Assembly: GCA_015065385.1 (NCBI GenBank)
Contig: SVQK01000128.1
Location: 188 to 64,187 of the forward strand
Direction of reading: 5' to 3'
Source of the DNA: Oscillospiraceae bacterium
GTDB taxonomy: Bacteria > Bacillota > Clostridia > Oscillospirales > CAG-272
DNA length: 64,000 nt
A model generated the notes under the pieces. That model was given only the letters and a program-made list of their open reading frames with translations, did not search any database and was not told the origin of the DNA. This document shows, in pieces, positions 1 through 64,000 of the stretch. The stretch's first letter is position 1. The number at the start of each line of letters is the position of its first letter. A program made the translations under genes and the position numbers.

Positions 1-40
1 AAGAAAGCCGCGTTTCCCTTTTAGCTTGAGATTAGTATCA
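1..40 (+). repeat. 3' terminal ~40 nt of a MITE-like element, cut by the window edge; same terminus as 17335-17373
   Basis: aagaaagccgcgtttcccttttagcttgagattagtatca matches 17335-17373 with one 1-nt indel. It ends in the shared terminus TAGTATCA. Confidence 0.5.
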
Positions 41-165
41 GATGTCATTTGGTGGATCGAATCCCGCCCGCCGCGGACAGAACCGGGATCCTGTACCCCT
101 ATCATAGCACGCTCGTGAGCGTTTGTCAATATGTTTTTATCGTTTTTCGATATCTTTTCATCTAA
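38..165. repeat. Copy 1 of a ~125-nt duplicated promoter/leader module (partner at 45504-45632)
   Basis: It shares tcagatgtca, then gccgcggacag..ccgg.atcc, then identical blocks cccctatcatagcacg (16 nt) and agcgtttgtcaatatgtttttatcgtttttcgata (35 nt). Confidence 0.8.
101..129 (-). promoter_or_regulatory. Sigma-70 type promoter reading leftward out of the window
   Basis: The minus strand reads TTGACA (124-129), a 17-nt spacer, then TGcTATGAT (101-109). Confidence 0.6.
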
Positions 166-200
166 AAAACAGGAGACAGCCCATTTTGCGAGCCGTCTCC
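164..200 (-). terminator. Intrinsic terminator of the 7-gene ABC operon
   Basis: Hairpin GGAGAC(a)GC...GC(c)GTCTCC at 172-200, followed on the minus strand by a T-run (A-run 164-169). It lies 17 nt after the stop at 217. Confidence 0.65.
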
Positions 201-216
201 CGTTTTAGGTTCTGGA

Positions 217-1278
217 TTAGTCAGCCGTCAGGCCGGAGCGTTCGATACCCTGAACGATGTATCTCTGACCGAAGAGGTAGAGGATGATCAGGGGAGTGAT
301 GATCAGAATACCGCAGGTATTCGTGATCGCGGAGGAGTACAGGGACTGACCCGCATAGTTCGTATCGAGCGACTTCGGGATCTTGATGATATCGGGAAGG
401 AGCTTGTCGCCGGCCGTCGTGTAGAACAGGTCGGTGTAGAAGTTATCCGTCCACTGCCAGCAGAAGGCGAACATGAAGACCGTGATCATCATCGTGGTGG
501 AAAGCGGGATAATGATCGAGAAGAAGGTTCTCATGATGCCGGAGCCGTCGAGGTAAGCGGACTCTTCGAGCTCATCCGGGATACCGCGGAAGAACTGTCT
601 CAGCATGAAGATGTACAGACCGTTCTTATAGGCAAGGCCCGTCAGCGACAGGATATACAGCGGCCAGTTCGAGTTGATGAAGTTGATCGAAGTCTTGCCG
701 CCTGTTACGTTGATTGCGTCAACAACACCGCCTCCTAAGAAGTTGATGATGCCGAGCACGTCGAAGTAACGGAATTTCATGAAGAGGGACAGCTGGAGGG
801 TAGCGTGGGGAACCACGAGGGTGAACAGCACGCACATGAAGAGGATGCTGTTGCCCTTGAACTTGAATTTCGCAAAGCCGTACGCGATGAACATGCAGAT
901 GAAGGTCTGGATGATAGCGCACACAAGGGACAGGATGAAGGTATTGAGAAGGGCTTCCCAGTACTTGTTGTCCTTGATGATGGCTCTGTAGATTTCAAGG
1001 TTCGGATGTTTCGGGATCAGAACCACCGTCACGTCCACGAAGTCTTCCTTGGACATGAAGGAGGAGGAGATCTTGGAGAAGAACGGGAAGAGAATTACAT
1101 AGGAAATACCGAGAAGGAGGACAAGGCGGAAGATGTAGTAGATTACCCGTTTCAGAGTGTACAGGTTGATCAGCTTCGCCTTAACCCGGTCCCAGAACGG
1201 AGTCCGGTCATCGAATTCAACCTTGATGGTGTTCTTCGTTTCTTTTTTGATTTTCGGTGCAGTCTGCGCGTTATTCAT
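217..1278 (-). CDS. Carbohydrate ABC transporter permease (MalG/LplC-like, second pair)
   Basis: Multi-TM protein with a binding-protein-dependent permease signature region (ESAYLDGSGIMRTFFSIIIP). ATG at 1278 is preceded by GGAGG. The track ORF begins 3 nt upstream at a TTG. Confidence 0.85.
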   Translation of the reverse strand: MNNAQTAPKIKKETKNTIKVEFDDRTPFWDRVKAKLINLYTLKRVIYYIFRLVLLLGISYVILFPFFSKISSSFMSKEDFVDVTVVLIPKHPNLEIYRAIIKDNKYWEALLNTFILSLVCAIIQTFICMFIAYGFAKFKFKGNSILFMCVLFTLVVPHATLQLSLFMKFRYFDVLGIINFLGGGVVDAINVTGGKTSINFINSNWPLYILSLTGLAYKNGLYIFMLRQFFRGIPDELEESAYLDGSGIMRTFFSIIIPLSTTMMITVFMFAFCWQWTDNFYTDLFYTTAGDKLLPDIIKIPKSLDTNYAGQSLYSSAITNTCGILIITPLIILYLFGQRYIVQGIERSGLTAD

Positions 1279-1296
1279 CAATCAGTTCCTCCTTTC

Positions 1297-2298
1297 TCAG
1301 TCTCTTCTCTGATAGAAGATAAATCCGCTCAGGATACCGGCCACGGCTGCCAGGATCAGGATGACGATCAGGAAGTACATCCAGGACATGGCGGAGGAGA
1401 GGACATTGCCGTCCGCCTGCTCGTAAACCGTGGAGATATAACGCATGACCGCGTTGTCGTCCGCCGTGAACGCGTCGATGATCGTGTAGATCGTATTGAC
1501 CAAGATCATCGGGGACACCATCGGCAGAGTGATCTTCCAGAAGGTTTCCCATCCGGACGCGCCGTCAATGGAGCAGGATTCGTAAATGGCGGGAGAGATG
1601 GACTGAAGACCGGAGAGGAAGATCAGCATCTGGACGCCGCAGCGGTTTACGATGTTGAAGATGTTGTTGACCATCTGCACAACGTATTCCACGATTTCGG
1701 TACCCACCATCATGTTGTCGAAGAGCCGTTCCACGTCGAGGACGGAAACGATCTGCGTCGCCTGAGATTCCTGACCGGAACCGTCGTCGATACCTGCCGA
1801 GTTCTCCATGTAGGAGCTCAGGGTGTTGGCGCGGTCGATATCGGAGATCAGACCGGTGGTCAGGATGACCGGGATGAAGAAGATCGCGCGGAACGCGGCG
1901 CGCCCGATGATCTTCTGGTTCAGGATAATTGCGATGAACAGGGAGAAGATGACGATGGACGGAATGTCGAGGATGAGCTGTCTCAGACCGGACACCAGCG
2001 TCGTGACGTAGGACGTATCGACGAGGAGCGCGTCGGAGTAGTTCTTCCAACCGACGAATTCAAGCCGGTAGCCGCCGCCCACCAGGATCTTGATCTCGTT
2101 GAAGGAGTACCGGATCGAGTCGAAGATGATGGGCAGGTAGATCAGAACGAAGCCGAGGAGGAAGGGGAGTACGAATATCCAGCCGGCTTTAGCTTTCTTG
2201 GATTCAAGAGAAGCTTTGCTCTTTTTCTTCTTGCCGGGGGCATCGACCTGAATCTTCTGTTTCTTTCCGCCTTTGCCGGCGTCAATATTTAAGTTCAT
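1297..2298 (-). CDS. Sugar ABC transporter permease (MalF/LplB-like, second pair)
   Basis: Lys-rich N-terminus followed by 6 predicted TM segments. It has a permease loop (ESCSIDGASGWETFWKITLP), a GGGGAG RBS, and a 15-nt gap to the next gene. Confidence 0.85.
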   Translation of the reverse strand: MNLNIDAGKGGKKQKIQVDAPGKKKKSKASLESKKAKAGWIFVLPFLLGFVLIYLPIIFDSIRYSFNEIKILVGGGYRLEFVGWKNYSDALLVDTSYVTTLVSGLRQLILDIPSIVIFSLFIAIILNQKIIGRAAFRAIFFIPVILTTGLISDIDRANTLSSYMENSAGIDDGSGQESQATQIVSVLDVERLFDNMMVGTEIVEYVVQMVNNIFNIVNRCGVQMLIFLSGLQSISPAIYESCSIDGASGWETFWKITLPMVSPMILVNTIYTIIDAFTADDNAVMRYISTVYEQADGNVLSSAMSWMYFLIVILILAAVAGILSGFIFYQRRD

Positions 2299-2315
2299 GA
2301 ATTCGCTCCCCTTTC

Positions 2316-5300
2316 TTAACCAATTCTTTCAAAGCTCAGAGGACCGACGTTGATCTTCTGGCCGTTGTAGTTGACAACGATTTCGAAGGAGTTGTAGTTG
2401 AGGATGAAGTTTACGCCGCCTTCGTACTCGACGCGCACCACGGAACCGCGGGTGGTCTTGTACTTGTCGAGGCCTTCCGCTTCTTCCTCTTCCTCATCGG
2501 GAACAAGTTCGCCGAATTCGTCGTAATGGAAGCCTTCGGGAGCTTCTTCCTGTTCGTCTTCGGCAGCAGCGGGAGCGGCTTCTTCTTCAGCGGGTTCTTC
2601 CACTACGGTTCCGGCCGCGGCGGCAGCTTCAGCCGCGAGACGGGCTTCCAGTCTGGCCTTGCGGTCTTCCTTTTCCTTCTTCAGCGCTTCCTCTTCCTTG
2701 ACTGCCGCGTCTTCAAGGGCCTTGGCGGCGGCGTCGGCTTCCACCTCGTCCTCGTCGGGAACGCGCTCCGCATCGAGGAACTCGTGGTCCACGATGTAGG
2801 AGGTCTGCAGATCCTTGATGGCGTTGTTCAGCGTGCTGTAGTAACGCTCAACGTCGTCTTTCCAGATCTCATAGGAAACGGAGTAATACTTGGAGAGTCT
2901 GAAATCTTCCTTCAGGTCGCTGGTATTCTGGTAGGAGAGCATGAAGTACATCGCGGCGCCGTTTTCGATGGCGTGGAGGATGCCTTCATTGATGTCGCCT
3001 TCCATGTTGATCGGCGTGCCCGCGAAGACCTTGGAGCCGTGGTAAACCATGCCGAGGAACGGGACGGACTCGCTGGCCTTCACATAAGTGGAGGAGGTCA
3101 GGGAGGCGTTCAGGATGACATCCGCGTACTTGACGGCGAAGGCGTTGCCTTCCTCGATCATGACGTGCGGGATATCGGTGCTGATGCGCTCAAGCAGATC
3201 GAGGGTGAACTGCTTGTCGTCCTCGCGGTGATAGGGCTCGTCTTCGTCGAAGTCGGAGTTCAGGTCAGTACCGAGGGTACCGACGGAAATCGAGTCGTTG
3301 CCGTAGGAGAGGTAGGTAGGTCCGAACTTGTCGTAGAGTCTTCCGAAGTACGCCGGGGAGATCGCGATGGCGAACGAACGGTCGAAGCTCTGGGTAGCGG
3401 CGTCATAGGCGCGTCTGGTCGTGTACCGGTCGTCGATAGTGCGGACCGCGTGCCATTTCAGGCTGATACCGTCGAACAGTTCCTGATTGCGGATGTACAC
3501 GAAGTCGAAGTCCGGGTACACGCTGAAATCGTTGGTCTTTGCGAAATCAACGAGGTCGTTGAATCCGCTCTTGCCGCCCACCACGCGGGTCCACTTCAGA
3601 CGGTAGGGAACCGTCGGGTTCATACCGCCGTTGGCATAGCCGGTGAGCTTGAAGTTGATGTTCTTGATTCCCTGCTCGGAGAGCTCGGAATAGATGGTCT
3701 TGATGTCGTCGAAGGTCGTCAGCGGGGTATCCACTTCCACGGGGAAGGACAGGATACGCTCGGTGGTCTTGATGGAACCGAAGGTCTCGATGAAGAGCGG
3801 GACGTCGGCCTTCACGTCGGAAGCGGTCAGCTTGGTCAGGTCGCCTCTCGCGGTCATATAATCGCGGTAAGCGGTGGCCATGCCGGTCCATTCCGCCTTG
3901 TAGCCGTCGGTACCGTTTTCCTTGGCGACTTCTTCATCCTTGAGGAAGATGTACTGGATTCTGTAGGAATCGGTGTACTTTCTCTTGGAGGTCACGGTCC
4001 AGGTTGCGGACCCGGACACGGAGATGGAGTCGGCCAGGTTGTATTCGTCGGACGGACGGGGCGTGAACATGGCGTAAACGGTGTTGTACGGGTGGAGCGA
4101 ACCGCCGCAGACCGCCATGAGGGACGCCAGGGAGTCGCCCTCGGTGATGATGGCAAGGAAGCCGTTGTTGTAGGTCTTCTCTTCCGCCGCTTCTTCGTCG
4201 CCGGAGGTCGGGACTGCGCCGGAGGGAGAACCCGGGTAAGTCGTGACCACGCCGTAGTAGGGCATTCTCATGCTTTCGGCGTGCTGGCCGGAGATCTCAT
4301 GGTACGCGTAGTCGGAACCGTAGAGCTGGCCGGACAGGTTGACGGACTGGCCCTTGAAGTCCTGGAACCGGATCAGGGCGCCGGAGCCGTCCGGGATCAC
4401 GGAATAGCCTTCGTACTCGTTGCTGCCCGCGCCGAAGAACGGGAGAACGGATACGGTCTGGAACTGGTACGCGGATTCGTCGAATTCGATACCGTTTGCG
4501 GGCAGACGGACGGCAAGACCGTCGTCGTTGAGGGTGTATTCAAGGCTGAGACGGAATCTCGGCGGGGCCGCGTCCGCACCGGTGTACTTGGTGAGTTCGT
4601 GGTCGTAGTCGAGTTCTTCGTAGGTGTACAGAGGGCAGTAGGTCTTGATGATGTTTTCAAGTTCTCTCAGCTCTCTGGCCTTGATGTCCGGGTCGCAGAC
4701 GTACACGGCCATTTCGTTCGTGATGGGGAACTTCGCCACCATTTCCAGAACGCCGCGCTCGGTCAGGGTCTCGTCGTCCTTATCCTTCAGGGTGTAGAAG
4801 GAGTTCAGCTTGTTGCGGTGCCAGTCGTAGTCGATCTGGCCGAGAATCAGTTCGTCGAAACGTTCCCGCTTGATCATACGGGGAACGAGACGGATGGTCT
4901 GCTCTTCACCCAGGATGTACTCGACGCGGATACCGTTCTTGATGTTCTTCTTGGTAATCTGGTTCCGGAGAGCGGCTTCATAATAACTGTTCATGGTTTT
5001 CTGAACGTCGTTCTCGAGATAGGTGATGATGATCTGAGAGAGAAGCTGCTGCTTCACGGCGTCGGAAATCGTCTGATAACCGGACGCGAGATCGAAGGGG
5101 TTCGAGAACACGACCTGACCGGTGGAGAGGTCCTTGACGGCGATTTCGCCGGTGAACTCCTCGTACCAGAGCTGGTAGCCGTTCTGTTCCTTGACCATGA
5201 TCATTTCGGCGAGTTTGTCTTCCGCCGTCTCATAGTTCGTGTTCAGATAATCAATCAGCGGCTCGCCGTCTTCGTTGACCTTGTCGGCATAGGCGGCTTC

Positions 5301-5372
5301 TGCGGGGACTACCAGAGAACCGAGAAACATTACCAGTGTCAGGAACGATGAAACGATTCTTTTCACTTTCAT
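2316..5372 (-). CDS. Large secreted or anchored protein of unknown function (recalled as DUF5696-like), with a C-terminal E/A/K-rich coiled segment
   Basis: 1018 aa. N-terminal signal/anchor MKVKRIVSSFLTLVMFLGSLVVPAEAAYA and a GGAG RBS. It is embedded between permease genes. The family assignment is from memory and was not searched. Confidence 0.7.
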   Translation of the reverse strand: MKVKRIVSSFLTLVMFLGSLVVPAEAAYADKVNEDGEPLIDYLNTNYETAEDKLAEMIMVKEQNGYQLWYEEFTGEIAVKDLSTGQVVFSNPFDLASGYQTISDAVKQQLLSQIIITYLENDVQKTMNSYYEAALRNQITKKNIKNGIRVEYILGEEQTIRLVPRMIKRERFDELILGQIDYDWHRNKLNSFYTLKDKDDETLTERGVLEMVAKFPITNEMAVYVCDPDIKARELRELENIIKTYCPLYTYEELDYDHELTKYTGADAAPPRFRLSLEYTLNDDGLAVRLPANGIEFDESAYQFQTVSVLPFFGAGSNEYEGYSVIPDGSGALIRFQDFKGQSVNLSGQLYGSDYAYHEISGQHAESMRMPYYGVVTTYPGSPSGAVPTSGDEEAAEEKTYNNGFLAIITEGDSLASLMAVCGGSLHPYNTVYAMFTPRPSDEYNLADSISVSGSATWTVTSKRKYTDSYRIQYIFLKDEEVAKENGTDGYKAEWTGMATAYRDYMTARGDLTKLTASDVKADVPLFIETFGSIKTTERILSFPVEVDTPLTTFDDIKTIYSELSEQGIKNINFKLTGYANGGMNPTVPYRLKWTRVVGGKSGFNDLVDFAKTNDFSVYPDFDFVYIRNQELFDGISLKWHAVRTIDDRYTTRRAYDAATQSFDRSFAIAISPAYFGRLYDKFGPTYLSYGNDSISVGTLGTDLNSDFDEDEPYHREDDKQFTLDLLERISTDIPHVMIEEGNAFAVKYADVILNASLTSSTYVKASESVPFLGMVYHGSKVFAGTPINMEGDINEGILHAIENGAAMYFMLSYQNTSDLKEDFRLSKYYSVSYEIWKDDVERYYSTLNNAIKDLQTSYIVDHEFLDAERVPDEDEVEADAAAKALEDAAVKEEEALKKEKEDRKARLEARLAAEAAAAAGTVVEEPAEEEAAPAAAEDEQEEAPEGFHYDEFGELVPDEEEEEAEGLDKYKTTRGSVVRVEYEGGVNFILNYNSFEIVVNYNGQKINVGPLSFERIG

Positions 5373-5392
5373 ATCTATTCTCCTTCTCTGTA

Positions 5393-7522
5393 CTATACGC
5401 GGTAACTGATTTCGTTCACGATGTTAGCGATGAAGCTGACGATCTTCGCCATAAGGGAGGAGAACAGCACACCGATGAACATGATAAACGCCATACCGAC
5501 AATGGTTCCGACGCAGGCCAGAATGTTCTTGCCCGCGGAGTAATCGTGCGTGACCATCATGGCGAAGAACAGGAGCAGGCCCATCCAGATATAGGCGAAG
5601 CTCTGGAGCATCGTCAGGATTCCGCCTTCGGTTCTGGTAAGGAAGTTGGAAATGATGGTGACAGGGATGATGATGAGCGGAAGGGGAGTCAGGCAGTAGC
5701 AGCAGGCGGTGAAGATATCCGCCATGGAGCCTTCGCCTTCAAACAGGGTCGTGAGACACCAGTTCGCAACGGTCCAGAGGAGCAGCGGCGCCACGACGGC
5801 GGTGATCGCGCCCATGATGTTGAAGCTGGTGGACGGACGCGGGTTGAAGATATAGCCCGTACCGATGGTGTTGTAGAAGTACGCGATGATGGTGATCAGC
5901 AGGATGACGAAGCCGGATTTGACGGAGCCCCGCTGCTCGTGCTTCAGGTCCCAGAATCCGTCGAACGGATGGAGGATGACGTGGAACGCGTAGAGCAGTT
6001 CTTCTTTCAGGCTCTTGCGGCCGACCTTCAGCGCGGTGCGCTTGTTGACCTTGCCGGCGAACCCGAAGAACTTCGCCAGACCCCAGAAGACGGCCACGAT
6101 GGCGATCGGGATGACCACGAACCACTTGTTCGCCCAGTTCTTCCGGATTTCCTTGTAGGACTCGGAATAGTTCTCGGTTTCGTAGGCGGACTTGTAGTAC
6201 TCCATGGATTCCTCGTACTTGCCCTGACGGTACAGGGACTTGCCGATCTGGATGTACGCGGAGTCGAAGTTGTTGTTTCTCTTGAGGATCTCGGTCCAGT
6301 CTTCGATGGTGTGGTCGTACTGACGGTTGTTGTCGTGCTCGAGCGCGGAGATCAGCAGGTCAGCGTACTCGGTGCGGCGGTACACCACGAAATTGTCGTT
6401 GGTCTTGTCGAGAAGCAGGATCTTGGATCCCTGGTAGGCGATGGCCTCGACGGACTGGATGTTGCCGGTCTGCTGGCCGATATCGCCGAAGACGAAGAGC
6501 AGGTCGCCGTTGTCGTCGTAGGTGAAGACCTTGGACCGCTTCTCGTCGATGATGGACCACGTTCCCTCGGGACCGGTAGCGGCGTCGATGATCTTGGACG
6601 CGCCGGTGATGTTCGCGGTGGAGAGGTTGGTGATACGGACTTCGCCGGACGGAGGATAGAAGCCGTTACGCTTCATAACGTCCGCGCCGGATGCGTTCAG
6701 CTTCTTGACCGGAGCGTAGTCGGAGCTCTTGGACTTGGAGTTGATGGCCGACTGCTGCTGGTTCTGGTCGATGGAAGAAGTCGTAACGTAGATGAAGTTG
6801 TCCTTGTCGATGGAGATGTTGTTGAACTCGGTGGAGACGTATTCCTCGCTCTGCGCTCTCTGCTCGTCGGTCTGGATCTTTCTCCAGATGATGTCGAGGG
6901 CGGAGATGGTGACCTTCTGGGCTCCGATGAAGCCGTAGAAGTCGCCGCTGTCGTTCAGAACGATGATACCCTGATAAGTGGTGGAGGACACGACGAAGAG
7001 TCGGCCGTAGTCGTCAGCCACGCACGCAACGGGCTTATAGATGGATCCCTCTTCAAAGAGGCTGGATTCCGGTTTCGGAATGATCTTGATGTAGTTGCCT
7101 TCCGTGTCGAACATGATGATACGGTTGTTGTCCGTATCGCAGACGTAGATGTTTTCCTCGTTGGCAAACACGCCGGAGGGGTTGTTGAAGCTGTCCGGCA
7201 CGCCGTGTTCGTTCGTGAAGGTGGTGATAATGAACTGGAGCTTGTAGTACCGGTCGAGGACCACGACGCGGTTGTTGGCGGCGTCCACGATGTAGACCTT
7301 CTGATCGGGACCTACGAACAGGTCGCGGGGATCGTCGATCGCGGTTCCAAGACCCATATAGGCAGAATCAACGATCAGGTCCGGCACATACGCCGCGGGG
7401 GAGGTCAGCACCTGTCCCTGCGCGGAGTAGGTGTAGGTCGCGTAGGGAGCGGCCGAGGCGGTGACCGCCAGTACCGAGAGGAGTGTCAGCGATGCCAGAA
7501 GCACGCTAAGAAATTTTTTCAT
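5393..7522 (-). CDS. Secreted NHL-repeat beta-propeller fused to a C-terminal Yip1-type multi-TM domain
   Basis: 709 aa. Signal peptide ...AVTASAA. Repeated NHL-like blades (VYIVDAANNRVVVLD, IYVCDTDNNRIIMFD, LFVVSS.., IYVTTSS..). A TPR-like stretch (GKSLYRQGKYEESMEYYKSAYE). Then about 5 TM helices beginning at a Yip1-like motif (HPFDGFWDLK). Confidence 0.7.
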   Translation of the reverse strand: MKKFLSVLLASLTLLSVLAVTASAAPYATYTYSAQGQVLTSPAAYVPDLIVDSAYMGLGTAIDDPRDLFVGPDQKVYIVDAANNRVVVLDRYYKLQFIITTFTNEHGVPDSFNNPSGVFANEENIYVCDTDNNRIIMFDTEGNYIKIIPKPESSLFEEGSIYKPVACVADDYGRLFVVSSTTYQGIIVLNDSGDFYGFIGAQKVTISALDIIWRKIQTDEQRAQSEEYVSTEFNNISIDKDNFIYVTTSSIDQNQQQSAINSKSKSSDYAPVKKLNASGADVMKRNGFYPPSGEVRITNLSTANITGASKIIDAATGPEGTWSIIDEKRSKVFTYDDNGDLLFVFGDIGQQTGNIQSVEAIAYQGSKILLLDKTNDNFVVYRRTEYADLLISALEHDNNRQYDHTIEDWTEILKRNNNFDSAYIQIGKSLYRQGKYEESMEYYKSAYETENYSESYKEIRKNWANKWFVVIPIAIVAVFWGLAKFFGFAGKVNKRTALKVGRKSLKEELLYAFHVILHPFDGFWDLKHEQRGSVKSGFVILLITIIAYFYNTIGTGYIFNPRPSTSFNIMGAITAVVAPLLLWTVANWCLTTLFEGEGSMADIFTACCYCLTPLPLIIIPVTIISNFLTRTEGGILTMLQSFAYIWMGLLLFFAMMVTHDYSAGKNILACVGTIVGMAFIMFIGVLFSSLMAKIVSFIANIVNEISYRV

Positions 7523-7532
7523 TCTGACCTCC

Positions 7533-8411
7533 TTAGTCTTTCATGCCGCTGGAGCCCATCGTCTCGATGATGTTGGACTGGGAGATAACGAAGACCAGGA
7601 TCGGAACGATCATCATGATGACGGTAGCGGCTGCCGATGCGCCGGAACGGGCGATCGTGCCGTTGGTAATCTGGGAGATCGCGTAGTTCAGGGTTTTCAG
7701 CTGTTCGGAATAGATGAAGGTGGAAGCGCCGGAGTTCCAGAGACCCTGGAAGGAGTAGATGATGAGGGTCAGCCACGCGGGCTTGACCATGGGCATTGCG
7801 ATGGACCAGAACGTGCGGAGCTCGGACGCGCCGTCCAGACGGGCGGACTCCAGGACTTCCGTGGACACGTTGGATTCCATGAACTGCTTCATCAGGTACA
7901 GACCGAGCGTGGAGCACCACGCGGGAACGATGATGGCGAGGTAGGTATCGATCCAGCCCAGCACGGACAGGGTGATGAAGTTGACGATACCGGTAACGGT
8001 CGCCGTGAACATCAGGGATTTCTGGATGATCCAGAAGAAGCCCTTTGCTCCGGGGAAGTCGATCTTCGCAAGAGCGTACGCGCAGAGGGACGAGAGAACG
8101 AGGTTACCGAAGGTACCGCCCACGGAGATGAGAACCGTGTTGAAAATGTACCGGGAGAACGGGACCCACGAGTCGCCCATGAGGTTGAAGAGGTCTGCGA
8201 AGTTATCGAGAGTCGGGTGCGTCACATAGAAGCGCGGAGGGAAGTAGAACAGCTCGTTCAGAGGCTTGAGCGACTGAATGATGGTGTAATACATCGGAAG
8301 GAACATCACGATTCCGAAGAGCGTCAGAACGAAGGTGATACCCGCATCGCCGCCGGCCGACCTGTTCAGAACAACTTCGTGATTTCCTCTTGTTCTTAAT
8401 TTTCTGGCCAT
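7533..8411 (-). CDS. Carbohydrate ABC transporter permease (MalG-like, first pair)
   Basis: 292 aa, 6 TM, with permease loop ESARLDGASELRTFWSIAMP. There is a 2-nt gap to the upstream permease. Confidence 0.85.
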   Translation of the reverse strand: MARKLRTRGNHEVVLNRSAGGDAGITFVLTLFGIVMFLPMYYTIIQSLKPLNELFYFPPRFYVTHPTLDNFADLFNLMGDSWVPFSRYIFNTVLISVGGTFGNLVLSSLCAYALAKIDFPGAKGFFWIIQKSLMFTATVTGIVNFITLSVLGWIDTYLAIIVPAWCSTLGLYLMKQFMESNVSTEVLESARLDGASELRTFWSIAMPMVKPAWLTLIIYSFQGLWNSGASTFIYSEQLKTLNYAISQITNGTIARSGASAAATVIMMIVPILVFVISQSNIIETMGSSGMKD

Positions 8412-8413
8412 GA

Positions 8414-9355
8414 TTAATCTCCCAACTTAGAGATGAGCTTGGTGACGACTACGTTCATGCCGATCATCATGAGGAAGAGCAGGAACGAAATGGCGGAAGC
8501 GTAGCCGACCTCCCAGCGGTTGTTCTGATATTCTTCAAGGTGATGCTGCAGGGTGTATGCCACATAATCGACGGAAGGGTTGCCGGCCAGCGCCGTTACG
8601 ATGCCGCCGAAGTTGAAGGAACCGGTGATGGACATGATCGCGCCGAACATCAGCTGCGGCTTCATGGAAGGCAGGGTGATGTACCAGAGCTCCTGCCACC
8701 GGTTCTTGATACCGTCGATCGCGCCCGCTTCGAACAGAGACTTGTTGATGCCCTGCAAACCTGCGATAAAGGCGAGGAACGAGGTACCGAGGGATGTCCA
8801 GAGCGCGACGGCGATACATAGCGGCATAACGAACTTCGCGTTCTGGAAGAAGAGGATCGGGGAGTCTATGACGCCCATCTGGAGGAGGAAACCGTTCATC
8901 AGGCCGTAAGAGTCGGACGAGAAGATCGTGGTCCAGATCAGGTAGACGTTTCCGGCGATGGACGGCGCGTAGAAGACCAGCGTGACCACCGCGCGGATCC
9001 TCGGAGGCAGCTCGTTGATGAACCAAGCCACCACGAAGGAGATGATGTAGGCCGAGGGGCCCGTGACCGCCGCGAAGATCAGGGTGTTCTTCAGAGCGGT
9101 GATAAAGAGGTCGTCGTCCAAAAACAGCGTGACGTAGTTATCGAGGAAGACGAACTTCGGCCACTGGAGCATGTTGAAGGACGTGAGGCTCAGCACGAGG
9201 GACAGGGCGACGGGGATGATGGTGAAGATGAAGAAGAGAATCATGAAGGGGGCGATCATGAAGTACGCCGTCTTGTTTCTCTTGATCAGGAACCACGTCC
9301 GCTCGCTCTTCGTCATCTCGTGGAGAGGCTTTACCTGTTTTTCTTTTTTAGCCAT
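8414..9355 (-). CDS. Sugar ABC transporter permease (MalF-like, first pair)
   Basis: 313 aa, 6 TM, with permease loop EAGAIDGIKNRWQELWYITLP. Confidence 0.85.
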   Translation of the reverse strand: MAKKEKQVKPLHEMTKSERTWFLIKRNKTAYFMIAPFMILFFIFTIIPVALSLVLSLTSFNMLQWPKFVFLDNYVTLFLDDDLFITALKNTLIFAAVTGPSAYIISFVVAWFINELPPRIRAVVTLVFYAPSIAGNVYLIWTTIFSSDSYGLMNGFLLQMGVIDSPILFFQNAKFVMPLCIAVALWTSLGTSFLAFIAGLQGINKSLFEAGAIDGIKNRWQELWYITLPSMKPQLMFGAIMSITGSFNFGGIVTALAGNPSVDYVAYTLQHHLEEYQNNRWEVGYASAISFLLFLMMIGMNVVVTKLISKLGD

Positions 9356-9388
9356 GTCTCTCTCCTTAATCGAATTTCATTGCGGAAA

Positions 9389-12300
9389 TCAGCTGCGGTA
9401 CGATTCGAGCGCGTCAGCAGCCTCGTTCAGGTACGCCGCGATCTTGGTCAGGGCTTCGCTGCCGCCGAGACCTGACGCCGCCGCCCGGAGTCCTTCTACG
9501 GAAGGATTGCCGATGGCTTCGGAGGCCGCCTGCACAGCCGCGCTGCTCTTCGCGCCGTCGTCGAGGTCGTCGATCATCTCGGCCGCCTGATCCATACGCT
9601 TGGAGGCGAGGGTCTGACCGATCTCAAGGGTTTCGAGGTCGAACTCGGTTCTCTTACGGTTGATTTCCTTGTTGATCGTATTGATGTACGACAGGAGGGA
9701 GTCAACCGGGTCGGCGTGGTTGTTGTACGCGTTCAGGAACGCGAAGTTGGTATAACGGGCGAGGATGTAGGAGCCGGGATACTGCGTGATGGCGATGGTG
9801 GTATCCATCTGCTTCATCAGCTGGCCGTACTCACGGGAAGTCCAGGGCAGCTCCTCGAGGGCTTCCTGGTTTGCCGTCGCGTTCTTTGCGGCGGGACCGA
9901 GGATAGCGACCATTTCGTTGGAGTAGTCAACCTGATACTTGGTGTCGGTGTACCAGCACATGTACTCCCACGCGGCTTCGATATCCTTCACGCCGGACAT
10001 CATAACCAGAGCGGAGGTACCGGACATCGCGGTGTTATCGATCGTACCGTCGTCGCGAACGAATCCGGGCACGGGACCGAATTCCCAGAGGCCTGCAAGC
10101 TCGGTTGCGAAGATGATGATATTGTTATAGGAAGTGTAGGGCTGGATGCAGAGCGGCATTTCACCGGTTCTGAAACGGTTTGCGAAGTCGTACGCGGTGG
10201 GCAGCGAATACTGGGTGAACATGTTGCACATGGTCTCGAAGGCCTCGAGGGAGATATTCGCGTCGAGGTTGATTCTCATGCCGTCGTCCGCCCAGAGGTG
10301 ACCGCCCAGCTGGTACATGTACATCTGATAGTCCTGAGAGAGACCGATGGTCATGTTGTTGAACTGGAGCACCGGGATCAGGGAGAGGACTTCGTCCCAG
10401 GTCTTCGGAGGCTCAACGCCCAGCTCGGAGAGGATGTCGGTCCGGTAGAACATCATGTTCCAGGACTGCGTATCCGGCAGGCCGTAAACCTTGCCGTACA
10501 GCGTCAGCGGGATCATCGCCGCCTCGGTGAAGCGGGTCTTCACATCGTGGTAGTTGGCGAAGATGCTCTTCAGTTCGGCGTTGTCATGCTTCGTGATCTC
10601 GTCCTTGCCTTCGCCTTCATACGCTTCGGGGTTCACGGCGACGACGGCGGAACGGATCGCGTACTGGATCGGGTCAACGCCGGTGCCGGGCAGGGCGATA
10701 TCGGGTCCGACGCCCGCAAGCACGGAGGGCAGCAGGGTACCGCCGGCGACGAGCTTCAGGGACGCGTCGATGCCGGTGGTGGGACCGAAGTCGTTGTCCA
10801 TCAGGTTACGGCAGATCTGAGCCTGGTCGCGGTTCGCGGTGATCCAGACGTCAACCTTCCGCTCGGACTTCTGACCGTCGGTGGTGGCGCCGAGGGAGTT
10901 ATAGTCGGTGAAGAAGGAGGCAAAGAACTGTCTCAGCTCATACCAGAAGGCCTGGAAGAAGTTGGCTTCCGCCTTTGCCTTCGGAGCGCCGGCGGGCTGA
11001 ATGTCGATCCAGTCCAGCTCGAGCGGCTGGTTCTTGACGTCGGACACCCAGGAACCGAGGGTACCGATCTGGGACTTCAGCTGGCCGAGGTTCTTTGCGA
11101 TCTCGTCCTCGTCCGTACCCATCTTCCGGAGCAGTCTTGCGATCTGTTCCAACGTGGCGGAGTTGGAGGACTTGACGTTGGACATGTTCTCGATATAGGA
11201 GATAACGTCCGTCAGGTTAATGGACTGCACGACCATGTCGGTGACGACATCGGGAAGGACGCGTCCGAAACCGTAGTCGCGGTAGGAGTCCGGAGAAGCG
11301 CCGGTGAGCTTCAGGATGGAGAGGTAGTCGTTGTTGATGGAGTTCAGGATGGCGGCGACTTCTCTCACCACATTGCCCATTTCGCCGAGGGTGACCTCAA
11401 GGCGGATGGTGTGATGACCGGGCTCAAGGTAGAACTGGAAGGTATCCGCGCCGTCGTTGGCGGACTCGACCTGCCAGTTGGCGTCGTAGTTGAATTTAAG
11501 GTAGTTGGCTTCCTTAAACGGTACCTCGCCGTCCAGAAGGATCTTGCGGGAGGTGTACATACCCTGCAGTTCGTTCTGGCGGTAACGGAACACCACTTCG
11601 TACAGGCCCGCGGAGGTGACGTCGAATCCGTATTCGACCCACTGGGTGGCGGTCTGCCACTTCTCGGAACCGATGGTGTTCAGCTTGATGCGGGAGGCGT
11701 CCTGAGGCTCCGTGATAGCGGATTTACGGTCATAAATCGGATACACGGTAAAGTCGGAGGTTCTGTCCGGAGTTTCGGCGGCGATGTGGATCTTTTCCGC
11801 TGTGGCAGGGGACTTGCCCGCAATGTACTCTTCGTATGTGGGGAGCTCTTCGTAGGGGAAGAGGGTGATGTTCTGGATCACGACGTCTTCGCGGACCGCG
11901 GTCAGTGCGATCGTGTTGACGCCCTTTTCAAAGTAAAACTCAAAGGGTTCGGCGAAATAGCTGTTCGGGTCGATCAGCGTGTATTCCTGCCACTCGTGCT
12001 GGACGGAGCTCACCGGTCTCAGCTCGTTCCCGTTGGAGTCCACCTCAAAGCGTCCGTCCGTATAGGCGTTGGTCCAGATCTTCTTCAAGACAAGGTCGCG
12101 GACCTCGGCGAACGGGAGCACGCCGTTGATGTAGAAGCTGCGCTCGATGGAGTTCGTCTTGTTGGTGACGGAGCAATAGTCGAGCTTGATGGCGTAGCGG
12201 CCGTCAGCCGGAACGTTGATGCTCCAGGTCACGGTACCGTCGTCGGCGATTTTCAGGGAATCGCCGCTCTTTCCGTTGTAGTTCGAAACGACTTCGACTG

Positions 12301-12559
12301 CGGCGGTGGTGGCGGACTTGTCGTAATCCGTCGCCTTGATCGAAACGGTCCCCGATCCCTTGGGCGCGCTCGCGTATTCTTCGCGGTAATCGGCGTAGGA
12401 ATACGAGATCAGGGATTCGCTGATTTCCTGAAGCGTCGTCTTCTGAGGCGCGTCGCCTTCCACTTCTTCCGCGGCGTGGACGGCCGCAGGGAGAGTTGAG
12501 GCAAACGTGAGAAGCGACAGGGCCAGAGAAAGCAGCCGTTTGCTTGTGGATTTTCTCAT
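9389..12559 (-). CDS. Giant extracellular solute-binding protein with two N-terminal CBM-like beta-sandwich modules
   Basis: Start refined to MRKSTSKRLLSLALSLLTFASTLPAAVHA (ATG 12559, AGGAGGAAGG RBS). The ORF part upstream of it is Arg/Gly-rich and looks like junk. The N-terminal ~450 aa has CBM6/35-like repeats (DGRYAIKLDY..., AGLYEVVFRY...). The C-terminal ~500 aa is family-1 SBP-like. Confidence 0.8.
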   Translation of the reverse strand: MRKSTSKRLLSLALSLLTFASTLPAAVHAAEEVEGDAPQKTTLQEISESLISYSYADYREEYASAPKGSGTVSIKATDYDKSATTAAVEVVSNYNGKSGDSLKIADDGTVTWSINVPADGRYAIKLDYCSVTNKTNSIERSFYINGVLPFAEVRDLVLKKIWTNAYTDGRFEVDSNGNELRPVSSVQHEWQEYTLIDPNSYFAEPFEFYFEKGVNTIALTAVREDVVIQNITLFPYEELPTYEEYIAGKSPATAEKIHIAAETPDRTSDFTVYPIYDRKSAITEPQDASRIKLNTIGSEKWQTATQWVEYGFDVTSAGLYEVVFRYRQNELQGMYTSRKILLDGEVPFKEANYLKFNYDANWQVESANDGADTFQFYLEPGHHTIRLEVTLGEMGNVVREVAAILNSINNDYLSILKLTGASPDSYRDYGFGRVLPDVVTDMVVQSINLTDVISYIENMSNVKSSNSATLEQIARLLRKMGTDEDEIAKNLGQLKSQIGTLGSWVSDVKNQPLELDWIDIQPAGAPKAKAEANFFQAFWYELRQFFASFFTDYNSLGATTDGQKSERKVDVWITANRDQAQICRNLMDNDFGPTTGIDASLKLVAGGTLLPSVLAGVGPDIALPGTGVDPIQYAIRSAVVAVNPEAYEGEGKDEITKHDNAELKSIFANYHDVKTRFTEAAMIPLTLYGKVYGLPDTQSWNMMFYRTDILSELGVEPPKTWDEVLSLIPVLQFNNMTIGLSQDYQMYMYQLGGHLWADDGMRINLDANISLEAFETMCNMFTQYSLPTAYDFANRFRTGEMPLCIQPYTSYNNIIIFATELAGLWEFGPVPGFVRDDGTIDNTAMSGTSALVMMSGVKDIEAAWEYMCWYTDTKYQVDYSNEMVAILGPAAKNATANQEALEELPWTSREYGQLMKQMDTTIAITQYPGSYILARYTNFAFLNAYNNHADPVDSLLSYINTINKEINRKRTEFDLETLEIGQTLASKRMDQAAEMIDDLDDGAKSSAAVQAASEAIGNPSVEGLRAAASGLGGSEALTKIAAYLNEAADALESYRS

Positions 12560-12812
12560 AGAACCTTCCTCCTGCAAAATTCTGGGCGGAATCCGCTGAC
12601 CGACGGACCGCCCGTCCCCGTACCGGGGGGCAGAATGGCCTTCATGCGGTGTGCTTCTCCCCTGAAGGGCAGCTGTTCCGCCGTCCGGCACGTTATTCGG
12701 AGACCCGTTTGACAGCAACCCTGCCAACTTGAACGGCAAACGCCGCGGATTTCTGTCAAAGAGTCCCCGCAGATCGGCAGAGGTTCCCCTCTTCCGATTT
12801 GTATATGGCCAT

Positions 12813-12841
12813 ATCATAGCATAATAACCCAAAAAAGTCAA
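12813..12841 (-). promoter_or_regulatory. Promoter of the ABC operon (proximal)
   Basis: The minus strand reads TTGACT, a 17-nt spacer, then TGcTATGAT. This leaves a ~250-nt structured leader before the ATG at 12559. Confidence 0.6.
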
Positions 12842-13353
12842 GCGTGAACGCCGCACACTTGTGAAACCTGAATCCCGCGGGACGACCTTCCCCGCCCCGC
12901 CGTTTTCCGCCCCGTCCGGATTCCGATGGGCAGGGTCCCGTTTTCCCCCGGATCCACCTCCGCAGCACCGACCGTGCGTAATTTATTTTCACGCGTCTTG
13001 TTGCTTTTACGAAACTTTTTACTGGCAATTTGTTTCTTTTTCGCAATTTTCAGCATCGTATTCGGAAACGGAAACGGGAAAAGTAAATTTCTGTTACGGT
13101 TACGGTTGTCGCTCCCCTGAAAGAAATGTGTTGGGGCGGTGAAGGCGGAACGGGTGCTTTTGTGGTTTTTCAACAATTTTTCGTCTGTTTTTTCTATATA
13201 TAAGCAAGTTGCACAAAGTTTCGGGAGAGGGGATTTCCGCGCCTCCGGGGAGAGCGTTTTCACACTCCGCGCGCTGGTTCCATGGGAGGCGGGCGGCTGA
13301 CTCCCCCTTTCCCCCGATCTCCAGGAAAGACCGGTCTGATCTGCTTTCCTATT

Positions 13354-13382
13354 ATTATATTCCTTCTTCCCCCTTCCGTCAA
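13354..13382 (-). promoter_or_regulatory. Distal promoter firing into the long non-coding region upstream of the ABC operon
   Basis: The minus strand reads TTGACG, a 17-nt spacer, then TATAAT. It sits directly downstream of the terminator at 13396-13441. Confidence 0.5.
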
Positions 13383-13395
13383 GCGGAATGCAGCG

Positions 13396-13441
13396 AAAAA
13401 AGGACGCAAGTCCCGCGCTTCACAGCCTTGGGACCGCGTCC
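13396..13441 (-). terminator. Intrinsic terminator of the 13533-15107 gene
   Basis: Nested hairpin GGACGC..GTCCC....GGGAC.GCGTCC, followed on the minus strand by TTTTTT (A-run 13396-13401). Confidence 0.65.
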
Positions 13442-13532
13442 GATTTGATTTCTGTTCTTTAATACCGTCTGATTCTGCCGACGAGCCGAGTCGGGCTTCC
13501 GCTCGCTGCCAAATGAGGGACACAGGGGGCGA

Positions 13533-15107
13533 TCAGCCTCTTCCGCCTCCGCCCCAGAATCCGCCGAAGCCTCCGAAGCCTCCGCCGAACCCGCCGCCGA
13601 AGCCACCTCCGTGTCCGAATCCGCCGCCCATCATGGACTGGGGGATTTCGTCCACTTCCACGCCGTTGACGATGATCGTGCCGCCGTTATAGGCCGCGGA
13701 TCCGTCGTAATCGAAGGAGGACATGCCCGCCGTGACGATGATCGTGCCGCCGTTGACGGTGATATCGCCGTTGGAGTCGATGCCGTCCGTATCGCCGGGG
13801 CCGACTTCCACGGTCAGGTCGCCGCCGTTGATCTCGATCATGGGCCTGCTGTACGCGCTGCTCTTCCGGCTCGCGTTGATCCCGTCGTCGGAGGCGTACA
13901 TGCCGATCGTGCCGCCGTTGATCTGAACGAAGGTCCCTTCGATCCCCTCGGAGGCGCTGATGTTCAGGATTCCGTCGTCGATCTGCACGAAGGTGGTCCC
14001 CTGAATCGCGTCGGACTTCGCGTTGATCGTCCATGTGCCTCCGCCGATCCAGATCCAGCCGAGGGTGTCGTCGTCGTCGTTCTCGCAGTGGAGGCCGTCT
14101 TTGGAGGAGGTGATATCGAACGTCCCGGCGCAGGCGGCGATCGAATCGTTGGCCTCCATGGAATCGAGCGCGGAGACGATCGTCCACGACCCGCCCGTGA
14201 TCTTGAGATCGTCCTTCGCCGTGATGCCGTTGCCGTACGCGGACGAAACGGTCAGGCTCCCGAGGCCGTTCAAGACGAGATCGTCCTTCGAGAAGATCAC
14301 GGCGTCGGTGTTGACCCCGTTTTCCGCATCCTTTGCAAAGGCGCCCGTGACCGCGAGGGTGTTCTCCGTTCCCGCGGCGGTGGTGACGAACACCTTGTCC
14401 GCCGAGAGCACATAGATCGCCGGGAAACTGCTGTTCGTGACGCTGACGCCCGCCAGCACGAGCTGAACCTTCTCTTCCCCGTCCGCATTGATCCGCACGG
14501 TGCAGTCCGACGCGGTCCCGGAGAGGACATAAACGCCCGCCTGATTGAGTTCGATCACGGCGTTGTCGGAGAGCGCCACGGCGGAGGCCTCGGAAAGATC
14601 GGCGGTCTGGGTGAGATCCCGCTCGGTGAAGATCTCGACGCCGGTTAGGTTGCCGTACGCGTAAGTGCTGTATTCCGCGGTCACAGCGGTCGTATTCCCC
14701 TGCTTGAGAGAGGAAAGCGCCGCAGCTGCCGCAGCTTCATTCTCCGCCGATACGCTTCCGCCCCGCTCCAATTCTGTATCGGAGTTCGAATCATCGTCAG
14801 CCGCGTCGGGAGCCGGAGCTGCCTGAGTCGGGCCGTCTTCCTTCGGCGCGTTCTCCTCGTTGTCCTCGTCAGCGCTGTTCCGCCCGTTCTCATAGGCGGA
14901 GATGATTTCTTCAAAGGTCCTGCGTTCGGTTTCCGCGATATCCTCATACGACGCGGGTTCGGTTTCGACCACGGACGTCCCGTTTTCCACGGATCCCGCT
15001 CTTGTTTCAGAGGCGGTCCGCAGTCCCAGCGCGGCGCATCCGGTGCTTGCAAGCGTGAGGGCGGCCGCCATGAAAACCGCCGCGGCCTTTCTGATTTCGT
15101 TCTTCAT
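13533..15107 (-). CDS. Lipoprotein with a beta-helix carbohydrate-binding domain (Cthe_2159-like) and a Gly/Phe-rich C-terminal tail
   Basis: Lipobox LASTGC, then an acidic linker. Repetitive beta-helix-like turns follow (LVLNGLGSLTVSS..GNGITAKDDLKITGGSWTI...). The tail is GGGFGHGGGFGGGFGGGFGGFGGFWGGGGRG. Confidence 0.65.
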   Translation of the reverse strand: MKNEIRKAAAVFMAAALTLASTGCAALGLRTASETRAGSVENGTSVVETEPASYEDIAETERRTFEEIISAYENGRNSADEDNEENAPKEDGPTQAAPAPDAADDDSNSDTELERGGSVSAENEAAAAAALSSLKQGNTTAVTAEYSTYAYGNLTGVEIFTERDLTQTADLSEASAVALSDNAVIELNQAGVYVLSGTASDCTVRINADGEEKVQLVLAGVSVTNSSFPAIYVLSADKVFVTTAAGTENTLAVTGAFAKDAENGVNTDAVIFSKDDLVLNGLGSLTVSSAYGNGITAKDDLKITGGSWTIVSALDSMEANDSIAACAGTFDITSSKDGLHCENDDDDTLGWIWIGGGTWTINAKSDAIQGTTFVQIDDGILNISASEGIEGTFVQINGGTIGMYASDDGINASRKSSAYSRPMIEINGGDLTVEVGPGDTDGIDSNGDITVNGGTIIVTAGMSSFDYDGSAAYNGGTIIVNGVEVDEIPQSMMGGGFGHGGGFGGGFGGGFGGFGGFWGGGGRG

Positions 15108-15341
15108 TGATTCCGGCTCCTTTCGCTGTGCCGCGTGTTCTGTCTTCTGTATTCCGTATTCCGTCTTCTGCCTTCTGTCTTTTCACGGCTCCATTATACC
15201 CCCCTTCCCTGTTGGCTTCTCGTCCGGAATGTGACGGTTTTCCGAAAAAACGGTGATTCGGAATTGATGAACGCGGCGTGAATTTCCGGCAAATTGACCG
15301 TTCCGGTCCTCCGAAACCGCCGATCTTCTCCAATCCGACAC

Positions 15342-15370
15342 TTGACAGCCTCTCCGGTTTGGTGTATGAT
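15342..15370 (+). promoter_or_regulatory. Promoter of the orphan SBP gene
   Basis: TTGACA (15342-15347), a 17-nt spacer, then TATGAT (15365-15370). Confidence 0.6.
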
Positions 15371-15414
15371 TGTGTACAGTCTACTCAATTTATTGAATGG
15401 AAAGGTTTTTCCCC

Positions 15415-16914
15415 ATGAAAAAGGCAGTATCCCTTCTCCTCTGTCTGTGCATGCTCCTGCCCGCCTTCGCAGGATGCTCCGAGAGCAAGGAGAACACCGA
15501 CGAAACAACGCCCGCGCCCACAACGACGACTCCCTCCGGCAGCGCGGAAGGCGGCGAAGAGGAAACGGAGGATTCCCGCTTCTACGCCAACATTCCCGAA
15601 GGCACCGATTACGGCGGAGCGACCTTCACCGTCCTCACCTATCCGAACACCAGCGACATCTGGGGCGACGTGGACTGGAGCGCGGAGGAAGTCACCGGTG
15701 AAGTCCTCAACGACGCGGTGTACAACAGAATGCAGTATGTGAACGACCTTCTGAACGTGAACGTGACGCCCGCCTACATGACCGGCTCCGGCGACACCAC
15801 CACCCTGACCAATTCCGTCAACGCGGGAGACGGCGCGTATCAGATCGGTACGCTGGCTATGCAGAACTCCTTCACCATGGCGCAGAACGGCGTGATTCAC
15901 GAGCTGAACGCCTTCTCGAAAAACGGCACGCTGGATCTGGCCGCGCCGTGGTGGGACCCGAACATCCTCGGCGACCTCTCCATCATGGGCATGAACTTCG
16001 CCCTGACCGGCGATATCGGCACCATGTACAAGAAATCCATCGGCGTGATCATGTTCAACAAAGTGATCCTCCGCGACTATCAGCTGGACAACCCCTACGA
16101 CGTCATGCGCGAGGGCGGCTGGACCATTGACAAAATGGTGGAAATGGGCACGCAGGTGTCCAAAGACCTCGACGGCGACGGCAGCATGACGCAGGAAGAC
16201 CGCTTCGGCCTGATCTGCTTCTGCGACATGATCGCGCTGGCCATGATCGGCTGCGACGTGGACTTCTGCACCAAGAACGCGGACGACATTCCGGAAAACA
16301 CCTTCATGAGCGAGCGCGCCGTCTCCGTGGTGGAAAAGCTCTCCACCCTCATGTACGACCCGCTGATCACCTACTCCTGGTCCCGCGCGGGCGTCGGCGA
16401 ACAGCCTGCCTTCACGATGTACCAGAGCGACAAGGCCCTGTTCTACTACGGCGAGCTCCACGCGGTCGCCACGATGCGCGATATGGAATCCGACTTCGGC
16501 ATCATGCCCATGCCCAAGTTCGAAGAGGCCCAGAACGGCTATCACCACTGCGTGAACCCGAACGTCTGCGCGACCATCGTGATCCCGAAGGACAATACGC
16601 AGTACGAGATGACCGGTTACGTCACGGACGCGCTGGGAGCCGCCTCCAAGAACCTGCTGACGCCCGCCTACTACGACGTCAACCTGAAAGGCAAGGTCTC
16701 CCGCGACGAGGAGTCCACGCAGTCCCTCGACATCATCATCTCCTCCATCAAGTACGACATCGGCTATCTGGCCGGTCTCGGCATCTCTTCCATGCTCTAC
16801 AGCATGGCGGACAGCTACAACACCGACCTCGCCTCCCAGTACCAGCGGCAGACCAAGGTGGTCACGAAGACCTTGGACAAGCTGGTTTCGAAGTTCGAAG
16901 GTCTTGCCAACTGA
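15415..16914 (+). CDS. ABC transporter substrate-binding lipoprotein (orphan; paralog of 56252-57721)
   Basis: MKKAVSLLLCLCMLLPAFAGCSE has a lipobox. It shares motifs with the 56-kb paralog (E.TG.V.NDAVYNR, SV.AGD, PWW). No adjacent permease genes. Confidence 0.8.
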   Translation: MKKAVSLLLCLCMLLPAFAGCSESKENTDETTPAPTTTTPSGSAEGGEEETEDSRFYANIPEGTDYGGATFTVLTYPNTSDIWGDVDWSAEEVTGEVLNDAVYNRMQYVNDLLNVNVTPAYMTGSGDTTTLTNSVNAGDGAYQIGTLAMQNSFTMAQNGVIHELNAFSKNGTLDLAAPWWDPNILGDLSIMGMNFALTGDIGTMYKKSIGVIMFNKVILRDYQLDNPYDVMREGGWTIDKMVEMGTQVSKDLDGDGSMTQEDRFGLICFCDMIALAMIGCDVDFCTKNADDIPENTFMSERAVSVVEKLSTLMYDPLITYSWSRAGVGEQPAFTMYQSDKALFYYGELHAVATMRDMESDFGIMPMPKFEEAQNGYHHCVNPNVCATIVIPKDNTQYEMTGYVTDALGAASKNLLTPAYYDVNLKGKVSRDEESTQSLDIIISSIKYDIGYLAGLGISSMLYSMADSYNTDLASQYQRQTKVVTKTLDKLVSKFEGLAN

Positions 16915-16944
16915 ATGATTCCGGCGTATAACCGGACGCGCGAA

Positions 16945-16977
16945 AAGGGGTTCTTCCGAAAGAAGGCCCCTTTTTCT
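16945..16977 (+). terminator. Intrinsic terminator after the SBP gene
   Basis: AAGGGGttCTTC-cgaaa-GAAGgCCCCTT followed by TTTTTC. Confidence 0.65.
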
Positions 16978-17006
16978 CATCCCGTCCGGATCCCGCGGAC
17001 TTCCGA

Positions 17007-17035
17007 TTGCATTCCCTCCCCCGCTGTGGTATAAT
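17007..17035 (+). promoter_or_regulatory. Promoter of the 17388 gene, giving a ~350-nt leader
   Basis: TTGCAT (17007-17012), a 17-nt spacer, then TATAAT (17030-17035). Confidence 0.6.
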
Positions 17036-17166
17036 GACGCCGGAGCCGCGGGAGCGAACAACAGCCTTCCCTTCTGCGGTGAATAATACAAGTCATACTA
17101 TTCACAGTCAAAAAGCAAAACTTCATGGGTTTTGATCGCTCCATGTAGGGTGCGAATCGCCGTGCG

Positions 17167-17182
17167 GCTCAACTTGTTGAGC
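17167..17182. promoter_or_regulatory. Perfect 16-bp palindrome GCTCAACTTGTTGAGC (site 1), candidate operator
   Basis: An identical copy lies 138 bp downstream at 17305-17320. Both are in the leader of the 17388 gene. Confidence 0.4.
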
Positions 17183-17304
17183 GGATGGGCATCGCGTGCG
17201 ATAACTCTGATAAGGTTGGATGACTATATTGGTATGCCGAAGCCCCAGCTTCACTTGATTGGTATAATCTATCCTTTGTCTCCTTCCCCATGAAGTTCTT
17301 TGCT

Positions 17305-17320
17305 GCTCAACTTGTTGAGC
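17305..17320. promoter_or_regulatory. Perfect 16-bp palindrome GCTCAACTTGTTGAGC (site 2), candidate operator
   Basis: Identical to 17167-17182. It lies 68 nt upstream of the ATG at 17388. Confidence 0.4.
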
Positions 17321-17387
17321 GAGCTTTCATCCGAAAGAAAGCCGCGTTTCCCTTTTGCTTGAGATTAGTATCAACCGGGAGGATGCC

Positions 17388-18797
17388 ATGTATCCGAAAA
17401 AAGCCGAAATCATCTCCGCCCTCGCCGTCATGGAGGAGTCCGTCCGCGCCGAGCAGAAGAAGCTGACGAAAGAAGCGTCTCTCGCCGACTACGCCCGCTG
17501 TGCGAAGAGCGGCACGCAGAACGGGACAGACGTCACCGTCTGGACCGAAGCGTTTCAGAAAGCGCTCGATGAAAACGAAATCGTGCGCATTCCGGCGGCC
17601 TCCGAACCATACTATATCGACGCGCCCGTGATCCTTCCGTCAAACCGGCGGATCGAAGCGGAGGACGGAGCGGTGATCCGCCTGACGGAAGGGGTTCGGA
17701 CGATTCTTTTCCGCAACGCGCACACCTCGGACGGGACACACCGCCCGGTATCCGGAGAGCGCGACCGCAATATCGCCGTGATCGGAGGCCGCTGGGAGGA
17801 GAGCATCGACCACCGGGCCGGTTACGGCTACACGGGCATGATCGACGCGGAGAGAAGCTATTACGGCGTCTCGACCTGCATGTTTTTCAACAACATGGAC
17901 GGGCTGCTGCTCGAAAACCTGACCTTTGCCCACACGGCGGGATTCTCCGTACAGGTCGGGGATATCAAAAACGCCGTCATGAAGAACATCGCCTTCGCGG
18001 AATGCTACGCGGACGGCCTGCACGTCAATGGAAACATGGAAAACCTGTGGATCCGGGACGTGCGCGGTCAGTGCGGGGACGATCTGGTGGCGCTGAACGC
18101 CTACGACTGGCAGAACTCGTCCGTGGATTTCGGCCCCATGAAGACGGTCCTCTGCGAAAACCTCGAGCTCTCCGCGGACAGCCCGTGCAAGGCGATGCGC
18201 GTTCAGCCGGGACTGTACTATTACGACGACGGCTCCTCCGTGGACTGCGCGCTGTACGACACGATCATCCGGAACGTGCGGGGGATCAAGTCCTTCAAGC
18301 TCTACTATCAGACGCCGGCCTACCGCATCGAAGGCGGGACTCCGGAAAAGGGCGCGCCGGGAAGCGGGGACTGGCTGTTCTTCGAGGACATCCTGATGGA
18401 TCTGGACGGTCCGAACGACGGGTTCCGGGAGTATCTGGAGTCCGATCCGGTGCGCGGGAAATTCGCCGCCTTCGAAATCGGATCGAATATCGGGCATCTG
18501 GTACTCGAGAACATCGATCTGACGCTTCATCGGGACCGCTATCCGCTGTCCGCGCTGCTCTGCGTGGGTCCGAAATCCTGTCTGATCCGGGACGGGGAGG
18601 TAGAAGTCTTCGATCCGTATGTGAACTGTCATGTGGATGCCATTGAAGTGAACGGGCTCCGGATCAACGGCGGGAAACCGGAGGACACGGCCGCGATCCT
18701 GCGCACGGTCCGGTTCGACAACATCAACCATGACGGACGATCCACGGGCTGCGGAACGGTCGGTTCGCTCCGCCTCGACGGGAGAGAGGTGAGATAA
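17388..18797 (+). CDS. Right-handed beta-helix (pectin-lyase fold) protein, putative glycoside hydrolase or lyase
   Basis: Start refined to MYPKKAEII (GGGAGG RBS). It has repeating beta-helix-like turns (NAVMKNIAFAECYADGLHVNGNMENLWIRDV...). No signal peptide. Confidence 0.55.
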   Translation: MYPKKAEIISALAVMEESVRAEQKKLTKEASLADYARCAKSGTQNGTDVTVWTEAFQKALDENEIVRIPAASEPYYIDAPVILPSNRRIEAEDGAVIRLTEGVRTILFRNAHTSDGTHRPVSGERDRNIAVIGGRWEESIDHRAGYGYTGMIDAERSYYGVSTCMFFNNMDGLLLENLTFAHTAGFSVQVGDIKNAVMKNIAFAECYADGLHVNGNMENLWIRDVRGQCGDDLVALNAYDWQNSSVDFGPMKTVLCENLELSADSPCKAMRVQPGLYYYDDGSSVDCALYDTIIRNVRGIKSFKLYYQTPAYRIEGGTPEKGAPGSGDWLFFEDILMDLDGPNDGFREYLESDPVRGKFAAFEIGSNIGHLVLENIDLTLHRDRYPLSALLCVGPKSCLIRDGEVEVFDPYVNCHVDAIEVNGLRINGGKPEDTAAILRTVRFDNINHDGRSTGCGTVGSLRLDGREVR

Positions 18798-18810
18798 GGG
18801 GGGATCGGAC

Positions 18811-18840
18811 CTGTTTCGGGGAAACAGAAAATCTTTTTCT
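18811..18840 (+). terminator. Weak terminator after the beta-helix gene
   Basis: CTGTTTC-ggg-GAAACAG, then aaaatcTTTTTcT. Confidence 0.4.
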
Positions 18841-19098
18841 CGCCTCTCCCCTGTTCTCGCGGCAGGATGCTATAATTGGTGCATAATCCACGATCTGTGA
18901 CAGGAGCGAACGCATACAGGATGGAAGGAAAGAGAGGAATATCGGTATCTCGGAAGCCGCACAGACGTGGATGAATCCGAGCCGGAGAAAACCGCCAGCG
19001 CGTGAAAAACGAATCAGGACGGGCAGTTTGACTTGTCCGTCCTGAATGTGGGATCCGCCTCCACTGAATATCCCTATGGGATACAGCGCGAGGTGGAG

Positions 19099-19132
19099 AC
19101 CTTTTTTCATGGAAACATTGGGACTCGAACCC
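19099..19132 (-). pseudogene. Duplicated 3' fragment of tRNA-Val (T-arm plus acceptor 3' strand plus 3' flank)
   Basis: 34/34 nt identical to 19296-19329 (accttttttcatggaaacattgggactcgaaccc). There is no matching 5' acceptor, D arm or anticodon arm upstream. Confidence 0.7.
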
Positions 19133-19270
19133 CCGGCGACGTAAACGTCGCCAATGGAGTTTCCTCGAATGACAACCGGACTTGTTCTTTTAGCGTCCGG
19201 GTATCCTGAAGTCGGTATCATAGTAAAGGCTAAGAAACTCCGCTTGAGTTCTCAGACCAACAATTTCACG

Positions 19271-19300
19271 AAAAAAGGCCTCACACGAGTTGAGGACCTT
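19271..19300 (-). terminator. Terminator after tRNA-Val
   Basis: The minus strand reads GGtCCTCA-actcgtg-TGAGGCC followed by TTTTTT. Confidence 0.6.
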
Positions 19301-19306
19301 TTTTCA

Positions 19307-19380
19307 TGGAAACATTGGGACTCGAACCCAAGACCTCTCGGATGTGAACCGAACGCTCTAACCAGCTGAGCTATGCTTCC
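19307..19380 (-). tRNA. tRNA-Val (anticodon CAC)
   Basis: Manual cloverleaf: GGAAGCA TA GCTC AGCTGGTTA GAGC G TTCGG TTCACAT CCGAG AGGTC TTGGG TTCGAGT CCCAA TGTTTCC A. Confidence 0.9.
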
Positions 19381-19393
19381 GTCTGTGACGTGT

Positions 19394-19422
19394 ATTATAA
19401 CACAAATGGAGGCGTTTGTCCA
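19394..19422 (-). promoter_or_regulatory. Promoter of tRNA-Val
   Basis: The minus strand reads TGGACA, a 17-nt spacer, then TATAAT. The -10 lies 13 nt upstream of the mature 5' end. Confidence 0.6.
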
Positions 19423-19614
19423 GTCCTTTTCGTGATTTTTTGAAATTATTTTTTGATATCGGGAGGCGGGGCGGGAGGCGGGCTGAGGTCGCTGTCCTTG
19501 ACTTTCCCCTCCCCGTGCGGTATAATGGAGCCGGAACGGACGCCGGGGACAAGCGCATCCGCCTGAGCGGCTCCTCTCCGGCCGTCCCCTTTGACTGTAC
19601 TTTGAGAGGTAAGT

Positions 19615-21717
19615 ATGAAAGCTGTATGGATCAAGCGTCTTTATGAAGAAAAAAATGTAGCCGTGACGTTTCAGTACCGGCTGACTCCCTCCGCAGACGC
19701 GACTCTGACCCTCGCCGCGTCCAATCTGTACCGTCTGTTCGTCAACGGCGAGCTGATCGGATACGGTCCGGCGAGAGCGGCGCACGGCTATTCCCGGACG
19801 GACGTCTATCCGCTCGGGGCGTATTCCGGGCGTGAAACCGTTCTGTCCGTCGAAGTCTATTCCGCCAACACCAACACCTTCTACATCGTGGACGAGCCGC
19901 CCTTCTTCGCCGCGGAGATCCGGGAAGGGGGAGAAGTCGTCGCGTCCGCCGAAGATTTCACCGCCTATCCCATGACCGAACGGGTTCAGAAGGTGCGCCG
20001 GTTCAGTTTCCAGCGGGCTTATACGGAAGTCTACCGTCTGACCGGGGATCCGATGGCGTTCTATGCGGGAGATCCCGGAGAGCACAGATCCGAGGAGACG
20101 GAGCCGGTTCCGATGAATAAACTCCTGCCCCGCTATGCCCACATGCCGAAGCTGAACACCGTCCCCGCGTCCCCGGTCGAGCACGGAACGGTCTCGGTGG
20201 ACGAAAGCAGGAATCCGTTCCGCGACCGCTCGTATGACAACATCGATCCCGTGAAGTTCAAAGGGTTCACCCCCGACGAGCTGGAGGCGGATCCCAACGT
20301 CACAGCCGCTAAGTTCGTTTACCGGCGCACGGCGGAAGGAGGCGCGGAAACGCTCCCGCCCCTGTCCTATCAGGTGTACGACTTCGGGCGGACCTGCACC
20401 GGATTCTTCTCTTTCACCGTTCAGGCGGAAAAGGGGACGGAGCTGACGCTTGTTTTCGACGAGATAGCGACGGAGCGCGGCGATCATCTGGAAGTTTCTC
20501 CGTTCCGCAACAGCTGCTGCAACGTGATTCAGTACTCCTTCTCCGAGTCCGGGACATACCGGATCGTGAGCTTCGAGGCCAACGCCGCAAGGTATGCCGC
20601 AGCCGTGGTCCGGGGAGGCTGCGCGAAGATCGCCTCCTTCGGCATGGTGCTCTACGAGAACCCCGACGCGGCAGGATTCCGGTACGACTACGGCGACGAC
20701 GCGCTGAACCGCATCACGGAGGCTGCTGTCAACACCTTTGCGCAGAACGCGGTGGACGTTCTCACCGACTGCCCGTCCCGTGAACGCGCCGGATGGCTCT
20801 GCGACAGCTATTTCTCCTCCCGCGCCGAAGCGCTCTTCACCGGGAACAATTTAGTGGAAAAGAGCTTCCTCGAAAACTACGCCCTCTGCCCGCCCTCCCG
20901 GTTCCTGCCGGAGGGGATGATCCCCATGTGCTATCCCGCGGATCACAACGACGGGGTGTACATTCCGAACTGGTCCATGTGGTACATTCTCGAGCTGAGA
21001 AACTACGTCCGGTGCACCGGGGATGAGACGATGGCGAAAATATCCCGGGACAAGGTCTACGGTCTTGTGAAGTTCTTCGAGCGGTTTTACAACGAAGACG
21101 GACTGCTCGAGAACCTCGAGAGCTGGGTTTTCATCGAATGGAGCAAGTGCAACGACGGGGACTACATCCGCGGGGTAAACTATCCGTCCAACATGCTCTG
21201 GGCAGCCGCGCTCGAAGCCGTGGACGATCTCTACGCCGATCCCGCGCTCCGGAAAAAGGCCGGACAGATGAAGGAAACCATCCGCCGCCTCGCCTTCAAC
21301 GGGGAGTTTTTCGAAGACAACGGCGTCCGGGATGAAAACGGCGCCCTCGTCCGCACAGGCCACACCACGGAGACCTGCCAGTACTACGCCTTCTACTTCG
21401 GGACGGCGTCGAAGGAGGACTATCCCGCGCTGTTTGAAACGCTGGTGACCCGGTTCGGGCCGAAGCGCGACCCGAAAACGGAGTATCCGACCGTTTACCC
21501 GTCGAACGCCATTGTCGGCAACTATCTCCGTCTGGAGCTGCTTCTGCGCTGGGGCTTCAGGGAGCGGGTACTGGACGAGTGCCGAGACTTCTTCCTCGGA
21601 ATGGCAGAGCTGACGGACACGCTCTGGGAGCACGCTCAGCTTTCGTCCAGTCTGAACCACGGCTTCGCGTCCATGGCGGCGGTGTACATTCACGAGTGCA
21701 TGAAGGATAAGACTTGA
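19615..21717 (+). CDS. GH78-like (alpha-L-rhamnosidase family) six-hairpin glycosidase
   Basis: 700 aa. The N-terminal module has LYRLFVNGELIGYGPARAAHGY. The catalytic-domain motif is DCPSRERAGWLCDSY. No signal peptide. Confidence 0.6.
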   Translation: MKAVWIKRLYEEKNVAVTFQYRLTPSADATLTLAASNLYRLFVNGELIGYGPARAAHGYSRTDVYPLGAYSGRETVLSVEVYSANTNTFYIVDEPPFFAAEIREGGEVVASAEDFTAYPMTERVQKVRRFSFQRAYTEVYRLTGDPMAFYAGDPGEHRSEETEPVPMNKLLPRYAHMPKLNTVPASPVEHGTVSVDESRNPFRDRSYDNIDPVKFKGFTPDELEADPNVTAAKFVYRRTAEGGAETLPPLSYQVYDFGRTCTGFFSFTVQAEKGTELTLVFDEIATERGDHLEVSPFRNSCCNVIQYSFSESGTYRIVSFEANAARYAAAVVRGGCAKIASFGMVLYENPDAAGFRYDYGDDALNRITEAAVNTFAQNAVDVLTDCPSRERAGWLCDSYFSSRAEALFTGNNLVEKSFLENYALCPPSRFLPEGMIPMCYPADHNDGVYIPNWSMWYILELRNYVRCTGDETMAKISRDKVYGLVKFFERFYNEDGLLENLESWVFIEWSKCNDGDYIRGVNYPSNMLWAAALEAVDDLYADPALRKKAGQMKETIRRLAFNGEFFEDNGVRDENGALVRTGHTTETCQYYAFYFGTASKEDYPALFETLVTRFGPKRDPKTEYPTVYPSNAIVGNYLRLELLLRWGFRERVLDECRDFFLGMAELTDTLWEHAQLSSSLNHGFASMAAVYIHECMKDKT

Positions 21718-21804
21718 TCTGCCGGATAACGTTAGAACAAGGCTGGGAGTTCTTCTCTCAGCCTTTTGTCCGTTTTTGTCCGATTTATGCCGTGTGCGTA
21801 GGAT

Positions 21805-22449
21805 TCAATCCCCGGAAAACGCCTTCGGGTAGGCGTAAAAGATCCTGTCGTCCTCGACGAGCCTGCCGATCCCGTCCTTCCCTTCCACGACGTTCACGGC
21901 GCAGTTGTAAGGGACGTGCCCGTGCCAGAAATCGTCCGGATCGTCGTACAGAGCGTTCAGCATCGCCCTCGTCGCAAAGCCGTGCGTAGTCACAAGAACG
22001 GTAGCGCCGTCGTTTTCCGGATCCCGAAGCAGCTCCGTCAGCAGGGACTGTGTCCGGCGGCACACGTCCCGCACCGTCTCTCCTCCGGGAAATCCGCCGA
22101 GCAGAAACGGATTTTCGAAGAACAGGGCCACTTTTCCCGAATCGAGCTCGCACGCCCCGGCCCGGAACTTTTTGTGCTCCCAGTCTCCGAGGTGCGCCTC
22201 CTTAGCGCGGTCGTCCAACTCGATGGGAACTCCCCCGTTTCCGCTCTCGCGCAGAAGGATCTCCGCCGTCTCCCGGGCTCTGGAAAGCGGGCTCGAGATA
22301 CAGCGGTCAAACCGGATCCCCGAAAGAGCACGGCCCGTAACCGCCGCAAGCTCCCGCCCCTTTTCGTTCAGAGGATCGTCGGTCCAGCCCTGAAAATACC
22401 CCTCCGTGTTGCCGTCGGTCTCGCCGTGCCTGACGATATAAATGCGCAT
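21805..22449 (-). CDS. Histidine phosphatase family protein (phosphoglycerate mutase-like)
   Basis: Start refined to MRIYIVRHGETDGN (RHG motif at the N-terminus, RBS GGTGAGGA). The longer track ORF runs into the repeat element. Confidence 0.85.
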   Translation of the reverse strand: MRIYIVRHGETDGNTEGYFQGWTDDPLNEKGRELAAVTGRALSGIRFDRCISSPLSRARETAEILLRESGNGGVPIELDDRAKEAHLGDWEHKKFRAGACELDSGKVALFFENPFLLGGFPGGETVRDVCRRTQSLLTELLRDPENDGATVLVTTHGFATRAMLNALYDDPDDFWHGHVPYNCAVNVVEGKDGIGRLVEDDRIFYAYPKAFSGD

Positions 22450-22486
22450 GATGTCCTCACCCCCGCCGCCGTCTTTCCGCGGATCC

Positions 22487-22515
22487 ATTATAGCACGCAG
22501 GAGGCCGGGCGTCAA
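22487..22515 (-). promoter_or_regulatory. Promoter of the histidine phosphatase gene
   Basis: The minus strand reads TTGACG, a 17-nt spacer, then TGcTATAAT. Confidence 0.6.
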
Positions 22516-22543
22516 GAAGTGTCCGCCGATGCGATCCCAATTG

Positions 22544-22576
22544 AAAAAACCGGACTCCGTTTTCAGCGGAATCCGG
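22544..22576 (-). terminator. Intrinsic terminator for leftward transcription
   Basis: CCGGAcTCCG-ttttcag-CGGAaTCCGG, with TTTTTT on the minus strand (A-run 22544-22549). Confidence 0.6.
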
Positions 22577-22602
22577 CCGTTTCGATCGCGGACCAATAAA
22601 CC

Positions 22603-22946
22603 CATACTGTTTCGCTTCTAAACGGTTTGATCGTGCACAGACAGAACAGATCTGACAAGTTTCGTCTGCACAAAACCAAGATGATCCCCTTGCCCAATGC
22701 GCGACTGAAGCTCTTCGACCTCCGGCTGTACAAACGCGGACCGCGCGAGGACAGCGGGTTGCGCAATCAGGCTTGTTTACAGGCACGAGCTGTTGCCTTA
22801 TGCCATATGGCCAAGGGGGACCCTCGGGAGGGGCACCTTCGGCCTGAGATGGTGTCCCTCCCGACGCCTCCCGCGCGTAGCGGGATTAGATCCGAAACGC
22901 GCAGCGTTTCTTTCCTTAAATTCCTTTAGAAGGGATTTAGTATCAC
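22603..22946 (+). repeat. Structured intergenic repeat, copy A (344 nt); MITE-like element or unclassified ncRNA
   Basis: It aligns end to end with the reverse complement of 46189-46583. The shared blocks include a 52-nt block with 3 mismatches (22693-22744). Compensatory substitutions occur in the stem 22824-32/22856-64. It is AT-rich compared with its flanks. Confidence 0.7.
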
Positions 22947-23266
22947 TTTCCCGCGGCGTCGCGTTCCCGGTCGAGGCGGGTGTTGCGGAAGTACAGAGCG
23001 ACATCGATGGAGATCTCGATAAAGTTCAGCACATAGAAGATCGCGCTGAGGAAGAAGAGGAATCCGGACTGGTGCATCACGACCAGCTGGATGACCTTCC
23101 GCGCGATACCGAACGCGTATCCGATCAGAAGAAAGACTTCGAAGAACAGGCTCTTGCCCTTCGCGGTCCGGGAAATCCACGATTTGCGGATGGAAATGGG
23201 CCAGGAGAGCCCGAAACAGAGGATGGTCAGCGCTTCAAAGAGGTCGGTAAGCTGGGCGAGTGTCAT
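22943..23266 (-). CDS. Small 3-TM membrane protein, PQ-loop/SemiSWEET-like
   Basis: Start refined to MTLAQLTDLFEAL (RBS AAGGAG). It has a WPISIRKSWISRTAKGKS motif resembling a PQ-loop. The stop codon overlaps the repeat terminus. Confidence 0.5.
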   Translation of the reverse strand: MTLAQLTDLFEALTILCFGLSWPISIRKSWISRTAKGKSLFFEVFLLIGYAFGIARKVIQLVVMHQSGFLFFLSAIFYVLNFIEISIDVALYFRNTRLDRERDAAGK

Positions 23267-23308
23267 GACAGTGCTCCTTGCGGTCTGTGATTCTTGGAAT
23301 TCGAGGGC

Positions 23309-23337
23309 ATTATACCACCCTGCCCCGCCTCTGTCAA
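23309..23337 (-). promoter_or_regulatory. Promoter of the PQ-loop-like gene
   Basis: The minus strand reads TTGACA, a 17-nt spacer, then TATAAT. Confidence 0.6.
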
Positions 23338-23458
23338 TGGTGTCCCAAAACGAGAAATCCCGCAATTCCGTCCTTTTTTTCGGCGAATTTGCGGGATTTT
23401 TCACGGGAAATCCGGGCCCGGCGCAGTCTTCCCTCCGGTCTCAGCGTCCGGAGCCGAT

Positions 23459-25678
23459 TTACCGGTTGACCCGGAGCGCGTTGAGGACGGCGAGGATCAT
23501 CACGCCGACGTCGCCGACCACAGCCGCCCACATGCCGCAGAGGCCGAGGCCGCCGAGCAGGATGAAGACCGCCTTCACCGCGATGGCAAACCAGATGTTC
23601 TCCTTCACGATCCGGCAGGTCTTCCGGGAGACCTTGACCGCGTCGCAGAGCCGGGAGGGCTCGTCGGTCATGATCACCGCGTCAGCAGCCTCGATGGCCG
23701 CGTCGGAGCCGATCCCGCCCATGGCGATCCCAACATCCGCGCGGGCCAGCACGGGAGCGTCGTTGATCCCGTCTCCGACGAAAGCGACACCTCCGCCCTC
23801 CGCCATCAGCTCTTCAAGCCGTTCGACCTTTCCGGCGGGGAGAAGCCTGCTCCGGAAGCCGTCGAGGTTCAGCTCCTCCGCTGCCTGTTTCGCCGCGCCT
23901 TCCCCGTCGCCCGTCAGCATCTCGATCCGCTTCACGCCGAGGGAACGCAGACCGGAAACCGCCTCCGCCGCGTCGGATTTCAGGGTATCCGCGATCACGA
24001 GCCGACCGGCGTATCGTCCGCCGAGGGATACATAGACCGTCGTTCCCCGCTCGTCAGACGCCGGAAACGCGATCCCCCTCTCCCGCATCAGCTCGGCGTT
24101 TCCGCAGAGGATTTCCTGCCCGTTCCATGGAACCGATACGCCCCGTCCCGCGATTTCACGGGCGCCGGAAAAGTCCTCCTCACCGAGCTCTCCGATCTCC
24201 TCGTAGGCCTCGAGAACCGAGCGGGCGATCGGGTGGCCCGAACAGGACTCCGCCCTTGCCGCCAGCTCGAGCAGCTCGTCGTGCTCCACGCCCTCCGCCG
24301 GGATCACGTCCGTCACGGAGAAGGAGCCCTTCGTCAGCGTGCCGGTCTTGTCGAACACAACGGCGCGGAGGGAGGACAGCGATTCGAGATACGCGCTCCC
24401 CTTCACGAGAACGCCCCGGCGGGAGGCCGCCCCGATGCCGCCGAAGAACGTCAGCGGAACGGAAATCACCAGAGCGCAGGGACAGGACACCGCCAGCACC
24501 ACACAGCCGCGCCGGATCCACTCCGCCCATCCGTGACCGAGGATCAGCGGGGGAACGACCGCCAGCAGCAGAGCCAGCGCGCACACGACCGGCGTATAGA
24601 TCCGGGCGAATTTGGAGATAAAGGTCTCGGCGGGCGCCTTGTTCGACGCGGCCGATTCGCAGAGTTCGAGGATCTTCGACGCGGTGGATTCGCCCGCCTC
24701 CTTCGTGACCTCGATCTCCAGAATCCCGTCGGAGGCCACGCATCCGGACAGCGCCTCGGAGCCTTCCGTCCAGTACGCCGGAGCGGATTCGCCGGTCAGC
24801 GCGCGGGTGTCCACCGAGGAGGATCCCTTTCTCACGACGCCGTCCAGCGGGATCTTCTCCCCCGGTTTGACGAGAACGGTTTCCCCGATCTCCACGTCCG
24901 CAGGAGAGACGGTGATCCACTCTCCGCCGCGCAGGACCGCAGCCGAATCCGGGCGGATATCCATGAGGGCCGTGATGGAGTCCCGGGAGCGGTCCACCGC
25001 CACGTCCTGAAAGAGCTCACCAAGCTGGTAGAACAGCATCACCGCCGCGGCCTCCGGATACTCCCCGATGGCGAACGCGCCCACGGTGGAGACGGTCATA
25101 AGGAAGCACTCGTCGAAGAGCTCGCCGTGAAGGATCCCCCGAACCGCGCTCCACACCACGTCGTATCCGGCGACCAGCCATGCCGCGGCGAAGATCCCGA
25201 ACCGGATCCACGGGTTTATGTCGAAGAAGTGCGGCAGAAGCAGTCCGCAGAGCAGGAGAACACCGCCCGCCGCGAGCTTTCCGAGCCGGAAGGAGAGACT
25301 TCCCTCCTCCTCTTCCTCCCCGTGGTGATGGCCGTGCTCATGCTCGTGTTCATGGTCATGTTCATGCTCATGCTCGTGGCCGTGGTCATGCTCATGGTCA
25401 TGGTGATGGGCGTGTTCATGCGCGTCTTCATCCGCCTGTTGGCTGCGCGCGCCTGTTTTTTCGATCACCTTCACGTCCGGCTCATGCGCGTGAACGATCT
25501 TCTCGATTTTGGAAAGCAGTTCCCCCCCGTCCGCTTCTGCCTCGGTGTGTACGATCAGCGATTGATTCATCAGGTTGACGACGGCGTCCTTCACCCCTGT
25601 CAGACGTCCGGCTTCTCTCTCGATCTTCGCGGCGCAGTTCGGGCAGTCCAGCCCTTTCAGCAGATAGGTTCTTTCCAT
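23459..25678 (-). CDS. cadA: Heavy-metal translocating P1B-type ATPase (Cd/Zn/Co type)
   Basis: N-terminal HMA motif GLDCPNCAAKIE, then a His-rich stretch (HEHAHHHDHEHDHGHEHEHEH...). CPC motif in a TM segment (SCPCALV). DKTGTLT phosphorylation site and GDGINDAP. Confidence 0.9.
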   Translation of the reverse strand: MERTYLLKGLDCPNCAAKIEREAGRLTGVKDAVVNLMNQSLIVHTEAEADGGELLSKIEKIVHAHEPDVKVIEKTGARSQQADEDAHEHAHHHDHEHDHGHEHEHEHDHEHEHEHGHHHGEEEEEGSLSFRLGKLAAGGVLLLCGLLLPHFFDINPWIRFGIFAAAWLVAGYDVVWSAVRGILHGELFDECFLMTVSTVGAFAIGEYPEAAAVMLFYQLGELFQDVAVDRSRDSITALMDIRPDSAAVLRGGEWITVSPADVEIGETVLVKPGEKIPLDGVVRKGSSSVDTRALTGESAPAYWTEGSEALSGCVASDGILEIEVTKEAGESTASKILELCESAASNKAPAETFISKFARIYTPVVCALALLLAVVPPLILGHGWAEWIRRGCVVLAVSCPCALVISVPLTFFGGIGAASRRGVLVKGSAYLESLSSLRAVVFDKTGTLTKGSFSVTDVIPAEGVEHDELLELAARAESCSGHPIARSVLEAYEEIGELGEEDFSGAREIAGRGVSVPWNGQEILCGNAELMRERGIAFPASDERGTTVYVSLGGRYAGRLVIADTLKSDAAEAVSGLRSLGVKRIEMLTGDGEGAAKQAAEELNLDGFRSRLLPAGKVERLEELMAEGGGVAFVGDGINDAPVLARADVGIAMGGIGSDAAIEAADAVIMTDEPSRLCDAVKVSRKTCRIVKENIWFAIAVKAVFILLGGLGLCGMWAAVVGDVGVMILAVLNALRVNR

Positions 25679-25707
25679 GTGACCCTTCCTCGCTGTTAAA
25701 TTTACGT

Positions 25708-25723
25708 TTGATCAATTGTTCAA
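25708..25723. promoter_or_regulatory. ArsR/SmtB-type operator-like palindrome TTGATCAATTGTTCAA
   Basis: 30 nt upstream of the cadA ATG. It is near-identical to the site at 26185-26200. Confidence 0.5.
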
Positions 25724-25802
25724 CTGTATGGGTTTTCGGAAGGGACCGGTTCGCTTATCCGAAGATCCCTCCCCGGAGGACCGGTCCCGTTTCAGTGGCG
25801 CG

Positions 25803-26159
25803 TTATTCTTCCCTGAGATGCTCGAATCCGATGTCCAGAATCCGTTTCACATGTTCGTCCGCGAGCGTGTAGTACACGATCTGCCCTTCCCTGCGGAACT
25901 TGACCAGATTGGCCAGCCGGAGGGCTTTCAGCTGATGGGACACCGCCGATTTGGTCACCCCGAGCAGAGCGGCCAGATCGCAGACGCACATCTCGTGCAG
26001 CTCCAGCGCGTGCAGGATCTGCGCCCGTGTGCCGTCGCCGAAGAGCTTGAACAGGGAAGCCAGCGCGACGTATTCTTCCCTTTCGCACAGATTCGCCGCC
26101 ACCTCGCGCACGGCGTCCTCGTGGATGATCTCGCAGGAACAGAAGTCTTTTTCGGTCAT
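25803..26159 (-). CDS. cadC: ArsR/SmtB family metalloregulator, CadC-like
   Basis: Start refined to MTEKDFCSCEIIHED (RBS AAGGAG). It has N-terminal Cys residues plus an MCVCD motif and a winged HTH (LGVTKSAVSHQLKALR), as recalled for CadC of S. aureus pI258. Confidence 0.8.
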   Translation of the reverse strand: MTEKDFCSCEIIHEDAVREVAANLCEREEYVALASLFKLFGDGTRAQILHALELHEMCVCDLAALLGVTKSAVSHQLKALRLANLVKFRREGQIVYYTLADEHVKRILDIGFEHLREE

Positions 26160-26184
26160 GGAATCTCCTTTCTCAGACATACGG

Positions 26185-26200
26185 TTGAGCAATTGTTCAA
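26185..26200. promoter_or_regulatory. ArsR/SmtB-type operator-like palindrome TTGAGCAATTGTTCAA
   Basis: It lies immediately downstream of the -10 of the cadC promoter and contains the TGAACA..TG.TCA half-sites typical of the family. Confidence 0.55.
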
Positions 26201-26207
26201 CAATGCC

Positions 26208-26236
26208 ATTATAATCCTCACCCGCCCTTTTGTCAA
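26208..26236 (-). promoter_or_regulatory. Promoter of cadC-cadA
   Basis: The minus strand reads TTGACA, a 17-nt spacer, then TATAAT. Confidence 0.65.
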
Positions 26237-26274
26237 GAGGACGGGCGAAAAAAGTCTTCGGGATTTTTGACAGT

Positions 26275-27294
26275 TCAGCCCGACGCGCCCTCCCTCGCCC
26301 GGAGCTTTCCGAGAACCGTCTCGAAGCGCTCGGGCAGCGGAGCCTCGAACCGCATTTCCTCCCCCGTCCTCGGGTGGCGCAGGATCAGGGCGGCGGCGTG
26401 GAGCATCTGCCCGTCGAGCAGGGGCGCGTTGTGCTTCTCGAAGACGGTCCTCCCGCCCCCGTAGAGCTCGTCTCCCATGAGGGGATGCCCGATGAACGCC
26501 ATGTGCACCCGGATCTGGTGAGTCCGCCCCGTCTCGAGAACCGCCCCGGCGTAGGTGAATCCGGACGCGGGAAACCGCTCGAAGACCTGCCAGTGCGTGA
26601 CGGCCGATCTCGCTCTCTTGTCCGAGCCCCGGAGCACGGCCATTTTCTTTCGGTCAACGGGATGCCGTCCGATGGGCTCGTCCACCGTCCCGCTCTCCCC
26701 GCGCAGACTGCCCGTGACGATCATGCGGTATTCCCGGTGCATGCTGTGATCCCGGAGCTGATCCGACAGACCCGCGTGCGCCCCGTCGTTCTTTGCCGCG
26801 CAGATCAGTCCCGAGGTGTCCCGGTCGATCCTATGGACGATCCCGGGGCGGTTCACGCCTCCGATGCCGGACAGGGAATCCCCGCACCGGAACAGCAGCG
26901 CGTTCACCAGCGTCCCGGAGCTGTGTCCCGGAGCCGGATGAACCACCATCCCCGCGGGCTTGTCCACGACGATGATGTCCCCGTCCTCGTAGACCACCCG
27001 GAGCGGGATGTCCTCCGGCTGTGCCTCGGCGTCCTCCGATTCGGGCAGGGTCAGCTCGAGGACGTCCCCCCGCGCGGCCCGCGTGTTTTTCTTCGCCGCG
27101 AGTCCGTTCACCGTCACGAACCCGTCCTCCATCAGCTTCTGAACGCGGGAGCGAGTCAGTCCGGTCTCCTCCGCAAACACCGCGTCGAGCCGCATGCCGA
27201 CATACCGGTCAAGCGGATCCCCTTCCGACTCCGGACCTTTCCCGTCCGGGATCCGGCAGAAGAACACGCCGCCGTCGTCGAAGACGTCACGCAT
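26275..27294 (-). CDS. rluD: RluA/RluD-family 23S rRNA pseudouridine synthase
   Basis: Start refined to MRDVFDDGG, overlapping the lspA stop. It has an S4-like N-terminus, the HRIDRDTSG catalytic motif, and the conserved lspA-rluD order. Confidence 0.85.
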   Translation of the reverse strand: MRDVFDDGGVFFCRIPDGKGPESEGDPLDRYVGMRLDAVFAEETGLTRSRVQKLMEDGFVTVNGLAAKKNTRAARGDVLELTLPESEDAEAQPEDIPLRVVYEDGDIIVVDKPAGMVVHPAPGHSSGTLVNALLFRCGDSLSGIGGVNRPGIVHRIDRDTSGLICAAKNDGAHAGLSDQLRDHSMHREYRMIVTGSLRGESGTVDEPIGRHPVDRKKMAVLRGSDKRARSAVTHWQVFERFPASGFTYAGAVLETGRTHQIRVHMAFIGHPLMGDELYGGGRTVFEKHNAPLLDGQMLHAAALILRHPRTGEEMRFEAPLPERFETVLGKLRAREGASG

Positions 27295-27877
27295 CGGTCC
27301 CCTCCCCGGGGTCCCCGTCTCCCGAAACGGTCGCGTCGGCAGAGGTTCCGTCTTCCGCGGATCCGGGTTCCGATCCTTCGGCGGGGGCGTTTTTCTTCTC
27401 CTTCGCCGCGCGGATCTCGCCAACGATGATCAGGAATAAATAGAGGAAACAGCCCACGGTCACGCAGGCGTCCGCCACGTTGAACACATAGAAATCGACG
27501 AACCGGCAGTCGATGAAGTCGAGCACCGCCCCGGACTTTTCGGCGAATCCGAACCCCAGCCGGTCCACCATGTTGCCGATCCCGCCGCCGAGCACAAGTC
27601 CCGCCGCGAGCCGCACCCAAGCGCTCTCCGGCTTCTCCTTCGCCACCAGCAGAACGATGGCGCAGAGGCCGAGGATCGAGAGGGCCATGAAGATCCAGCG
27701 GTGCTCCGCCAGCATCCCGAAAGCCGCGCCCTCGTTCTCCACATAGGTGAAGTGGAGCACGTCCCGGATCACGGGCAAAGTCCGCTCCGGCAGTCCGGGC
27801 AGAAGCCCCGCCATGATGTATTTGGTGACCTGATCCGCGAGAACAACCAGCGCGGCTGTCAGAAAAACGAAGATCAT
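27287..27877 (-). CDS. lspA: Signal peptidase II
   Basis: Start refined to MIFVFLTAALVVLADQVTKY. Motifs FTYVENEGAAFG and GGGIGNMVDR. It has an acidic C-terminal extension. Confidence 0.85.
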   Translation of the reverse strand: MIFVFLTAALVVLADQVTKYIMAGLLPGLPERTLPVIRDVLHFTYVENEGAAFGMLAEHRWIFMALSILGLCAIVLLVAKEKPESAWVRLAAGLVLGGGIGNMVDRLGFGFAEKSGAVLDFIDCRFVDFYVFNVADACVTVGCFLYLFLIIVGEIRAAKEKKNAPAEGSEPGSAEDGTSADATVSGDGDPGEGTDA

Positions 27878-27917
27878 ACTGTTTCGTACCGTCCCATTCG
27901 TGTTGTTTTGCCGCGCG

Positions 27918-29990
27918 TCATTCCTCGTCCTCCGGCTCCTCCTTCTGAGGTTCCTTCCGATCCCTCGAAATGCCCGCCGCAAACTCCGCCAGATCGTGAT
28001 CCGTGTAGGCCGCGGAATCCCCTCCGGGCTCGTCGAAATCGAGAAGCTCGAGCATATCAGGAGGCAGTTCGGAGGGTGTCTCGCTGAATAAGCCTTCCGC
28101 CGCGCCGAGTGTCTCTTCCGCGTTCCCGTCTTCCCGGGAGAGCTCCGCGAACACCTCGTCCAGCGCCTGACCGGGATCCAGCTTGGCCCGGACCGCCGCT
28201 TCAACCGCCGCCGCGATCTCCTTTTCGAGATCCGATTCCTCTTCCGTTTCCTTCGGAGCCGGTTTACCCGGATTCGGTCGGCGCGCCGGAGCGTCGGTCA
28301 CGCGGCTCTGTGCGGTTTCACGCTTACCGCTGTTTTTCTCCGCTTCTCTCTCTGCGGCGGCGGCGTCCATCATCCGGCGGAAATTCTCACGGCGCTTCTT
28401 CTCGAGGTCCGCGGCCAGATTCAGATCCACTTCCTCCTCGGGCTGAAACGCCTCAAGGATCGCGTCGTAGCTGTCGTCCTCGGAAATGCCGGACAGCGCT
28501 TTCATCACCGCCTCCAGCTCCTCGTCCCCCGGTTCCTCCGGCTCGGACGCCCCGGACTCCGGATTGTCCGGAAGAACCGGCTCTTCTCCGCTGACCTCTC
28601 GGGATTCCGACGAAAACTCCGGTTCCTCCGCCGGCTCCGGTTCCGACGGGACAGCAAACGCCCCCGGCTCTTCCGGTTCCTGCGGCTGAGGCTCTTCCGG
28701 CTCTGCCTGCTCTGCTGACTCTGTCGGCTCTTCGGGCTCTGCCAGCTCTTCGGACTCTTCCATTTCATACTCCACCAAACCGTCGAACGCTTCCTCCGTC
28801 AGGCCGCGGATGGAATCGAGGATCCGGTCGGTTTCGGCGGCGATGTGCTCGGAGACGGCGGTCTCGGCAAACAGCGCGTCCGTCTCGCTCCCCTCTGTCA
28901 AGTGAGAGCCGGTTTCTTCCGATGCCGATTCCCGTACCGGTTCAGGCTCGGCGGCAGGTTCGGCGCGTTCGGGCTGTTCCGGTTCCGAAGGTTCTTCGGA
29001 GGTCCCGGGCTGCTCTGACGAGTCAGACGGCTCCGACGGCTCCGACGGCTCTTCGGGCAGATCCTTCAGCATCTCGCCGATCATCGCGGCCGCGGAGGCA
29101 AATCCGAAGAGATCGCCCGCGTCGTCCGGATCCGTGTCCGCCGGAGCTTTCGCGGAAAACGCGTTCACTTCGTCGAGGAACCGGTCCGCGTCCGCACCGA
29201 ACCGCTCCGCCGCGCTCAGCTGGGACTGAGCCATGGAGCGCATGGAGGAGGAGAACGCCAGAACGTCGTTCCGGAACCGCGCGGCTGCCGTGGAAAGTCC
29301 CGCGTAGATCCGCTCGCTCTCCCGGAGCTGTTCCGCCGCCTCCTCCCGGAGCGATTCCACGTTTCCTTGTCCGGCAGAAAGCGCCTCCTTTTCCGCAGAG
29401 AGCGCATCTTTTTCCGTGCATAGAGCGAGCCTCTCCTCGTTCAGGGCAGCCCGTTCCGCCTCAAGCGCGCGCCGCTCTTCCCCGATCCGAAGGATCTGGG
29501 CGTCAAGATCCGCCTTTCCGTCTGCAAGCTCCTGCTTCAACGCGTCAAGCCGGGCCCGTTCCTCGTCGAGGTTCTTCCGGATCCCGTCAAGCCCGTCCGC
29601 CTCGCGCGCCGCCGCTTCTTTCGCCTCTTTCGCCTCGCCGAGGATCCGGGCGGATTCCGCTTCGGCCTTTTCCCGGACCGTTCCGGCGTCCCGACCGGCA
29701 GACCCCAAAAGCTCCTCCGCCTCTCTCCTTGCCTGCTCAAGGATCGCATCGGCTTCGGCATGAGCGCGGGACAGCTCTTCCGGATCCGGAGAGAGGCCGG
29801 GAATATCCGCAGCCGCCGCGGACGCCGCCTTTTCGGCCGCAATCTTCGCGTTCTCGGCCCGGACGGCGTTCAGACGCTTTTCGAGCTTGGTGTATTCCCC
29901 TGCCACATAGGCGATGTACTCGTCCACTTCCTCCGGCACATATCCCCAGAGGGCTTTCTGAAACAGTTTGTTTTTGAAATCAACCGGCAT
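27918..29990 (-). CDS. divIVA: DivIVA-domain protein with a long coiled coil and a ~380-aa acidic disordered tail
   Basis: Start MPVDFKNKLFQKALWGYVPEEVDEYI (RBS AGGAGG). An A/E/R/L heptad-like region is followed by an E/P/S/D-rich tail (EPSEPSEPSDSSEQP...). Confidence 0.75.
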   Translation of the reverse strand: MPVDFKNKLFQKALWGYVPEEVDEYIAYVAGEYTKLEKRLNAVRAENAKIAAEKAASAAAADIPGLSPDPEELSRAHAEADAILEQARREAEELLGSAGRDAGTVREKAEAESARILGEAKEAKEAAAREADGLDGIRKNLDEERARLDALKQELADGKADLDAQILRIGEERRALEAERAALNEERLALCTEKDALSAEKEALSAGQGNVESLREEAAEQLRESERIYAGLSTAAARFRNDVLAFSSSMRSMAQSQLSAAERFGADADRFLDEVNAFSAKAPADTDPDDAGDLFGFASAAAMIGEMLKDLPEEPSEPSEPSDSSEQPGTSEEPSEPEQPERAEPAAEPEPVRESASEETGSHLTEGSETDALFAETAVSEHIAAETDRILDSIRGLTEEAFDGLVEYEMEESEELAEPEEPTESAEQAEPEEPQPQEPEEPGAFAVPSEPEPAEEPEFSSESREVSGEEPVLPDNPESGASEPEEPGDEELEAVMKALSGISEDDSYDAILEAFQPEEEVDLNLAADLEKKRRENFRRMMDAAAAEREAEKNSGKRETAQSRVTDAPARRPNPGKPAPKETEEESDLEKEIAAAVEAAVRAKLDPGQALDEVFAELSREDGNAEETLGAAEGLFSETPSELPPDMLELLDFDEPGGDSAAYTDHDLAEFAAGISRDRKEPQKEEPEDEE

Positions 29991-30044
29991 ATGTCCTCCT
30001 GAATCCGTCTCCGGAGCGCGGATCAACGCAAGCGATCGCCCGCC

Positions 30045-30881
30045 TCACAGATATTTTTTGCATAAAACGCGGAGCCGCCCACTTCTCGTGGAACCGGATA
30101 CGGCTCCCACTGCGAATTTACCATATCCCCGCACGGAGAGTACGTCCCCCTCCGCCGTTTCCTTCGCCACGTCCGCGCATTCCCGGTAGTTCAGCTCGAC
30201 CAGCCCCTGACGGACCATCGCGGCGGCGTCCTCCCGGGATTTGCCGATGAGCGCCTTGACCATCCCGTCCAGCCGCAGGGACGCCACGGTGACCGGCATC
30301 TCCTCGAACCGGCGCGGGATCTCGAATCCGGGCGGGATATCGCGCCTTTCGCAGATCACGGCGTCCCGTCCGATCCGGGTCAGCTCGGTTTCGAGAAACG
30401 GCGCGATCCTCTCCGCGGCGAACACCAGCGCCTCGCTTTCGGACAGCACCGCGATATCGCCGATCACCGCCCGGTCCACGCCGAGGGACAGAATCCCGCC
30501 CATGAAATCCCGGTGGCCGAGTGCGCGGAATCCGCTCCCGCGAACGGTCATAGGCACGATCGGGATCTCTTCGAGGACGGCGGGATTGTTTTCGAGAAAG
30601 TCCGCGAAAAAGGCGGTCCGTTCCGTATCAAGCGGCATGGAGTGCCGGGGCGGATCTTCGGGGGCGGCCCATTCCGGCAAAAAAACCGCGGCACTACGCT
30701 CGGTACCGCGGCATCCGCCCCAGAAAAAGCATCTCTGCATGCCGTTTCCGATCCGGGCGCAGAGCTCCGTATAGACTTCGATTTTTTCCCCGGGCGAGAG
30801 AAAATCCGTGACGGCGATCCCGTATTCGGAGGCGCGCCACAGCTCGAAGGCCCGGGAGTCAACATCGCTCTGATTTTTCAT
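30045..30881 (-). CDS. ylmH: YlmH-like RNA-binding (S4 domain) protein
   Basis: Start refined to MKNQSDVD. C-terminal S4-like LRLDGMVKALIGKSREDAAAMVRQGLVELN. It lies between yggT and divIVA, the expected position. Confidence 0.75.
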   Translation of the reverse strand: MKNQSDVDSRAFELWRASEYGIAVTDFLSPGEKIEVYTELCARIGNGMQRCFFWGGCRGTERSAAVFLPEWAAPEDPPRHSMPLDTERTAFFADFLENNPAVLEEIPIVPMTVRGSGFRALGHRDFMGGILSLGVDRAVIGDIAVLSESEALVFAAERIAPFLETELTRIGRDAVICERRDIPPGFEIPRRFEEMPVTVASLRLDGMVKALIGKSREDAAAMVRQGLVELNYRECADVAKETAEGDVLSVRGYGKFAVGAVSGSTRSGRLRVLCKKYL

Positions 30882-30910
30882 ATCGCTCCGGTATTCCGGA
30901 TCCCGCCGCC

Positions 30911-31177
30911 CTACAGAATGGCCGCGAGAACGGAGAGAAGAATGAAGGTGAGGAAAAACGGCATATCGATCGGCAATCCCTCGAACCAGCCGAATCGCTC
31001 GCAGAGGGTCCGCACCGGCATGATCACCGGCTCGGTCACGGCGTAGAGGAAGTTTTCCACGGGCGAATCCTCGGGGATCGGGAGCCAGCTGACGACGGCA
31101 CGCCCCAGCATCAGAATCTCCAGCGCCATGAGGAGCGCACGGACGGTCGCCATCAGGACATATGCAATCTGAATCAA
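30911..31177 (-). CDS. yggT: YggT family membrane protein
   Basis: 88 aa with 2-3 TM segments and motif RAVVSWLP...VTEPVIMPVR. The apparent start is TTG with GAGG upstream. Confidence 0.8.
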   Translation of the reverse strand: MIQIAYVLMATVRALLMALEILMLGRAVVSWLPIPEDSPVENFLYAVTEPVIMPVRTLCERFGWFEGLPIDMPFFLTFILLSVLAAIL

Positions 31178-31299
31178 AATACGCCTCGCATGGTTTGGTC
31201 AGAGTATGCAAACAAGACCTGAAGAGCGCGCCCTTCCGGTTCTATGTTTGTATATCATTGTTTCCATCCCCGTTCCGAAGGACGCGGACGGCGGAGAAC

Positions 31300-31881
31300 T
31301 CAGTTGAAATCGTTGAAGTCTCCGGCGGGAGCGGTCTCTTCCGGTTCCGGCTCGGGCTGACGGGCCGTCGTACGGATCTTCGCGTTTTCCACGTCCACAT
31401 TGGAGGGCGTGATGACATACGCGTTGGTGGCGATGTTCTTGAGGTCGCCGCCGATGGAGTACGCGACGCCGGTCAGAAAGTCGATCAGTCTGCGGGACGC
31501 TTCCTTGCTGGTCTTCTCGAGGTTCAGAACGACCGTGCACTTGTTCAGCAGATGATTGGCGATCTGCGTGGCGGTGTCGCTGTCGTAGGTCTCGGGCCGG
31601 ACAACCTGCATCTTGAGGTTGGTGCCGGAGAGCGAGATCCCGCCGCCCATGGGCTGGGAAACCGGGTTCATTCCCGGATTCATATTCAGGCCCGGATTAA
31701 CGCCGGGGTTCATGTTCGCGCCAGCGTTGACGGGCTGGGGTTGCGGAGCATACTGCACGTCTCCGTCTTCCGGCTGACCGTCGTAGTTGTCGCCGTAGAC
31801 TCCGTAGTAATCGTCTTCATAGGTATCGTCGTAGGTATCGTTTGCTCCGGTTACCTTTTTGATCCGATCCATGAGTCCCAT
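31300..31881 (-). CDS. sepF: Cell division protein SepF
   Basis: The C-terminal domain has VVLNLEKTSKEASRRLIDFLTGVAYSIGGDL. RBS GGAGG. Confidence 0.85.
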   Translation of the reverse strand: MGLMDRIKKVTGANDTYDDTYEDDYYGVYGDNYDGQPEDGDVQYAPQPQPVNAGANMNPGVNPGLNMNPGMNPVSQPMGGGISLSGTNLKMQVVRPETYDSDTATQIANHLLNKCTVVLNLEKTSKEASRRLIDFLTGVAYSIGGDLKNIATNAYVITPSNVDVENAKIRTTARQPEPEPEETAPAGDFNDFN

Positions 31882-31967
31882 ATAAATCCTCCGTTCTGCT
31901 TGAAGCAGGATGAATTATCAGAATAAAACACAGAAGCGAGCCTGTCCGGCATCCGGCAGAAAAGCCG

Positions 31968-32693
31968 TCAGCCCTTCGGCGGGTATGTCCGCGCTCCGAA
32001 AATCGCGCTGCCGACGCGCACCATGTTGGATCCTTCCTCCACGGCGCAGACGTAGCTGTCGCTCATACCCATGGACAAAATGCCCTCCCCTATATTATGC
32101 TGTTTTTTTCTCAAAAAGTCAAGGTAGATTTGATAAGATTTCTTGAAATACGCGCGAAAATCTTCATTTTTTTCACATTTCGGCGCCATTGTCATGATTC
32201 CACGCACGTTCAGACGCCGATATTCGGCCATCCGCGACAGAATCTCGTCAAACAGGACGGGGTCAACGCCCGTCTTCGACTCCTCCTCGCCGATGTTGAT
32301 CTCGATCAGAATGTCCTGATCGACACCGAGGGTCGAGCACCGCGCGTCCAGCTCCGACGCCAGCCGCAGGGAGTCCACGGAATGGATCAGCCCCGCCCGG
32401 CCCGCGACAAAGCGGATCTTGTTGGTCTGAAGATGCCCGATGAAGTCCATCCGCGCGCCGGCTTCGGTCACGGCACTGTATTTGGCGGTGAATTCCTGCT
32501 GCCGGTTTTCCCCGCAGATTTTCAGCCCGCACTCCCGGATCAGGTACAGCACCTCTTCCTCGGGGACGGTCTTGGTGGCGGCGAGCAGCGTGACGGGATC
32601 CCCGCCTCCGCGTCTCTGCCGCGCGTTTTCTATCTCTTCGAGCACCCGCAGGTAGTTGTCCCGCAGCTCGGTCTTTCTCTCTTCGGTCAGCAT
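31968..32693 (-). CDS. yggS: YggS/YlmE family PLP-binding protein
   Basis: Motifs LLAATKTVP, FIGHLQTNK, MGMSDSY, VRVGSAIFG. Confidence 0.9.
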   Translation of the reverse strand: MLTEERKTELRDNYLRVLEEIENARQRRGGGDPVTLLAATKTVPEEEVLYLIRECGLKICGENRQQEFTAKYSAVTEAGARMDFIGHLQTNKIRFVAGRAGLIHSVDSLRLASELDARCSTLGVDQDILIEINIGEEESKTGVDPVLFDEILSRMAEYRRLNVRGIMTMAPKCEKNEDFRAYFKKSYQIYLDFLRKKQHNIGEGILSMGMSDSYVCAVEEGSNMVRVGSAIFGARTYPPKG

Positions 32694-32733
32694 GGTTCCT
32701 CCCGTTCTCGGTTCCCGCCCCGGCTCTCAGCTC

Positions 32734-34119
32734 TCAGCCGACGATCTTGCCGGAGTACAAATCCCGGCCTCCCACGATCACCACGTCGTTCTCCTCGATC
32801 CAGTAGTACGTTCCGAAGGAGGTCTCGTCGTACGCGCCGGCCTTTCCGGTCCTGAGGTTGGCAAGCCGCACTTCCTCGCGGATCGCCTCGTTTTCCTGCG
32901 TGTTTCCGGTGCAGATCACGGTGCCGTCCTCGCTCTCGTGGATCACGTTGACCCGGCGGAAACGGACCGTCACGCCGTCCTGCACATAGACGCCCCGGTA
33001 ACCGTCCACCACGCGCAGAGCCGTGACGGGCAGCTCGAACCCGGAGTATTCCACGGTGGAGATCAGAACCTTCTGCATCCGGGTGAAATCGAACGCGGAG
33101 GGCACGGTCTCGCAGCGCAGGATCACCACGGCTCCTTCCCCAGGCGTTTCGGGGATGATGCGGTACAAATCCATGGTGAAGCTCTGCGCGGCGGTCAGAA
33201 ACTGCACGCTGCAGTCGTACATGTCCACAAGGGCGGAAGCCTCTTTCTTGCTCATGGGACAGGCGATGTACCAGTTGAAATCCGAGAGCACCGTCCCGAC
33301 GCACAGCGTGTCCTCGAACCGCGGCTCGCTGTCGAGAAGCTCCTCGAACTCGTCGTAGGTCATGCTGTCGATCCGGTCGGCGGAGAAGATCTCCCCGTAT
33401 CCGTCGTACTCGGCGTAGTAATAACCGCTGATGTCCGACCGCACGGTCTCGAGGTTGTCCCCGAGCTGCTTCGTCAGGGAATTCCGCTCCGATTCCAGCT
33501 GCCGGATCCTGGTTTCATAGTCCGATCCGGTCCCGCGCACAGCCGCCCGCTTCTGCATGTCCACAAGGAGACTGACCCGGCGCGCGATGGCGTCCCCGCA
33601 GTCCCCCGCCGCGCAGTCGGCCGCGATGGAGAAAAACTTGTCGTAAATGGCGGCGTCGAGGGTGGTCGTCGTCTGGGCGGACCGGTCCTCCGCGTCGTTC
33701 TTTCTCAGCTGCGCGATCTGGGTGTCGATTTCGGAAATCCGGTTCTCGATCTCGGGAGCAGCAGCCGCGTAGACGTCCGCCAGCTTGCCGCCGCGCGCGA
33801 CCTTCCCGCCGTCCGCAACCGCCGCGGTCACGGATCCGGTATAGGTGTACGAAGCGTAGACGGGCCGCTCGGAGCGCATGATGTACGCGTCCGCCTCGAC
33901 CGTCGTGGTCACGGTCCTCGTGACGGCGTCCGCGAGCTCGAGCCCGGGCTGCAGCTCGTCCACCATGTGGTATCCCACATAGAAGATCAGCCCCACGGCC
34001 AAAACGGAGACCAGCGCGTACCCGAGCGTCCGGAGCAGATAGTTCCGGTCGAAAAAGGCCGCGATCCGGCGAAAGCCCGTCACGAAACGCCGCCAGCCGG
34101 TTTTCCACTTCTGTTTCAT
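32734..34119 (-). CDS. Membrane-anchored HlyD-like/hypothetical protein
   Basis: 461 aa with a single N-terminal TM segment, a coiled-coil segment, and a beta-rich C-terminus. RBS GGAGG. The function is not established. Confidence 0.55.
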   Translation of the reverse strand: MKQKWKTGWRRFVTGFRRIAAFFDRNYLLRTLGYALVSVLAVGLIFYVGYHMVDELQPGLELADAVTRTVTTTVEADAYIMRSERPVYASYTYTGSVTAAVADGGKVARGGKLADVYAAAAPEIENRISEIDTQIAQLRKNDAEDRSAQTTTTLDAAIYDKFFSIAADCAAGDCGDAIARRVSLLVDMQKRAAVRGTGSDYETRIRQLESERNSLTKQLGDNLETVRSDISGYYYAEYDGYGEIFSADRIDSMTYDEFEELLDSEPRFEDTLCVGTVLSDFNWYIACPMSKKEASALVDMYDCSVQFLTAAQSFTMDLYRIIPETPGEGAVVILRCETVPSAFDFTRMQKVLISTVEYSGFELPVTALRVVDGYRGVYVQDGVTVRFRRVNVIHESEDGTVICTGNTQENEAIREEVRLANLRTGKAGAYDETSFGTYYWIEENDVVIVGGRDLYSGKIVG

Positions 34120-34276
34120 CTGTCCTCCGCGCCCTCCGGGATCCGGGATTCTTTTCCGTGTTCGATCCGCCCGGGATCATGCCCGGAGCCGGTTTTTTTA
34201 TTATAGCACAAATCCCGACCGGAGCAGCCGGACTGCGGAAATATTTACAAACGATTCACACTCTTCCGCCCTGCAT

Positions 34277-34903
34277 TCACACCCGCACGGATACGGCCTG
34301 CGTTCCCATCCCGCGGTAGGAGACGTCCGTGTCCCGGAAGGAATAGCGTTCCCGCGGGCCTGCCAGAGGATCGGAGAACACCGCGTCCTCCCCGTCGTAA
34401 CCGATCAGGAGCAGGCAATGCATGGGCGTCTTCCAGACGTACGTCTCGCCGGAGCCGTCGATCAGCCAGCGGCGGGACTCCCGGGGCGGCCTCATCCCCA
34501 TGGTGGCGAAGAGGATCACGGGACGGCCCTCGTCGATCTCTTCGCGGAAGAGGGCGTCGAGGGATTTGCCGTACAGTTCCCGCGCGTCGGCGCTCTTCCC
34601 GAGAAGCGCGGCGCAGATCTCGATCCCGCGTCTGACGGCGGGCGCGAAACATCCCCATCCGTCCTCGGTGCGCGGATCGCCGGGATAGCAAAGCCTCGGA
34701 TCCGGTCCGCGCCAGACGCCGTTTTCAAGCCGGGGCGTCCCCGCCTTCGGGAGGCAGTAGTCGATAAAGAAGTCCGGCGTCACGTCCCATCCCGCGTATT
34801 GCAGGCAGAGCGCGGCGGACACGCTTTCACATCCGGTGGGCCATTTTTCCCGCTGATCCAGCCACGGGCAGTCGAGAATGCGCGTTCCCCGTCTTTCGTT
34901 CAT
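34277..34903 (-). CDS. C39-like cysteine peptidase family protein
   Basis: 208 aa. An N-terminal WPTGCESVSAAL motif supplies the candidate catalytic Cys. Its ATGA overlaps the truB stop. Confidence 0.55.
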   Translation of the reverse strand: MNERRGTRILDCPWLDQREKWPTGCESVSAALCLQYAGWDVTPDFFIDYCLPKAGTPRLENGVWRGPDPRLCYPGDPRTEDGWGCFAPAVRRGIEICAALLGKSADARELYGKSLDALFREEIDEGRPVILFATMGMRPPRESRRWLIDGSGETYVWKTPMHCLLLIGYDGEDAVFSDPLAGPRERYSFRDTDVSYRGMGTQAVSVRV

Positions 34904-35853
34904 GATTCCTCCAGCACAAAGAGCTTTTCCAGCCGGATCACCGGGATCCCTTCCCCTCCGTCCCCCGGTTCCGCAGGTTTGACCTCCGCGCGTCCCAGGG
35001 CAAAGAACGCCCCGCCGCGTCTCAGCCGGATCAGGGTCCCCGCCGGATAATCCGTCCGGATCTTTTTCTGATACAGATCGCTGCCGCAGCGGATCAGACG
35101 GGCGTGAAACTCGTCCAGCTCCAGCGCGGGCAGCTCTTCAAACAGCGATTCGACAGGCCGCAGGACGCGGAGCCGCTCCGCCTCGGTCATGCTTTCCAAC
35201 TCTTCGATCGTGACGGCCTCGTCCAGCGTGAAGCGTCCCGTGCGGGTCCGGGTGAGCGCCGCCATGACCGCCCCGCATCCGAGTTCCCGCCCGATATCGG
35301 CGCAGAGGGTCCGGATGTAGGTTCCCTTCGAGCAGGACACGTCGAGCGCGTACCGGTCCGCTGAGAGCTTTTCCGCCCCGATCGAATAGATCTCGATCTC
35401 CCGGGGCGCGCGTTCCACTTCCCCGCCTGCCCTTGCGATATCCACGAGCTTTTTCCCGCCCACCTTGAGCGCGGAGTACATCGGCGGGACCTGCTCGATC
35501 GTCCCGACAAACCGGGAGATGGCGGCGCGGACGGTCTCCTCGTCCGGGATCAGCGCGGGATCGGCGCGGGTCAGGATCTCTCCGGTCACGTCCTCCGTGT
35601 CGGTCGTCATCCCGAGGAGCATTTCGCACCGGTAGGACTTGTCGTGCCGGATGATGTAGTCCGCCGCCTTGGCCGCGCGCCCGATCAGAACCGGCAAGAC
35701 GCCCGTTGCGATGGGATCCAGCGTCCCCGCGTGACCGATGCGCTGCGTGTCGTACAGTCTCCGACAGGCGGATATGATCCGGTGGGACGTGACGCCGCCG
35801 TGCTTGTTGACGATCAGCACGCCCGATACGGTATCCGGTTTTCTCTTGCTCAT
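34900..35853 (-). CDS. truB: tRNA pseudouridine(55) synthase
   Basis: Start refined to MSKRKPDTVSGVLIVNKHGGVTSH. It has the GHAGTLDP catalytic motif and a PUA-like C-terminus. Confidence 0.9.
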   Translation of the reverse strand: MSKRKPDTVSGVLIVNKHGGVTSHRIISACRRLYDTQRIGHAGTLDPIATGVLPVLIGRAAKAADYIIRHDKSYRCEMLLGMTTDTEDVTGEILTRADPALIPDEETVRAAISRFVGTIEQVPPMYSALKVGGKKLVDIARAGGEVERAPREIEIYSIGAEKLSADRYALDVSCSKGTYIRTLCADIGRELGCGAVMAALTRTRTGRFTLDEAVTIEELESMTEAERLRVLRPVESLFEELPALELDEFHARLIRCGSDLYQKKIRTDYPAGTLIRLRRGGAFFALGRAEVKPAEPGDGGEGIPVIRLEKLFVLEES

Positions 35854-35894
35854 GCGCTCCCTCCGGCTTCTCCGCGGTACGGAGTGTTGGTAGC

Positions 35895-35923
35895 ATTGTA
35901 CCATAAACCGGAGAAAAATGCAA
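35895..35923 (-). promoter_or_regulatory. Promoter of truB
   Basis: The minus strand reads TTGCAT, a 17-nt spacer, then TACAAT. Confidence 0.55.
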
Positions 35924-35970
35924 GTGGGAACGCAATCTCCGCATCCGCGCCGGAAATTGCAGAAATGTCC

Positions 35971-35999
35971 TTGCATTATTCCCGTCCGGATGGTATAAT
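35971..35999 (+). promoter_or_regulatory. Promoter of the capA-like/rbfA operon
   Basis: TTGCAT, a 17-nt spacer, then TATAAT. Confidence 0.6.
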
Positions 36000-36050
36000 A
36001 TAATTGTAGACCTGTCCGCGGTCCTCTGCGGCAGGACAGGAGGATCAGAC

Positions 36051-37544
36051 GTGACCAACCGAATCCCGATTAAACTGAAAAAAACAGCCGTCCTGCTGCT
36101 GGCCGCGGGTCTCTTCTCGTCCTGCGCCCTGCCTGGGATCCAGCTACGCGAAGCGAGTCCCCGCATAGAAGCGAGTCCCTTTATAGATGAATCTCCGGCC
36201 GGCGGAACGGTCTCCCGGAACGAACGCGATCCCGCGCCCCTTCCGGATACGCCGCGGACGCCGGACGATCCCGCCCCCGAACCCGTCGCGGAACCGGAAC
36301 CCGTTCCCGAACCGACGCCGGAGACGGAACCCGAGACGGAGGCGGAACCGATCCCCGCGCCGGTCACGGAACCGGAGACGGAGGCCGCGGTCCCGGCTGC
36401 CGCTCTTCCCCCGGATCCGCCCATGCCCGAACCGGAACCCGAACCTGTGCCGGAGCCCGAGCCCGAACCTGTGCCGGAACCCGAGCCGCCGCGGAAGTTC
36501 TTTTCCGACGTCAGCGTGTCCTTCCTCGCCATGGGGGACAACCTGATCCACGAGAACATCCACATGGACGCGTCCTATCGCGGCACGGCGGATAAGGCCT
36601 ACGACTTTCTCCCGATGTATCAGGACGTCGCCGGAGCCATCGCGTCCGCGGACGTGGCGTTCATCAATCAGGAGACCGTGATGGCCGGAGCCGAATGGGG
36701 CTACACGGGCTGGCCCTGCTTCAACTGCCCGCAGCAGCTGGGGCGCGACATGACGTCTCTCGGCATCGACGTCGTCAACCTCGCCAACAATCACATGCTG
36801 GACAAGACCGCGGACGGGCTTTCGTCCACGATGGACTTCTGGGACACCCAGCCGGTTCTCACCGTCGGCGCGTACCGGGACGAGGAGGACGCCGCGCGGA
36901 TCCGGACCATCGAGCGGGACGGCGTGGTGTTCGCATGGCTGGCATACACCCTTCACACAAACGGCATCGTCAAGCCCGCCTCCTCCCCGCTCGTGGTTCC
37001 GTATATCGACGACGAGCTCATTCTCTCCGATCTCGAGAGGGCGAAGGAGGCCGGCGACTTTGTCATCGTGTCGATCCACTGGGGAGACGAAAACACCCAG
37101 ACGCCGAACGACGAGCAATACCGGCTGGCGCGGCTGATCGCGGACAACGGGGCGGACGTGATCCTCGGCCACCACTCCCACACCCTCCAGCCCATCGAGT
37201 GGCTCGAGACCGACCGGGGGCGCACCCTCTGCGTCTATTCCCTCGGCAACTTCGTCTCCGGCATGTCGCGGCCCGTGAATATGGTGGGCGGTCTCTTCCG
37301 CTTCAACGTCGTCTCGGACGCGGACGGGCGGCTGATCCCCGCGGATCCCGTCCTCGAGCCCACCGTCTTCTATTACGGCATGGACTGGTTCAATACGCAC
37401 GTCTATATGCTGTACAACTATACTCCCGAAATCGCGGCAACCCACGGTCTCGCCATCTCCGGCTATACCCTCACCCCGGACGCCGCGCGCCAGTACGTCA
37501 CGAACGCCGTCGATCCGGAATTCCTCCCGGACTGGATGAAGTGA
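36051..37544 (+). CDS. CapA family (metallophosphatase-fold) lipoprotein with a Pro/Glu-rich linker
   Basis: GTG start after AGGAGG, and a lipobox LFSSC. The linker is [22 protein letters not shown]. Motifs [37 protein letters not shown]. Confidence 0.8.
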
Positions 37545-37582
37545 CCGGCGGGAATCAAACGAACACGAAAGGAACCACCTCC

Positions 37583-37993
37583 ATGGCTAAATACCGCAAA
37601 TCCCGCGTGGACACGGCGTTCGCCGAGGCCTGCTCCGGCATTGTCCGCGACATCAAGGACCCCCGGGTCGCAGGCGTGATGATCTCCATCCTCGACGCGG
37701 ACGTGTCCGCCGATTTCAAATTCGCAAAAGTCTATTATTCCGTCTACGGCGAGCACGACCCGAAGGAACTGGCAAAGGGCCTGAAATCCGCCGTTCCCTA
37801 CGTCCGCTCCCGCATCGCCGAAGAACTGAATCTGCGGATCAACCCGGACATTCAGTTCATCCGGGACGACGGGATCCGCCGGGGCGCCGAGATCTCCGCC
37901 TTGCTGAAGAAGATCGAGCCGGAGCTGGCCGCAGCCGACGCGCGTGACGCCGCCGAAAAAGCCGCGGAGGACGGGGGAGAGGACGATGCCTGA
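37583..37993 (+). CDS. rbfA: Ribosome-binding factor A
   Basis: MAKYRKSRVDTAFAEACSGIVRD...KFAKVYYSVYG...IQFIRDD. It has an acidic C-terminal tail. Confidence 0.85.
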   Translation: MAKYRKSRVDTAFAEACSGIVRDIKDPRVAGVMISILDADVSADFKFAKVYYSVYGEHDPKELAKGLKSAVPYVRSRIAEELNLRINPDIQFIRDDGIRRGAEISALLKKIEPELAAADARDAAEKAAEDGGEDDA

Positions 37994-39011
37994 CTTCCCC
38001 GCCGTATCCGTCGAAGCGCTCGCCGACGCCCTTCCCTCCTTCGGGCGGACGCTCATCCTCACCCATGTGAACCCGGACGCGGACTGCGTGGGTTCCGCGC
38101 TCGGTCTCGGCGAGATGCTCCGCGTGATGGGAAAGGAGACGAAAATCGTCTGTCCCACGCCGCTGCCCGCCTACGCCGCCTTCCTGCCCTCCCTCGCCGG
38201 ACGCGCGCCAGAAGAGCTGACGCCGGATCCGGAGGACGCGGACCGCTTTGACACCGTCGTGTCCGTGGACGTGGCCTCACCGGCTCAGCTCGGGGATCTT
38301 GCGGCCTATATCCCGCGGATCCGCTTCATGGTGGATCACCACGGAAAAGGCGTGCCCTTCGCCCCCTGCCTGATCGATCCGAACGCCGCCGCCGTCGGGG
38401 AGATCCTCGTTTCCCTGTACCGCATCCTGCGCGGGCGGGGGATCCTCCCCGAACTGCCCGACGCGGCCCGGTGCCTGTACTGCGCCGTCGTCGGAGACAC
38501 GGGGGGGTTCCAGTTCTCGAACACCACCCCCGCCACCCACCGCGCCGCCGCGGAGCTCCTTGACGTGATCGTCCGGGACGCCGACGCGGGCAAACCCGAT
38601 CCCGCCGAGCTGTGCCGCAGGCTGCTGACCGAGCGGACGCTCACCGACCTGAAAGCCCGCGCGCTGGCCGTGAAGAACCTGAAGCTCTGTCGCGGAGGCA
38701 GGCTCGCGGCGGTCCTCTTCACCACGGACATGCTTCGGAAAGAAGGACTGACGGAGGAGGATCTCGGCGGAGCGGTGGACATTCCCCGCAGCGTATCGGG
38801 ATCCGCCGTCGCGCTCACCCTGCGCCAGAATCCCGCCGATCCCCGTAAATTCCGCCTCTCCTCCCGCGCGAACGAGGACGTGGACTGCGCTTCGGTCTGC
38901 GCGTCCTTCGGCGGCGGAGGGCACAGGAGAGCGGCGGGCTGCACGATCGAAGCAGACACCCCCGAGGAAGCCTTCCGCATCGCCGTGGAAGCCTTCTCCG
39001 CCATCGTATGA
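37986..39011 (+). CDS. DHH/DHHA1 family phosphoesterase (NrnA-like)
   Basis: Start refined to MPDFPAVS, overlapping the rbfA stop. Motifs HVNPDADCVGS, DHHG, and a GGGH C-terminal motif. Confidence 0.8.
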   Translation: MPDFPAVSVEALADALPSFGRTLILTHVNPDADCVGSALGLGEMLRVMGKETKIVCPTPLPAYAAFLPSLAGRAPEELTPDPEDADRFDTVVSVDVASPAQLGDLAAYIPRIRFMVDHHGKGVPFAPCLIDPNAAAVGEILVSLYRILRGRGILPELPDAARCLYCAVVGDTGGFQFSNTTPATHRAAAELLDVIVRDADAGKPDPAELCRRLLTERTLTDLKARALAVKNLKLCRGGRLAAVLFTTDMLRKEGLTEEDLGGAVDIPRSVSGSAVALTLRQNPADPRKFRLSSRANEDVDCASVCASFGGGGHRRAAGCTIEADTPEEAFRIAVEAFSAIV

Positions 39012-39035
39012 CGGACTTAGTCCGAAAGAAAAGCC

Positions 39036-40163
39036 ATGATCAGAATACTGCACACAGCCGACATACATCTTGACAGCCCCTTTTCCGGGCTCGATCCGAG
39101 CGCGGCGGAGCTCCGGCGGAACGAACTGCGCCAGACCTTCATGTCCATGATGACCGCCGCCAAACGGGCCGACGCCGATCTCATCCTCATCGCGGGGGAT
39201 CTCTTTGACGGCGCGTCCGTGAGCCGGGACACCGTGCGGATGCTCTGCCGGGAGTTCGAGACCTTCGGGCGTCCGGTCTTCATCGCGCCCGGGAACCACG
39301 ATCCGGCCTCCCCGGGGAGCGTCTGGCAGCGGGTCACCTTCCCGGACAACGTCCACGTCTTCACCTCGGCCGAGCCGGAGGGCATCGATCTCTCGGACGA
39401 GGACGGGGAGGACACCGGCGTCACCATCTACGGATTCGCCTTCACCGGGCCGGATCTTGTGACGGTTCCCATCGCGGGCTGGACAGCGGACGAACCGGAG
39501 CGGATCAACCTGCTCCTCTGCCACTGCGACATGACGAACCCGAAGTCCTCCGACTGCCCCGTCACGCCCGCCCACCTCGCCGCCTTCGGAGCGGATTACG
39601 CCGCGCTCGGACACATCCACAATCCCCCGCCGCCCGGAGAGAACAACCGGTGGGCCTATCCCGGCTGTCCCGAACCGCGGGGCTTTGACGAAACGGGCCC
39701 GAAAGGCGCGATCTTCGCCGAAATCGAAAAGGAGGACGGCGTCTCGAAGGTCCGCCTGCGCAGGATCCGCTTCTCCCGCCGCCGGTACGAGAAGGACACG
39801 CTGGACTGCACCGGGTGCGACACGAACGACGACGTCCGGATCCGGATTCGGGAGAAGATCTCCGCGTCCGGATGGGGGGACGACACCCTCGCCGCGCTCC
39901 GCCTGACCGGATTCGTGTCCCCCTCCCTGCTTGTCGATACGGAAACCCTCGCCGCGGAGGACTGCGGTCTCTTCTCCCTCCGGCTGACGGACGACACCCG
40001 GCCGGACGCCCCGCCCGACGAGCTTGCCGCCGATCCCGGGCTGAGGGGAGCCGTCTGGCGGGAGCTGGAGCCCGAGCTGAAATCGGCCGATCCCCGCCGC
40101 CGTGAGGTCGCCGTCCGCGCTCTCCGGTACGCGCTCTCCGCAGTTGCCGGGGACAAAGTCTGA
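39036..40163 (+). CDS. SbcD/YhaO-like metallophosphoesterase (DNA repair exonuclease family)
   Basis: MIRILHTADIHLDSPF, then GDLFD, GNHD, GHIH. Confidence 0.8.
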   Translation: MIRILHTADIHLDSPFSGLDPSAAELRRNELRQTFMSMMTAAKRADADLILIAGDLFDGASVSRDTVRMLCREFETFGRPVFIAPGNHDPASPGSVWQRVTFPDNVHVFTSAEPEGIDLSDEDGEDTGVTIYGFAFTGPDLVTVPIAGWTADEPERINLLLCHCDMTNPKSSDCPVTPAHLAAFGADYAALGHIHNPPPPGENNRWAYPGCPEPRGFDETGPKGAIFAEIEKEDGVSKVRLRRIRFSRRRYEKDTLDCTGCDTNDDVRIRIREKISASGWGDDTLAALRLTGFVSPSLLVDTETLAAEDCGLFSLRLTDDTRPDAPPDELAADPGLRGAVWRELEPELKSADPRRREVAVRALRYALSAVAGDKV

Positions 40164-40186
40164 AACAAGATCGGAATGGTTGGATC

Positions 40187-42646
40187 ATGATCATCAGAAC
40201 CTTACACATAGACCGCTTCGGCGGACTGAGGGACAGAACGCTGAACCTGAACGCGGGCGTGAACGTCTTCTTCGGCCCCAACGAATCGGGAAAGAGCTCC
40301 GCGGCGGGATTCGTGAAATTCATGCTCTACGGGCTTCCCTCCCGCGAAAAGGCCGTCAACCCGGAGAAAAGCCGCGCGCTCGACCGCGAGACCGGATCCG
40401 CCTCGGGCTGGATGAAGATCCGCGCGGACGACGGCGCCGAATACCGTCTCGAACGGACCGCCTCCCCCGGCGATACGGGAGCCGTGAAGGACCGGGTCCG
40501 GATCGTGAACGAAAAGACGGGCGAGATCACAGAAGGGGTGAATCCCGGAGAATTCTTCTTCGGCGTCCCGGAGGAGGTCTACGCGTCCTCGGCCTTTGTC
40601 CGTCAGGGCGCGATCCGTCCGGGTACCCCCGATCATCCGTCTTCGGGCGGGATGCGCGGGGCCGTGGAAAACCTCCTGACCTCCGCGGACGAGGCGGTGG
40701 ATCTGAGGCGGGCGTCCGAATCGCTGGAGGAGCGGCGCAAATCCCTCTCCGGGAAGAACGGAGGAGGGGAGATCGCCGCCCTTGCGGAAAAACGCGCCGC
40801 GCTTCTGGCCGAACGGAACTCCACCGCCGCAAGAACCGCCGAAGCCCTGTCCCTTTCCGTCTCGCTCGACGATATCCGCCGCCGGATCGCGGAGCTCGAG
40901 GCAAACCGCGCGCGGTACGAGGGGATTTTCGATTCGCTCGAAAAGATCACCGTCAAGAGGCGCATCGACGCCGCGGACGAAACGGAAAGCCAGCTCAAAA
41001 AGGTGCGCGCCGCCCTCGCCGCTCTGAATCCGGGCGGGGACACCTTCTCCGCCGACGACAGCTTCGACGACCTTCTGAACGAGGCCGAGCGCGAGATTCG
41101 AACCTACGAGGAGGAGAGGATCGCCTTCCGGGAGCGGTTCCCGGGCGAGCGGGACTTCCCCTCGAAGCTGCGGCCCTATCCCTTCTCCTCGGACAATTCT
41201 TCGGACGAGGACGAGGCGACCCGCCTGATCCCGGATCTGCCCGAGGACGGCCCCATCCCCGCCGCGTCCCTGTCGGAGCTGACGGAGGACGGCATGGTGG
41301 AGCCCTACGAGGACACCGGCGCGCTCGCCATGGAAGGGGAGCTTGTGACGGACGGCGGGGACGACAGCCTTCCCGATCCCCACGAGGCGATCGAAACGGC
41401 GAAGCATCTCTCGAAGGTCACGAAATGGGAATTCTTCGCGGGCATCTTCTTCGCCTGCCTTGCGCTGCTCGGGCTTGGCCTGTCGATCGGGCTCTCGGGA
41501 ACGGATATCTCCCCGGTGCCCGCGCTGATCGCCACCCTCGTTCTCATGACGCTCTCCCTCACCACGGTCGTGGCCCATGTGCTGTCCTCCTCCCGCCTGA
41601 ACGCCCTGCTCGCGGAATGGAACGCCGAATCCGCGGACGAGATCGAAATCGCGGTGCAGGAGCATCTGATCGCCGTGGAGCGGAAGACTGCCGGTGAAAA
41701 GGAACGCAAACGCCTCTCCGCCTCCCTCGAATCCGCCCGCGTCAGACGAAACGCCGCCGCCGCCCGGATCAACGAGCTTGCCGACCGCGTGGGGATCTCT
41801 CCCCGTCAGGATATCCACGAGACGCTCCGCCTGCTCCGGAAGAAGACCAATTCCGAGGCATCCGACCGCCGCCAGCTGTCCGCCCGCCGCAGTCAGCTCG
41901 AAGGACGGCTCGAGGTGCTCAGAGAACAGCTCGGAGAGGTGGACGTTTCCGCCGCCGAGCTCGACGCCCACGCCGCGCTCGGAACGGTCTGGGGACGCGA
42001 GGCCGCCTCCCTCAACGGACAGCAGATCAAGGATCTCACCAGAGAGCGGGACTTCACGGAAAGCGCGCTCCGGTCCGCCGAACTGCGCCGCGCCTCCCTC
42101 GAGGAAAAGCTCGCCGAAATCGGAAAGATCACGCGCACCGCGGACGAGCTGGACACCATGATCGAAGCCGCGGACGAAAGGCTGGAAGAGCTGACCCTGC
42201 GGCGGGACGCGCTCGAGCTGGCCTCCTCCGCGCTGAAAAAGGCGGGAGAGAGCGTCCGTCAGGGGATCATCCCCCGCATCGCGCAAGCCGCCTCCAGACG
42301 GGTGAGCGAAGTCAGCGGGGACTGGGACCGGATGCTGCTCGACGACCGCCTCTCCTGCTCCCTCGCTTCGGACGACGCCGTTTTGCCCTCCGAGCTTCTG
42401 TCCCGCGGCACGGCCGATCTGTCCTTCCTCTCCCTCCGCCTCGCGCTGACCGGAGAGCTGTTCCGCGGTGAGCGTCCCCCGGTGATCCTCGACGAGAGCT
42501 TCGCCCACATGGACGCCGACCGAACCGCCCGTTTTCTCGCAACCCTGACGGAAAGCCCGGCCCCTGCCCAGACCCTTGTTTTCACCTGCCGTTCCGACGA
42601 AGCGGACGCCGCGCGGGAACTGGGCTGCCCGGTGATCGAACTCTGA
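40187..42646 (+). CDS. SbcC/YhaN-like AAA ATPase with a central pair of predicted TM helices
   Basis: Walker [12 protein letters not shown], long coiled-coil arms, and a C-terminal signature/Walker B region ([17 protein letters not shown]...PPVILDESF). The hydrophobic pair is at aa ~414-467. Confidence 0.75.
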
Positions 42647-42702
42647 CCGTCCCCCCGGCTCCCCGTCGGGCCGAATCCCACCACCTCTCAGGAGTGACGC
42701 AA

Positions 42703-44190
42703 ATGGAAAAACGCTACATTCTCGCGCTGGATCAGGGAACCACCTCCTCCCGGGCCATTCTGTTTGACCGGAATCAGCGGCTCGTCGGCTCCGTTTCCCG
42801 CGAATTTCCCCAGATCTACCCGAAGGAGGGATGGGTGGAGCACGATCCGGCGGATATCTGGTCGTCCCAGTACGGCTGCGCCACCGAAGTAATGGCCCGC
42901 TGCGACGTCTCTCCGGCTGAAATCGCCGCCGTCGGGATCACCAATCAGCGGGAGACCACCGTCGTATGGGAGCGCTCTACAGGCCGTCCCGTCTCGGGCG
43001 CCATCGTCTGGCAGTGCCGCAGGACCGCGCCCCTTGTGGAAGAGCTGACCGCGGACGGATGGGGCGAGATCATCCGGGACAGGACCGGACTTGTCCCCGA
43101 CGCCTATTTCTCTGCCACCAAGATCCGCTGGATCCTTGACAACGTCCCGGGAGCCCGGGAAAAGGCGGAGGCCGGCGAGCTCTGCTTCGGCACGGTGGAC
43201 AGCTGGCTGCTCTGGAAGCTGACCGAAGGGCGGGTTCACGCCACCGACCGCACCAACGCCTCCCGCACCATGCTCTACAACATCCGTGAAAACCGGTGGG
43301 ACGACGGGCTGCTCGCGCATTTCGGCGTTCCCCGCTCCATGCTCCCCGAGGTGAAGAGCTCGTCGGAGATTTACGGAACCACCGCGCTCTTCGGAGGGAA
43401 TACCCCGATCGCCGGGATCGCGGGGGATCAGCAGGCCGCGCTTTTCGGCCAGGGTTGTTTCCGCCCGGGAGACGCCAAGAACACCTACGGGACGGGCTGC
43501 TTTCTGCTCATGAACGTCGGCACCGAGCCGCGGATGAGCGAAAACGGACTGCTCTGCACCGTGGCGGCGACGGCGGCGAGCGAACCCGTGCAGTACGCGC
43601 TCGAAGGCTCGGTCTTCACCGGAGGGGCGGTCACTCAGTGGCTCCGGGACGAAATGCAGTTCTTCCACGACAGCGCGGATATCGAAGAAATGGCGAAGAG
43701 CGTTCCGGATTCCGGCGGCGTCTATCTCGTTCCCGCGTTTACCGGACTCGGCGCGCCGTGGTGGGATATGTACGCCCGCGGCACGATCACCGGCATTACC
43801 CGCGGAACGAAGCGCGCGCACATCGTCCGGGCCGCCGAGGAGTCCATCGCCTATCAGTCCGCCGATCTCATCGCGGCGATGGAGCGGGACATGGGTTCTC
43901 CGATCCGCGCGCTCCGGGTGGACGGCGGCGCGACGAGGGATTCCTTCCTCATGCAGTTTCAGGCGGACGTGATCGGCAAGCCCGTCCTCCGCCCCGCGAT
44001 CCGGGAGACGACAGCCCTCGGAGCGGCGTATCTGGCGGGACTGGCGACCGGCTTCTGGTCCTCCCGCGACGCCCTCACGGAAAACCGTCAGCCGGAGGAG
44101 GAATTCGTCCCGTCCATCACCCCGGAAAAGCGTTCCGCCCTGCTCGACGGCTGGCACGAGGCCGTGGGGATGGCGACGGCGCACAGATAA
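42703..44190 (+). CDS. glpK: Glycerol kinase
   Basis: [22 protein letters not shown]... with FGGY-family motifs throughout. ATG at 42703 has a GGAG RBS. The track ORF starts at an upstream GTG. Confidence 0.9.
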
Positions 44191-44258
44191 CCGCACAGAA
44201 AAAACGAATCCGGCCTTTCCCTTTTCCGGGGCTGAGGTCGGATTTTTCGCCGCAATCG

Positions 44259-44795
44259 TCAGGTATCCAGCTCGTACACCGTCAGAACGTCCGTATCGGT
44301 ATCGTAGACAAACAGAGTGAAATTCAGCGAGGGACGGAGAAAGGCCCGGGTCTCCCCCTCCTGATCCCAGCTTTCGGACTGCCGGTCAAAGAAGCAGTAG
44401 TATCCTTCCGCAGGCCACTCGTCCGGAAGCAGTTCCAGCCCGCCGGTTCCTCCGATCCACTCGGACAGTTCCTCTCCAAAGGGGAGCGGCTTCCAGCGGG
44501 ACGCGGCCGGAAGGGCATAGGCTAACGCGCCCGTGTCCTCGCCCCCGTAACGAAAGCTGTCATACCGGTACCGGGTCAGCCGCTCCCCGTCGCCGAGAAA
44601 CCCGCCGTGGGTATCCTTGTCTTCGAGCATTCCGTGCAGACGGCGGGTATGGACCAACTCGACGCCGCATTCTTCGGACAGACGGTCAAGATGGTACGCC
44701 TCCGCCGCCGAACGGGTCAACGGGAAACCGACTTCGCATGAGACGAGAAGCCACAGCAGCAGGACGGCTGTCCCGGCTCTGAGGATGCCTTTCAC
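44259..44795 (-). CDS. Hypothetical lipoprotein
   Basis: GTG start overlapping the HTH gene stop (GTGA). Signal and lipobox VKGILRAGTAVLLLWLLVSCE. No recognisable family. Confidence 0.55.
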   Translation of the reverse strand: MKGILRAGTAVLLLWLLVSCEVGFPLTRSAAEAYHLDRLSEECGVELVHTRRLHGMLEDKDTHGGFLGDGERLTRYRYDSFRYGGEDTGALAYALPAASRWKPLPFGEELSEWIGGTGGLELLPDEWPAEGYYCFFDRQSESWDQEGETRAFLRPSLNFTLFVYDTDTDVLTVYELDT

Positions 44796-45001
44796 TCCTT
44801 CTCCTCCCGAAATTCGAGAATATCCCCCGGCTGGCACTCGAGGACCGCGCAGATCCGGTCCAGCGTCTCGAAGCGCACGGCCTTGGCGCGTCCGTTTTTC
44901 AAAATCGACAGATTGGCGATGGTGATGCCCACCTTCTCGGAGAGCTCCGTCAGGCTCATCTTCCGCTTGGCCAGCATAACATCCAGATTTACAATGATCA
45001 T
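44792..45001 (-). CDS. Small XRE-family HTH regulator (YozG-like)
   Basis: 69 aa: MIIVNLDVMLAKRKMSLTELSEKVGITIANLSILKNGRAKAVRFETLDRICAVLECQPGDILEF. Confidence 0.85.
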   Translation of the reverse strand: MIIVNLDVMLAKRKMSLTELSEKVGITIANLSILKNGRAKAVRFETLDRICAVLECQPGDILEFREEKE

Positions 45002-45009
45002 ATCGCACC

Positions 45010-45492
45010 TCACACCGTCAGATCGTTTTCTTCCCGGAGGACGGCGGCCTTGAGGATCAGGTGGGACAGGGCTCCCGCGCACACCGCGACGATGAGTCCC
45101 GCCGCCCCGACGAGGATCGCAAGGATCAGCCACGGTCCGGACATCGCGCTGAACGCGGAGGCGAAGACGATGATCCCGATCCAGAAATACGCCACGTCCG
45201 CGAGCGCGAGATAGGAGATGATCTTCATGCGCCGCGCGTTTTCCCTCGAGAAGGAGTTGTCCCGTCCGATTTCCGAGGCGATCTTCCACGAGAGAACGAA
45301 CGCCGCGAGGATCGGAAGGACGGTCAGCTCCACGAAGATCAAGCAGGGAAGATACAGGCCGGACAGCTCGGGCGCCGCCTCCTTCCACTCACCCGCGACG
45401 GCGGGAACGTACAGCCCGTACACGGCCGCGCAGCAGAGAAGAGCCAGCACGATCGCTGCTTTCAACAGGTTTGAAAAGGTTTTCTGTGTCAT
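45010..45492 (-). CDS. DUF2975-like 4-TM membrane protein
   Basis: 160 aa, four TM segments. It sits immediately upstream of a YozG-like HTH, a pairing recalled as conserved. RBS GAGAGGTG. Confidence 0.65.
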   Translation of the reverse strand: MTQKTFSNLLKAAIVLALLCCAAVYGLYVPAVAGEWKEAAPELSGLYLPCLIFVELTVLPILAAFVLSWKIASEIGRDNSFSRENARRMKIISYLALADVAYFWIGIIVFASAFSAMSGPWLILAILVGAAGLIVAVCAGALSHLILKAAVLREENDLTV

Positions 45493-45503
45493 AAGCGCAC
45501 CTC

Positions 45504-45632
45504 TCAGATGTCAGTGATTGAATATGGATCCCCTGCCGCGGACAGGTTCCGGATCCAGTGCCCCTATCATAGCACGAAGCAGAGCGTTTGTCAATATGTT
45601 TTTATCGTTTTTCGATAATTTTTCATCGATTT
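45504..45632. repeat. Copy 2 of the duplicated promoter/leader module (partner at 38-165)
   Basis: See 38-165. This copy contains the promoter and 5' UTR of the DUF2975 operon. Confidence 0.8.
45566..45594 (-). promoter_or_regulatory. Promoter of the DUF2975/HTH/lipoprotein operon
   Basis: The minus strand reads TTGACA, a 17-nt spacer, then TGcTATGAT. Confidence 0.65.
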
Positions 45633-45747
45633 TTTCAAAAGCGCTCCCACTCCCGCGCGTCGGGGACAATGGATGGGAGGGACATGCCCTTCATGCTGCC
45701 TGTCCGGTGTCTCTCCGGAAAGCGCAAAATTATTTCGGAGAAACCCC

Positions 45748-45776
45748 TTGACAAATCGACCTGCCTGTGGTATGAT
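45748..45776 (+). promoter_or_regulatory. Promoter of the tRNA Gly-Arg-His cluster
   Basis: TTGACA, a 17-nt spacer, then TATGAT, about 40 nt upstream of tRNA-Gly. Confidence 0.65.
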
Positions 45777-45815
45777 ATGTTCTGTTCGGGAGACGAAATC
45801 CAGTTCCGGACGGAT

Positions 45816-45886
45816 GCGAGTGTAGTTCAGTGGTAGAATTCCAGCCTTCCAAGCTGGTTATGTGGGTTCGATTCCCATCACTCGCT
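45816..45886 (+). tRNA. tRNA-Gly (anticodon TCC)
   Basis: GCGAGTG TA GTTC AGTGGTA GAAT T CCAGC CTTCCAA GCTGG TTAT GTGGG TTCGATT CCCAT CACTCGC T. Confidence 0.9.
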
Positions 45887-45890
45887 TGAT

Positions 45891-45967
45891 GTGCCTTTAG
45901 CTCAGCTGGATAGAGCAACTGCCTTCTAAGCAGTAGGTCGTGGGTTCGAGTCCCCCAAGGCACGCCA
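45891..45967 (+). tRNA. tRNA-Arg (anticodon TCT), CCA encoded
   Basis: GTGCCTT TA GCTC AGCTGGATA GAGC A ACTGC CTTCTAA GCAGT AGGTC GTGGG TTCGAGT CCCCC AAGGCAC G CCA. There is one T-stem mismatch. Confidence 0.85.
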
Positions 45968-46068
45968 TCGGCTTATGCCGAAACGGACGTGCCCGACTGA
46001 GGGACGTTCGTTCCTCCGCCGTGATCATCGCGGCGTTTTCATACGCTGTCTTTATGACAGCGGCTCAC

Positions 46069-46143
46069 GGTGGAATTAGCTCAGCTGGTTAGAGCGCCAG
46101 GTTGTGGCCCTGGAGGTCGTGGGTTCGAACCCCATATTTCACC
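46069..46143 (+). tRNA. tRNA-His (anticodon GTG) with G-1
   Basis: G GTGGAAT TA GCTC AGCTGGTTA GAGC G CCAGG TTGTGGC CCTGG AGGTC GTGGG TTCGAAC CCCAT ATTTCAC C. Confidence 0.9.
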
Positions 46144-46147
46144 CTCA

Positions 46148-46174
46148 CCGCACGATGGAACGTGCGGTTTTTTT
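46148..46174 (+). terminator. Intrinsic terminator of the tRNA cluster
   Basis: CCGCACG-atggaa-CGTGCGG followed by TTTTTTT. Confidence 0.8.
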
Positions 46175-46188
46175 GTGCCTTCGGCACA

Positions 46189-46583
46189 CTGATATAATAA
46201 CCCTTCTAAAGGGAAATAAAAACGAAACGCTGCGCGTTTCTGGAAATGGATGCCCTGCTCAGGGCGGGAGGCACGGGGGGACACCATCTCAGGCCGAAGT
46301 TTTCCCCCCGTGCGGGGGTTTCCTTGGCCATATGGCATAACCTAACCTTTCGTCCTTGAATCGAAAATCAATTATGTATCCCACTGTCCTCGCGCGAAGT
46401 TTCGCCTTTGGCGAACTTCAGAAATTCGCCTTTGGCGAACTTTCAGCGGTCCGCGTTTGTGCAGTTGGAGGTCGAAGAGCTTCAGTCGCGCATTGGGCAT
46501 TGGGAACATAGTTGGTTAGTGCAGACAAAACTTGTCAGAGCAGTTCTGTGTACGACCAGATTGTTTTGAAGCGAAACAGTATG
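46189..46583 (-). repeat. Structured intergenic repeat, copy B (395 nt, inverted relative to copy A)
   Basis: Its reverse complement aligns with 22603-22946 from CATACTGTTTCGCTTC to CCTTTAGAAGGG..TAT.A. It carries a 50-nt insertion and one divergent ~45-nt segment. Confidence 0.7.
46401..46441. repeat. Tandem duplicated 17-nt hairpin unit inside copy B
   Basis: ttcgcctttggcgaact occurs at 46401-46417 and 46425-46441. Each unit is a TTCGCC-TTT-GGCGAA hairpin. Both are absent from copy A. Confidence 0.75.
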
Positions 46584-46616
46584 AAAAAAGCGCAGACCTC
46601 GTTCGGAAGCCTGCGC
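46584..46616 (-). terminator. Intrinsic terminator of the barnase-barstar operon
   Basis: The minus strand reads GCGCAGgcttccgaacgaggtCTGCGC followed by TTTTTT. It abuts the 5' end of repeat copy B. Confidence 0.7.
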
Positions 46617-46634
46617 GGCTGGGGGTGAGTCCGG

Positions 46635-46913
46635 TCACCGGAACACCACGGTAAAGCGGTCATCCTCGCGCTCCACGTCCCGCAGCATGTGGCGCAGTCC
46701 CACGGCATACTCGCCGAGGCCAGCACGAAGCGCGTCGAAGTTTTCGATCTCGATCGTCAGGGGAGCGGCGGGAAGGAGTTCGTGAAGCAGTACGTCGTGG
46801 AGCGCGTCCAGATTCCGTCCGAAATAGTCGGGCAGATCCATGTGGGATTCCAGCGCGTCGTACAGCTCGCGGCGGCTTGCGATGGACGCTCCGTCAAGGA
46901 TCACATATTTCAT
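46635..46913 (-). CDS. Barstar family ribonuclease inhibitor
   Basis: Start refined to MKYVILDGASIASRRELYDALESHMDLPDYFGRNLDALHDVL. It starts 1 nt after the barnase-like stop. Confidence 0.85.
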   Translation of the reverse strand: MKYVILDGASIASRRELYDALESHMDLPDYFGRNLDALHDVLLHELLPAAPLTIEIENFDALRAGLGEYAVGLRHMLRDVEREDDRFTVVFR

Positions 46914-46914
46914 G

Positions 46915-47712
46915 TCATTCCTCCCCGTAAAGAAGCTCAAAGGTTTCGTAGTGATCCCCGGTGTAGTAAATCAGGCCGTCGTTAGAGTATACGATCCGTT
47001 TCGCTCCCCGGGAGGATTTGCCGAGGGTCCCGATGTCGCACTCGTGGTATTCCCTGCCCTTCTTCTTCGGAAGGACCCCCTCGTAGTTTCCGAAATAGGA
47101 TCCGCCGATGCACTTTCCGGGCGCGTACCGTTCGAGGGATCCGCCCGTCCAGCCGAGCTTCTCCGCCTCTTTCTTCGAAATGTAGTTGGGCGGGAGCTTT
47201 CCGTAGGTGTGGATGTACAGTGCGACGTTTTCTTTGTCGTCGTAGGATCCGTTCTCGTCGATGGCCGGTTCGGGTTCCGGCTCCGGTTGAGGTTGAGGCT
47301 CGGGCTCCGGTTCAGGCTCTGCGGCGGGCTCCGGTTCGGGCACAGGCTCCGGTTCGGGCTCGGGCGTGACCTCCGGGGCGGGGGCGGGATCGTCGGCAGG
47401 TTCGGCCGCTTCGGCAGGCTCGTCCTGTCCCTCCGCTTCGGTGGCTGCGGGCTGCTCCGGCTGTTCCGGCTGCTCCGGCTGAACTGCCTGCTCCGGTTGT
47501 TCCGCTTGCTCCGGTTCCTCCGGATCGTTCAGCGTGAGTCCGCCGTCGCCGTAATCCTTCGAGGAGTTGTCCGCCGATCCGTTGTCCGCCAGTTCCAGAG
47601 CGAGATCCAGTATTTCGCCGACCGCCGATTCGCTGCATCCGGTCAGAACGCCGGAAAACAGCACGGCCAGCGTCAGCAGCGCAAGCAGTCCCGCCGCGGT
47701 TCTCTTCCACAT
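46915..47712 (-). CDS. Secreted lipoprotein ribonuclease (barnase/N1-T1 family) with a Pro/Glu-rich linker
   Basis: Lipobox LTGC and a linker rich in PEQ/PEPEP. The C-terminal domain reads YIHTYGKLPPNYISKKEAEKLGW...YHECDIG...RGAKRIVYSNDGLIYYTGDHYETF. Confidence 0.85.
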   Translation of the reverse strand: MWKRTAAGLLALLTLAVLFSGVLTGCSESAVGEILDLALELADNGSADNSSKDYGDGGLTLNDPEEPEQAEQPEQAVQPEQPEQPEQPAATEAEGQDEPAEAAEPADDPAPAPEVTPEPEPEPVPEPEPAAEPEPEPEPQPQPEPEPEPAIDENGSYDDKENVALYIHTYGKLPPNYISKKEAEKLGWTGGSLERYAPGKCIGGSYFGNYEGVLPKKKGREYHECDIGTLGKSSRGAKRIVYSNDGLIYYTGDHYETFELLYGEE

Positions 47713-47765
47713 AGGTTTCGTCCCCTTCCTTTCCCGTTATCGTTCCGTTTCTCCGAGGCGGGCGG

Positions 47766-48491
47766 TCACTCCAGCGGTTCCAGTATGACTTCCGCTTCGG
47801 CGTTCGTCTGTCCGTTCTCCCGGACCGACCGCAGATAGTACACGTCGTCCGCCGCGCCCGCGTAATACTTGATGCTCTCTCCGAGGGGAGCCTCCGACAG
47901 GAACGCGATCCCCATCGAAATCACGCGCTGTCCCTTCATCTCCGTTCCCAGATAGGAGCAGAGGACGTCGGGATAGCGGGTGTTGTTCATATGCCCGTTC
48001 ATGTCCACGTCGGCGTATTCCACCGCGCGCTCGCCGTTCAGCACAAGTCCGGCCTCCTCCGGGATCCGGAAGCGGGAGGGCAGATCCAGCTCGATCATCT
48101 CATCCTGCCCGTACCGGAAATCGAACTCCGTCACGCGGTGGAGCTTATGGTCGTGCAGTCCCACCAGCGCCCAGACGGAGACGCCCTCCGCCACGATCAC
48201 GCCGTCCCGGAGCACCCGGTAGCAGCGGTTGAACTGCGCGCCCCTCGATTCGCAGGCCCACGACTGGGTCGTGATGAGGTCGTGCGTGTGAAGCGGCGCG
48301 TAGGAGCTGATCCTGATCCGGCTGAGGACAAAGGACAGCCCCTGCTCCATAAGGGAGTCGTAGGACGGGCCGTCCGCCTCCATCTGGCTGGTCGCCGCGT
48401 CCTGCATGTACTTGAGGAGGTTCGATACGGATACGATGTTGTTCTGATCCACCTCGTTGGCGTTCACCCGGTATTCCCCGGACCATTTCAT
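47766..48491 (-). CDS. Acyl-ACP thioesterase
   Basis: 241 aa with tandem hotdog-fold halves (YRVNANEVDQNN..., VDMNGHMNNTRY). Confidence 0.8.
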   Translation of the reverse strand: MKWSGEYRVNANEVDQNNIVSVSNLLKYMQDAATSQMEADGPSYDSLMEQGLSFVLSRIRISSYAPLHTHDLITTQSWACESRGAQFNRCYRVLRDGVIVAEGVSVWALVGLHDHKLHRVTEFDFRYGQDEMIELDLPSRFRIPEEAGLVLNGERAVEYADVDMNGHMNNTRYPDVLCSYLGTEMKGQRVISMGIAFLSEAPLGESIKYYAGAADDVYYLRSVRENGQTNAEAEVILEPLE

Positions 48492-48532
48492 GTGCTGTAT
48501 TCTCCTGCCGCGCGGGCCGCGATGTTCAAAGC

Positions 48533-48559
48533 GGGGAGGAACCGTTTGAGTTCCTCCCC
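48533..48559 (-). terminator. Hairpin terminator after fba (weak T-tract)
   Basis: GGGGAGGAAC-(loop)-GTTCCTCCCC, a 10-bp stem, followed on the minus strand by gcTTTgaac. Confidence 0.45.
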
Positions 48560-48579
48560 ATGGTTTCGTCTATTCCGGA

Positions 48580-49545
48580 TCAGAGGGTGTTCGCGCTGCC
48601 GAGGACGTCGTGGATCTTGTGGGAGACCATCTTCTTGACCTCGGAGCGGGCGACGGAGAGATAGACTCTCGGGTCAAACGCCTCCGGCTGCTCGTTGAAC
48701 ACGCGGCGGATACCGGCGGTCATGGCGAGGCGGATGTCGGAGTCGATGTTGATCTTGCAGACCGCGAGGGTGGCGGCCTTTCTCAGCTGCTCCTCCGGGA
48801 TGCCGACCGCGTCCGGGAGCTTTCCGCCGAGGGCGTTGATTTCCTTGACGTATTCCTGCGGAACGGAGGACGCGCCGTGGAGAACGATCGGGAATCCGGG
48901 CAGTCTCTTCGCCACTTCCTCGAGAATGTCGAAGCGGAGCGGCGGGGGAACGAGGATGCCGTCGGCGTTTCTGGTGCACTGAGCGGCGGTGAACTTGTAC
49001 GCGCCGTGGCTGGTGCCGATGGCGATGGCGAGGGAGTCAACGCCCGTGCGGGACACGAATTCCTCGACTTCCTCGGGACGGGTGTAGGAGCTGTCCTCGG
49101 CGGAGACTTTCACTTCGTCCTCGACGCCGGCCAGTCTGCCGAGCTCGCCTTCCACAACGACGCCGTGCGCGTGGGCGTATTCCACGACCTTCTTCGTGAC
49201 GGCGATGTTGTCCTCGAAGCTGTGGTGGGAGCCGTCGATCATGACGGAGGTGAACCCGCCGTCGATGCAGGCCTTGCAGATCTCAAAATCCGCGCCGTGG
49301 TCCAGATGAAGCGCGAGGTCGATGCCGCTGTCCTCGATGGCGGCCTTGGCGAGTGCCATCAGATACGCCTGCTTCGCGTACTTTCTCGCGCCGGCGGAAA
49401 CCTGAAGGATCACCGGGGAATTCGCCTCTCCGGCAGCCTCCGCGATGGCCTGGATGATTTCCATGTTGTTGATGTTGAACGCGCCGATCGCGTAATGGCC
49501 TTCATAGGCCTTTTTGAACATTTCGGTTGTGGTGACGAGTGCCAT
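48580..49545 (-). CDS. fba: Class II fructose-1,6-bisphosphate aldolase
   Basis: Start refined to MALVTTTEMFKKAYEGHYAIGAFNINN (RBS AGGAG). Motifs LHLDHG and SHGAYKF. Confidence 0.9.
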   Translation of the reverse strand: MALVTTTEMFKKAYEGHYAIGAFNINNMEIIQAIAEAAGEANSPVILQVSAGARKYAKQAYLMALAKAAIEDSGIDLALHLDHGADFEICKACIDGGFTSVMIDGSHHSFEDNIAVTKKVVEYAHAHGVVVEGELGRLAGVEDEVKVSAEDSSYTRPEEVEEFVSRTGVDSLAIAIGTSHGAYKFTAAQCTRNADGILVPPPLRFDILEEVAKRLPGFPIVLHGASSVPQEYVKEINALGGKLPDAVGIPEEQLRKAATLAVCKINIDSDIRLAMTAGIRRVFNEQPEAFDPRVYLSVARSEVKKMVSHKIHDVLGSANTL

Positions 49546-49592
49546 AGGTATCTCCTGTCTCAATAAAATAAGGGCTCTTTGCTAACCGGTTT

Positions 49593-49621
49593 ATTGTACC
49601 GCATACAGCGGGAAAAATCAA
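49593..49621 (-). promoter_or_regulatory. Promoter of fba
   Basis: The minus strand reads TTGATT, a 17-nt spacer, then TACAAT. Confidence 0.55.
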
Positions 49622-49679
49622 GTTCTTTCCGCAAAATAACCTGTTAATTCTTTTTCAGCCCCCAAAAACTGCTCCGGAC

Positions 49680-50672
49680 TCAGAAGGCGAACTGGAACAC
49701 GCAGAACGCCGCGTATACCGCGAGAAGCAGGATCCCCTGCCACCGCGCCATTTTCCCGCGGATCAGGGCGGGGACGGTCAGGATCAGCATTACGCCGAGC
49801 ATGACGGGGGCGTCGATGACGAGCGAGGCGTTGATCCCGGCCACGGTCTTTCCGGCGGGCAGGGCGAAGGGGCTCAGGGTGACGGCCATGCCGCTGACCA
49901 GCACCAGATTGAAGAGGTTCGCGCCGACGATGTTCCCCAGGGAGAGGGCGCCGTGCCCCTTGGCCAGGGAGGTGATGGCGGTGACCAGCTCCGGGAGGGA
50001 CGTACCGAGCGCGACGAAGGTCAGGGCGATGACGGATTCCGGGACGCCCATCTTCTCCGCGATGATCGTGCCGTTGTCCACGAGCAGGTCCGCGCCGACC
50101 GCGATGAACGCCGCGCCGACGACAAGCAGGAGGATCTCCATCCAGAGGGGCTTTTTCCGGGCAGGCTCGATCTCCCCGCTTTCCGCGGAATCTGCGGAGT
50201 CTTCGGAGGGCAGATTTCTCCCCGAGAGGCCCTGACGGACGGTGACGATCATGTACGCGAGGAAGACGAGGAGCAGAACGATGCCGGACCAGCGGTCAAA
50301 CCGTCCGAAGGCGTAGGCGTTGAAGAGATAGAATACCGCGGACGCGAAGAAGAAGGCCACGGGCAGCCTGAGGGATTTCCGGTCCACCTTGCCCGGTTTC
50401 ACGGCGACGGTCAGCGCGGCGATCAGGGCGGTGTTGCAGATCACGGAGCCGATGGCGTTTCCGTAGGCGATCCCGCCCGCGCCCTTCACGGCGGAAGCCG
50501 AGGAGACCATGACCTCCGGCAGGGTGGTGCCGATGGAGACGACGGTCGCCCCGACGAGGATCTCCGGAATGTGGAACCGGCGGGCGATCCCCGTGGCTCC
50601 GTCCACGAACCAGTCCCCTCCCTTGATCAGGAGCAGAAGGCCCAAAAGAAACAGCAGTACCGGTACGAGCAT
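49680..50672 (-). CDS. CaCA family sodium/calcium antiporter (YrbG-like)
   Basis: 330 aa, about 10 TM segments. It has two alpha-repeats (GTTLPEV and GTSLPEL). Confidence 0.85.
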   Translation of the reverse strand: MLVPVLLFLLGLLLLIKGGDWFVDGATGIARRFHIPEILVGATVVSIGTTLPEVMVSSASAVKGAGGIAYGNAIGSVICNTALIAALTVAVKPGKVDRKSLRLPVAFFFASAVFYLFNAYAFGRFDRWSGIVLLLVFLAYMIVTVRQGLSGRNLPSEDSADSAESGEIEPARKKPLWMEILLLVVGAAFIAVGADLLVDNGTIIAEKMGVPESVIALTFVALGTSLPELVTAITSLAKGHGALSLGNIVGANLFNLVLVSGMAVTLSPFALPAGKTVAGINASLVIDAPVMLGVMLILTVPALIRGKMARWQGILLLAVYAAFCVFQFAF

Positions 50673-50727
50673 GATTTTGATTCACTCCTTGCGTTTGTTT
50701 TTCCTGTATGGATGTTCGTCCGCCGCG

Positions 50728-51324
50728 TCAGAGCAGCGATTTGACGAAGATTTCGATCCCGATGGCGATGAGGATGCAGCCGCCGAGCACGGACGCGCGT
50801 CCGGAGAGCTTTGTCCCGAACACTCTCCCGAGCCGTACCCCGCCCGAGCAGAGCGCGAAGGTCACGGCGGCGATGATGAGGGAGGCGGTCAGAGCGGCTT
50901 TCCAGTCGTAAGCGGAGATGGTGAACCCGACGGAGAGCGCGTCGATGGAGGTCGCCACGCCCTGCCAGAAGAGCGTCCCCCCGGACCGGCGGTTTCCTTC
51001 CTCTGTCGGCTTTTCCCCTTCCGGGCCGCCGCGGATCCCTTCGAAGAGCATCTTTCCGCCGATCCAGCAGAGCAGGATAAGCGCGATCCACGGGATGAAG
51101 GGCTCGATGCTGCGGAACAGCTCGACCGCGCTCCGGACGAGAAACCACCCGATCATGGGCATGAGAAACTGAAATCCCGCGTAAACGCCTGCGATCCCGG
51201 CCATTCTCGACCGCTTCATATCCGGTTCGGCCAGCCCGTCGGCCAGCGACACGGAGAAGGCGTCCATCGCCAGACCTACCCCCAAAAGCGCGCTGTTCAG
51301 CAAAAACAACAGATTCAGAGCCAT
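50728..51324 (-). CDS. mntP: Manganese efflux pump MntP
   Basis: MALNLLFLLNSALLGVGLAMDAFSVSLADGL with a duplicated DUF204-type half (SIDALSVGF). It lies downstream of a yybP-ykoY element. Confidence 0.85.
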   Translation of the reverse strand: MALNLLFLLNSALLGVGLAMDAFSVSLADGLAEPDMKRSRMAGIAGVYAGFQFLMPMIGWFLVRSAVELFRSIEPFIPWIALILLCWIGGKMLFEGIRGGPEGEKPTEEGNRRSGGTLFWQGVATSIDALSVGFTISAYDWKAALTASLIIAAVTFALCSGGVRLGRVFGTKLSGRASVLGGCILIAIGIEIFVKSLL

Positions 51325-51544
51325 CGTTCATCTTCCCCCCGAGAGAGATTCGTTCCCCTGCATTGTATCCGCCCGGCCCCTTCCTCATGCGGTCCGCGGA
51401 ACGGAGGCATGAAAAAAGACCGCGGTGCGATGCCATCGGTCACAAAGTCCGGATGATGCCGGGGGCGCGTCTCCCTCTCCCCGATCCGAACAAAAACGGA
51501 GCGGAGCGGGAACGGAACGCGGGACACAGGACGGGATCTGCCGC

Positions 51545-51640
51545 CATGAGTCTCGCAAATTAAAGCAAGCCAGACGCCAATCGCGCCGGGACTGTTGACT
51601 TGCTGCGCGAAAACCTCCGCGCTTGCTACTCCCCCAATGC
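51545..51640 (-). promoter_or_regulatory. yybP-ykoY manganese riboswitch
   Basis: The minus strand reads GGGGAGTAGC AAGCGCG..CGCGC AGCAAG TCAACAG (hairpin) CTTGCT TTAATTTGCGAGAC. This gives the conserved L1 GGGGAGUAG and L3 UUUGC.AGAC with the four-helix layout, directly after a promoter and upstream of mntP. Confidence 0.75.
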
Positions 51641-51646
51641 GAGCCT

Positions 51647-51675
51647 ATTATACCATGAAGCGGGGATTTTGTCAA
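51647..51675 (-). promoter_or_regulatory. Promoter of the riboswitch-mntP unit
   Basis: The minus strand reads TTGACA, a 17-nt spacer, then TATAAT. Confidence 0.65.
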
Positions 51676-51747
51676 GAAAAACCGCAAAAATCGCCTTTTA
51701 GGAACGAACCGGATCCCGCAATCTTTCCCCGCTCCCATCCAAACGCA

Positions 51748-51776
51748 TTGACATCCCGCCCGTTTTCTGCTACAAT
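51748..51776 (+). promoter_or_regulatory. Promoter of birA
   Basis: TTGACA, a 17-nt spacer, then TACAAT. Confidence 0.6.
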
Positions 51777-51819
51777 ATGCTCCAAAGAAAACCGTCGTCT
51801 GCTGGAGGTGAAGCGTTCG

Positions 51820-52611
51820 ATGCTCGACGGGGAACTGCTCAGGCGGCGTCTTGCGGAACGGGGGCTCTCCCTCGCATGCTTCGCCCCGCCCGAAACCGGA
51901 TCTACCAACAACGACGCGAAGGAATACGCGAAAACCGCTCCGAAGGAACCCGTTCTCTTCGCAGCTGACCGGCAGACCGCAGGGCGCGGACGGCAGGGAA
52001 AAACCTTCGTCTCGCCTCCGGGAGGACTCTATATGTCCCTCCTCCTGACGACGGAACTTCCCACCGAGGGAGCCGTCGGCGTGACCGGATGCGCCGCCGT
52101 CGCCGCCTGCCGGGCCGTTGAGGAGTGCGCCGCCGTCCCCGCCCGGATCAAATGGGTCAATGACATCCTCGTGCCGATCCCGTCCTCCGGCCGATGGGGA
52201 AAGGCCGCCGGGATCCTCTGCGAGCGGGTTGAGACCGAGTCGGGGAGCGCGCTTGTGATCGGCATCGGGCTCAACGTCGGATCGGCTCCGAAGGTGGAGG
52301 GCGCGAACTTTCCCCCCGCCGCCCTTGCCCGCCCTGATCATCCCGTGGAGCCGGAGCTGCTCTGCGCCTGCCTGACGGAACGCTTTCTCTCCTTCGCGCG
52401 GGACGGATTCCGGTTCTCCCGCGCCGTCCGGGAATACCGCGAGCGCAGCGTCGTTCTGGGGCAGCAGATCGTCTTTGTCCGAGACGGGATCTCCCGCACC
52501 GGCACCGTCCGCGCGATCGACGACGACGGATCCCTGCTCGCGGACACTCCGGAGGGCCCCGTCCGTCTGGACAGCGGCGAAATCAGCGTCCGGCTCTCCC
52601 CGCGGGCATGA
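51820..52611 (+). CDS. birA: Biotin--[acetyl-CoA-carboxylase] ligase, group I (no N-terminal HTH)
   Basis: Start refined to MLDGELLRRR (RBS GGAGG). Motifs TGSTNNDA, QTAGRGRQGKTF, KWVNDIL. Confidence 0.85.
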   Translation: MLDGELLRRRLAERGLSLACFAPPETGSTNNDAKEYAKTAPKEPVLFAADRQTAGRGRQGKTFVSPPGGLYMSLLLTTELPTEGAVGVTGCAAVAACRAVEECAAVPARIKWVNDILVPIPSSGRWGKAAGILCERVETESGSALVIGIGLNVGSAPKVEGANFPPAALARPDHPVEPELLCACLTERFLSFARDGFRFSRAVREYRERSVVLGQQIVFVRDGISRTGTVRAIDDDGSLLADTPEGPVRLDSGEISVRLSPRA

Positions 52612-52676
52612 CGTCGCGTTTCCCGTTTCATTTTAACGTTTTCAGGTATTCTATACTATAAGAATCGAGGCATACC

Positions 52677-53441
52677 ATGGCTGAACTCATCGATCAGAAG
52701 ACGCTTGCCTACATCAATATGTACGGCGTGCTGGGCGGACTGGTCTCGCTCTGCGACAACGTCCCCGAAGCCCGGAAGATCCTCGGGCAGAGCGGCTGCT
52801 CCATCGGCTTTGCCGTGAAGGACGGGCCGAAAGCGACCCTGACCTTCATCGGAGGACGCTGTCTCATCAAAGAGGGCGTGGAGGACTGCGAGATCCGCCT
52901 GCCCTTCTCCTCTCCGGCTAAATTCAACGGCATGATCAACGGCACCGTCACGCCCGTCCCCACGAAGGGCATCACCCACCTGCCCTTTCTGCTCGGCAAA
53001 TTCAAAAAGCTGACAAACCTTCTCGAAACCTACCTCCGCCCGACGGACGAGGCGATGAAGGACGAGGAATTCTACCGGGCCAGCACCGCGGTCATGTTCC
53101 GCGTGATCGTCAACGCCGTCGCGCAGATCGCCAATCACGACAAAATCGGGCAGTTCTCCGCCTCGAACATCGTGGACGGCGCGATCCTCATGGAAATCAA
53201 GGATTTCCAGAAGGCGGTCCTCATTGCGAAGGACGGACGGCTCGCGTTCAGCCAGAAGGTTCCGAAGACCGTCATGTCCTATATGCAGTTCGCCGACGTG
53301 AAGACCGCGCGGGATCTCTTCGACGGAAAGATCAACAGCGTCGCGGCAGTCGGGACCGGAGCCGTGCGCATCGGCGGCATGATCTCCCAGATCGACAACG
53401 TCAACCGCATCCTCTCCCGGGTCGAGCTCTATCTGAGATGA
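52677..53441 (+). CDS. Hypothetical protein; C-terminal region loosely SCP2-like
   Basis: 254 aa, soluble. C-terminal TARDLFDGKINSVAAVGTGAVRIGGMISQIDNV. The assignment is weak. Confidence 0.5.
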   Translation: MAELIDQKTLAYINMYGVLGGLVSLCDNVPEARKILGQSGCSIGFAVKDGPKATLTFIGGRCLIKEGVEDCEIRLPFSSPAKFNGMINGTVTPVPTKGITHLPFLLGKFKKLTNLLETYLRPTDEAMKDEEFYRASTAVMFRVIVNAVAQIANHDKIGQFSASNIVDGAILMEIKDFQKAVLIAKDGRLAFSQKVPKTVMSYMQFADVKTARDLFDGKINSVAAVGTGAVRIGGMISQIDNVNRILSRVELYLR

Positions 53442-53495
53442 GCGCGGATCCCTCTATTCACCATCCTCATGGAAACTGATCGGAGGCTAACCAGA

Positions 53496-54755
53496 ATGGC
53501 ACACGAAATCTATACCTATCCGAAATCGAGAGAGCTCTTCACGCGGGCGGAAAAAGTGATCCCGTCCGGCATCTACGGCCATCAGGGACCCGCGGAGGGC
53601 TGCTATATTCCCATCGAAGCCTATCCCCTCTTCAGCGATCACGCGTCCGGAACGTACTTCTGGGACGTGGACGGCCACCGCTTCATCGACTACATGTGCG
53701 CGTACGGCCCGAACATCCTCGGCTACAATGATCCGGACGTGGACGAGGCGGCGCGGAAACAGCGGGAAAAGGGCGACTGCACCACCGCTCCGAACGCCCT
53801 CATGGTGGACTTCGCCGAGCTGCTCGTGGATACCGTGGCGTCCGCGGACTGGGCTTTCTTCGCCAAGAACGGCAACGACGTCACCACCCTCGCCGTCATG
53901 GCCGCCCGCGCGTACACCCACCGAAAGAAGATCGTCTTCTTCAAGGGCTACTATCACGGCATCTCCCCATGGACGCAGAAGATCGACTACGCCGGCGTCA
54001 TTGAAGAGGACGTCATGAACAACCTCTATGTGGACTGGAACGACGCCGAGGCCGTCGAGCGGGTCTTCGCCGAGAACAAGAACGAAATCGCCGCCGTCAT
54101 TGCCCAGCCCTACATGCACGGGAACTTCAAGGACAACGAACTCCCTGCGGACGGGTACTGGGCAAAGCTCCGCAAGATGTGTACGGACAACTCCGCGGTG
54201 CTCATCGTGGACGACGTGCGGGCCGGATTCCGTCTGGATATCGCGGGGAGCGACCACTACTTCGGTTTCGAAGCGGACATGATCTGCTTCTGCAAGGCCA
54301 TCGCCAACGGCTACAACGTCTCCGCCCTCTGCGGCAAGGAGTTCATGAAGAACACCATCTCCTCCATGTCCTACACGGGCAGCTACTGGCTCTCCGCCGT
54401 TCCCTTCGCCGCCGGGATCGCCTGCATCGAGAAGATGAAGCGGCTCGGCTGCCCGGAGCTTCTGATCCGAAAGGGGACCCAGCTCAAGAAGGAGCTCATC
54501 AAGGCGGCCGCGGACGTGGGGTTCGATCTCCATGTGTCCGGCGTACCGAGCCTCTTCTATCTCCGTCTGGCGGACGACCCGTCCCTGATGCTCCATCAGG
54601 AGTGGATCTCCGAGTGCGTGCGCCGGGGCGTGTTCTTCACCAGCCACCACAACCATTTCGTCAACGCCGCCCTGACCGACGCGGATATCGCCGAGACCGT
54701 GGCCGTGGCGCAGGAGGCGTTCGAGGCCGTCAAGATCAGACACCCGGAATTCTGA
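53496..54755 (+). CDS. Class III (GSA-aminomutase-like) PLP-dependent aminotransferase
   Basis: Start refined to MAHEIYTYPKSRELF (RBS GGAGG). Motifs DVDGHRFIDY, LIVDDVRAGFR, CFCKAIANGY (Lys). Confidence 0.8.
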   Translation: MAHEIYTYPKSRELFTRAEKVIPSGIYGHQGPAEGCYIPIEAYPLFSDHASGTYFWDVDGHRFIDYMCAYGPNILGYNDPDVDEAARKQREKGDCTTAPNALMVDFAELLVDTVASADWAFFAKNGNDVTTLAVMAARAYTHRKKIVFFKGYYHGISPWTQKIDYAGVIEEDVMNNLYVDWNDAEAVERVFAENKNEIAAVIAQPYMHGNFKDNELPADGYWAKLRKMCTDNSAVLIVDDVRAGFRLDIAGSDHYFGFEADMICFCKAIANGYNVSALCGKEFMKNTISSMSYTGSYWLSAVPFAAGIACIEKMKRLGCPELLIRKGTQLKKELIKAAADVGFDLHVSGVPSLFYLRLADDPSLMLHQEWISECVRRGVFFTSHHNHFVNAALTDADIAETVAVAQEAFEAVKIRHPEF

Positions 54756-54783
54756 CGCCGTCCGTCGGCAGGGAGGGATCCTC

Positions 54784-56154
54784 ATGGTACAGATCAACGT
54801 CGATTTTCAGAAGAGAACCGGGCCGGTTAAGCCCATGCACAGCGTGAACAACGGACCGGCCGTCACCCGCGGGCTCGGGAACTTCGATGCCTTCCGGGAC
54901 GCGGGATTCCCCTTTGCGAGAACCCATGACGCGGCTTTCTGCTCCTCCTACGGGGGGCAGCACACCGTGGACATCATCAACATTTTCCCCGATTTCGAGA
55001 AAGACGAGAACGACCCCGCCTCCTACGACTTCGATCTGACGGACGAATACATGGAGGCCATCCTCTCGGCGGGGACGGAGGTCTTCTACCGCCTCGGCAA
55101 CAAGATCGAGCACGAGTCGAAGCGGTACGGATCCGTCCCGCCGAAGGACTACGGCAAATGGGCGCGGATCTGCGAGCACGTCGTCCGCCACATGAACGAG
55201 GGCTGGGCAAACGGCCATCATTACGGCATCCGGTATTGGGAGATCTGGAACGAGCCGGATCTGCATCCCCAGTGCTGGGACGGGCCGGACGAAACCTTCT
55301 TCCCCCTCTACGACGTGACGGCGCGCCACCTGAAAAAGTGCTTCCCCGATCTGAAAATCGGCGGCCCCGCGCTCACCTCGATCGACGCGCACTGGTTCTA
55401 CGACCCCTTCTTCCGGTATCTGACAAGGGATCCGAATGATCCGGCCCCGATGGACTTCTTCTCCTTCCACCGATACGCGCGCGATCCCGCCGAATACGGA
55501 CGCGACGCCAGACTGGCCCGGGAGGTCGCCGACCGATACGGATACCGGGACGCGGAGCTCATTCTCAACGAATGGAACTATGTCCGCCACTGGACGCCCG
55601 CCGAGGAGATCCTCTATTCCTATCGGACAAACCATTCCCTCAAGGGTGCCGCGTTCGTCGCCTCCTCCCTGATCGAGGCACAGCATTCCCCGCTCGACCA
55701 CTTCATGTACTATGACGCGCGGATCGACACGCACTGGAACGGCCTCTTCGACTACTATACCAGGGGACCGCTGCCGCCCTACTTCGCCATGCGCGCGTTC
55801 GGGGACTGCTTCCGCCTCGGGTGCGAGGTCCATGCCTCCTCGGACAGCGGCGAGGTGCGGACGCTCGCGGCGATTGATCCCGGGGAAAGCGAGGCGAAGA
55901 TCATGGTCTCCTATTACCGCGACGCCGAATCCATCGACGGATCGGGAACGGAGGACGCCGCCGAGACGCTCCGCCTCGGGTGGACCGGATTTGCCTCGGA
56001 GCGCGGCGTGGACGTTGAATACCGGATCCTCGACGGGACGCACAGCCTGACGCCCGTTTCGGAGGAGACCTTCTTCGGCACCTCCGGCGCGCACATCCTT
56101 CCCCTGCCCCTGTACACCACCGTCCTCGTCACACTGAAAAAGAGGGCGGAATAA
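54784..56154 (+). CDS. Clan GH-A glycoside hydrolase, GH39-like
   Basis: 456 aa, no signal peptide. Motifs MHSVNNGP, ARTHD, YWEIWNEPD (acid/base NEP), ELILNEWN (nucleophile-like). Confidence 0.6.
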   Translation: MVQINVDFQKRTGPVKPMHSVNNGPAVTRGLGNFDAFRDAGFPFARTHDAAFCSSYGGQHTVDIINIFPDFEKDENDPASYDFDLTDEYMEAILSAGTEVFYRLGNKIEHESKRYGSVPPKDYGKWARICEHVVRHMNEGWANGHHYGIRYWEIWNEPDLHPQCWDGPDETFFPLYDVTARHLKKCFPDLKIGGPALTSIDAHWFYDPFFRYLTRDPNDPAPMDFFSFHRYARDPAEYGRDARLAREVADRYGYRDAELILNEWNYVRHWTPAEEILYSYRTNHSLKGAAFVASSLIEAQHSPLDHFMYYDARIDTHWNGLFDYYTRGPLPPYFAMRAFGDCFRLGCEVHASSDSGEVRTLAAIDPGESEAKIMVSYYRDAESIDGSGTEDAAETLRLGWTGFASERGVDVEYRILDGTHSLTPVSEETFFGTSGAHILPLPLYTTVLVTLKKRAE

Positions 56155-56170
56155 AACTCAGACGAACAAA

Positions 56171-56219
56171 AGCCTGACGCAGCCTCCCTTTCGGAAGAAA
56201 CCGCGCCAGGCTCTTTTTC
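56171..56219. terminator. Bidirectional terminator between convergent genes
   Basis: AGCCTG...CAGGCT stem, flanked by an A-rich run upstream and CTTTTTCT downstream. Confidence 0.5.
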
Positions 56220-56251
56220 TGCTTGATCGGATCCTGTGCTGTGATCCGCGC

Positions 56252-57721
56252 TCAGTCGAAGTCCTGGAGGATCTTTTCGTACGCCTTGTTCGTGATCTTT
56301 TTTGCGGAGACGAATTTCGAGGCGAGATCCGTTCCCTTGCTGAGAATCAGATTCACGAGAATGTCCCGGTTGATCGCGGGGTCGTACACATAACCGAAGT
56401 TGAACACGCGGCCCTGCCGGATCAGTTCGAGCATGAGGGGCATGGTCTCGTCCTGCGCGAACTTCGTCTGCATCGCCGTCTCGTAGTACGCGGGAATCAC
56501 TTCGCTGTACGCCGCGGCGGAGAAGGCTTCGATCATCGTGCCGACAAAGTCCCGGTCGTCCTCCGTCAGCGTAACGGGAAGCGCCATCATAGAGGCGTGG
56601 CCGTCCACCTGCGTCAGATACTTTTCCTGCAGCTCGTCGTACTTTGGATAGGGGACGAGACCGTAGCTCAGCTCCTTGTCCCGATTGACCTCCACGTCGC
56701 GGACCATCATGGAGGCGAACAACGCCTGGCCGTTCCAGAAGATCATCTTCTTGCCGGAGGTCTGATCCATGAACGCGATATCGTCGTTCACGAGCAGGGC
56801 GTACATCTTGTCATAGATGGCATAGGTCTTTTCCGAATCCATGGCGAAGTAGGGCATGCCGTCCTCGTCGAACTTCGAGATGCTCTCCCCGCAGGCCCAC
56901 CAGTAGTTCGAGACGGAGGCCAGCCACGGAGAGCCGTAGGAGTTGATGCCGTAGGTGTCCGCGTCCGTCATCTTCCCGTCGCCGTTGGAATCGTTCGAGA
57001 CGCCCTTGACCATATTGTAGTAGGCGTCCAGCGTCCACTTCCCTTCCCGGACGAGATCGTAGGGCGTTTCCTCGATGATCAGGTTGGTCATCATCTCCTT
57101 GTTGAAGATGAGGCACCATGTCATTTCAAAGGTGTTCATACAGTAGTCGGAGGCCGTGACATACATGATGTGATTCACGGCGAGTTCCTTTGTAGCGTCC
57201 GTCCACCACGGCTTTTCAAAGTCGAGGTGCGGCATGTCGTACCAGTTCAGGGTCACGCCCGCCGAAGCGAGGGACGCCGTCAGGATCATGTGCTGGAATC
57301 CGACGTCGAAGGAGTGATCCCCCGCGCTCACCGCGTTCGAGAAGGTGTTGTTGAGGCTCCCCTCGGACACGGGAAGCAGGCCGAGCTCCATGTTGAACCG
57401 CTGCTGCAGCTCGACCGTGCGGTTGTAGACCGCGTCGTTGATGACGTCTCCGGTCAGCTCTTCCGCGGTGATCTCACGGAGGTGCTCGGCCTCGTCCCGG
57501 TACAGAACAGTGTAGATCCGGCCGCCGAAGTCCCGGTCCTCGAGCCCGTCCGAAAAGCCCTCCGTCTCCTCCGGAACCGTTGCGACCGCCTCCGGGGGCT
57601 GATTCTGAACGTCGGCTCCGGCGTTCCCCGGCCCCTCTTCCTCCTGAACCGGCGCGGAACACCCGGCCAGTCCGCCGCACAGCAGCACCGCTGCCAAAAG
57701 CAGAGAGAGTGTTTTTTTCAT
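56252..57721 (-). CDS. ABC transporter substrate-binding lipoprotein (orphan; paralog of 15415-16914)
   Basis: MKKTLSLLLAAVLLCGGLAGCSA has a lipobox. It shares motifs with the 15-kb paralog. No adjacent permease genes. Confidence 0.8.
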   Translation of the reverse strand: MKKTLSLLLAAVLLCGGLAGCSAPVQEEEGPGNAGADVQNQPPEAVATVPEETEGFSDGLEDRDFGGRIYTVLYRDEAEHLREITAEELTGDVINDAVYNRTVELQQRFNMELGLLPVSEGSLNNTFSNAVSAGDHSFDVGFQHMILTASLASAGVTLNWYDMPHLDFEKPWWTDATKELAVNHIMYVTASDYCMNTFEMTWCLIFNKEMMTNLIIEETPYDLVREGKWTLDAYYNMVKGVSNDSNGDGKMTDADTYGINSYGSPWLASVSNYWWACGESISKFDEDGMPYFAMDSEKTYAIYDKMYALLVNDDIAFMDQTSGKKMIFWNGQALFASMMVRDVEVNRDKELSYGLVPYPKYDELQEKYLTQVDGHASMMALPVTLTEDDRDFVGTMIEAFSAAAYSEVIPAYYETAMQTKFAQDETMPLMLELIRQGRVFNFGYVYDPAINRDILVNLILSKGTDLASKFVSAKKITNKAYEKILQDFD

Positions 57722-57812
57722 GTTCGGATCCTCCTCCCGAGTCTCACTTTCTGTGGTTCGTTCAACGGTATCTTATCACAAAACAAAACCGCCGTCAAGG
57801 GAAGAGCGTGAA

Positions 57813-58619
57813 TTACCCTGCGGTAAAGAAGCGGTACAGCTGTTCCCTGTAGTCCGGGGCCGTGTCGTACGCCGCGTGACCGTATCCGTCATAGACGTGG
57901 AGGGAGAAATCCACGCGCCCGCCGAAGAGCCTTTCGAATTCCGCCGCGGTATCCGGACCGAGCACCCGGTCGTCGGACGCCGTGAGGGCGAGCACCGGAC
58001 AGCGGATCGCCGGAACCTCGTCCGACGCGTCGAATCCCTCCGTTCCCCGGGCGAGAACCGCAAACCGCGCAAGCTCCTCCGCCGTCACCGTTTTTGCCGC
58101 CTCTGCGAGAAGATCCGAAAGTCCTGCGAACACCGGCACGGGATAGACCGCCTCCCCGAACGAACGATACAGCCCCGCGGCGTCCCCGTCCTCAGCCAGC
58201 CGCACCCATCCGGCAAGCGTACCGGCTCTCTCCGGATCCACTCTCGCCGCTGTCGATCCGAGGGCAAGCCGTCCGACCAGCTCCGGATGCCGGGCCGCGA
58301 TCAGCATCGCCATCATGCCGCCCTGCGACGCGCCGAACAGACAGACGTCCTTCATCCCGAGCTCCGCCATCGCCCGCGCCGTGTCCTCCGCCATTTCGGA
58401 GACGGAATACACCGCGGGAAGCTCCTCTCTCCGGTCGAACACCGTCACCGTGAAGTCCTCCGCCATTGTCCCGTACGCCTGCGCCACCGCGTCCGCCGAT
58501 CCCATGACCGACTGTACGCTCAGCCCGGGCAGAATCACCATGGACCGCGCCCCCTGACCGAACCGGAAATACCGCATGGAAAACCCGCCGCACCGAACCA
58601 TCCGCACCGCAATCCCCAT
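57813..58619 (-). CDS. Alpha/beta hydrolase
   Basis: 268 aa. Nucleophile elbow GASQGG and a C-terminal HAAY. RBS GGAAGGAGAGG. Confidence 0.8.
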   Translation of the reverse strand: MGIAVRMVRCGGFSMRYFRFGQGARSMVILPGLSVQSVMGSADAVAQAYGTMAEDFTVTVFDRREELPAVYSVSEMAEDTARAMAELGMKDVCLFGASQGGMMAMLIAARHPELVGRLALGSTAARVDPERAGTLAGWVRLAEDGDAAGLYRSFGEAVYPVPVFAGLSDLLAEAAKTVTAEELARFAVLARGTEGFDASDEVPAIRCPVLALTASDDRVLGPDTAAEFERLFGGRVDFSLHVYDGYGHAAYDTAPDYREQLYRFFTAG

Positions 58620-58660
58620 CTTTCGCCTCTCCTTCCGTTCTCCCGTCTTTTTCCGGGTTC

Positions 58661-58689
58661 ATTATACCACGGAACGCCGCCGAAAACAA
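58661..58689 (-). promoter_or_regulatory. Promoter of the alpha/beta hydrolase gene
   Basis: The minus strand reads TTGTTT, a 17-nt spacer, then TATAAT. Confidence 0.5.
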
Positions 58690-58731
58690 GCGGATTTCCG
58701 CCCGACGGACACGCAAAAAAAGCCGCTTCCC

Positions 58732-58760
58732 TTGTAATCCCGCGCCGGATCGTGTATAAT
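58732..58760 (+). promoter_or_regulatory. Promoter of the 58796 operon
   Basis: TTGTAA, a 17-nt spacer, then TATAAT. Confidence 0.55.
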
Positions 58761-58795
58761 AGAATACAGAAAAACGGAGAGGAGCCTGAAACCGG

Positions 58796-59206
58796 ATGAA
58801 AACACTGACTACAGAAGCGAAAACCGACCGCCTCGACGAAGTCCTCGCGTTCGTGGACGGGGAGCTTGAAGCCGCCGGATGCCCCATGAAAGCGCAGATG
58901 CAGCTCGACGTCGCCGTGGAGGAGCTCTTTGTCAACATTGCGCATTATGCCTACGCTCCGGGCGAAGGAACGGCGGAGATCGGCGTGTCGGTCGGAGAGA
59001 TCCCCGGCACGGCGGAAATCCGGTTCACCGACTCCGGCATGCCCTTCGATCCGACAAAACGGGCGGATCCCGACGTGACCCTGTCGGCGGAAGAGCGCGG
59101 GATCGGCGGCCTCGGCATCTTTCTGGTCAGGAAGAACACGGACGAGATGCGCTATGAATACAGGGACGGCAAAAACGTCACCACGATCCGCAAAAGAATC
59201 CTCTGA
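58796..59206 (+). CDS. Small GHKL ATPase of the anti-sigma-factor Ser/Thr kinase type (SpoIIAB/RsbW-like)
   Basis: 136 aa. N-box EELFVNIAHYA, then DSGMPFDP and GIGGLGIFLV G-boxes. Confidence 0.7.
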   Translation: MKTLTTEAKTDRLDEVLAFVDGELEAAGCPMKAQMQLDVAVEELFVNIAHYAYAPGEGTAEIGVSVGEIPGTAEIRFTDSGMPFDPTKRADPDVTLSAEERGIGGLGIFLVRKNTDEMRYEYRDGKNVTTIRKRIL

Positions 59207-59240
59207 CCCAAAAGACGGCGCAGCAAAGAAAGGGACGCAC

Positions 59241-59786
59241 ATGAATCTCACCGAAAAACAGACCTCCTCCGAGCTCATCTTCGACGGAAAGGTCGTTCAT
59301 CTCTACAGGGACACGGTCGAGCTGCCGGACGGCTCCTCCTCGGTCCGGGAAATCGTGAAGCACATCGGCGCGGTCTGCGTGATCCCGCTCACCGACGACG
59401 GGGACGTGATCCTCGAACGCCAGTACCGCTACGCCGTCGGTCAGATCCTGACGGAAATCCCGGCGGGCAAGCTCGACGCTCCCGACGAGGATTTTGCCGA
59501 AGCCGCCCTGAGAGAACTGCGCGAGGAAACCGGAGCCGTCCCGCGGGAGCTGATCGACCTCGGCGATTATTACGGATCCCCCGCCATCATGGGCGAGCGC
59601 ATCCGCATGTTCCTCGCCCGCGGCCTGAGTTTCCGGGAAACGGATCTCGACGAGGGCGAATTTCTCGAGGTGTTCCGCATGCCCCTCTCCGACGCGGTCC
59701 GCGCCGTGATGAACGGGGAGATCCCGGACGGCAAGACCCAGTGCGCGATCCTCCGCGCCGCCCGCCTGACCGGAGTCGGGGCATGA
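59241..59786 (+). CDS. NUDIX hydrolase (ADP-ribose pyrophosphatase-like)
   Basis: Start refined to MNLTEKQTSSELIF. Nudix box GKLDAPDEDFAEAALRELREETG. Confidence 0.85.
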   Translation: MNLTEKQTSSELIFDGKVVHLYRDTVELPDGSSSVREIVKHIGAVCVIPLTDDGDVILERQYRYAVGQILTEIPAGKLDAPDEDFAEAALRELREETGAVPRELIDLGDYYGSPAIMGERIRMFLARGLSFRETDLDEGEFLEVFRMPLSDAVRAVMNGEIPDGKTQCAILRAARLTGVGA

Positions 59787-60388
59787 AAAAAGCGGACGCG
59801 CGGGAACGGTTCTTTGAGCGCGAAATGCAGATCCGCACCGCCGGACGAGACGCCGCCTCCGAAGACGCCCACCGCCTCCCCTACGAACCCACGCCCTACG
59901 CCGTCCTCGAAAAGCTCGCGGACAGCGGCTGGATCGGGCCGGATAATCTGCTCGTGGACATGGGCTGCGGCAAAGGGCGGGTCAGTCTCTTTCTCTCCCG
60001 CGTCACGGGATGCCGGAGCATCGGGGTGGACTTCAATCCGGACATGATCGCCGCGGCGGAGGAAAACCTCGCCTCCGTGAAGGGGAACGTCCGGGCGTCC
60101 TTTGCCGTCAGATGCGCGGAGCGGTACGAGCCTCCCGCCGACGCGGACCGGTTTTATTTCTTCAACCCCTTTTCCGCCGAGATCCTCCGTTCCGCGCTTT
60201 CGAGAATCACGGGATCGTGGTACGACGCGCCGAGGCGGATCCTGCTCTTTTTCTACTATCCGTCCGACGAATACATCGACCTTTTGAACGGTTCCGGCGC
60301 GCTGATCCCGGCGGGGGCGATCGACTGTTCGGATCTCTTTCCGGGGGACAGGCGCGAAACGATCCTCTGCTTCGAGCTGCCGGGATGA
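59783..60388 (+). CDS. Class I SAM-dependent methyltransferase
   Basis: Start refined to MKKADARER (ATGA overlap with the NUDIX stop). Motif I LVDMGCGKGRVSLF. Confidence 0.75.
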   Translation: MKKADARERFFEREMQIRTAGRDAASEDAHRLPYEPTPYAVLEKLADSGWIGPDNLLVDMGCGKGRVSLFLSRVTGCRSIGVDFNPDMIAAAEENLASVKGNVRASFAVRCAERYEPPADADRFYFFNPFSAEILRSALSRITGSWYDAPRRILLFFYYPSDEYIDLLNGSGALIPAGAIDCSDLFPGDRRETILCFELPG

Positions 60389-60484
60389 AGGGCTTTCGAA
60401 AACCGCCCGCGGAACCTTGCAATCCCGGGACGGTTGTGATATCATAAAGACAAGCATGAAAAGCGCGGAGAGGAGAGCGGCGGA

Positions 60485-61132
60485 ATGATCCGGAACATCG
60501 TATTCGACATGGGCGGGGTGCTCTACCACTGGTCCCCGGAGATCGCGTTCCGGGACTACGGCGAAGAAGACGGGCGGATTCTGTACGACTCGGTGTACGG
60601 CTCCCCGGACTGGAAGCGTCTGGACAGCGGGGACATCGGCGAGGACGATCTCATCGCGCTGGCCTCAGCGCGCGTTCCGGACCGGCTGAAACCCGAGGTG
60701 GTCCGGCTCACCCGCTGGTACGAGCTGACCGGCCCGGTGGAGGGTATGGAGGAGCTGGCAGATGAACTGCACGGCGCGGGCTATCCCCTCTATCTGCTCT
60801 CCAACACCTCGCGGGCGTTCCATTCCTTCCGCGGCCGCATCCCCGCCCTCCGGTTTTTCACGGGGGAATTCATCTCCGCCGACCACCGCCTCCTGAAACC
60901 CGATCCGGAAATCTTCCGCGCCTTTCTCGCCGAGTTTGGGCTGAGGGCGGAGGAATCCCTTTTCATCGACGACTGGGAACCGAACGTCGAAGGCGCGCGC
61001 TCGGTCGGCATGGAGGGCATCCGCTTCGACGGCAGCGCACGGGACCTCCGGAATGTCCTCTCCGCACGGAACCTTCTCCCCTCCGTACCCATGCCCGTGT
61101 CAGAAGCCGAACCGCAGGAAGAAGAGCTATGA
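60485..61132 (+). CDS. HAD family hydrolase
   Basis: MIRNIVFDMGGVL (DxG variant of motif I), SNTS, and a FIDD motif. Confidence 0.8.
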   Translation: MIRNIVFDMGGVLYHWSPEIAFRDYGEEDGRILYDSVYGSPDWKRLDSGDIGEDDLIALASARVPDRLKPEVVRLTRWYELTGPVEGMEELADELHGAGYPLYLLSNTSRAFHSFRGRIPALRFFTGEFISADHRLLKPDPEIFRAFLAEFGLRAEESLFIDDWEPNVEGARSVGMEGIRFDGSARDLRNVLSARNLLPSVPMPVSEAEPQEEEL

Positions 61133-62499
61133 ACAGAGACCGCACAAACGACGCCCAGTACCGGAAAATGACCGAAACGCCGGTGGGCCGCCTCATCGTC
61201 ACCCTCGGACTCCCGACCACGGTGAGCATGCTCATCACGAACATCTACAACATGGCGGACTCCTATTTCGTCAGCCGGATCTCGCTCAGCGCGGGGGGAG
61301 CCACCAGCATCGTCTTCGGGATCATGGCGATTTTACAGGCGTTCGGCTTCATGTTCGGCCACGGAGCCGGAAGCAACATCAGCCGGATGCTCGGCAGCCG
61401 TCAGGTGGAGAAGGCGGGGCGGTACGGATCCACCGGATTCGCATGGGCCTTTCTCTCCGGAACCGTCATCCTCGCCGGCGGGCTGTGCTTCATCAATCCG
61501 CTGATGCGCCTGCTCGGAAGCACGGACACCATTCTCCCCTACGCCCAGGAGTACGGGACCTTCATCCTTCTGGCCGCGCCGTTCATGACTTCCTCATGCG
61601 TTTTGAACAACATTCTCCGCTACGAGGGCAAGGCTGCGCTCGCCATGATCGGACTCACCTCGGGCGGGATCCTCAACATCCTGCTGGATCCGCTCTTCAT
61701 CTTCGGACTGAAGCTCGGCATCCGCGGCGCGGGACTGGCTACGGCGCTCTCTCAGACCATCTCGTTCTGCATCCTGCTCTTCATGTTCCTCTCGGGCAGG
61801 ACGCAGACCCGGCTCGCCCCGAAGCTCGTCTCCCGGGACTGGTCCGTGGTGCGGGACATCGTTCTGACCGGTCTTCCCTCCCTCGCGCGGCAGGGTCTGA
61901 ACAGCGTCTCGACGATGGTGCTGAACTCGTGCGCCAAGCCGTTCGGAGACGCCGCCATCGCAGCCATGGGCTATGTGGGGCGGACGTCCAGCATGGTATT
62001 CAGCGTCGGCCTCGGCGTCGGGCAGGGATTCCAGCCGGTATCGGGGTTCAACTACGGCGCGAAGAAGTTTTCGAGAGTGAAGCGCGGCACATGGTTCACC
62101 CTGTTCTTCGGGATCGCCCTCATGGGAACGCTGGCCGCCGTCTGCTTCTCTCTGGCTCCCGAAATCATCGGCCTGTTCCGCCGTGAGGAGGCGGTCCTTC
62201 GGATCGGCGGCGAGGCGCTCCGGATCCACTGCGTTTTCATCCTGTTTCTGCCCGTCTCGGTGGTCGCCACGATGCTGTTCCAGAGTACCGGGCAGAACGT
62301 CCCCGCGCTCGTGCTCTCCTGCCTCCAGAGCGGCGCGGCGTTCATCCCGCTCTGCCTGATCCTGCCCAATATCGCGGGCCTCGGCGTCCGCGGGATCGAA
62401 ATCGCCCAGCCCGCCGCCTACGTCATCGCCGCGATCGCCTCCCTGCCGGTCATGCTGAAATTTCTGAACCGGCTGCCGGAGGATGGGGGAAACCAATAA
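61129..62499 (+). CDS. MATE family efflux transporter
   Basis: 456 aa, 12 TM segments, with a typical MATE N-terminus (MTETPVGRLIVTLGLPTTVSMLITNIYNMADSYFVS). Confidence 0.85.
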   Translation: MNRDRTNDAQYRKMTETPVGRLIVTLGLPTTVSMLITNIYNMADSYFVSRISLSAGGATSIVFGIMAILQAFGFMFGHGAGSNISRMLGSRQVEKAGRYGSTGFAWAFLSGTVILAGGLCFINPLMRLLGSTDTILPYAQEYGTFILLAAPFMTSSCVLNNILRYEGKAALAMIGLTSGGILNILLDPLFIFGLKLGIRGAGLATALSQTISFCILLFMFLSGRTQTRLAPKLVSRDWSVVRDIVLTGLPSLARQGLNSVSTMVLNSCAKPFGDAAIAAMGYVGRTSSMVFSVGLGVGQGFQPVSGFNYGAKKFSRVKRGTWFTLFFGIALMGTLAAVCFSLAPEIIGLFRREEAVLRIGGEALRIHCVFILFLPVSVVATMLFQSTGQNVPALVLSCLQSGAAFIPLCLILPNIAGLGVRGIEIAQPAAYVIAAIASLPVMLKFLNRLPEDGGNQ

Positions 62500-62581
62500 C
62501 AAAAATACACGGCTTCGAAAGCGATCCGTTGGAATCGGAACGCGCTCGCCGCCGTGTTTTTATATTCCCTTTTCCCCCCGC

Positions 62582-63556
62582 TTATCCCCGGTACACCATA
62601 TCCGCCTCGTCGGTGTAATACCGGTGCTCCTTCCAGATATCGAGAATCATCAGGTACCGGTTCAGATCGAGGCCGCGGAAGGGGACGTTGCTCGTGGAGA
62701 AGATGTACCCGCCGCCGGGCTTTCCGGACCGGATCGCGTAGAGCGCGCTTTCCCGCACCTCTTCGTCCGTGCCCGTCTGCATCAGGGCGCAGTTCACGTT
62801 TCCGCACATGGCGATCCCCTTCGGATAGGTCCGCCGCTTCACCTCAGCAATATCCACGCCCGCCATGGGATCGATCGAATGGATGCAGTGCGGCTCGCAG
62901 GAAATCAGCTGATCGAGGATCGGCATGATGTTCCCGTCCGTATGCTTGATGGCATACCCGCCCATCTTCCGGATGTTGTAGATGATATCCGCCAGATAAG
63001 GCGTGATGTACTCCGAGAACATCTGCGGGGAGAGGAACGGCCCGGAGTTGTAGCAGTAGTCCGAGCAGAGCATGAAGGATTCGATTCCGCAGTCGAAGAG
63101 CTTCTTGTTGTATTCGATGGCGCCGTCTGCCATCCGCCGCGCCTGTGCGTGAACCTCGTCCGGGTCGTCCGCGATCCGGTAGGCGAAGTCAAACATCTGA
63201 TCCCCGTCCGGAATGGCGAAAGTTCCGTCTCCGTGGTGGGTCAGGAGGAACTTGTCCCCCGACAGCTCCTTGATGTACTTCACGGATTTCTTCACGTCCT
63301 CGAAGTTCAGGTATGCCACGTTGAAAATCGAATACTCCAGCTCGCCGTAGACGGACACCATCAGCTCCGCGTTCTGATAGATCTTCTCGTCCCGCTCCTT
63401 CTCGGAGAGGTTCATCCGGTCCAGCTCCCAGCTGGAGGTAAAGTTGATTCCGTTCCCTCTGAGCTCGGGCGTCAGCTGAAATTCCAGCTCAAAGGTCGGG
63501 ATCGCGTCCGGAACCCGGCATTCCAGCGCGGCAATAGCTCTTTCACGAAGCGTCAT
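62582..63556 (-). CDS. Uroporphyrinogen decarboxylase (URO-D) family protein
   Basis: Start refined to MTLRERAIAALECRVPDAIPTFE. TIM-barrel-like pattern with HTDGNIMPILD. Confidence 0.6.
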   Translation of the reverse strand: MTLRERAIAALECRVPDAIPTFELEFQLTPELRGNGINFTSSWELDRMNLSEKERDEKIYQNAELMVSVYGELEYSIFNVAYLNFEDVKKSVKYIKELSGDKFLLTHHGDGTFAIPDGDQMFDFAYRIADDPDEVHAQARRMADGAIEYNKKLFDCGIESFMLCSDYCYNSGPFLSPQMFSEYITPYLADIIYNIRKMGGYAIKHTDGNIMPILDQLISCEPHCIHSIDPMAGVDIAEVKRRTYPKGIAMCGNVNCALMQTGTDEEVRESALYAIRSGKPGGGYIFSTSNVPFRGLDLNRYLMILDIWKEHRYYTDEADMVYRG

Positions 63557-63634
63557 ACTGCTTTCCCCTGTATGTTTTGTTTCTTCAACCGTTTTAATGA
63601 TTATACTCCGGTTCCGCCCTTCTGTCAAGACGTT

Positions 63635-64000
63635 TCACCCGCAGTTGCGGATCAGGCGGTCCATGAAGACGGAGGGTGTCACGACTTCCACGTCCCCGTC
63701 CAGCTCGGAAATCAGCTCCGCCACCGCGTCCATGGTGTTCCCGTGCGGCGCGAGCTTCCCGTCCTTCATCCCCGACCACGCGTGAACGATCAGGAACGAA
63801 TAGGCATCCTCGGACTTCGGATCCCGGGAGGCGCGGTTGATCTTGCGCGCGATATAGCCGAGCCCTCCGCCCGCGTGATCCGCCCAGATCATGTATCTGG
63901 CCGAGACGACGGGTTTCCCGTCCAGCCACAGGATCTGCCCGTCGAGGGAGGCGTATCCGCTGTATTCGATATAGAACAGTCCGTCGATGCCGTCCTGCGC
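63635..64000 (-). CDS. Hypothetical protein, C-terminal part (gene continues beyond the window)
   Basis: The frame stays open to the window edge upstream of the first Met (…GYASLDGQILWLDGKPVVSARYMIWADHAGGG…). No family recognised. Confidence 0.5.
   Translation of the reverse strand, partial: AQDGIDGLFYIEYSGYASLDGQILWLDGKPVVSARYMIWADHAGGGLGYIARKINRASRDPKSEDAYSFLIVHAWSGMKDGKLAPHGNTMDAVAELISELDGDVEVVTPSVFMDRLIRNCG

Follow-up and report, generated by a model that had tools for sequence, protein, structure and literature searches.

Bacillus subtilis possesses MsmX-dependent sugar importers of the CUT1 type, namely AraNPQ, GanSPQ and MdxEFG. The locus analysed here, situated in a window of 64,000 nucleotides from an Oscillospiraceae bacterium (contig SVQK01000128.1), shares with these a MalE-type binding protein (SBP), MalF/MalG-type permeases with EAA loops and an ATPase that is encoded outside the operon and presumably shared. 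It differs from them in having two permease pairs, in a non-lipoprotein SBP of ~1050 aa with two CBM-like repeats, and in two further proteins, NHL-TPR-Yip1 and DUF5696, which always sit between the permease pairs. Gram-positive polysaccharide utilisation loci and the Sus systems of Bacteroidetes co-encode glycan binding at the cell surface, a surface enzyme and an importer dedicated to the products. Glycan binding, an enzyme-like protein and an importer are also found together in the window cassette; however, its core contains neither a regulator nor a recognised CAZy enzyme, it is fixed while the attached CAZymes vary by lineage, and it encodes two translocators.

The cyclodextrin (Cym) and cycloisomaltooligosaccharide systems (PMC13084667) combine a secreted transglycosylase with a dedicated ABC importer. 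In analogy, a secreted glycoside-active enzyme could turn a polymer into a private oligosaccharide for an SBP-dependent importer, although enzyme family and accessory proteins of the window system differ and cyclic products are not indicated. The structures closest to the DUF5696 model belong to GH129 and the wider GH101/GH31/GH36 fold group, those of GH129 being Bifidobacterium bifidum NagBb (PDB 5wzn) and Zobellia ZgGH129 (PDB 5opq/8rzk). DUF5696 departs from these enzymes in that no sequence match is significant at the family level, in its additional N-terminal region, variable helical insertion and C-terminal beta module, and in being always encoded between the Yip1 gene and a permease pair. 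The Yip1-family protein YknW of Bacillus is described (PMC4887032, citing Yamada 2012) to modulate assembly of the ABC pump YknXYZ. The window locus likewise encodes a Yip1-family membrane protein with an ABC transporter, but YknXYZ is a MacAB-type exporter while the window system is a type I importer, and in contrast to YknW the window Yip1 domain bears a large NHL-TPR ectodomain. The window operon is recurrent and couples two sugar-import pumps with a secreted, enzyme-like DUF5696 and a membrane-anchored, scaffold-like NHL-TPR-Yip1 protein. On balance, we lean towards reading it as a conserved carbohydrate ABC import apparatus of Bacillota that consists of two modules and serves glycan capture, cleavage and import through two translocators.

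Organization of the operon

The seven ORFs all lie on the minus strand between positions 217 and 12559, with coordinates matching those of an earlier note on this DNA, and are ordered 5' to 3' as giant SBP, F1, G1, NHL-TPR-Yip1, DUF5696, F2 and G2. The features of the locus are:

12813 to 12841, minus strand: sigma-70-type promoter (TTGACT, 17 nt, TG-n-TATGAT), from a promoter scan
12560 to 12812, minus strand: 5' leader of ~250 nt, read directly from the sequence
9389 to 12559, minus strand: giant SBP, 1056 aa, SBP_bac_1 by Pfam
8414 to 9355, minus strand: permease F1, MalF/UgpA-type with EAA loop (Pfam and NCBIfam; EAA in alignment)
7533 to 8411, minus strand: permease G1, MalG/UgpE-type with EAA loop (Pfam and NCBIfam; EAA in alignment)
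5393 to 7522, minus strand: NHL-TPR-Yip1, membrane-anchored, 709 aa (Pfam, hydropathy profile, AF2 model, Foldseek)
2316 to 5372, minus strand: DUF5696, secreted, 1018 aa (Pfam PF18952, AF2 model, Foldseek)
1297 to 2298, minus strand: permease F2, MalF-type with EAA loop (Pfam and NCBIfam; EAA in alignment)
217 to 1281, minus strand: permease G2, MalG-type with EAA loop (Pfam and NCBIfam; EAA in alignment)
about 164 to 206, minus strand: intrinsic terminator of the operon (-27.7 kcal/mol, z = -5.1), followed by a U-run
15397 to 16914, plus strand: orphan lipoprotein SBP (g9 family) with lipobox LPAFAGC, outside the operon

The intergenic gaps amount to 33, 2, 10, 20, 17 and 15 nt in transcription order. 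Because the gaps are this short and come with one conserved promoter, one strong terminator and hairpin-free folded junctions, the seven genes are one operon that behaves as a single transcription unit, as the earlier note had stated; its domain calls were upheld by Pfam for all seven proteins. At the three internal junctions that were folded no hairpin was found, and a ribosome-binding site is present at each of them. The giant SBP starts at an ATG preceded by the ribosome-binding site GGAGGAAGG. The promoter is nearly identical over ~45 nt in 10 other species while the flanking DNA has diverged, and an imperfect inverted repeat across its -10 region could be an operator. The 5' leader gave zero matches to Rfam at E <= 1 and its conservation in other loci is limited to the end with the ribosome-binding site.

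Module A: the giant binding protein and F1/G1

Module A comprises the secreted 1056-aa binding protein and the permease pair F1/G1. The giant SBP has a signal peptide without lipobox, two CBM-like repeats (~60-430), a helical linker and a MalE-type SBP domain (~580-1000), in which Pfam SBP_bac_1 is matched at residues 662-876 (E 6.9e-15); the best PDB sequence match is maltodextrin-binding protein (1.7e-6). The label CBM, used in the earlier note, is based on Pfam matches to CBM_35 (E 7e-4) and Golvesin_C (E 2.5e-5), both of which lie under the gathering score, and is also supported by an internal duplication of ~170 aa in the N-terminus (E 4e-4). The N-terminal half is kept in the Butyrivibrio and Paenibacillus homologues. 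All four permeases of the operon contain BPD_transp_1 (Pfam; 7.8e-11, 2.3e-9, 3.6e-8 and 3.9e-9). F2 and F1 are 25% identical, with a longer external loop in F2, and G2 and G1 are likewise 25% identical.

Module B: NHL-TPR-Yip1 and DUF5696

NHL-TPR-Yip1, DUF5696, F2 and G2 make up module B, the invariant core of the cassette. NHL-TPR-Yip1 is built of a six-bladed NHL beta-propeller, TPR helices, one extra transmembrane helix and a five-helix Yip1 domain (Pfam: Yip1 1e-14, NHL 2.9e-6, TPR 8e-5). In Foldseek, the NHL part of the AF2 model gave a best E of 1.9e-10, with matches to NHL propellers such as those of TRIM71, Brat and PknD; as modelled, the domain is a generic six-bladed propeller resembling generic NHL domains only. 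No gene fusions joining Yip1 to DUF5696 or to permeases were found. The protein may act as a membrane scaffold.

The DUF5696 protein belongs to Pfam PF18952 (4.8e-144), a family that no paper in the literature mentions. Its AF2 model is moderately confident (pLDDT 64), with the most conserved motifs in the lowest-confidence loops, and shows a body of a GH129/GH101/GH31-like beta-sandwich plus (beta/alpha)8, an acidic helical insertion (~874-968) and a conserved C-terminal beta module. The top Foldseek matches were GH129 (E 5e-21 to 4e-14, target-normalised TM 0.63, ~11-12% identity in the alignments), followed by GH31/36/97, and the model thus matches a retaining alpha-glycosidase fold (GH129/GH101/GH31). 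Pfam matches to GH101 and DUF5696 are both present on GH129-like fragments, and hhalign of DUF5696 against the E. coli GH31 enzyme YicI gave 1.7% probability. Across 61 diverse relatives, reaching down to ~26% identity with the window protein, the invariant residues include D328, D354, R716, N743, H778, N789 and E803, and D442 and D707 are near-invariant. Mapping of the nucleophile and the acid/base was attempted and gave no assignment; the candidate closest to barrel beta4, D703, was rejected as it is not conserved (37/61).

The catalytic residues that could not be assigned, a GH129 sequence similarity that is marginal (profile against NagBb, E 0.011, over the barrel alpha1-beta2 region) and the stalk-like helical insertions of 900-1500 aa in some relatives would fit a non-catalytic, glycosidase-derived glycan-binding or structural surface protein, with ready-made oligosaccharides being captured and imported. 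We consider this unlikely, as invariant carboxylates together with His, Arg and Asn over the 61 relatives form a pattern typical of active sites and the closest fold matches are active enzymes.

Conservation of the gene order across Bacillota

The same gene order was found at about 160 independent loci of gut, rumen and soil Firmicutes, so that the arrangement is not a product of chance and the combination of two permease pairs, Yip1 and DUF5696 represents a conserved design. That Yip1 and DUF5696 genes lie beside sugar permeases in other Firmicutes, as mentioned in the earlier note, was thereby verified by neighbourhood comparison. Two sets were used: the closest 80 species-representative genomes, in which order was scored at adequately flanked loci, and 80 divergent metagenome loci, for which per-gene counts were restricted to loci with enough flank. 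In the former, the order is identical in 60/60 loci whose upstream flank spans 8 kb or more. In the cultured Butyrivibrio fibrisolvens D1 and Paenibacillus cellulosilyticus the order is kept with DUF5696 only 25-27% identical. DUF5696 proteins of these genera include WP_073386913 from Butyrivibrio and WP_110042929 from Paenibacillus. NHL-TPR-Yip1 lies directly upstream of DUF5696 at all sufficiently flanked loci (72/72 genome, 59/59 metagenome), and F2 always lies directly downstream of DUF5696, in the metagenome set in 58/58 loci, with G2 next in 55. Occasional loci have the giant-SBP module in another position or an ordinary SBP in its place: module B precedes module A in L151 and L153, and no module A is present within the available flank of L133, L139, L140, L147 and L148.

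Such separable and permutable modules, and permease pairs that share only 25% identity, would also be expected from two ordinary independent ABC sugar importers, giant SBP-F1-G1 and Yip1-DUF5696-F2-G2 with its SBP elsewhere, which are merely adjacent and have no complex or substrate in common. This explanation appears improbable, since module A immediately precedes module B and shares its strand in the 60/60 genome loci and in 39/42 divergent metagenome loci, the adjacency is seen in Clostridia as well as Bacilli, and the window genes, 2-33 nt apart, have a single promoter and a single terminator. Gene order conserved so deeply usually reflects co-function.

ATPase and binding-protein supply

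As had been noted before, the window encodes no ABC ATPase: the ABC signature motif is absent from all of its called genes and tblastn of E. coli MalK against it gave zero matches. Supply in trans by an MsmX-type ATPase, which had been suggested as explanation, fits, because Paenibacillus and nine metagenome loci carry a ugpC/msmX-like ATPase gene immediately upstream of their homologous cassettes. The EAA loops are kept in the alignment of all four permeases.

The notion that one SBP serves both permease pairs is probably wrong in general, because in several lineages an ordinary SBP of its own comes after module B. In Butyrivibrio, an ordinary SBP gene directly follows G2; L133 and L139 have an ordinary SBP (by Pfam) after module B, L140, L147 and L148 have SBP-size ORFs there, and SBP_bac_1 is the commonest family in a census of downstream genes. 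The orphan g9 is 22% identical to the Butyrivibrio SBP behind G2 (E 3e-10), and five MAG loci have g9-like genes behind G2; tentatively, g9 is a partner of one of the translocators.

Proposed mechanism

In the favoured import apparatus, the giant SBP, through its CBM-like repeats, and DUF5696 would bind an extracellular glycan, which DUF5696 would cleave or transglycosylate at the membrane surface to give oligosaccharides. DUF5696 and the giant SBP, which lack lipid anchors, might be tethered to the membrane by the NHL/TPR ectodomain of the Yip1 protein (compare YknW). In line with such anchoring, lipoboxes are rare: rough regex counts gave lipobox-like motifs in 3/105 giant SBP homologues and 8/147 DUF5696 proteins, and in 4/130 NHL-TPR-Yip1 proteins. 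The F1/G1 translocator would receive products from the giant SBP, and F2/G2 would draw on ordinary lipoprotein SBPs, whose genes come immediately behind G2 in other lineages and lie elsewhere in the present genome (g9 family), or possibly receive products from DUF5696 directly; this assignment of SBPs to permease pairs is presumptive. Both translocators would be driven by an ATPase encoded outside the window, in this organism presumably of the MsmX/UgpC type. It is conceivable that the parts form one physical complex. The putative glycan substrate probably differs between lineages.

Neighbouring genes and glycan context

The flanks in the closest 80 genomes are mostly housekeeping genes (NifS-like, ROK glucokinase, AlaRS, indolepyruvate oxidoreductase) and none of these genomes has an adjacent regulator, which is unusual for a substrate-induced glycan locus. 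In other lineages, GH43 plus a histidine kinase and a response regulator, or GH28, RG-lyase-like, GH130 and DUF1861 genes, are joined to the operon, and the downstream-gene census includes GH38, GH130, GH43, GH127, PL11 and LacI-type regulators. A housekeeping function by which the cell turns over or recycles its own envelope or exopolysaccharide, instead of foraging on dietary glycans, would agree with the flanks, the missing regulator and the near-consensus promoter kept across species. It is very unlikely in view of the two-component or LacI-type regulators joined in other lineages, of their CAZymes for plant and fungal glycans (GH43, GH28, PL11, GH130, GH38, GH127) and of the occurrence of the family in soil, rumen and gut organisms whose envelopes differ. 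The reading of the locus as polysaccharide capture and uptake is strengthened because DUF5696 has a GH129/GH31-type glycosidase fold, and CAZymes lie downstream elsewhere; a single physical machine, catalysis by DUF5696 and the substrate are parts of that reading that we only infer.

Among the window neighbours, recurrence beside the cassette is limited to the g9 family. The Cthe_2159-like beta-helix lipoprotein, the beta-helix gene and the GH78-like gene, which the earlier note had counted towards the machinery, are not conserved partners of the cassette. Clear lipoboxes are present in g9 and in the Cthe_2159-like neighbour.

Gene content and transcription signals

The cassette at 217-12559 is best classed with the CUT1 importers (TC 3.A.1.1) and, as a candidate, with the Gram-positive glycan loci, and contains two uncharacterised, strictly linked components, an NHL-Yip1 protein and a DUF5696 protein. 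The seven-ORF arrangement described in the earlier note was recovered as such, with each ORF at the position assigned to it, and every domain call was backed by Pfam in an HMM search of the seven proteins.

Genes of the cassette
9389-12559, minus strand, giant SBP
8414-9355, minus strand, MalF-type permease F1
7533-8411, minus strand, MalG-type permease G1
5393-7522, minus strand, NHL-Yip1 protein, 709 aa
2316-5372, minus strand, DUF5696 protein, 1018 aa
1297-2298, minus strand, MalF-type permease F2
217-1281, minus strand, MalG-type permease G2

The genes follow one another with spacings of 33, 2, 10, 20, 17 and 15 nt, and all seven ORFs are taken as real genes since their GC3 is ~0.8. The giant SBP with F1/G1 is referred to as module A, the NHL-Yip1 and DUF5696 proteins with F2/G2 as module B. 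The giant SBP matches SBP_bac_1 (PF01547, 6.9e-15; Pfam), providing the MalE-type SBP of a CUT1 importer, and its top PDB sequence matches are sugar SBPs. It had been described as a giant CBM-SBP, of which the SBP part stands with this match; the CBM label is weaker, as the CBM_35 and Golvesin_C matches are below the gathering score (Pfam), but the N-terminus consists of two mutually homologous modules of ~170 aa each (E 4e-4). This N-terminal half is also kept in distant homologues. All four permeases carry BPD_transp_1 (Pfam) with UgpA/UgpE/MalG as nearest NCBIfam models, the EAA coupling loop is seen in the alignments of F1, G1, F2 and G2, and the MalF-type and MalG-type pair of a CUT1 importer is present twice. 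Pairs F1/G1 and F2/G2 are only 25% identical to each other.

The proposal of one promoter region and one terminator held up. The promoter scan identified TTGACT, a spacer of 17 nt and TATGAT, with TG upstream, at 12813-12841; a hairpin at ~164-206 (-27.7 kcal/mol, z = -5.1) is followed by a U-run, and at the three internal junctions that were folded ribosome-binding sites are present and hairpins absent. A terminator after the SBP gene setting the stoichiometry was rejected as no hairpin is found there, and a riboswitch or leader RNA was rejected as the sole Rfam match in 1-20000 is one tRNA (19307-19380, minus strand, 66 bits), encoded between the beta-helix-like and the GH78-like genes. About 45 nt around the operon promoter (CGCTTGACTTTTTTGTGCGnTTATGCTATGATTATGGCATATAAAT) are near-identical in 10 other species, in contrast to the DNA on either side, which has diverged (12786-12845, minus strand, compared with the homologous loci L001, L009, L011, L018, L021, L023, L025, L026, L030 and L031). 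The imperfect inverted repeat TATGCTAT-GAT-TATGGCATA spans the -10 region and could be the site of a repressor.

Further signals were observed on the minus strand at both ends of the operon. A terminator-like hairpin (12839-12861) overlaps the -35 region, and farther upstream, just past the Cthe_2159-like gene, a strong promoter-like site (13354-13382, 11/12 matches) and a terminator-like site (13401-13418) are located; some read-through or a longer leader transcript is possible. Past the operon terminator, 1-130 contains a promoter-like site close to the consensus (129-101, 11/12 matches, TG upstream), whose GC-rich downstream leader has no Rfam match, reaches the window edge and presumably belongs to the next gene.

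Conservation of the gene order

A pattern scan in which each GTDB species was represented by a single genome revealed DUF5696 relatives in 199 species, of which the best 80 were fetched. These 80 are all uncultured gut or rumen Clostridia, the closest being rumen MAGs named 'Ruminococcus sp.' with 87-92% identity. Searching them with the seven proteins by tblastn showed the same gene order on one strand in every long-enough locus: among these best 80 of 199, Yip1 is directly upstream of DUF5696 in 72/72 genome loci and SBP-F1-G1 is upstream in 60/60 genome loci whose upstream flank measures 8 kb or more. Median identities in these loci are 51% for the SBP, 68% for F1, 74% for G1, 62% for Yip1, 52% for DUF5696, 69% for F2 and 66% for G2. 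Cultured carriers with the cassette on annotated replicons are Butyrivibrio fibrisolvens D1 (pNP243) and Paenibacillus cellulosilyticus, with DUF5696 proteins (WP_073386913 and WP_110042929, respectively) only 25-27% identical to that of the window. On pNP243, NHL and Yip1 are two separate genes; a GH43 gene is found upstream of the cassette together with a histidine kinase/response regulator pair, and two ordinary SBP genes are found downstream.

A metagenome scan seeded with divergent members yielded 80 further loci, for which gene-order lists were used in counting where the distance cut-off had missed an adjacent gene. Yip1/NHL is upstream of DUF5696 in 59/59 of these divergent loci, F2 is downstream in 58/58, with G2 next in 55, and module A is upstream in 39/42. 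Loci L151 and L153 have the variant order of module B followed by module A. In five others (L133, L139, L140, L147, L148) Yip1-DUF5696-F2-G2 is followed by an ORF of ~440-470 aa, and module A was not detected as far as the flank extends; Pfam identifies this ORF as an ordinary SBP in L133 and L139, where CAZyme genes come after it (GH130 and DUF1861; RG-lyase-like and GH28). Based on these variant loci and the counts, Yip1-DUF5696-F2-G2 is the invariant unit and the giant-SBP module its near-constant companion. That two importers are merely adjacent is unlikely: the loci with module B without detected module A and the inverted order can be read in this way, and the near-constant presence of module A upstream stands on the other side. 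In every examinable locus the DUF5696 gene keeps this arrangement with the gene of a Yip1 membrane protein and with a permease pair of its own, and the neighbourhood comparison proposed in the earlier note showed the co-occurrence of Yip1, DUF5696 and the two permease pairs across gut, rumen and soil Bacillota. One complete cassette (L004, JAGARL010000319.1; proteins P0032 and P0308) is deposited as 'Methanocorpusculum sp.', an archaeon, which most likely reflects a mis-binned contig in that MAG.

Supply of the ATPase

No ABC ATPase is encoded across the 64-kb window, as had been stated earlier, and the MalK/MsmX component of a CUT1 importer is accordingly missing there. An ATPase gene just outside the cassette was rejected for the genome loci, with any ABC ATPase within 10 kb in only 4/80 of them (best 80 of 199); these four are unlikely to be of the MsmX type because each is encoded on the strand opposite to the cassette and shares only 26-34% identity with MalK. 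Nine divergent metagenome loci have an MsmX-like ATPase gene immediately upstream of the SBP, and in the Paenibacillus locus L082 a ugpC/msmX-like one is located directly upstream of the cassette. A shared ATPase encoded in trans is the norm for Firmicutes CUT1 systems. In the best-supported model, the window organism would supply an MsmX-type ATPase in trans, and Paenibacillus-like lineages supply it in cis.

The NHL-Yip1 protein and a proposed anchoring of the binding protein

The NHL-Yip1 protein has Pfam matches to Yip1 (PF04893, 1e-14), NHL (2.9e-6) and TPR. It comprises, from N- to C-terminus, a signal peptide, a six-bladed NHL propeller with a ~110-aa insertion, TPR helices, one transmembrane helix, a basic cytoplasmic loop and a five-helix Yip1 membrane domain; the PF04893 match covers positions 1-170 of the 173 of the profile, and the helices are located at residues 532-708 (hydropathy, AF2). 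A Foldseek search with the structure model, which was built on 35 sequences all at least 75% identical, returned generic NHL propellers only, such as TRIM71, Brat and the PknD sensor domain.

Lipobox-like motifs were found in 3/105 giant SBPs, 8/147 DUF5696 proteins and 4/130 NHL-Yip1 proteins, in a rough regex count over the homologues of L001-L162, while the neighbouring SBP encoded by g9 and the Cthe_2159-like protein have clear lipoboxes. An SBP that almost never carries a lipobox is unusual among Gram-positive SBPs, and without a lipid anchor such a protein needs another tether. The propeller/TPR ectodomain on its Yip1 anchor would be the obvious candidate. Among the papers listed in the literature search, none has the phrase 'YIP1 family protein'. 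The Bacillus Yip1-family protein YknW modulates assembly of the YknXYZ ABC pump (PMC4887032); together with the strict linkage to DUF5696-F2-G2, this precedent would be consistent with an assembly-factor role for NHL-Yip1.

The DUF5696 protein

The protein matches DUF5696 (PF18952) with 481.6 bits compared to a gathering cut-off of 25.6 (E 4.8e-144; Pfam). The family is very large, with 4306 clusters (50% identity) for a limit of E <= 0.001 and 1706 for one of E <= 1e-30, and the literature search returned no mention of DUF5696 or PF18952 and no published function. The AlphaFold model is of moderate confidence (pLDDT 64, pTM 0.61) and shows, at this pLDDT, the N-terminal beta-sandwich and (beta/alpha)8 barrel of GH129/GH101 enzymes. 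Its best Foldseek match is the Zobellia 3,6-anhydro-D-galactosidase ZgGH129 (E 5e-21, target-normalised TM 0.63); Bifidobacterium NagBb (GH129) is matched with E 1e-15, and GH31, GH36 and GH97 alpha-glycosidases are next. On the sequence level, a profile of 61 diverse relatives gave E 0.011 against NagBb, in the barrel alpha1-beta2 region (first helix to second strand), and similarity to characterised GH129/GH101 members reached only E 0.011-0.13 over 67-120 residues. There was no Pfam match to GH101 or another GH family at E <= 0.01. As the similarity to characterised members is not significant, DUF5696 was not filed as GH129. A search seeded with the 67-aa NagBb stretch recovered only four fragments, GH129-like, which bear GH101 and DUF5696 Pfam matches together.

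Residues D328, D354, R716, N743, H778, N789 and E803, among others, are invariant in the 61 relatives and D442 and D707 are near-invariant, a pattern that suggests an active site. The most conserved motifs are in low-confidence loops of the model. The residues D328, D354, D442, D707 and E803 could not be aligned to D435/E478, which we take to be the catalytic residues of NagBb, as the seed search gave fragments only, and hhalign of the DUF5696 profile with E. coli GH31 YicI resulted in 1.7% probability without mapping of a nucleophile or acid/base. These failed mappings are what a non-catalytic DUF5696 would have in its favour, the residue conservation being on the opposite side, and we regard this alternative as improbable. 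The preferred reading, based on the model, is that DUF5696 is GH129-like in fold, not a GH129 member, and probably catalytic.

The enzyme-like body is separated from a conserved C-terminal beta module (~50 aa, N992 invariant) by a helical Ala/Glu/Lys-rich insertion (residues ~874-968). It has ~95 aa in the window and 900-1500 aa in some relatives (P0181, P0159, P0132) and looks like a stalk of variable length. Rosetta-stone fusions were not found, as long relatives (1358-2545 aa) have no Yip1, NHL, SBP or CBM Pfam domains; their added length is the helical insertion or an unrecognised N-terminal extension.

Proposed role and genes next to the cassette

Of the components of a polysaccharide utilisation locus, the cassette has the transporter and, as its sole candidate for an enzyme, the uncharacterised DUF5696; a regulator next to the cassette is absent from the window and from the nearest 80 genomes (best 80 of 199). 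CAZymes and regulators are attached to the cassette in other lineages. A census by Pfam family of the proteins encoded downstream in operon-like fashion in divergent loci (76, non-redundant) yielded SBP_bac_1 with 11 members, GH38, GH130, LacI-type regulators and GFO/IDH/MocA oxidoreductases with 3 each, GH43 and a GH144-like family with 2 each, and single PL11, GH28, GH127 and sulfatase members. According to this census, the core looks like a fixed platform combined with lineage-specific glycan enzymes, and a single substrate was rejected in view of the many CAZyme families. Turnover of the cell's own envelope polymer, for which the housekeeping genes in most flanks of the best 80 of 199 leave room and to which the downstream glycan enzymes are opposed, is very unlikely.

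The best-supported interpretation is an apparatus that would capture and cleave glycans and import them through two translocators, with an MsmX-type ATPase providing the energy. A more far-reaching and tentative proposal is that DUF5696 is a new glycoside hydrolase/transglycosylase family working only in a membrane supercomplex, in which the Yip1-anchored NHL/TPR scaffold would dock onto two dedicated translocators both the enzyme and the binding protein, which bears CBMs and lacks an anchor; the products of cleavage would thereby enter the cell directly. Such a system would correspond, in Gram-positives, to the 'selfish' uptake of the Sus type, and the helical insertions (90 to 1500 aa) would serve as stalks of adjustable length that cross the wall. 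If the proposed role is true, DUF5696 defines a new glycosidase family, bacterial Yip1 proteins gain a role in ABC importers, and a widespread route of glycan acquisition exists in poorly cultured Oscillospiraceae and Lachnospiraceae. As cultured carriers exist (B. fibrisolvens D1, P. cellulosilyticus KACC 14175), the question is directly testable.

Genes beside the cassette
13533-15107, Cthe_2159-like lipoprotein
15397-16914, plus strand, g9, orphan lipoprotein SBP
17355-18797, weak beta-helix protein
19615-21717, GH78-like protein

The interpretation in the earlier note was largely right on the cassette and went too far in recruiting most of these neighbours. The Cthe_2159-like, beta-helix and GH78-like genes were rejected as machine parts since they are not conserved beside the cassette; Cthe_2159 is kept only in the closest relative, L001, other flanks having housekeeping genes (best 80 of 199). 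The g9 family is the exception: g9, which has no Pfam SBP match, is homologous to the Butyrivibrio SBP located after G2 (E 3e-10), and five MAG loci have g9-like genes after G2. The suggestion that one SBP serves both permease pairs is probably wrong. A second g9 paralogue (56252-57721, minus strand, 27% identical to g9), also an orphan lipoprotein SBP without Pfam SBP match, adjoins a GH39-like gene (54784-56154) and an alpha/beta-hydrolase gene. Neither paralogue has adjacent permease genes in the window, and as relatives are located directly after G2 elsewhere, both may share the translocators of the cassette.

Follow-up and report, generated by a model that had tools for sequence, protein, structure and literature searches.

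Prokaryotic MITEs have been reviewed with the modular pneumococcal repeats BOX, RUP and SPRITE and the Correia elements of Neisseria among them (PMC10969869). The repeat family described here resembles these elements in being short, non-coding, multicopy and intergenic, in lying often immediately upstream of genes and, putatively, in relying on a transposase that acts in trans. Further, optional or repeated sub-units, clustered or nested elements and stable structures predicted for the transcripts are found on both sides. In contrast, there is no sequence relation between them, the cargo is larger here (~300-400 nt), and the present family has many independently covarying helices, an invariant apex and a pseudoknot, with most of its copies devoid of the inverted termini that delimit A and B, the two copies found in the DNA analysed. 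On this comparison, modular bacterial MITEs such as BOX and Correia would be the closest in kind, the difference residing in the size of the fold and the degree of its conservation.

Duplication of a 3-bp TNA target is a property of IS5-family subgroups and of PIF/Harbinger-type DDE transposons (ISfinder classes). Like them, A and B have terminal inverted repeats of ~20 bp and 3-bp T-N-A direct repeats; unlike them, A and B have termini that start with TACT instead of the GG or GA typical of IS5 groups, and no cognate transposase was found in the sequence searched. PATEs (IS200/IS605) and REP/BIME sequences are likewise multicopy, intergenic and hairpin-rich and have strand-specific structure. 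Contrary to these, A and B are bounded by terminal inverted repeats with direct repeats outside them, no HUH transposase or TnpB is encoded nearby, and the architecture is much larger. Finally, the RNAs ROOL, GOLLD, HEARO/omega-RNA and OLE share with the family a length of several hundred nucleotides, many covarying helices and variable peripheral hairpins at fixed sites, and ROOL also shares the rumen origin and often adjoins tRNA genes, as B does. These RNAs are single-copy or tied to a protein gene, whereas the present family occurs in dozens of copies per genome, in every orientation, and has no Rfam match even at E < 10.

Two diverged copies of one non-coding element

The DNA analysed, referred to here as the window, is a 64-kb stretch from an Oscillospiraceae bacterium. 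As the original prediction had claimed, copy A (22603-22946, plus strand) aligns end to end with the reverse complement of copy B (46189-46583), with a mean column identity of 79%. The exact limits of the two copies are 22605-22942 (+) for A, a 338-bp non-coding MITE-type element, and 46193-46581 (−) for B, an element of 389 bp; both sizes are below the ~600 bp that bounds a MITE. Every sequence block that had been quoted as shared is present exactly twice in the window, with about zero occurrences expected by chance from shuffles, and the 52-nt block at 22693-22744 was found to differ at three positions, as reported. The same is true of the compensatory changes: the helix TCGGGAGGG/CCCTCCCGA of A corresponds to GCACGGGGGG/CCCCCCGTGC in B, and the hairpin CCCGC..GCGGG of A is replaced in B by GCCCT..AGGGC. 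The description of the segment as AT-rich is correct only in relative terms, the GC content being 50-55% in the segment and ~62% around it. Reading frames had been described as not conserved; they switch along the A/B alignment and B has stops in all six frames. A and B are non-coding.

When a covariance model of the family was searched on the window, only A (E = 7e-28) and B (E = 4e-19) were recovered, the next matches having E > 0.1, and comparison of the window with itself agreed that these are its sole two copies. The likeness between A and B is far above chance and the observation is genuine; A and B appear to be old, diverged copies of one small non-coding element. B has a specific insertion of 52 nt (46394-46445, minus strand, limits approximate) made of two tandem GTTCGCC-AAA-GGCGAA hairpins, occupying a position at which different inserts, also of two hairpins, are found in other members of the family. 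The cargo of A has a reduced 5′ domain (22696-22752, +), which runs from AATGCGCG to CCGCGCGAGGAC, is closed by GCGCG/CGCGC and takes in most of the 52-nt block 22693-22744. Relative to the family unit, the 5′ domain is shortened in both A and B.

Termini, flanking triplets and sites of insertion

The ends of A had been described as an imperfect inverted repeat, CATACT/AGTATC. The ends are indeed inverted, with a length of ~19 bp instead of 6. The 5′ terminal inverted repeat, TACTGTTTCGCTTCTAAAC (22605-22623, +), pairs at ~15 of 19 positions with the 3′ terminal inverted repeat, TTTAGAAGGGATTTAGTA (22925-22942, +), giving imperfect ends of the TACTG...CAGTA type, and ~15 of 19 positions are also paired when TACTGTTTCGCTTCTAAA is set against the 3′ repeat. 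A, B and their closest relatives among the fetched loci (L035, L052, L129 and L163) start with the first of these sequences and finish with the second. Copies with TACT...AGTA termini number ~9 among the fetched loci.

Immediately outside these termini, A is flanked by CCA on the left (22602-22604) and TCA on the right (22943-22945), and B by TCA on both sides (46582-46584 and 46190-46192, read on the minus strand). Of the 20 flanks of elements with these termini, 19 have the form T-N-A. Left and right triplets agree in six of ten elements (TCA/TCA in B, in the element at window position 17096, in L006 and in L163; TAA/TAA in L052; TTA/TTA in L172) and unequal in four of ten, namely A (CCA/TCA) and three others in which they are one base apart. 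Because the T-N-A repeats are direct, and not inverted, a 3-bp target duplication is their simplest reading. The flanks fit decayed duplications of this kind, without amounting to proof of them, and the CCA to the left of A probably derives by decay from a duplicated TCA target.

Termini of the same type surround unrelated interiors at window 17096-17370, in a cut copy at window 1-37, and in L006, L172, L050 and L154, the last of which is only 213 bp long. The finding of A/B termini on elements with unrelated cargo argues that A and B are MITE-type insertions. The second MITE of the window (17096-17370, +) has 275 bp, termini TACTATTCACAG...GATTAGTA and TCA on either flank (17093-17095 and 17371-17373). 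It is situated between an extended −10-like site (TGTGGTATAAT, ~17026-17040) and an RBS/ATG at ~17379-17391, hence within a 5′ untranslated region. The 3′ end of a further copy of this second MITE occupies positions 1-40 (+), cut by the window start, with the element reaching to base 37 and a TCA at 38-40. Window 38-162 is 81% identical over 125 bp to 45504-45627, which lies upstream of the tRNA cluster and contains no MITE; the likeness starts exactly at the TCA, so that either a paralogous empty site or a promoter region common to both places may be involved.

The window, 1.6 Mb of fetched loci and viral contigs were scanned for an autonomous element bounded by these termini, and none was detected; the viral contigs gave only single chance matches that had no inverted partner. 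An IS5-family transposase was considered as the parent because its gene adjoins a TACT-type terminus in L085, and was rejected because this IS has its own ends, AAGGAACCRCTGAATAA, which are seen in the full copy of L214 and in L085 itself. This IS (DUF772 + DDE_Tnp_1) covers L085 1-275, where it sits inside a TACT-type MITE, and L214 ~1000-2260, where the transposase is split by an in-frame stop.

The genomic positions of A and B are consistent with insertion. A is located between the stop codon and the terminator of a neighbouring gene: the TCA at 22943-22945 reads TGA on the minus strand and is the stop codon of a gene for a 107-aa membrane protein (22943-23266), and the intrinsic terminator of this gene (22548-22578, −) lies 25 nt past A's far end. 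In relatives at 77-82% identity the terminator of the orthologous gene is at most ~40 nt from the stop codon and the element is absent. The insertion of A moved that terminator ~340 bp from the stop codon. B is located between two convergent terminators, beginning directly after the T-run of the barstar terminator and ending 15-20 nt from the terminator of the tRNA cluster. Neither copy has a co-oriented downstream gene. Both look like passengers, A lengthening, in antisense, the 3′ untranslated region of the small membrane-protein gene and B lying between terminators. No strict empty site was recovered; the same-species contigs all carry the insert and the downstream region of the distant relatives is not syntenic. 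Same-species contigs that include flanking genes (11 for A and 20 for B) are identical in their overlaps and many of them end inside the element, as expected of a multicopy repeat.

A conserved fold on one strand

The conserved 3′ domain consists of four parts: a hairpin of 17 positions with an invariant apex, a 4-bp pseudoknot between its loop and an upstream strand, one to three small hairpins and a terminator-like hairpin. In A, all on the plus strand, the main hairpin spans 22824-22864, comprising 17 stacked positions, a U·U mismatch (22838/22850) and the 7-nt loop GGCCTGA (22841-22847); the putative pseudoknot would join loop bases 22841-22844 by 4 bp to an upstream strand, GGCC at 22809-22812; a small GC-rich hairpin, CCCGC-GCGTA-GCGGG, in which all five pairs covary, occupies 22870-22884; and the terminal hairpin GAAACGC-GCA-GCGTTTC with its TTTCCTT tail (22894-22917) looks like a terminator. 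In B the 3′ domain corresponds to 46219-46329 (−; covariance-model match, E = 3.8e-19), with the pseudoknot GGCC at 46326-46329, the main hairpin at 46271-46313, its loop at 46289-46295, a small hairpin at 46252-46265 and the terminal hairpin at 46224-46240. The terminal hairpin passes the terminator scan in both copies. One detail of the original prediction had to be revised: the sequence CTTCGGCCTGAGATGGTGT, presented as a 19-nt loop, is mostly stem, CCUUC pairing with GAUGG around the conserved U·U mismatch and leaving the 7-nt loop GGCCUGA.

The pairs of the main hairpin were counted outward from the loop, free of any alignment, in 81 distinct cores. All 17 positions are stacked and the U·U is conserved at position 3. 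Position 2 is U-A in 68 cores and G-C in 13, without a single one-sided change, and positions 7, 8, 12 and 14-17 display three or four pair types each. G·U was found 64 times and A·C 16 times, and this four-to-one excess indicates that the plus strand of A is the folded strand. Minimum-free-energy folding does not separate the strands (z = −5.2 vs −4.9). A MAFFT alignment of 49 distinct 3′ domains, for which the structure was specified by hand, had 96.3% of its cells paired and changes on both sides in 21 of 30 pairs (203 cells); its covariation score of 0.363 compares with 0.125 for shuffles, none of 500 reaching the observed value, and with at most 0.109 for slid partners. A model-fitted alignment of 142 distinct sequences, which leans towards the structure, gave 96.0% paired cells and both-side changes in 23 of 27 pairs (540 cells). 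All of these measures count sequences and not events, the sequences being related and the stems amounting to perhaps ten recombining versions, each fully complementary. The claim of a conserved structure with compensatory changes is thus strongly supported once ~140 homologues are aligned.

The loop GGCC could base-pair with a second GGCC, part of GGCCAAGG and located 12 nt before the main stem. The outer pair of this pseudoknot is G-C in 102 sequences and A-U in eight (AGCC with GGCU), one-sided changes are absent from the copies whose loop is intact, and A-U accompanies several different versions of the stem. The evidence for GGCC/GGCC is suggestive, as one ancestral double change could account for its covariation. 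A longer pseudoknot, GGCCAAGG/CCUUCGGCC, was discarded: position 33 covaries with position 43 inside the hairpin, and only the GGCC/GGCC part survives.

A modular repeat family of rumen Clostridia

A scan of the genome collection with 18 bases of the hairpin apex returned 75 loci, 55 of which belong to four rumen MAG species, and ~40 of these 55 to one MAG, uncultured Ruminococcus sp. RUG10688. The remaining loci are chance matches in unrelated phyla, in about the number expected. As these matches, including Desulfuromonadales L012, have no other sequence in common with the family, they were rejected as members; L012 (a Desulfuromonadales MAG) carries at 4259-4492 a different tandem repeat in which the 18-mer CTTCGGCCTGAGATGGTG appears twice, judged to be chance. 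By the genome scan the family is confined to a few related species. A degenerate scan of metagenomes revealed members in at least 56 loci, of the 120 matches listed, almost all from rumen-type samples, and the covariance model of the 3′ domain gave 152 matches in 724 kb of fetched loci. RUG10688 holds at least 58 distinct copies. Of the further copies and the autonomous parent envisaged by the original prediction, the former are thus numerous, and the latter is absent from the window, the 1.6 Mb of loci and the viral contigs. The interior of A and B is a member of a large intergenic repeat family in rumen Clostridia. A protein neighbouring the element has a homologue named Acutalibacteraceae by its source, suggestive of a window organism that belongs near this group.

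Most members of the family lack TACT termini and have sharp ends at CCGCGG and TTTCCTT, or other 3′ modules, one of which is the palindrome ATAGTGTGAACACACTAT, where similarity stops after the palindrome. The aligned copies define a family unit of ~370-420 nt in A's orientation. Its 5′ part comprises, in this order, the CCGCGG start, ~55 nt leading to ATGCGCG, and a 5′ domain with two or three hairpins, such as GTTTGC..GCAAAC and GTGAAATTCC..GGGATTTCAC, each of which exists in several compensated versions. The 5′ domain is followed by CCGCGCGAGGAC. Here some copies have two additional hairpins, always inserted at one position, which is also that of B's 52 nt. A variable hairpin region comes next, and then UUAUGCYNNNCGGCCAAGG, the main hairpin, one to three small GC hairpins and, at the 3′ end, the terminal hairpin with a GNA-type loop and UUUCCUU. 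Modules have been shuffled from copy to copy, and where two species have a copy at the same locus, as with the nagB leaders (L003/L013) and the fhs leaders (L054/L026), the two are unlike in their inserts and in the version of their helices. This shuffling of modules and the differences between same-locus copies indicate that copies of the family exchange segments.

Two further arrangements were noticed among the fetched loci. Palindromic composites of ~0.7-1 kb (L043 1983-2887, L033 6959-7788, L046 5066-6033 and about nine other loci) are made of two different unit types placed head to head, in divergent orientation, with overlapping 5′ ends (TTCCCGCGAGGA), and their arms run outward through further shared hairpin modules. 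Other copies have extra hairpins inside the main hairpin or beside GGCCAA (L002 ~2640-2880 and 5150-5400; L026 ~400-560), one of this set having an internal duplication of half the main hairpin. The copies with extra hairpins imply that the fold tolerates insertions at defined points.

Searches of Rfam 15, performed on the window at gathering threshold and as permissive scans (E up to 10) on A, B and eight unit-bearing loci, detected only tRNAs and noise. The core motifs and the element found no family member in viral collections, PLSDB plasmids or GenBank phages, and no mention of the conserved strings was found in the searchable literature. The family is undescribed: it is outside Rfam and belongs to no known repeat family.

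Genes around the copies and the question of a host function

A possible explanation for a fold of this kind is that it serves the host, as a family of ~370-nt small RNAs or as the 5′ leader of downstream genes, with the mobile termini of A and B acquired by incidental capture. The strong covariation, the invariant apex and the pseudoknot, the G·U bias that marks one strand as folded and the terminator-like 3′ hairpin would all be expected of such an RNA. Further, ~30 of 64 units are followed, after 10-60 nt, by the RBS and ATG of a gene in the same orientation, and in at least two cases, nagB (L003, L013) and fhs (L054, L026), a copy occupies the same upstream position in two species. These RBS-adjacent and same-locus copies could have a host function. 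The leader interpretation, attractive from the ~30 RBS-adjacent copies, fails on overall orientation. Rough gene calls place 63 copies in the orientation of the downstream gene and 64 against it, and of the 88 copies for which a gene was called on either side 21 sit between convergent genes; a cis-regulatory leader would be consistently co-oriented upstream of related genes. The absence of an orientation bias makes a copy-by-copy host function unlikely. The genes downstream of the units are functionally unrelated housekeeping genes (clpP, hprK, mutS, dnaG, tgt, metA, fhs, nagB and others), and A and B have no co-oriented downstream gene at all. A shared upstream module, TTGACA-N17-TATAGC, was considered as a promoter and dropped, as it fails the sigma-70 scan. 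Against a host-functional RNA stand also the restriction of the family to a few related species in the genome scan and a copy number, at least 58 per genome, far above that of any known trans-acting sRNA family. Overall, we regard a host-functional RNA as rather unlikely. The presence of copies in every orientation and at sites without a plausible host role suggests instead that the constraint is exerted on the family's own propagation or persistence, or on a few source copies, and not locus by locus. We infer that the fold serves the persistence or spread of the repeat family rather than the neighbouring genes.

The proteins encoded around the copies offered no alternative association: all-against-all clustering of the neighbouring ORFs recovered no recurrent proteins beyond common paralogues, namely components of ABC transporters, oxidoreductases, sulfatases and a sigma factor, and TnpA, RAYT, TnpB, iscB and IS110 recombinase did not recur near the ~150 copies.

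How the element may move

The original prediction had proposed either a structured RNA family or a mobile element (MITE or PATE). For A and B the MITE part holds, in view of the inverted termini, the T-N-A flanks, the occurrence of the same termini on unrelated elements, the insertion-like contexts and the relatives without insert, and the conserved structure holds as well. The PATE (IS200/IS605) part does not, because terminal inverted repeats and direct flanking repeats are present and no TnpA or TnpB gene is nearby. The interpretation towards which we lean, with some reserve, is that A and B are a MITE carrying cargo from a modular repeat family with a constrained single-strand fold. A and B would be non-autonomous cut-and-paste DNA transposons of the DDE type, and a transposase encoded elsewhere and acting in trans would recognise their ~19-bp TACT...AGTA inverted termini and insert them at T-N-A sites, mostly TCA, with duplication of those three bases. 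The same enzyme would also move at least one other MITE family in the genome of the window. The 300-nt cargo would represent one member of the modular intergenic family that abounds in Acutalibacteraceae-like Clostridia of the rumen. It would have retained the ability to fold on A's plus strand, where a 5′ domain is followed by a long hairpin, by small hairpins numbering one to three and by a hairpin that resembles a terminator; the loop of the long hairpin, GGC(C/U)UGA, is predicted to pair with an upstream (G/A)GCC. The molecule in which the fold acts would be single-stranded and most probably a transcript, RNA being preferred to single-stranded DNA because of the G·U bias and of the 3′ end, which looks like a terminator.

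Transposition of this kind does not account for everything that was observed. Because most members have no TACT termini, the MITE mechanism does not explain the spread of the bulk of the family, and neither 'MITE' nor 'structured RNA' alone describes it. A cut-and-paste transposon needs no internal fold, and the conservation of the fold is not accounted for by the MITE mechanism. A more speculative proposal, to which we attach a low probability, is that the ~110-nt core, formed by (G/A)GCC, the 17-bp hairpin with its invariant apex and loop pseudoknot, the small hairpins and the terminal hairpin, and with it the full 370-nt unit, constitutes a new class of mobile structured RNA whose fold is needed for spread or maintenance. 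Such an RNA might be a ribozyme, a scaffold for a recombinase or reverse transcriptase, or a guide-like RNA. If true, this proposal would account for the retention of structure by more than 100 copies in all orientations, most of them without transposon ends.

It is improbable that the sequences are single-stranded DNA hairpins mobilised by an enzyme of the HUH type (IS200/IS605 TnpA or a REP-associated RAYT), in the way of PATEs or REP/BIME. Strand-specific structure, tolerance of G·T, a conserved T·T mismatch in the stem and the frequency of very stable GNA-type loops would suit such a mechanism, as would the mosaic, modular build and the intergenic location near terminators, as in BIMEs. 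However, the terminal inverted repeats and the direct T-N-A flanks of A and B have no counterpart in IS200/IS605-type elements, the lack of a recurrent TnpA, RAYT or TnpB gene described above applies, and six or more covarying hairpins plus a pseudoknot contrast with the two subterminal hairpins of HUH systems. Still less probable is an origin from an RNA-guided mobile system (TnpB/IscB omega-RNA or IS110 bridge RNA), of which the module would be a satellite or relic with a sharp 3′ end abutting a guide or target. A long, pseudoknotted, multicopy scaffold with a sharp 3′ boundary beside variable flanks would suit this origin; against it, no tnpB, iscB or IS110 recombinase adjoins any of ~150 copies, there is no Rfam match to omega-RNA-type families (HEARO, IS605-orfB), and no conserved flank motif was seen.

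Implications and further features of the window

Returning to the MITE with structured cargo, its implications depend on the role of the fold. If the fold is baggage, A and B define a new MITE family and, with it, a system of modular repeats of the BOX kind in rumen Clostridia, a poorly studied group. A functional fold would mean a large RNA with a pseudoknot, outside Rfam, that exists in dozens of copies per genome and is found in the 5′ untranslated regions of clpP, mutS, dnaG, fhs and other core genes; it would be a natural case in which to ask how an RNA of this kind spreads and how it alters the expression of genes across the genome. Binding or cleavage assays would have a concrete handle in the invariant apex, CCUUC-GGCCUGA-GAUGG, and its U·U mismatch.

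In practical terms, metagenome contigs break at the element, which thus affects assembly, and the element creates spurious ORFs. The latter effect is visible next to A: on the minus strand (21805-22605), an ATG inside A (22603-22605) adds 51 codons to the open frame of a histidine phosphatase. Gene callers applied to the public contigs take this start inside A, and the real start is at 22449-22451, with an RBS and its own promoter. Beside B, also on the minus strand (46635-47712), a gene for a secreted barnase-like ribonuclease (265 aa, PF00545) overlaps the gene of a barstar inhibitor (92 aa, PF01337). Elsewhere in the window, a 44-bp direct repeat (19089-19132 and 19286-19329, 93% identical) takes in a terminator T-run together with the 3′ end of a minus-strand tRNA-Val (19307-19380), and its second copy resembles the remnant of a tRNA 3′ half (weak tRNA-Sec-like match, E = 0.9) and may be the scar of an integrated element.
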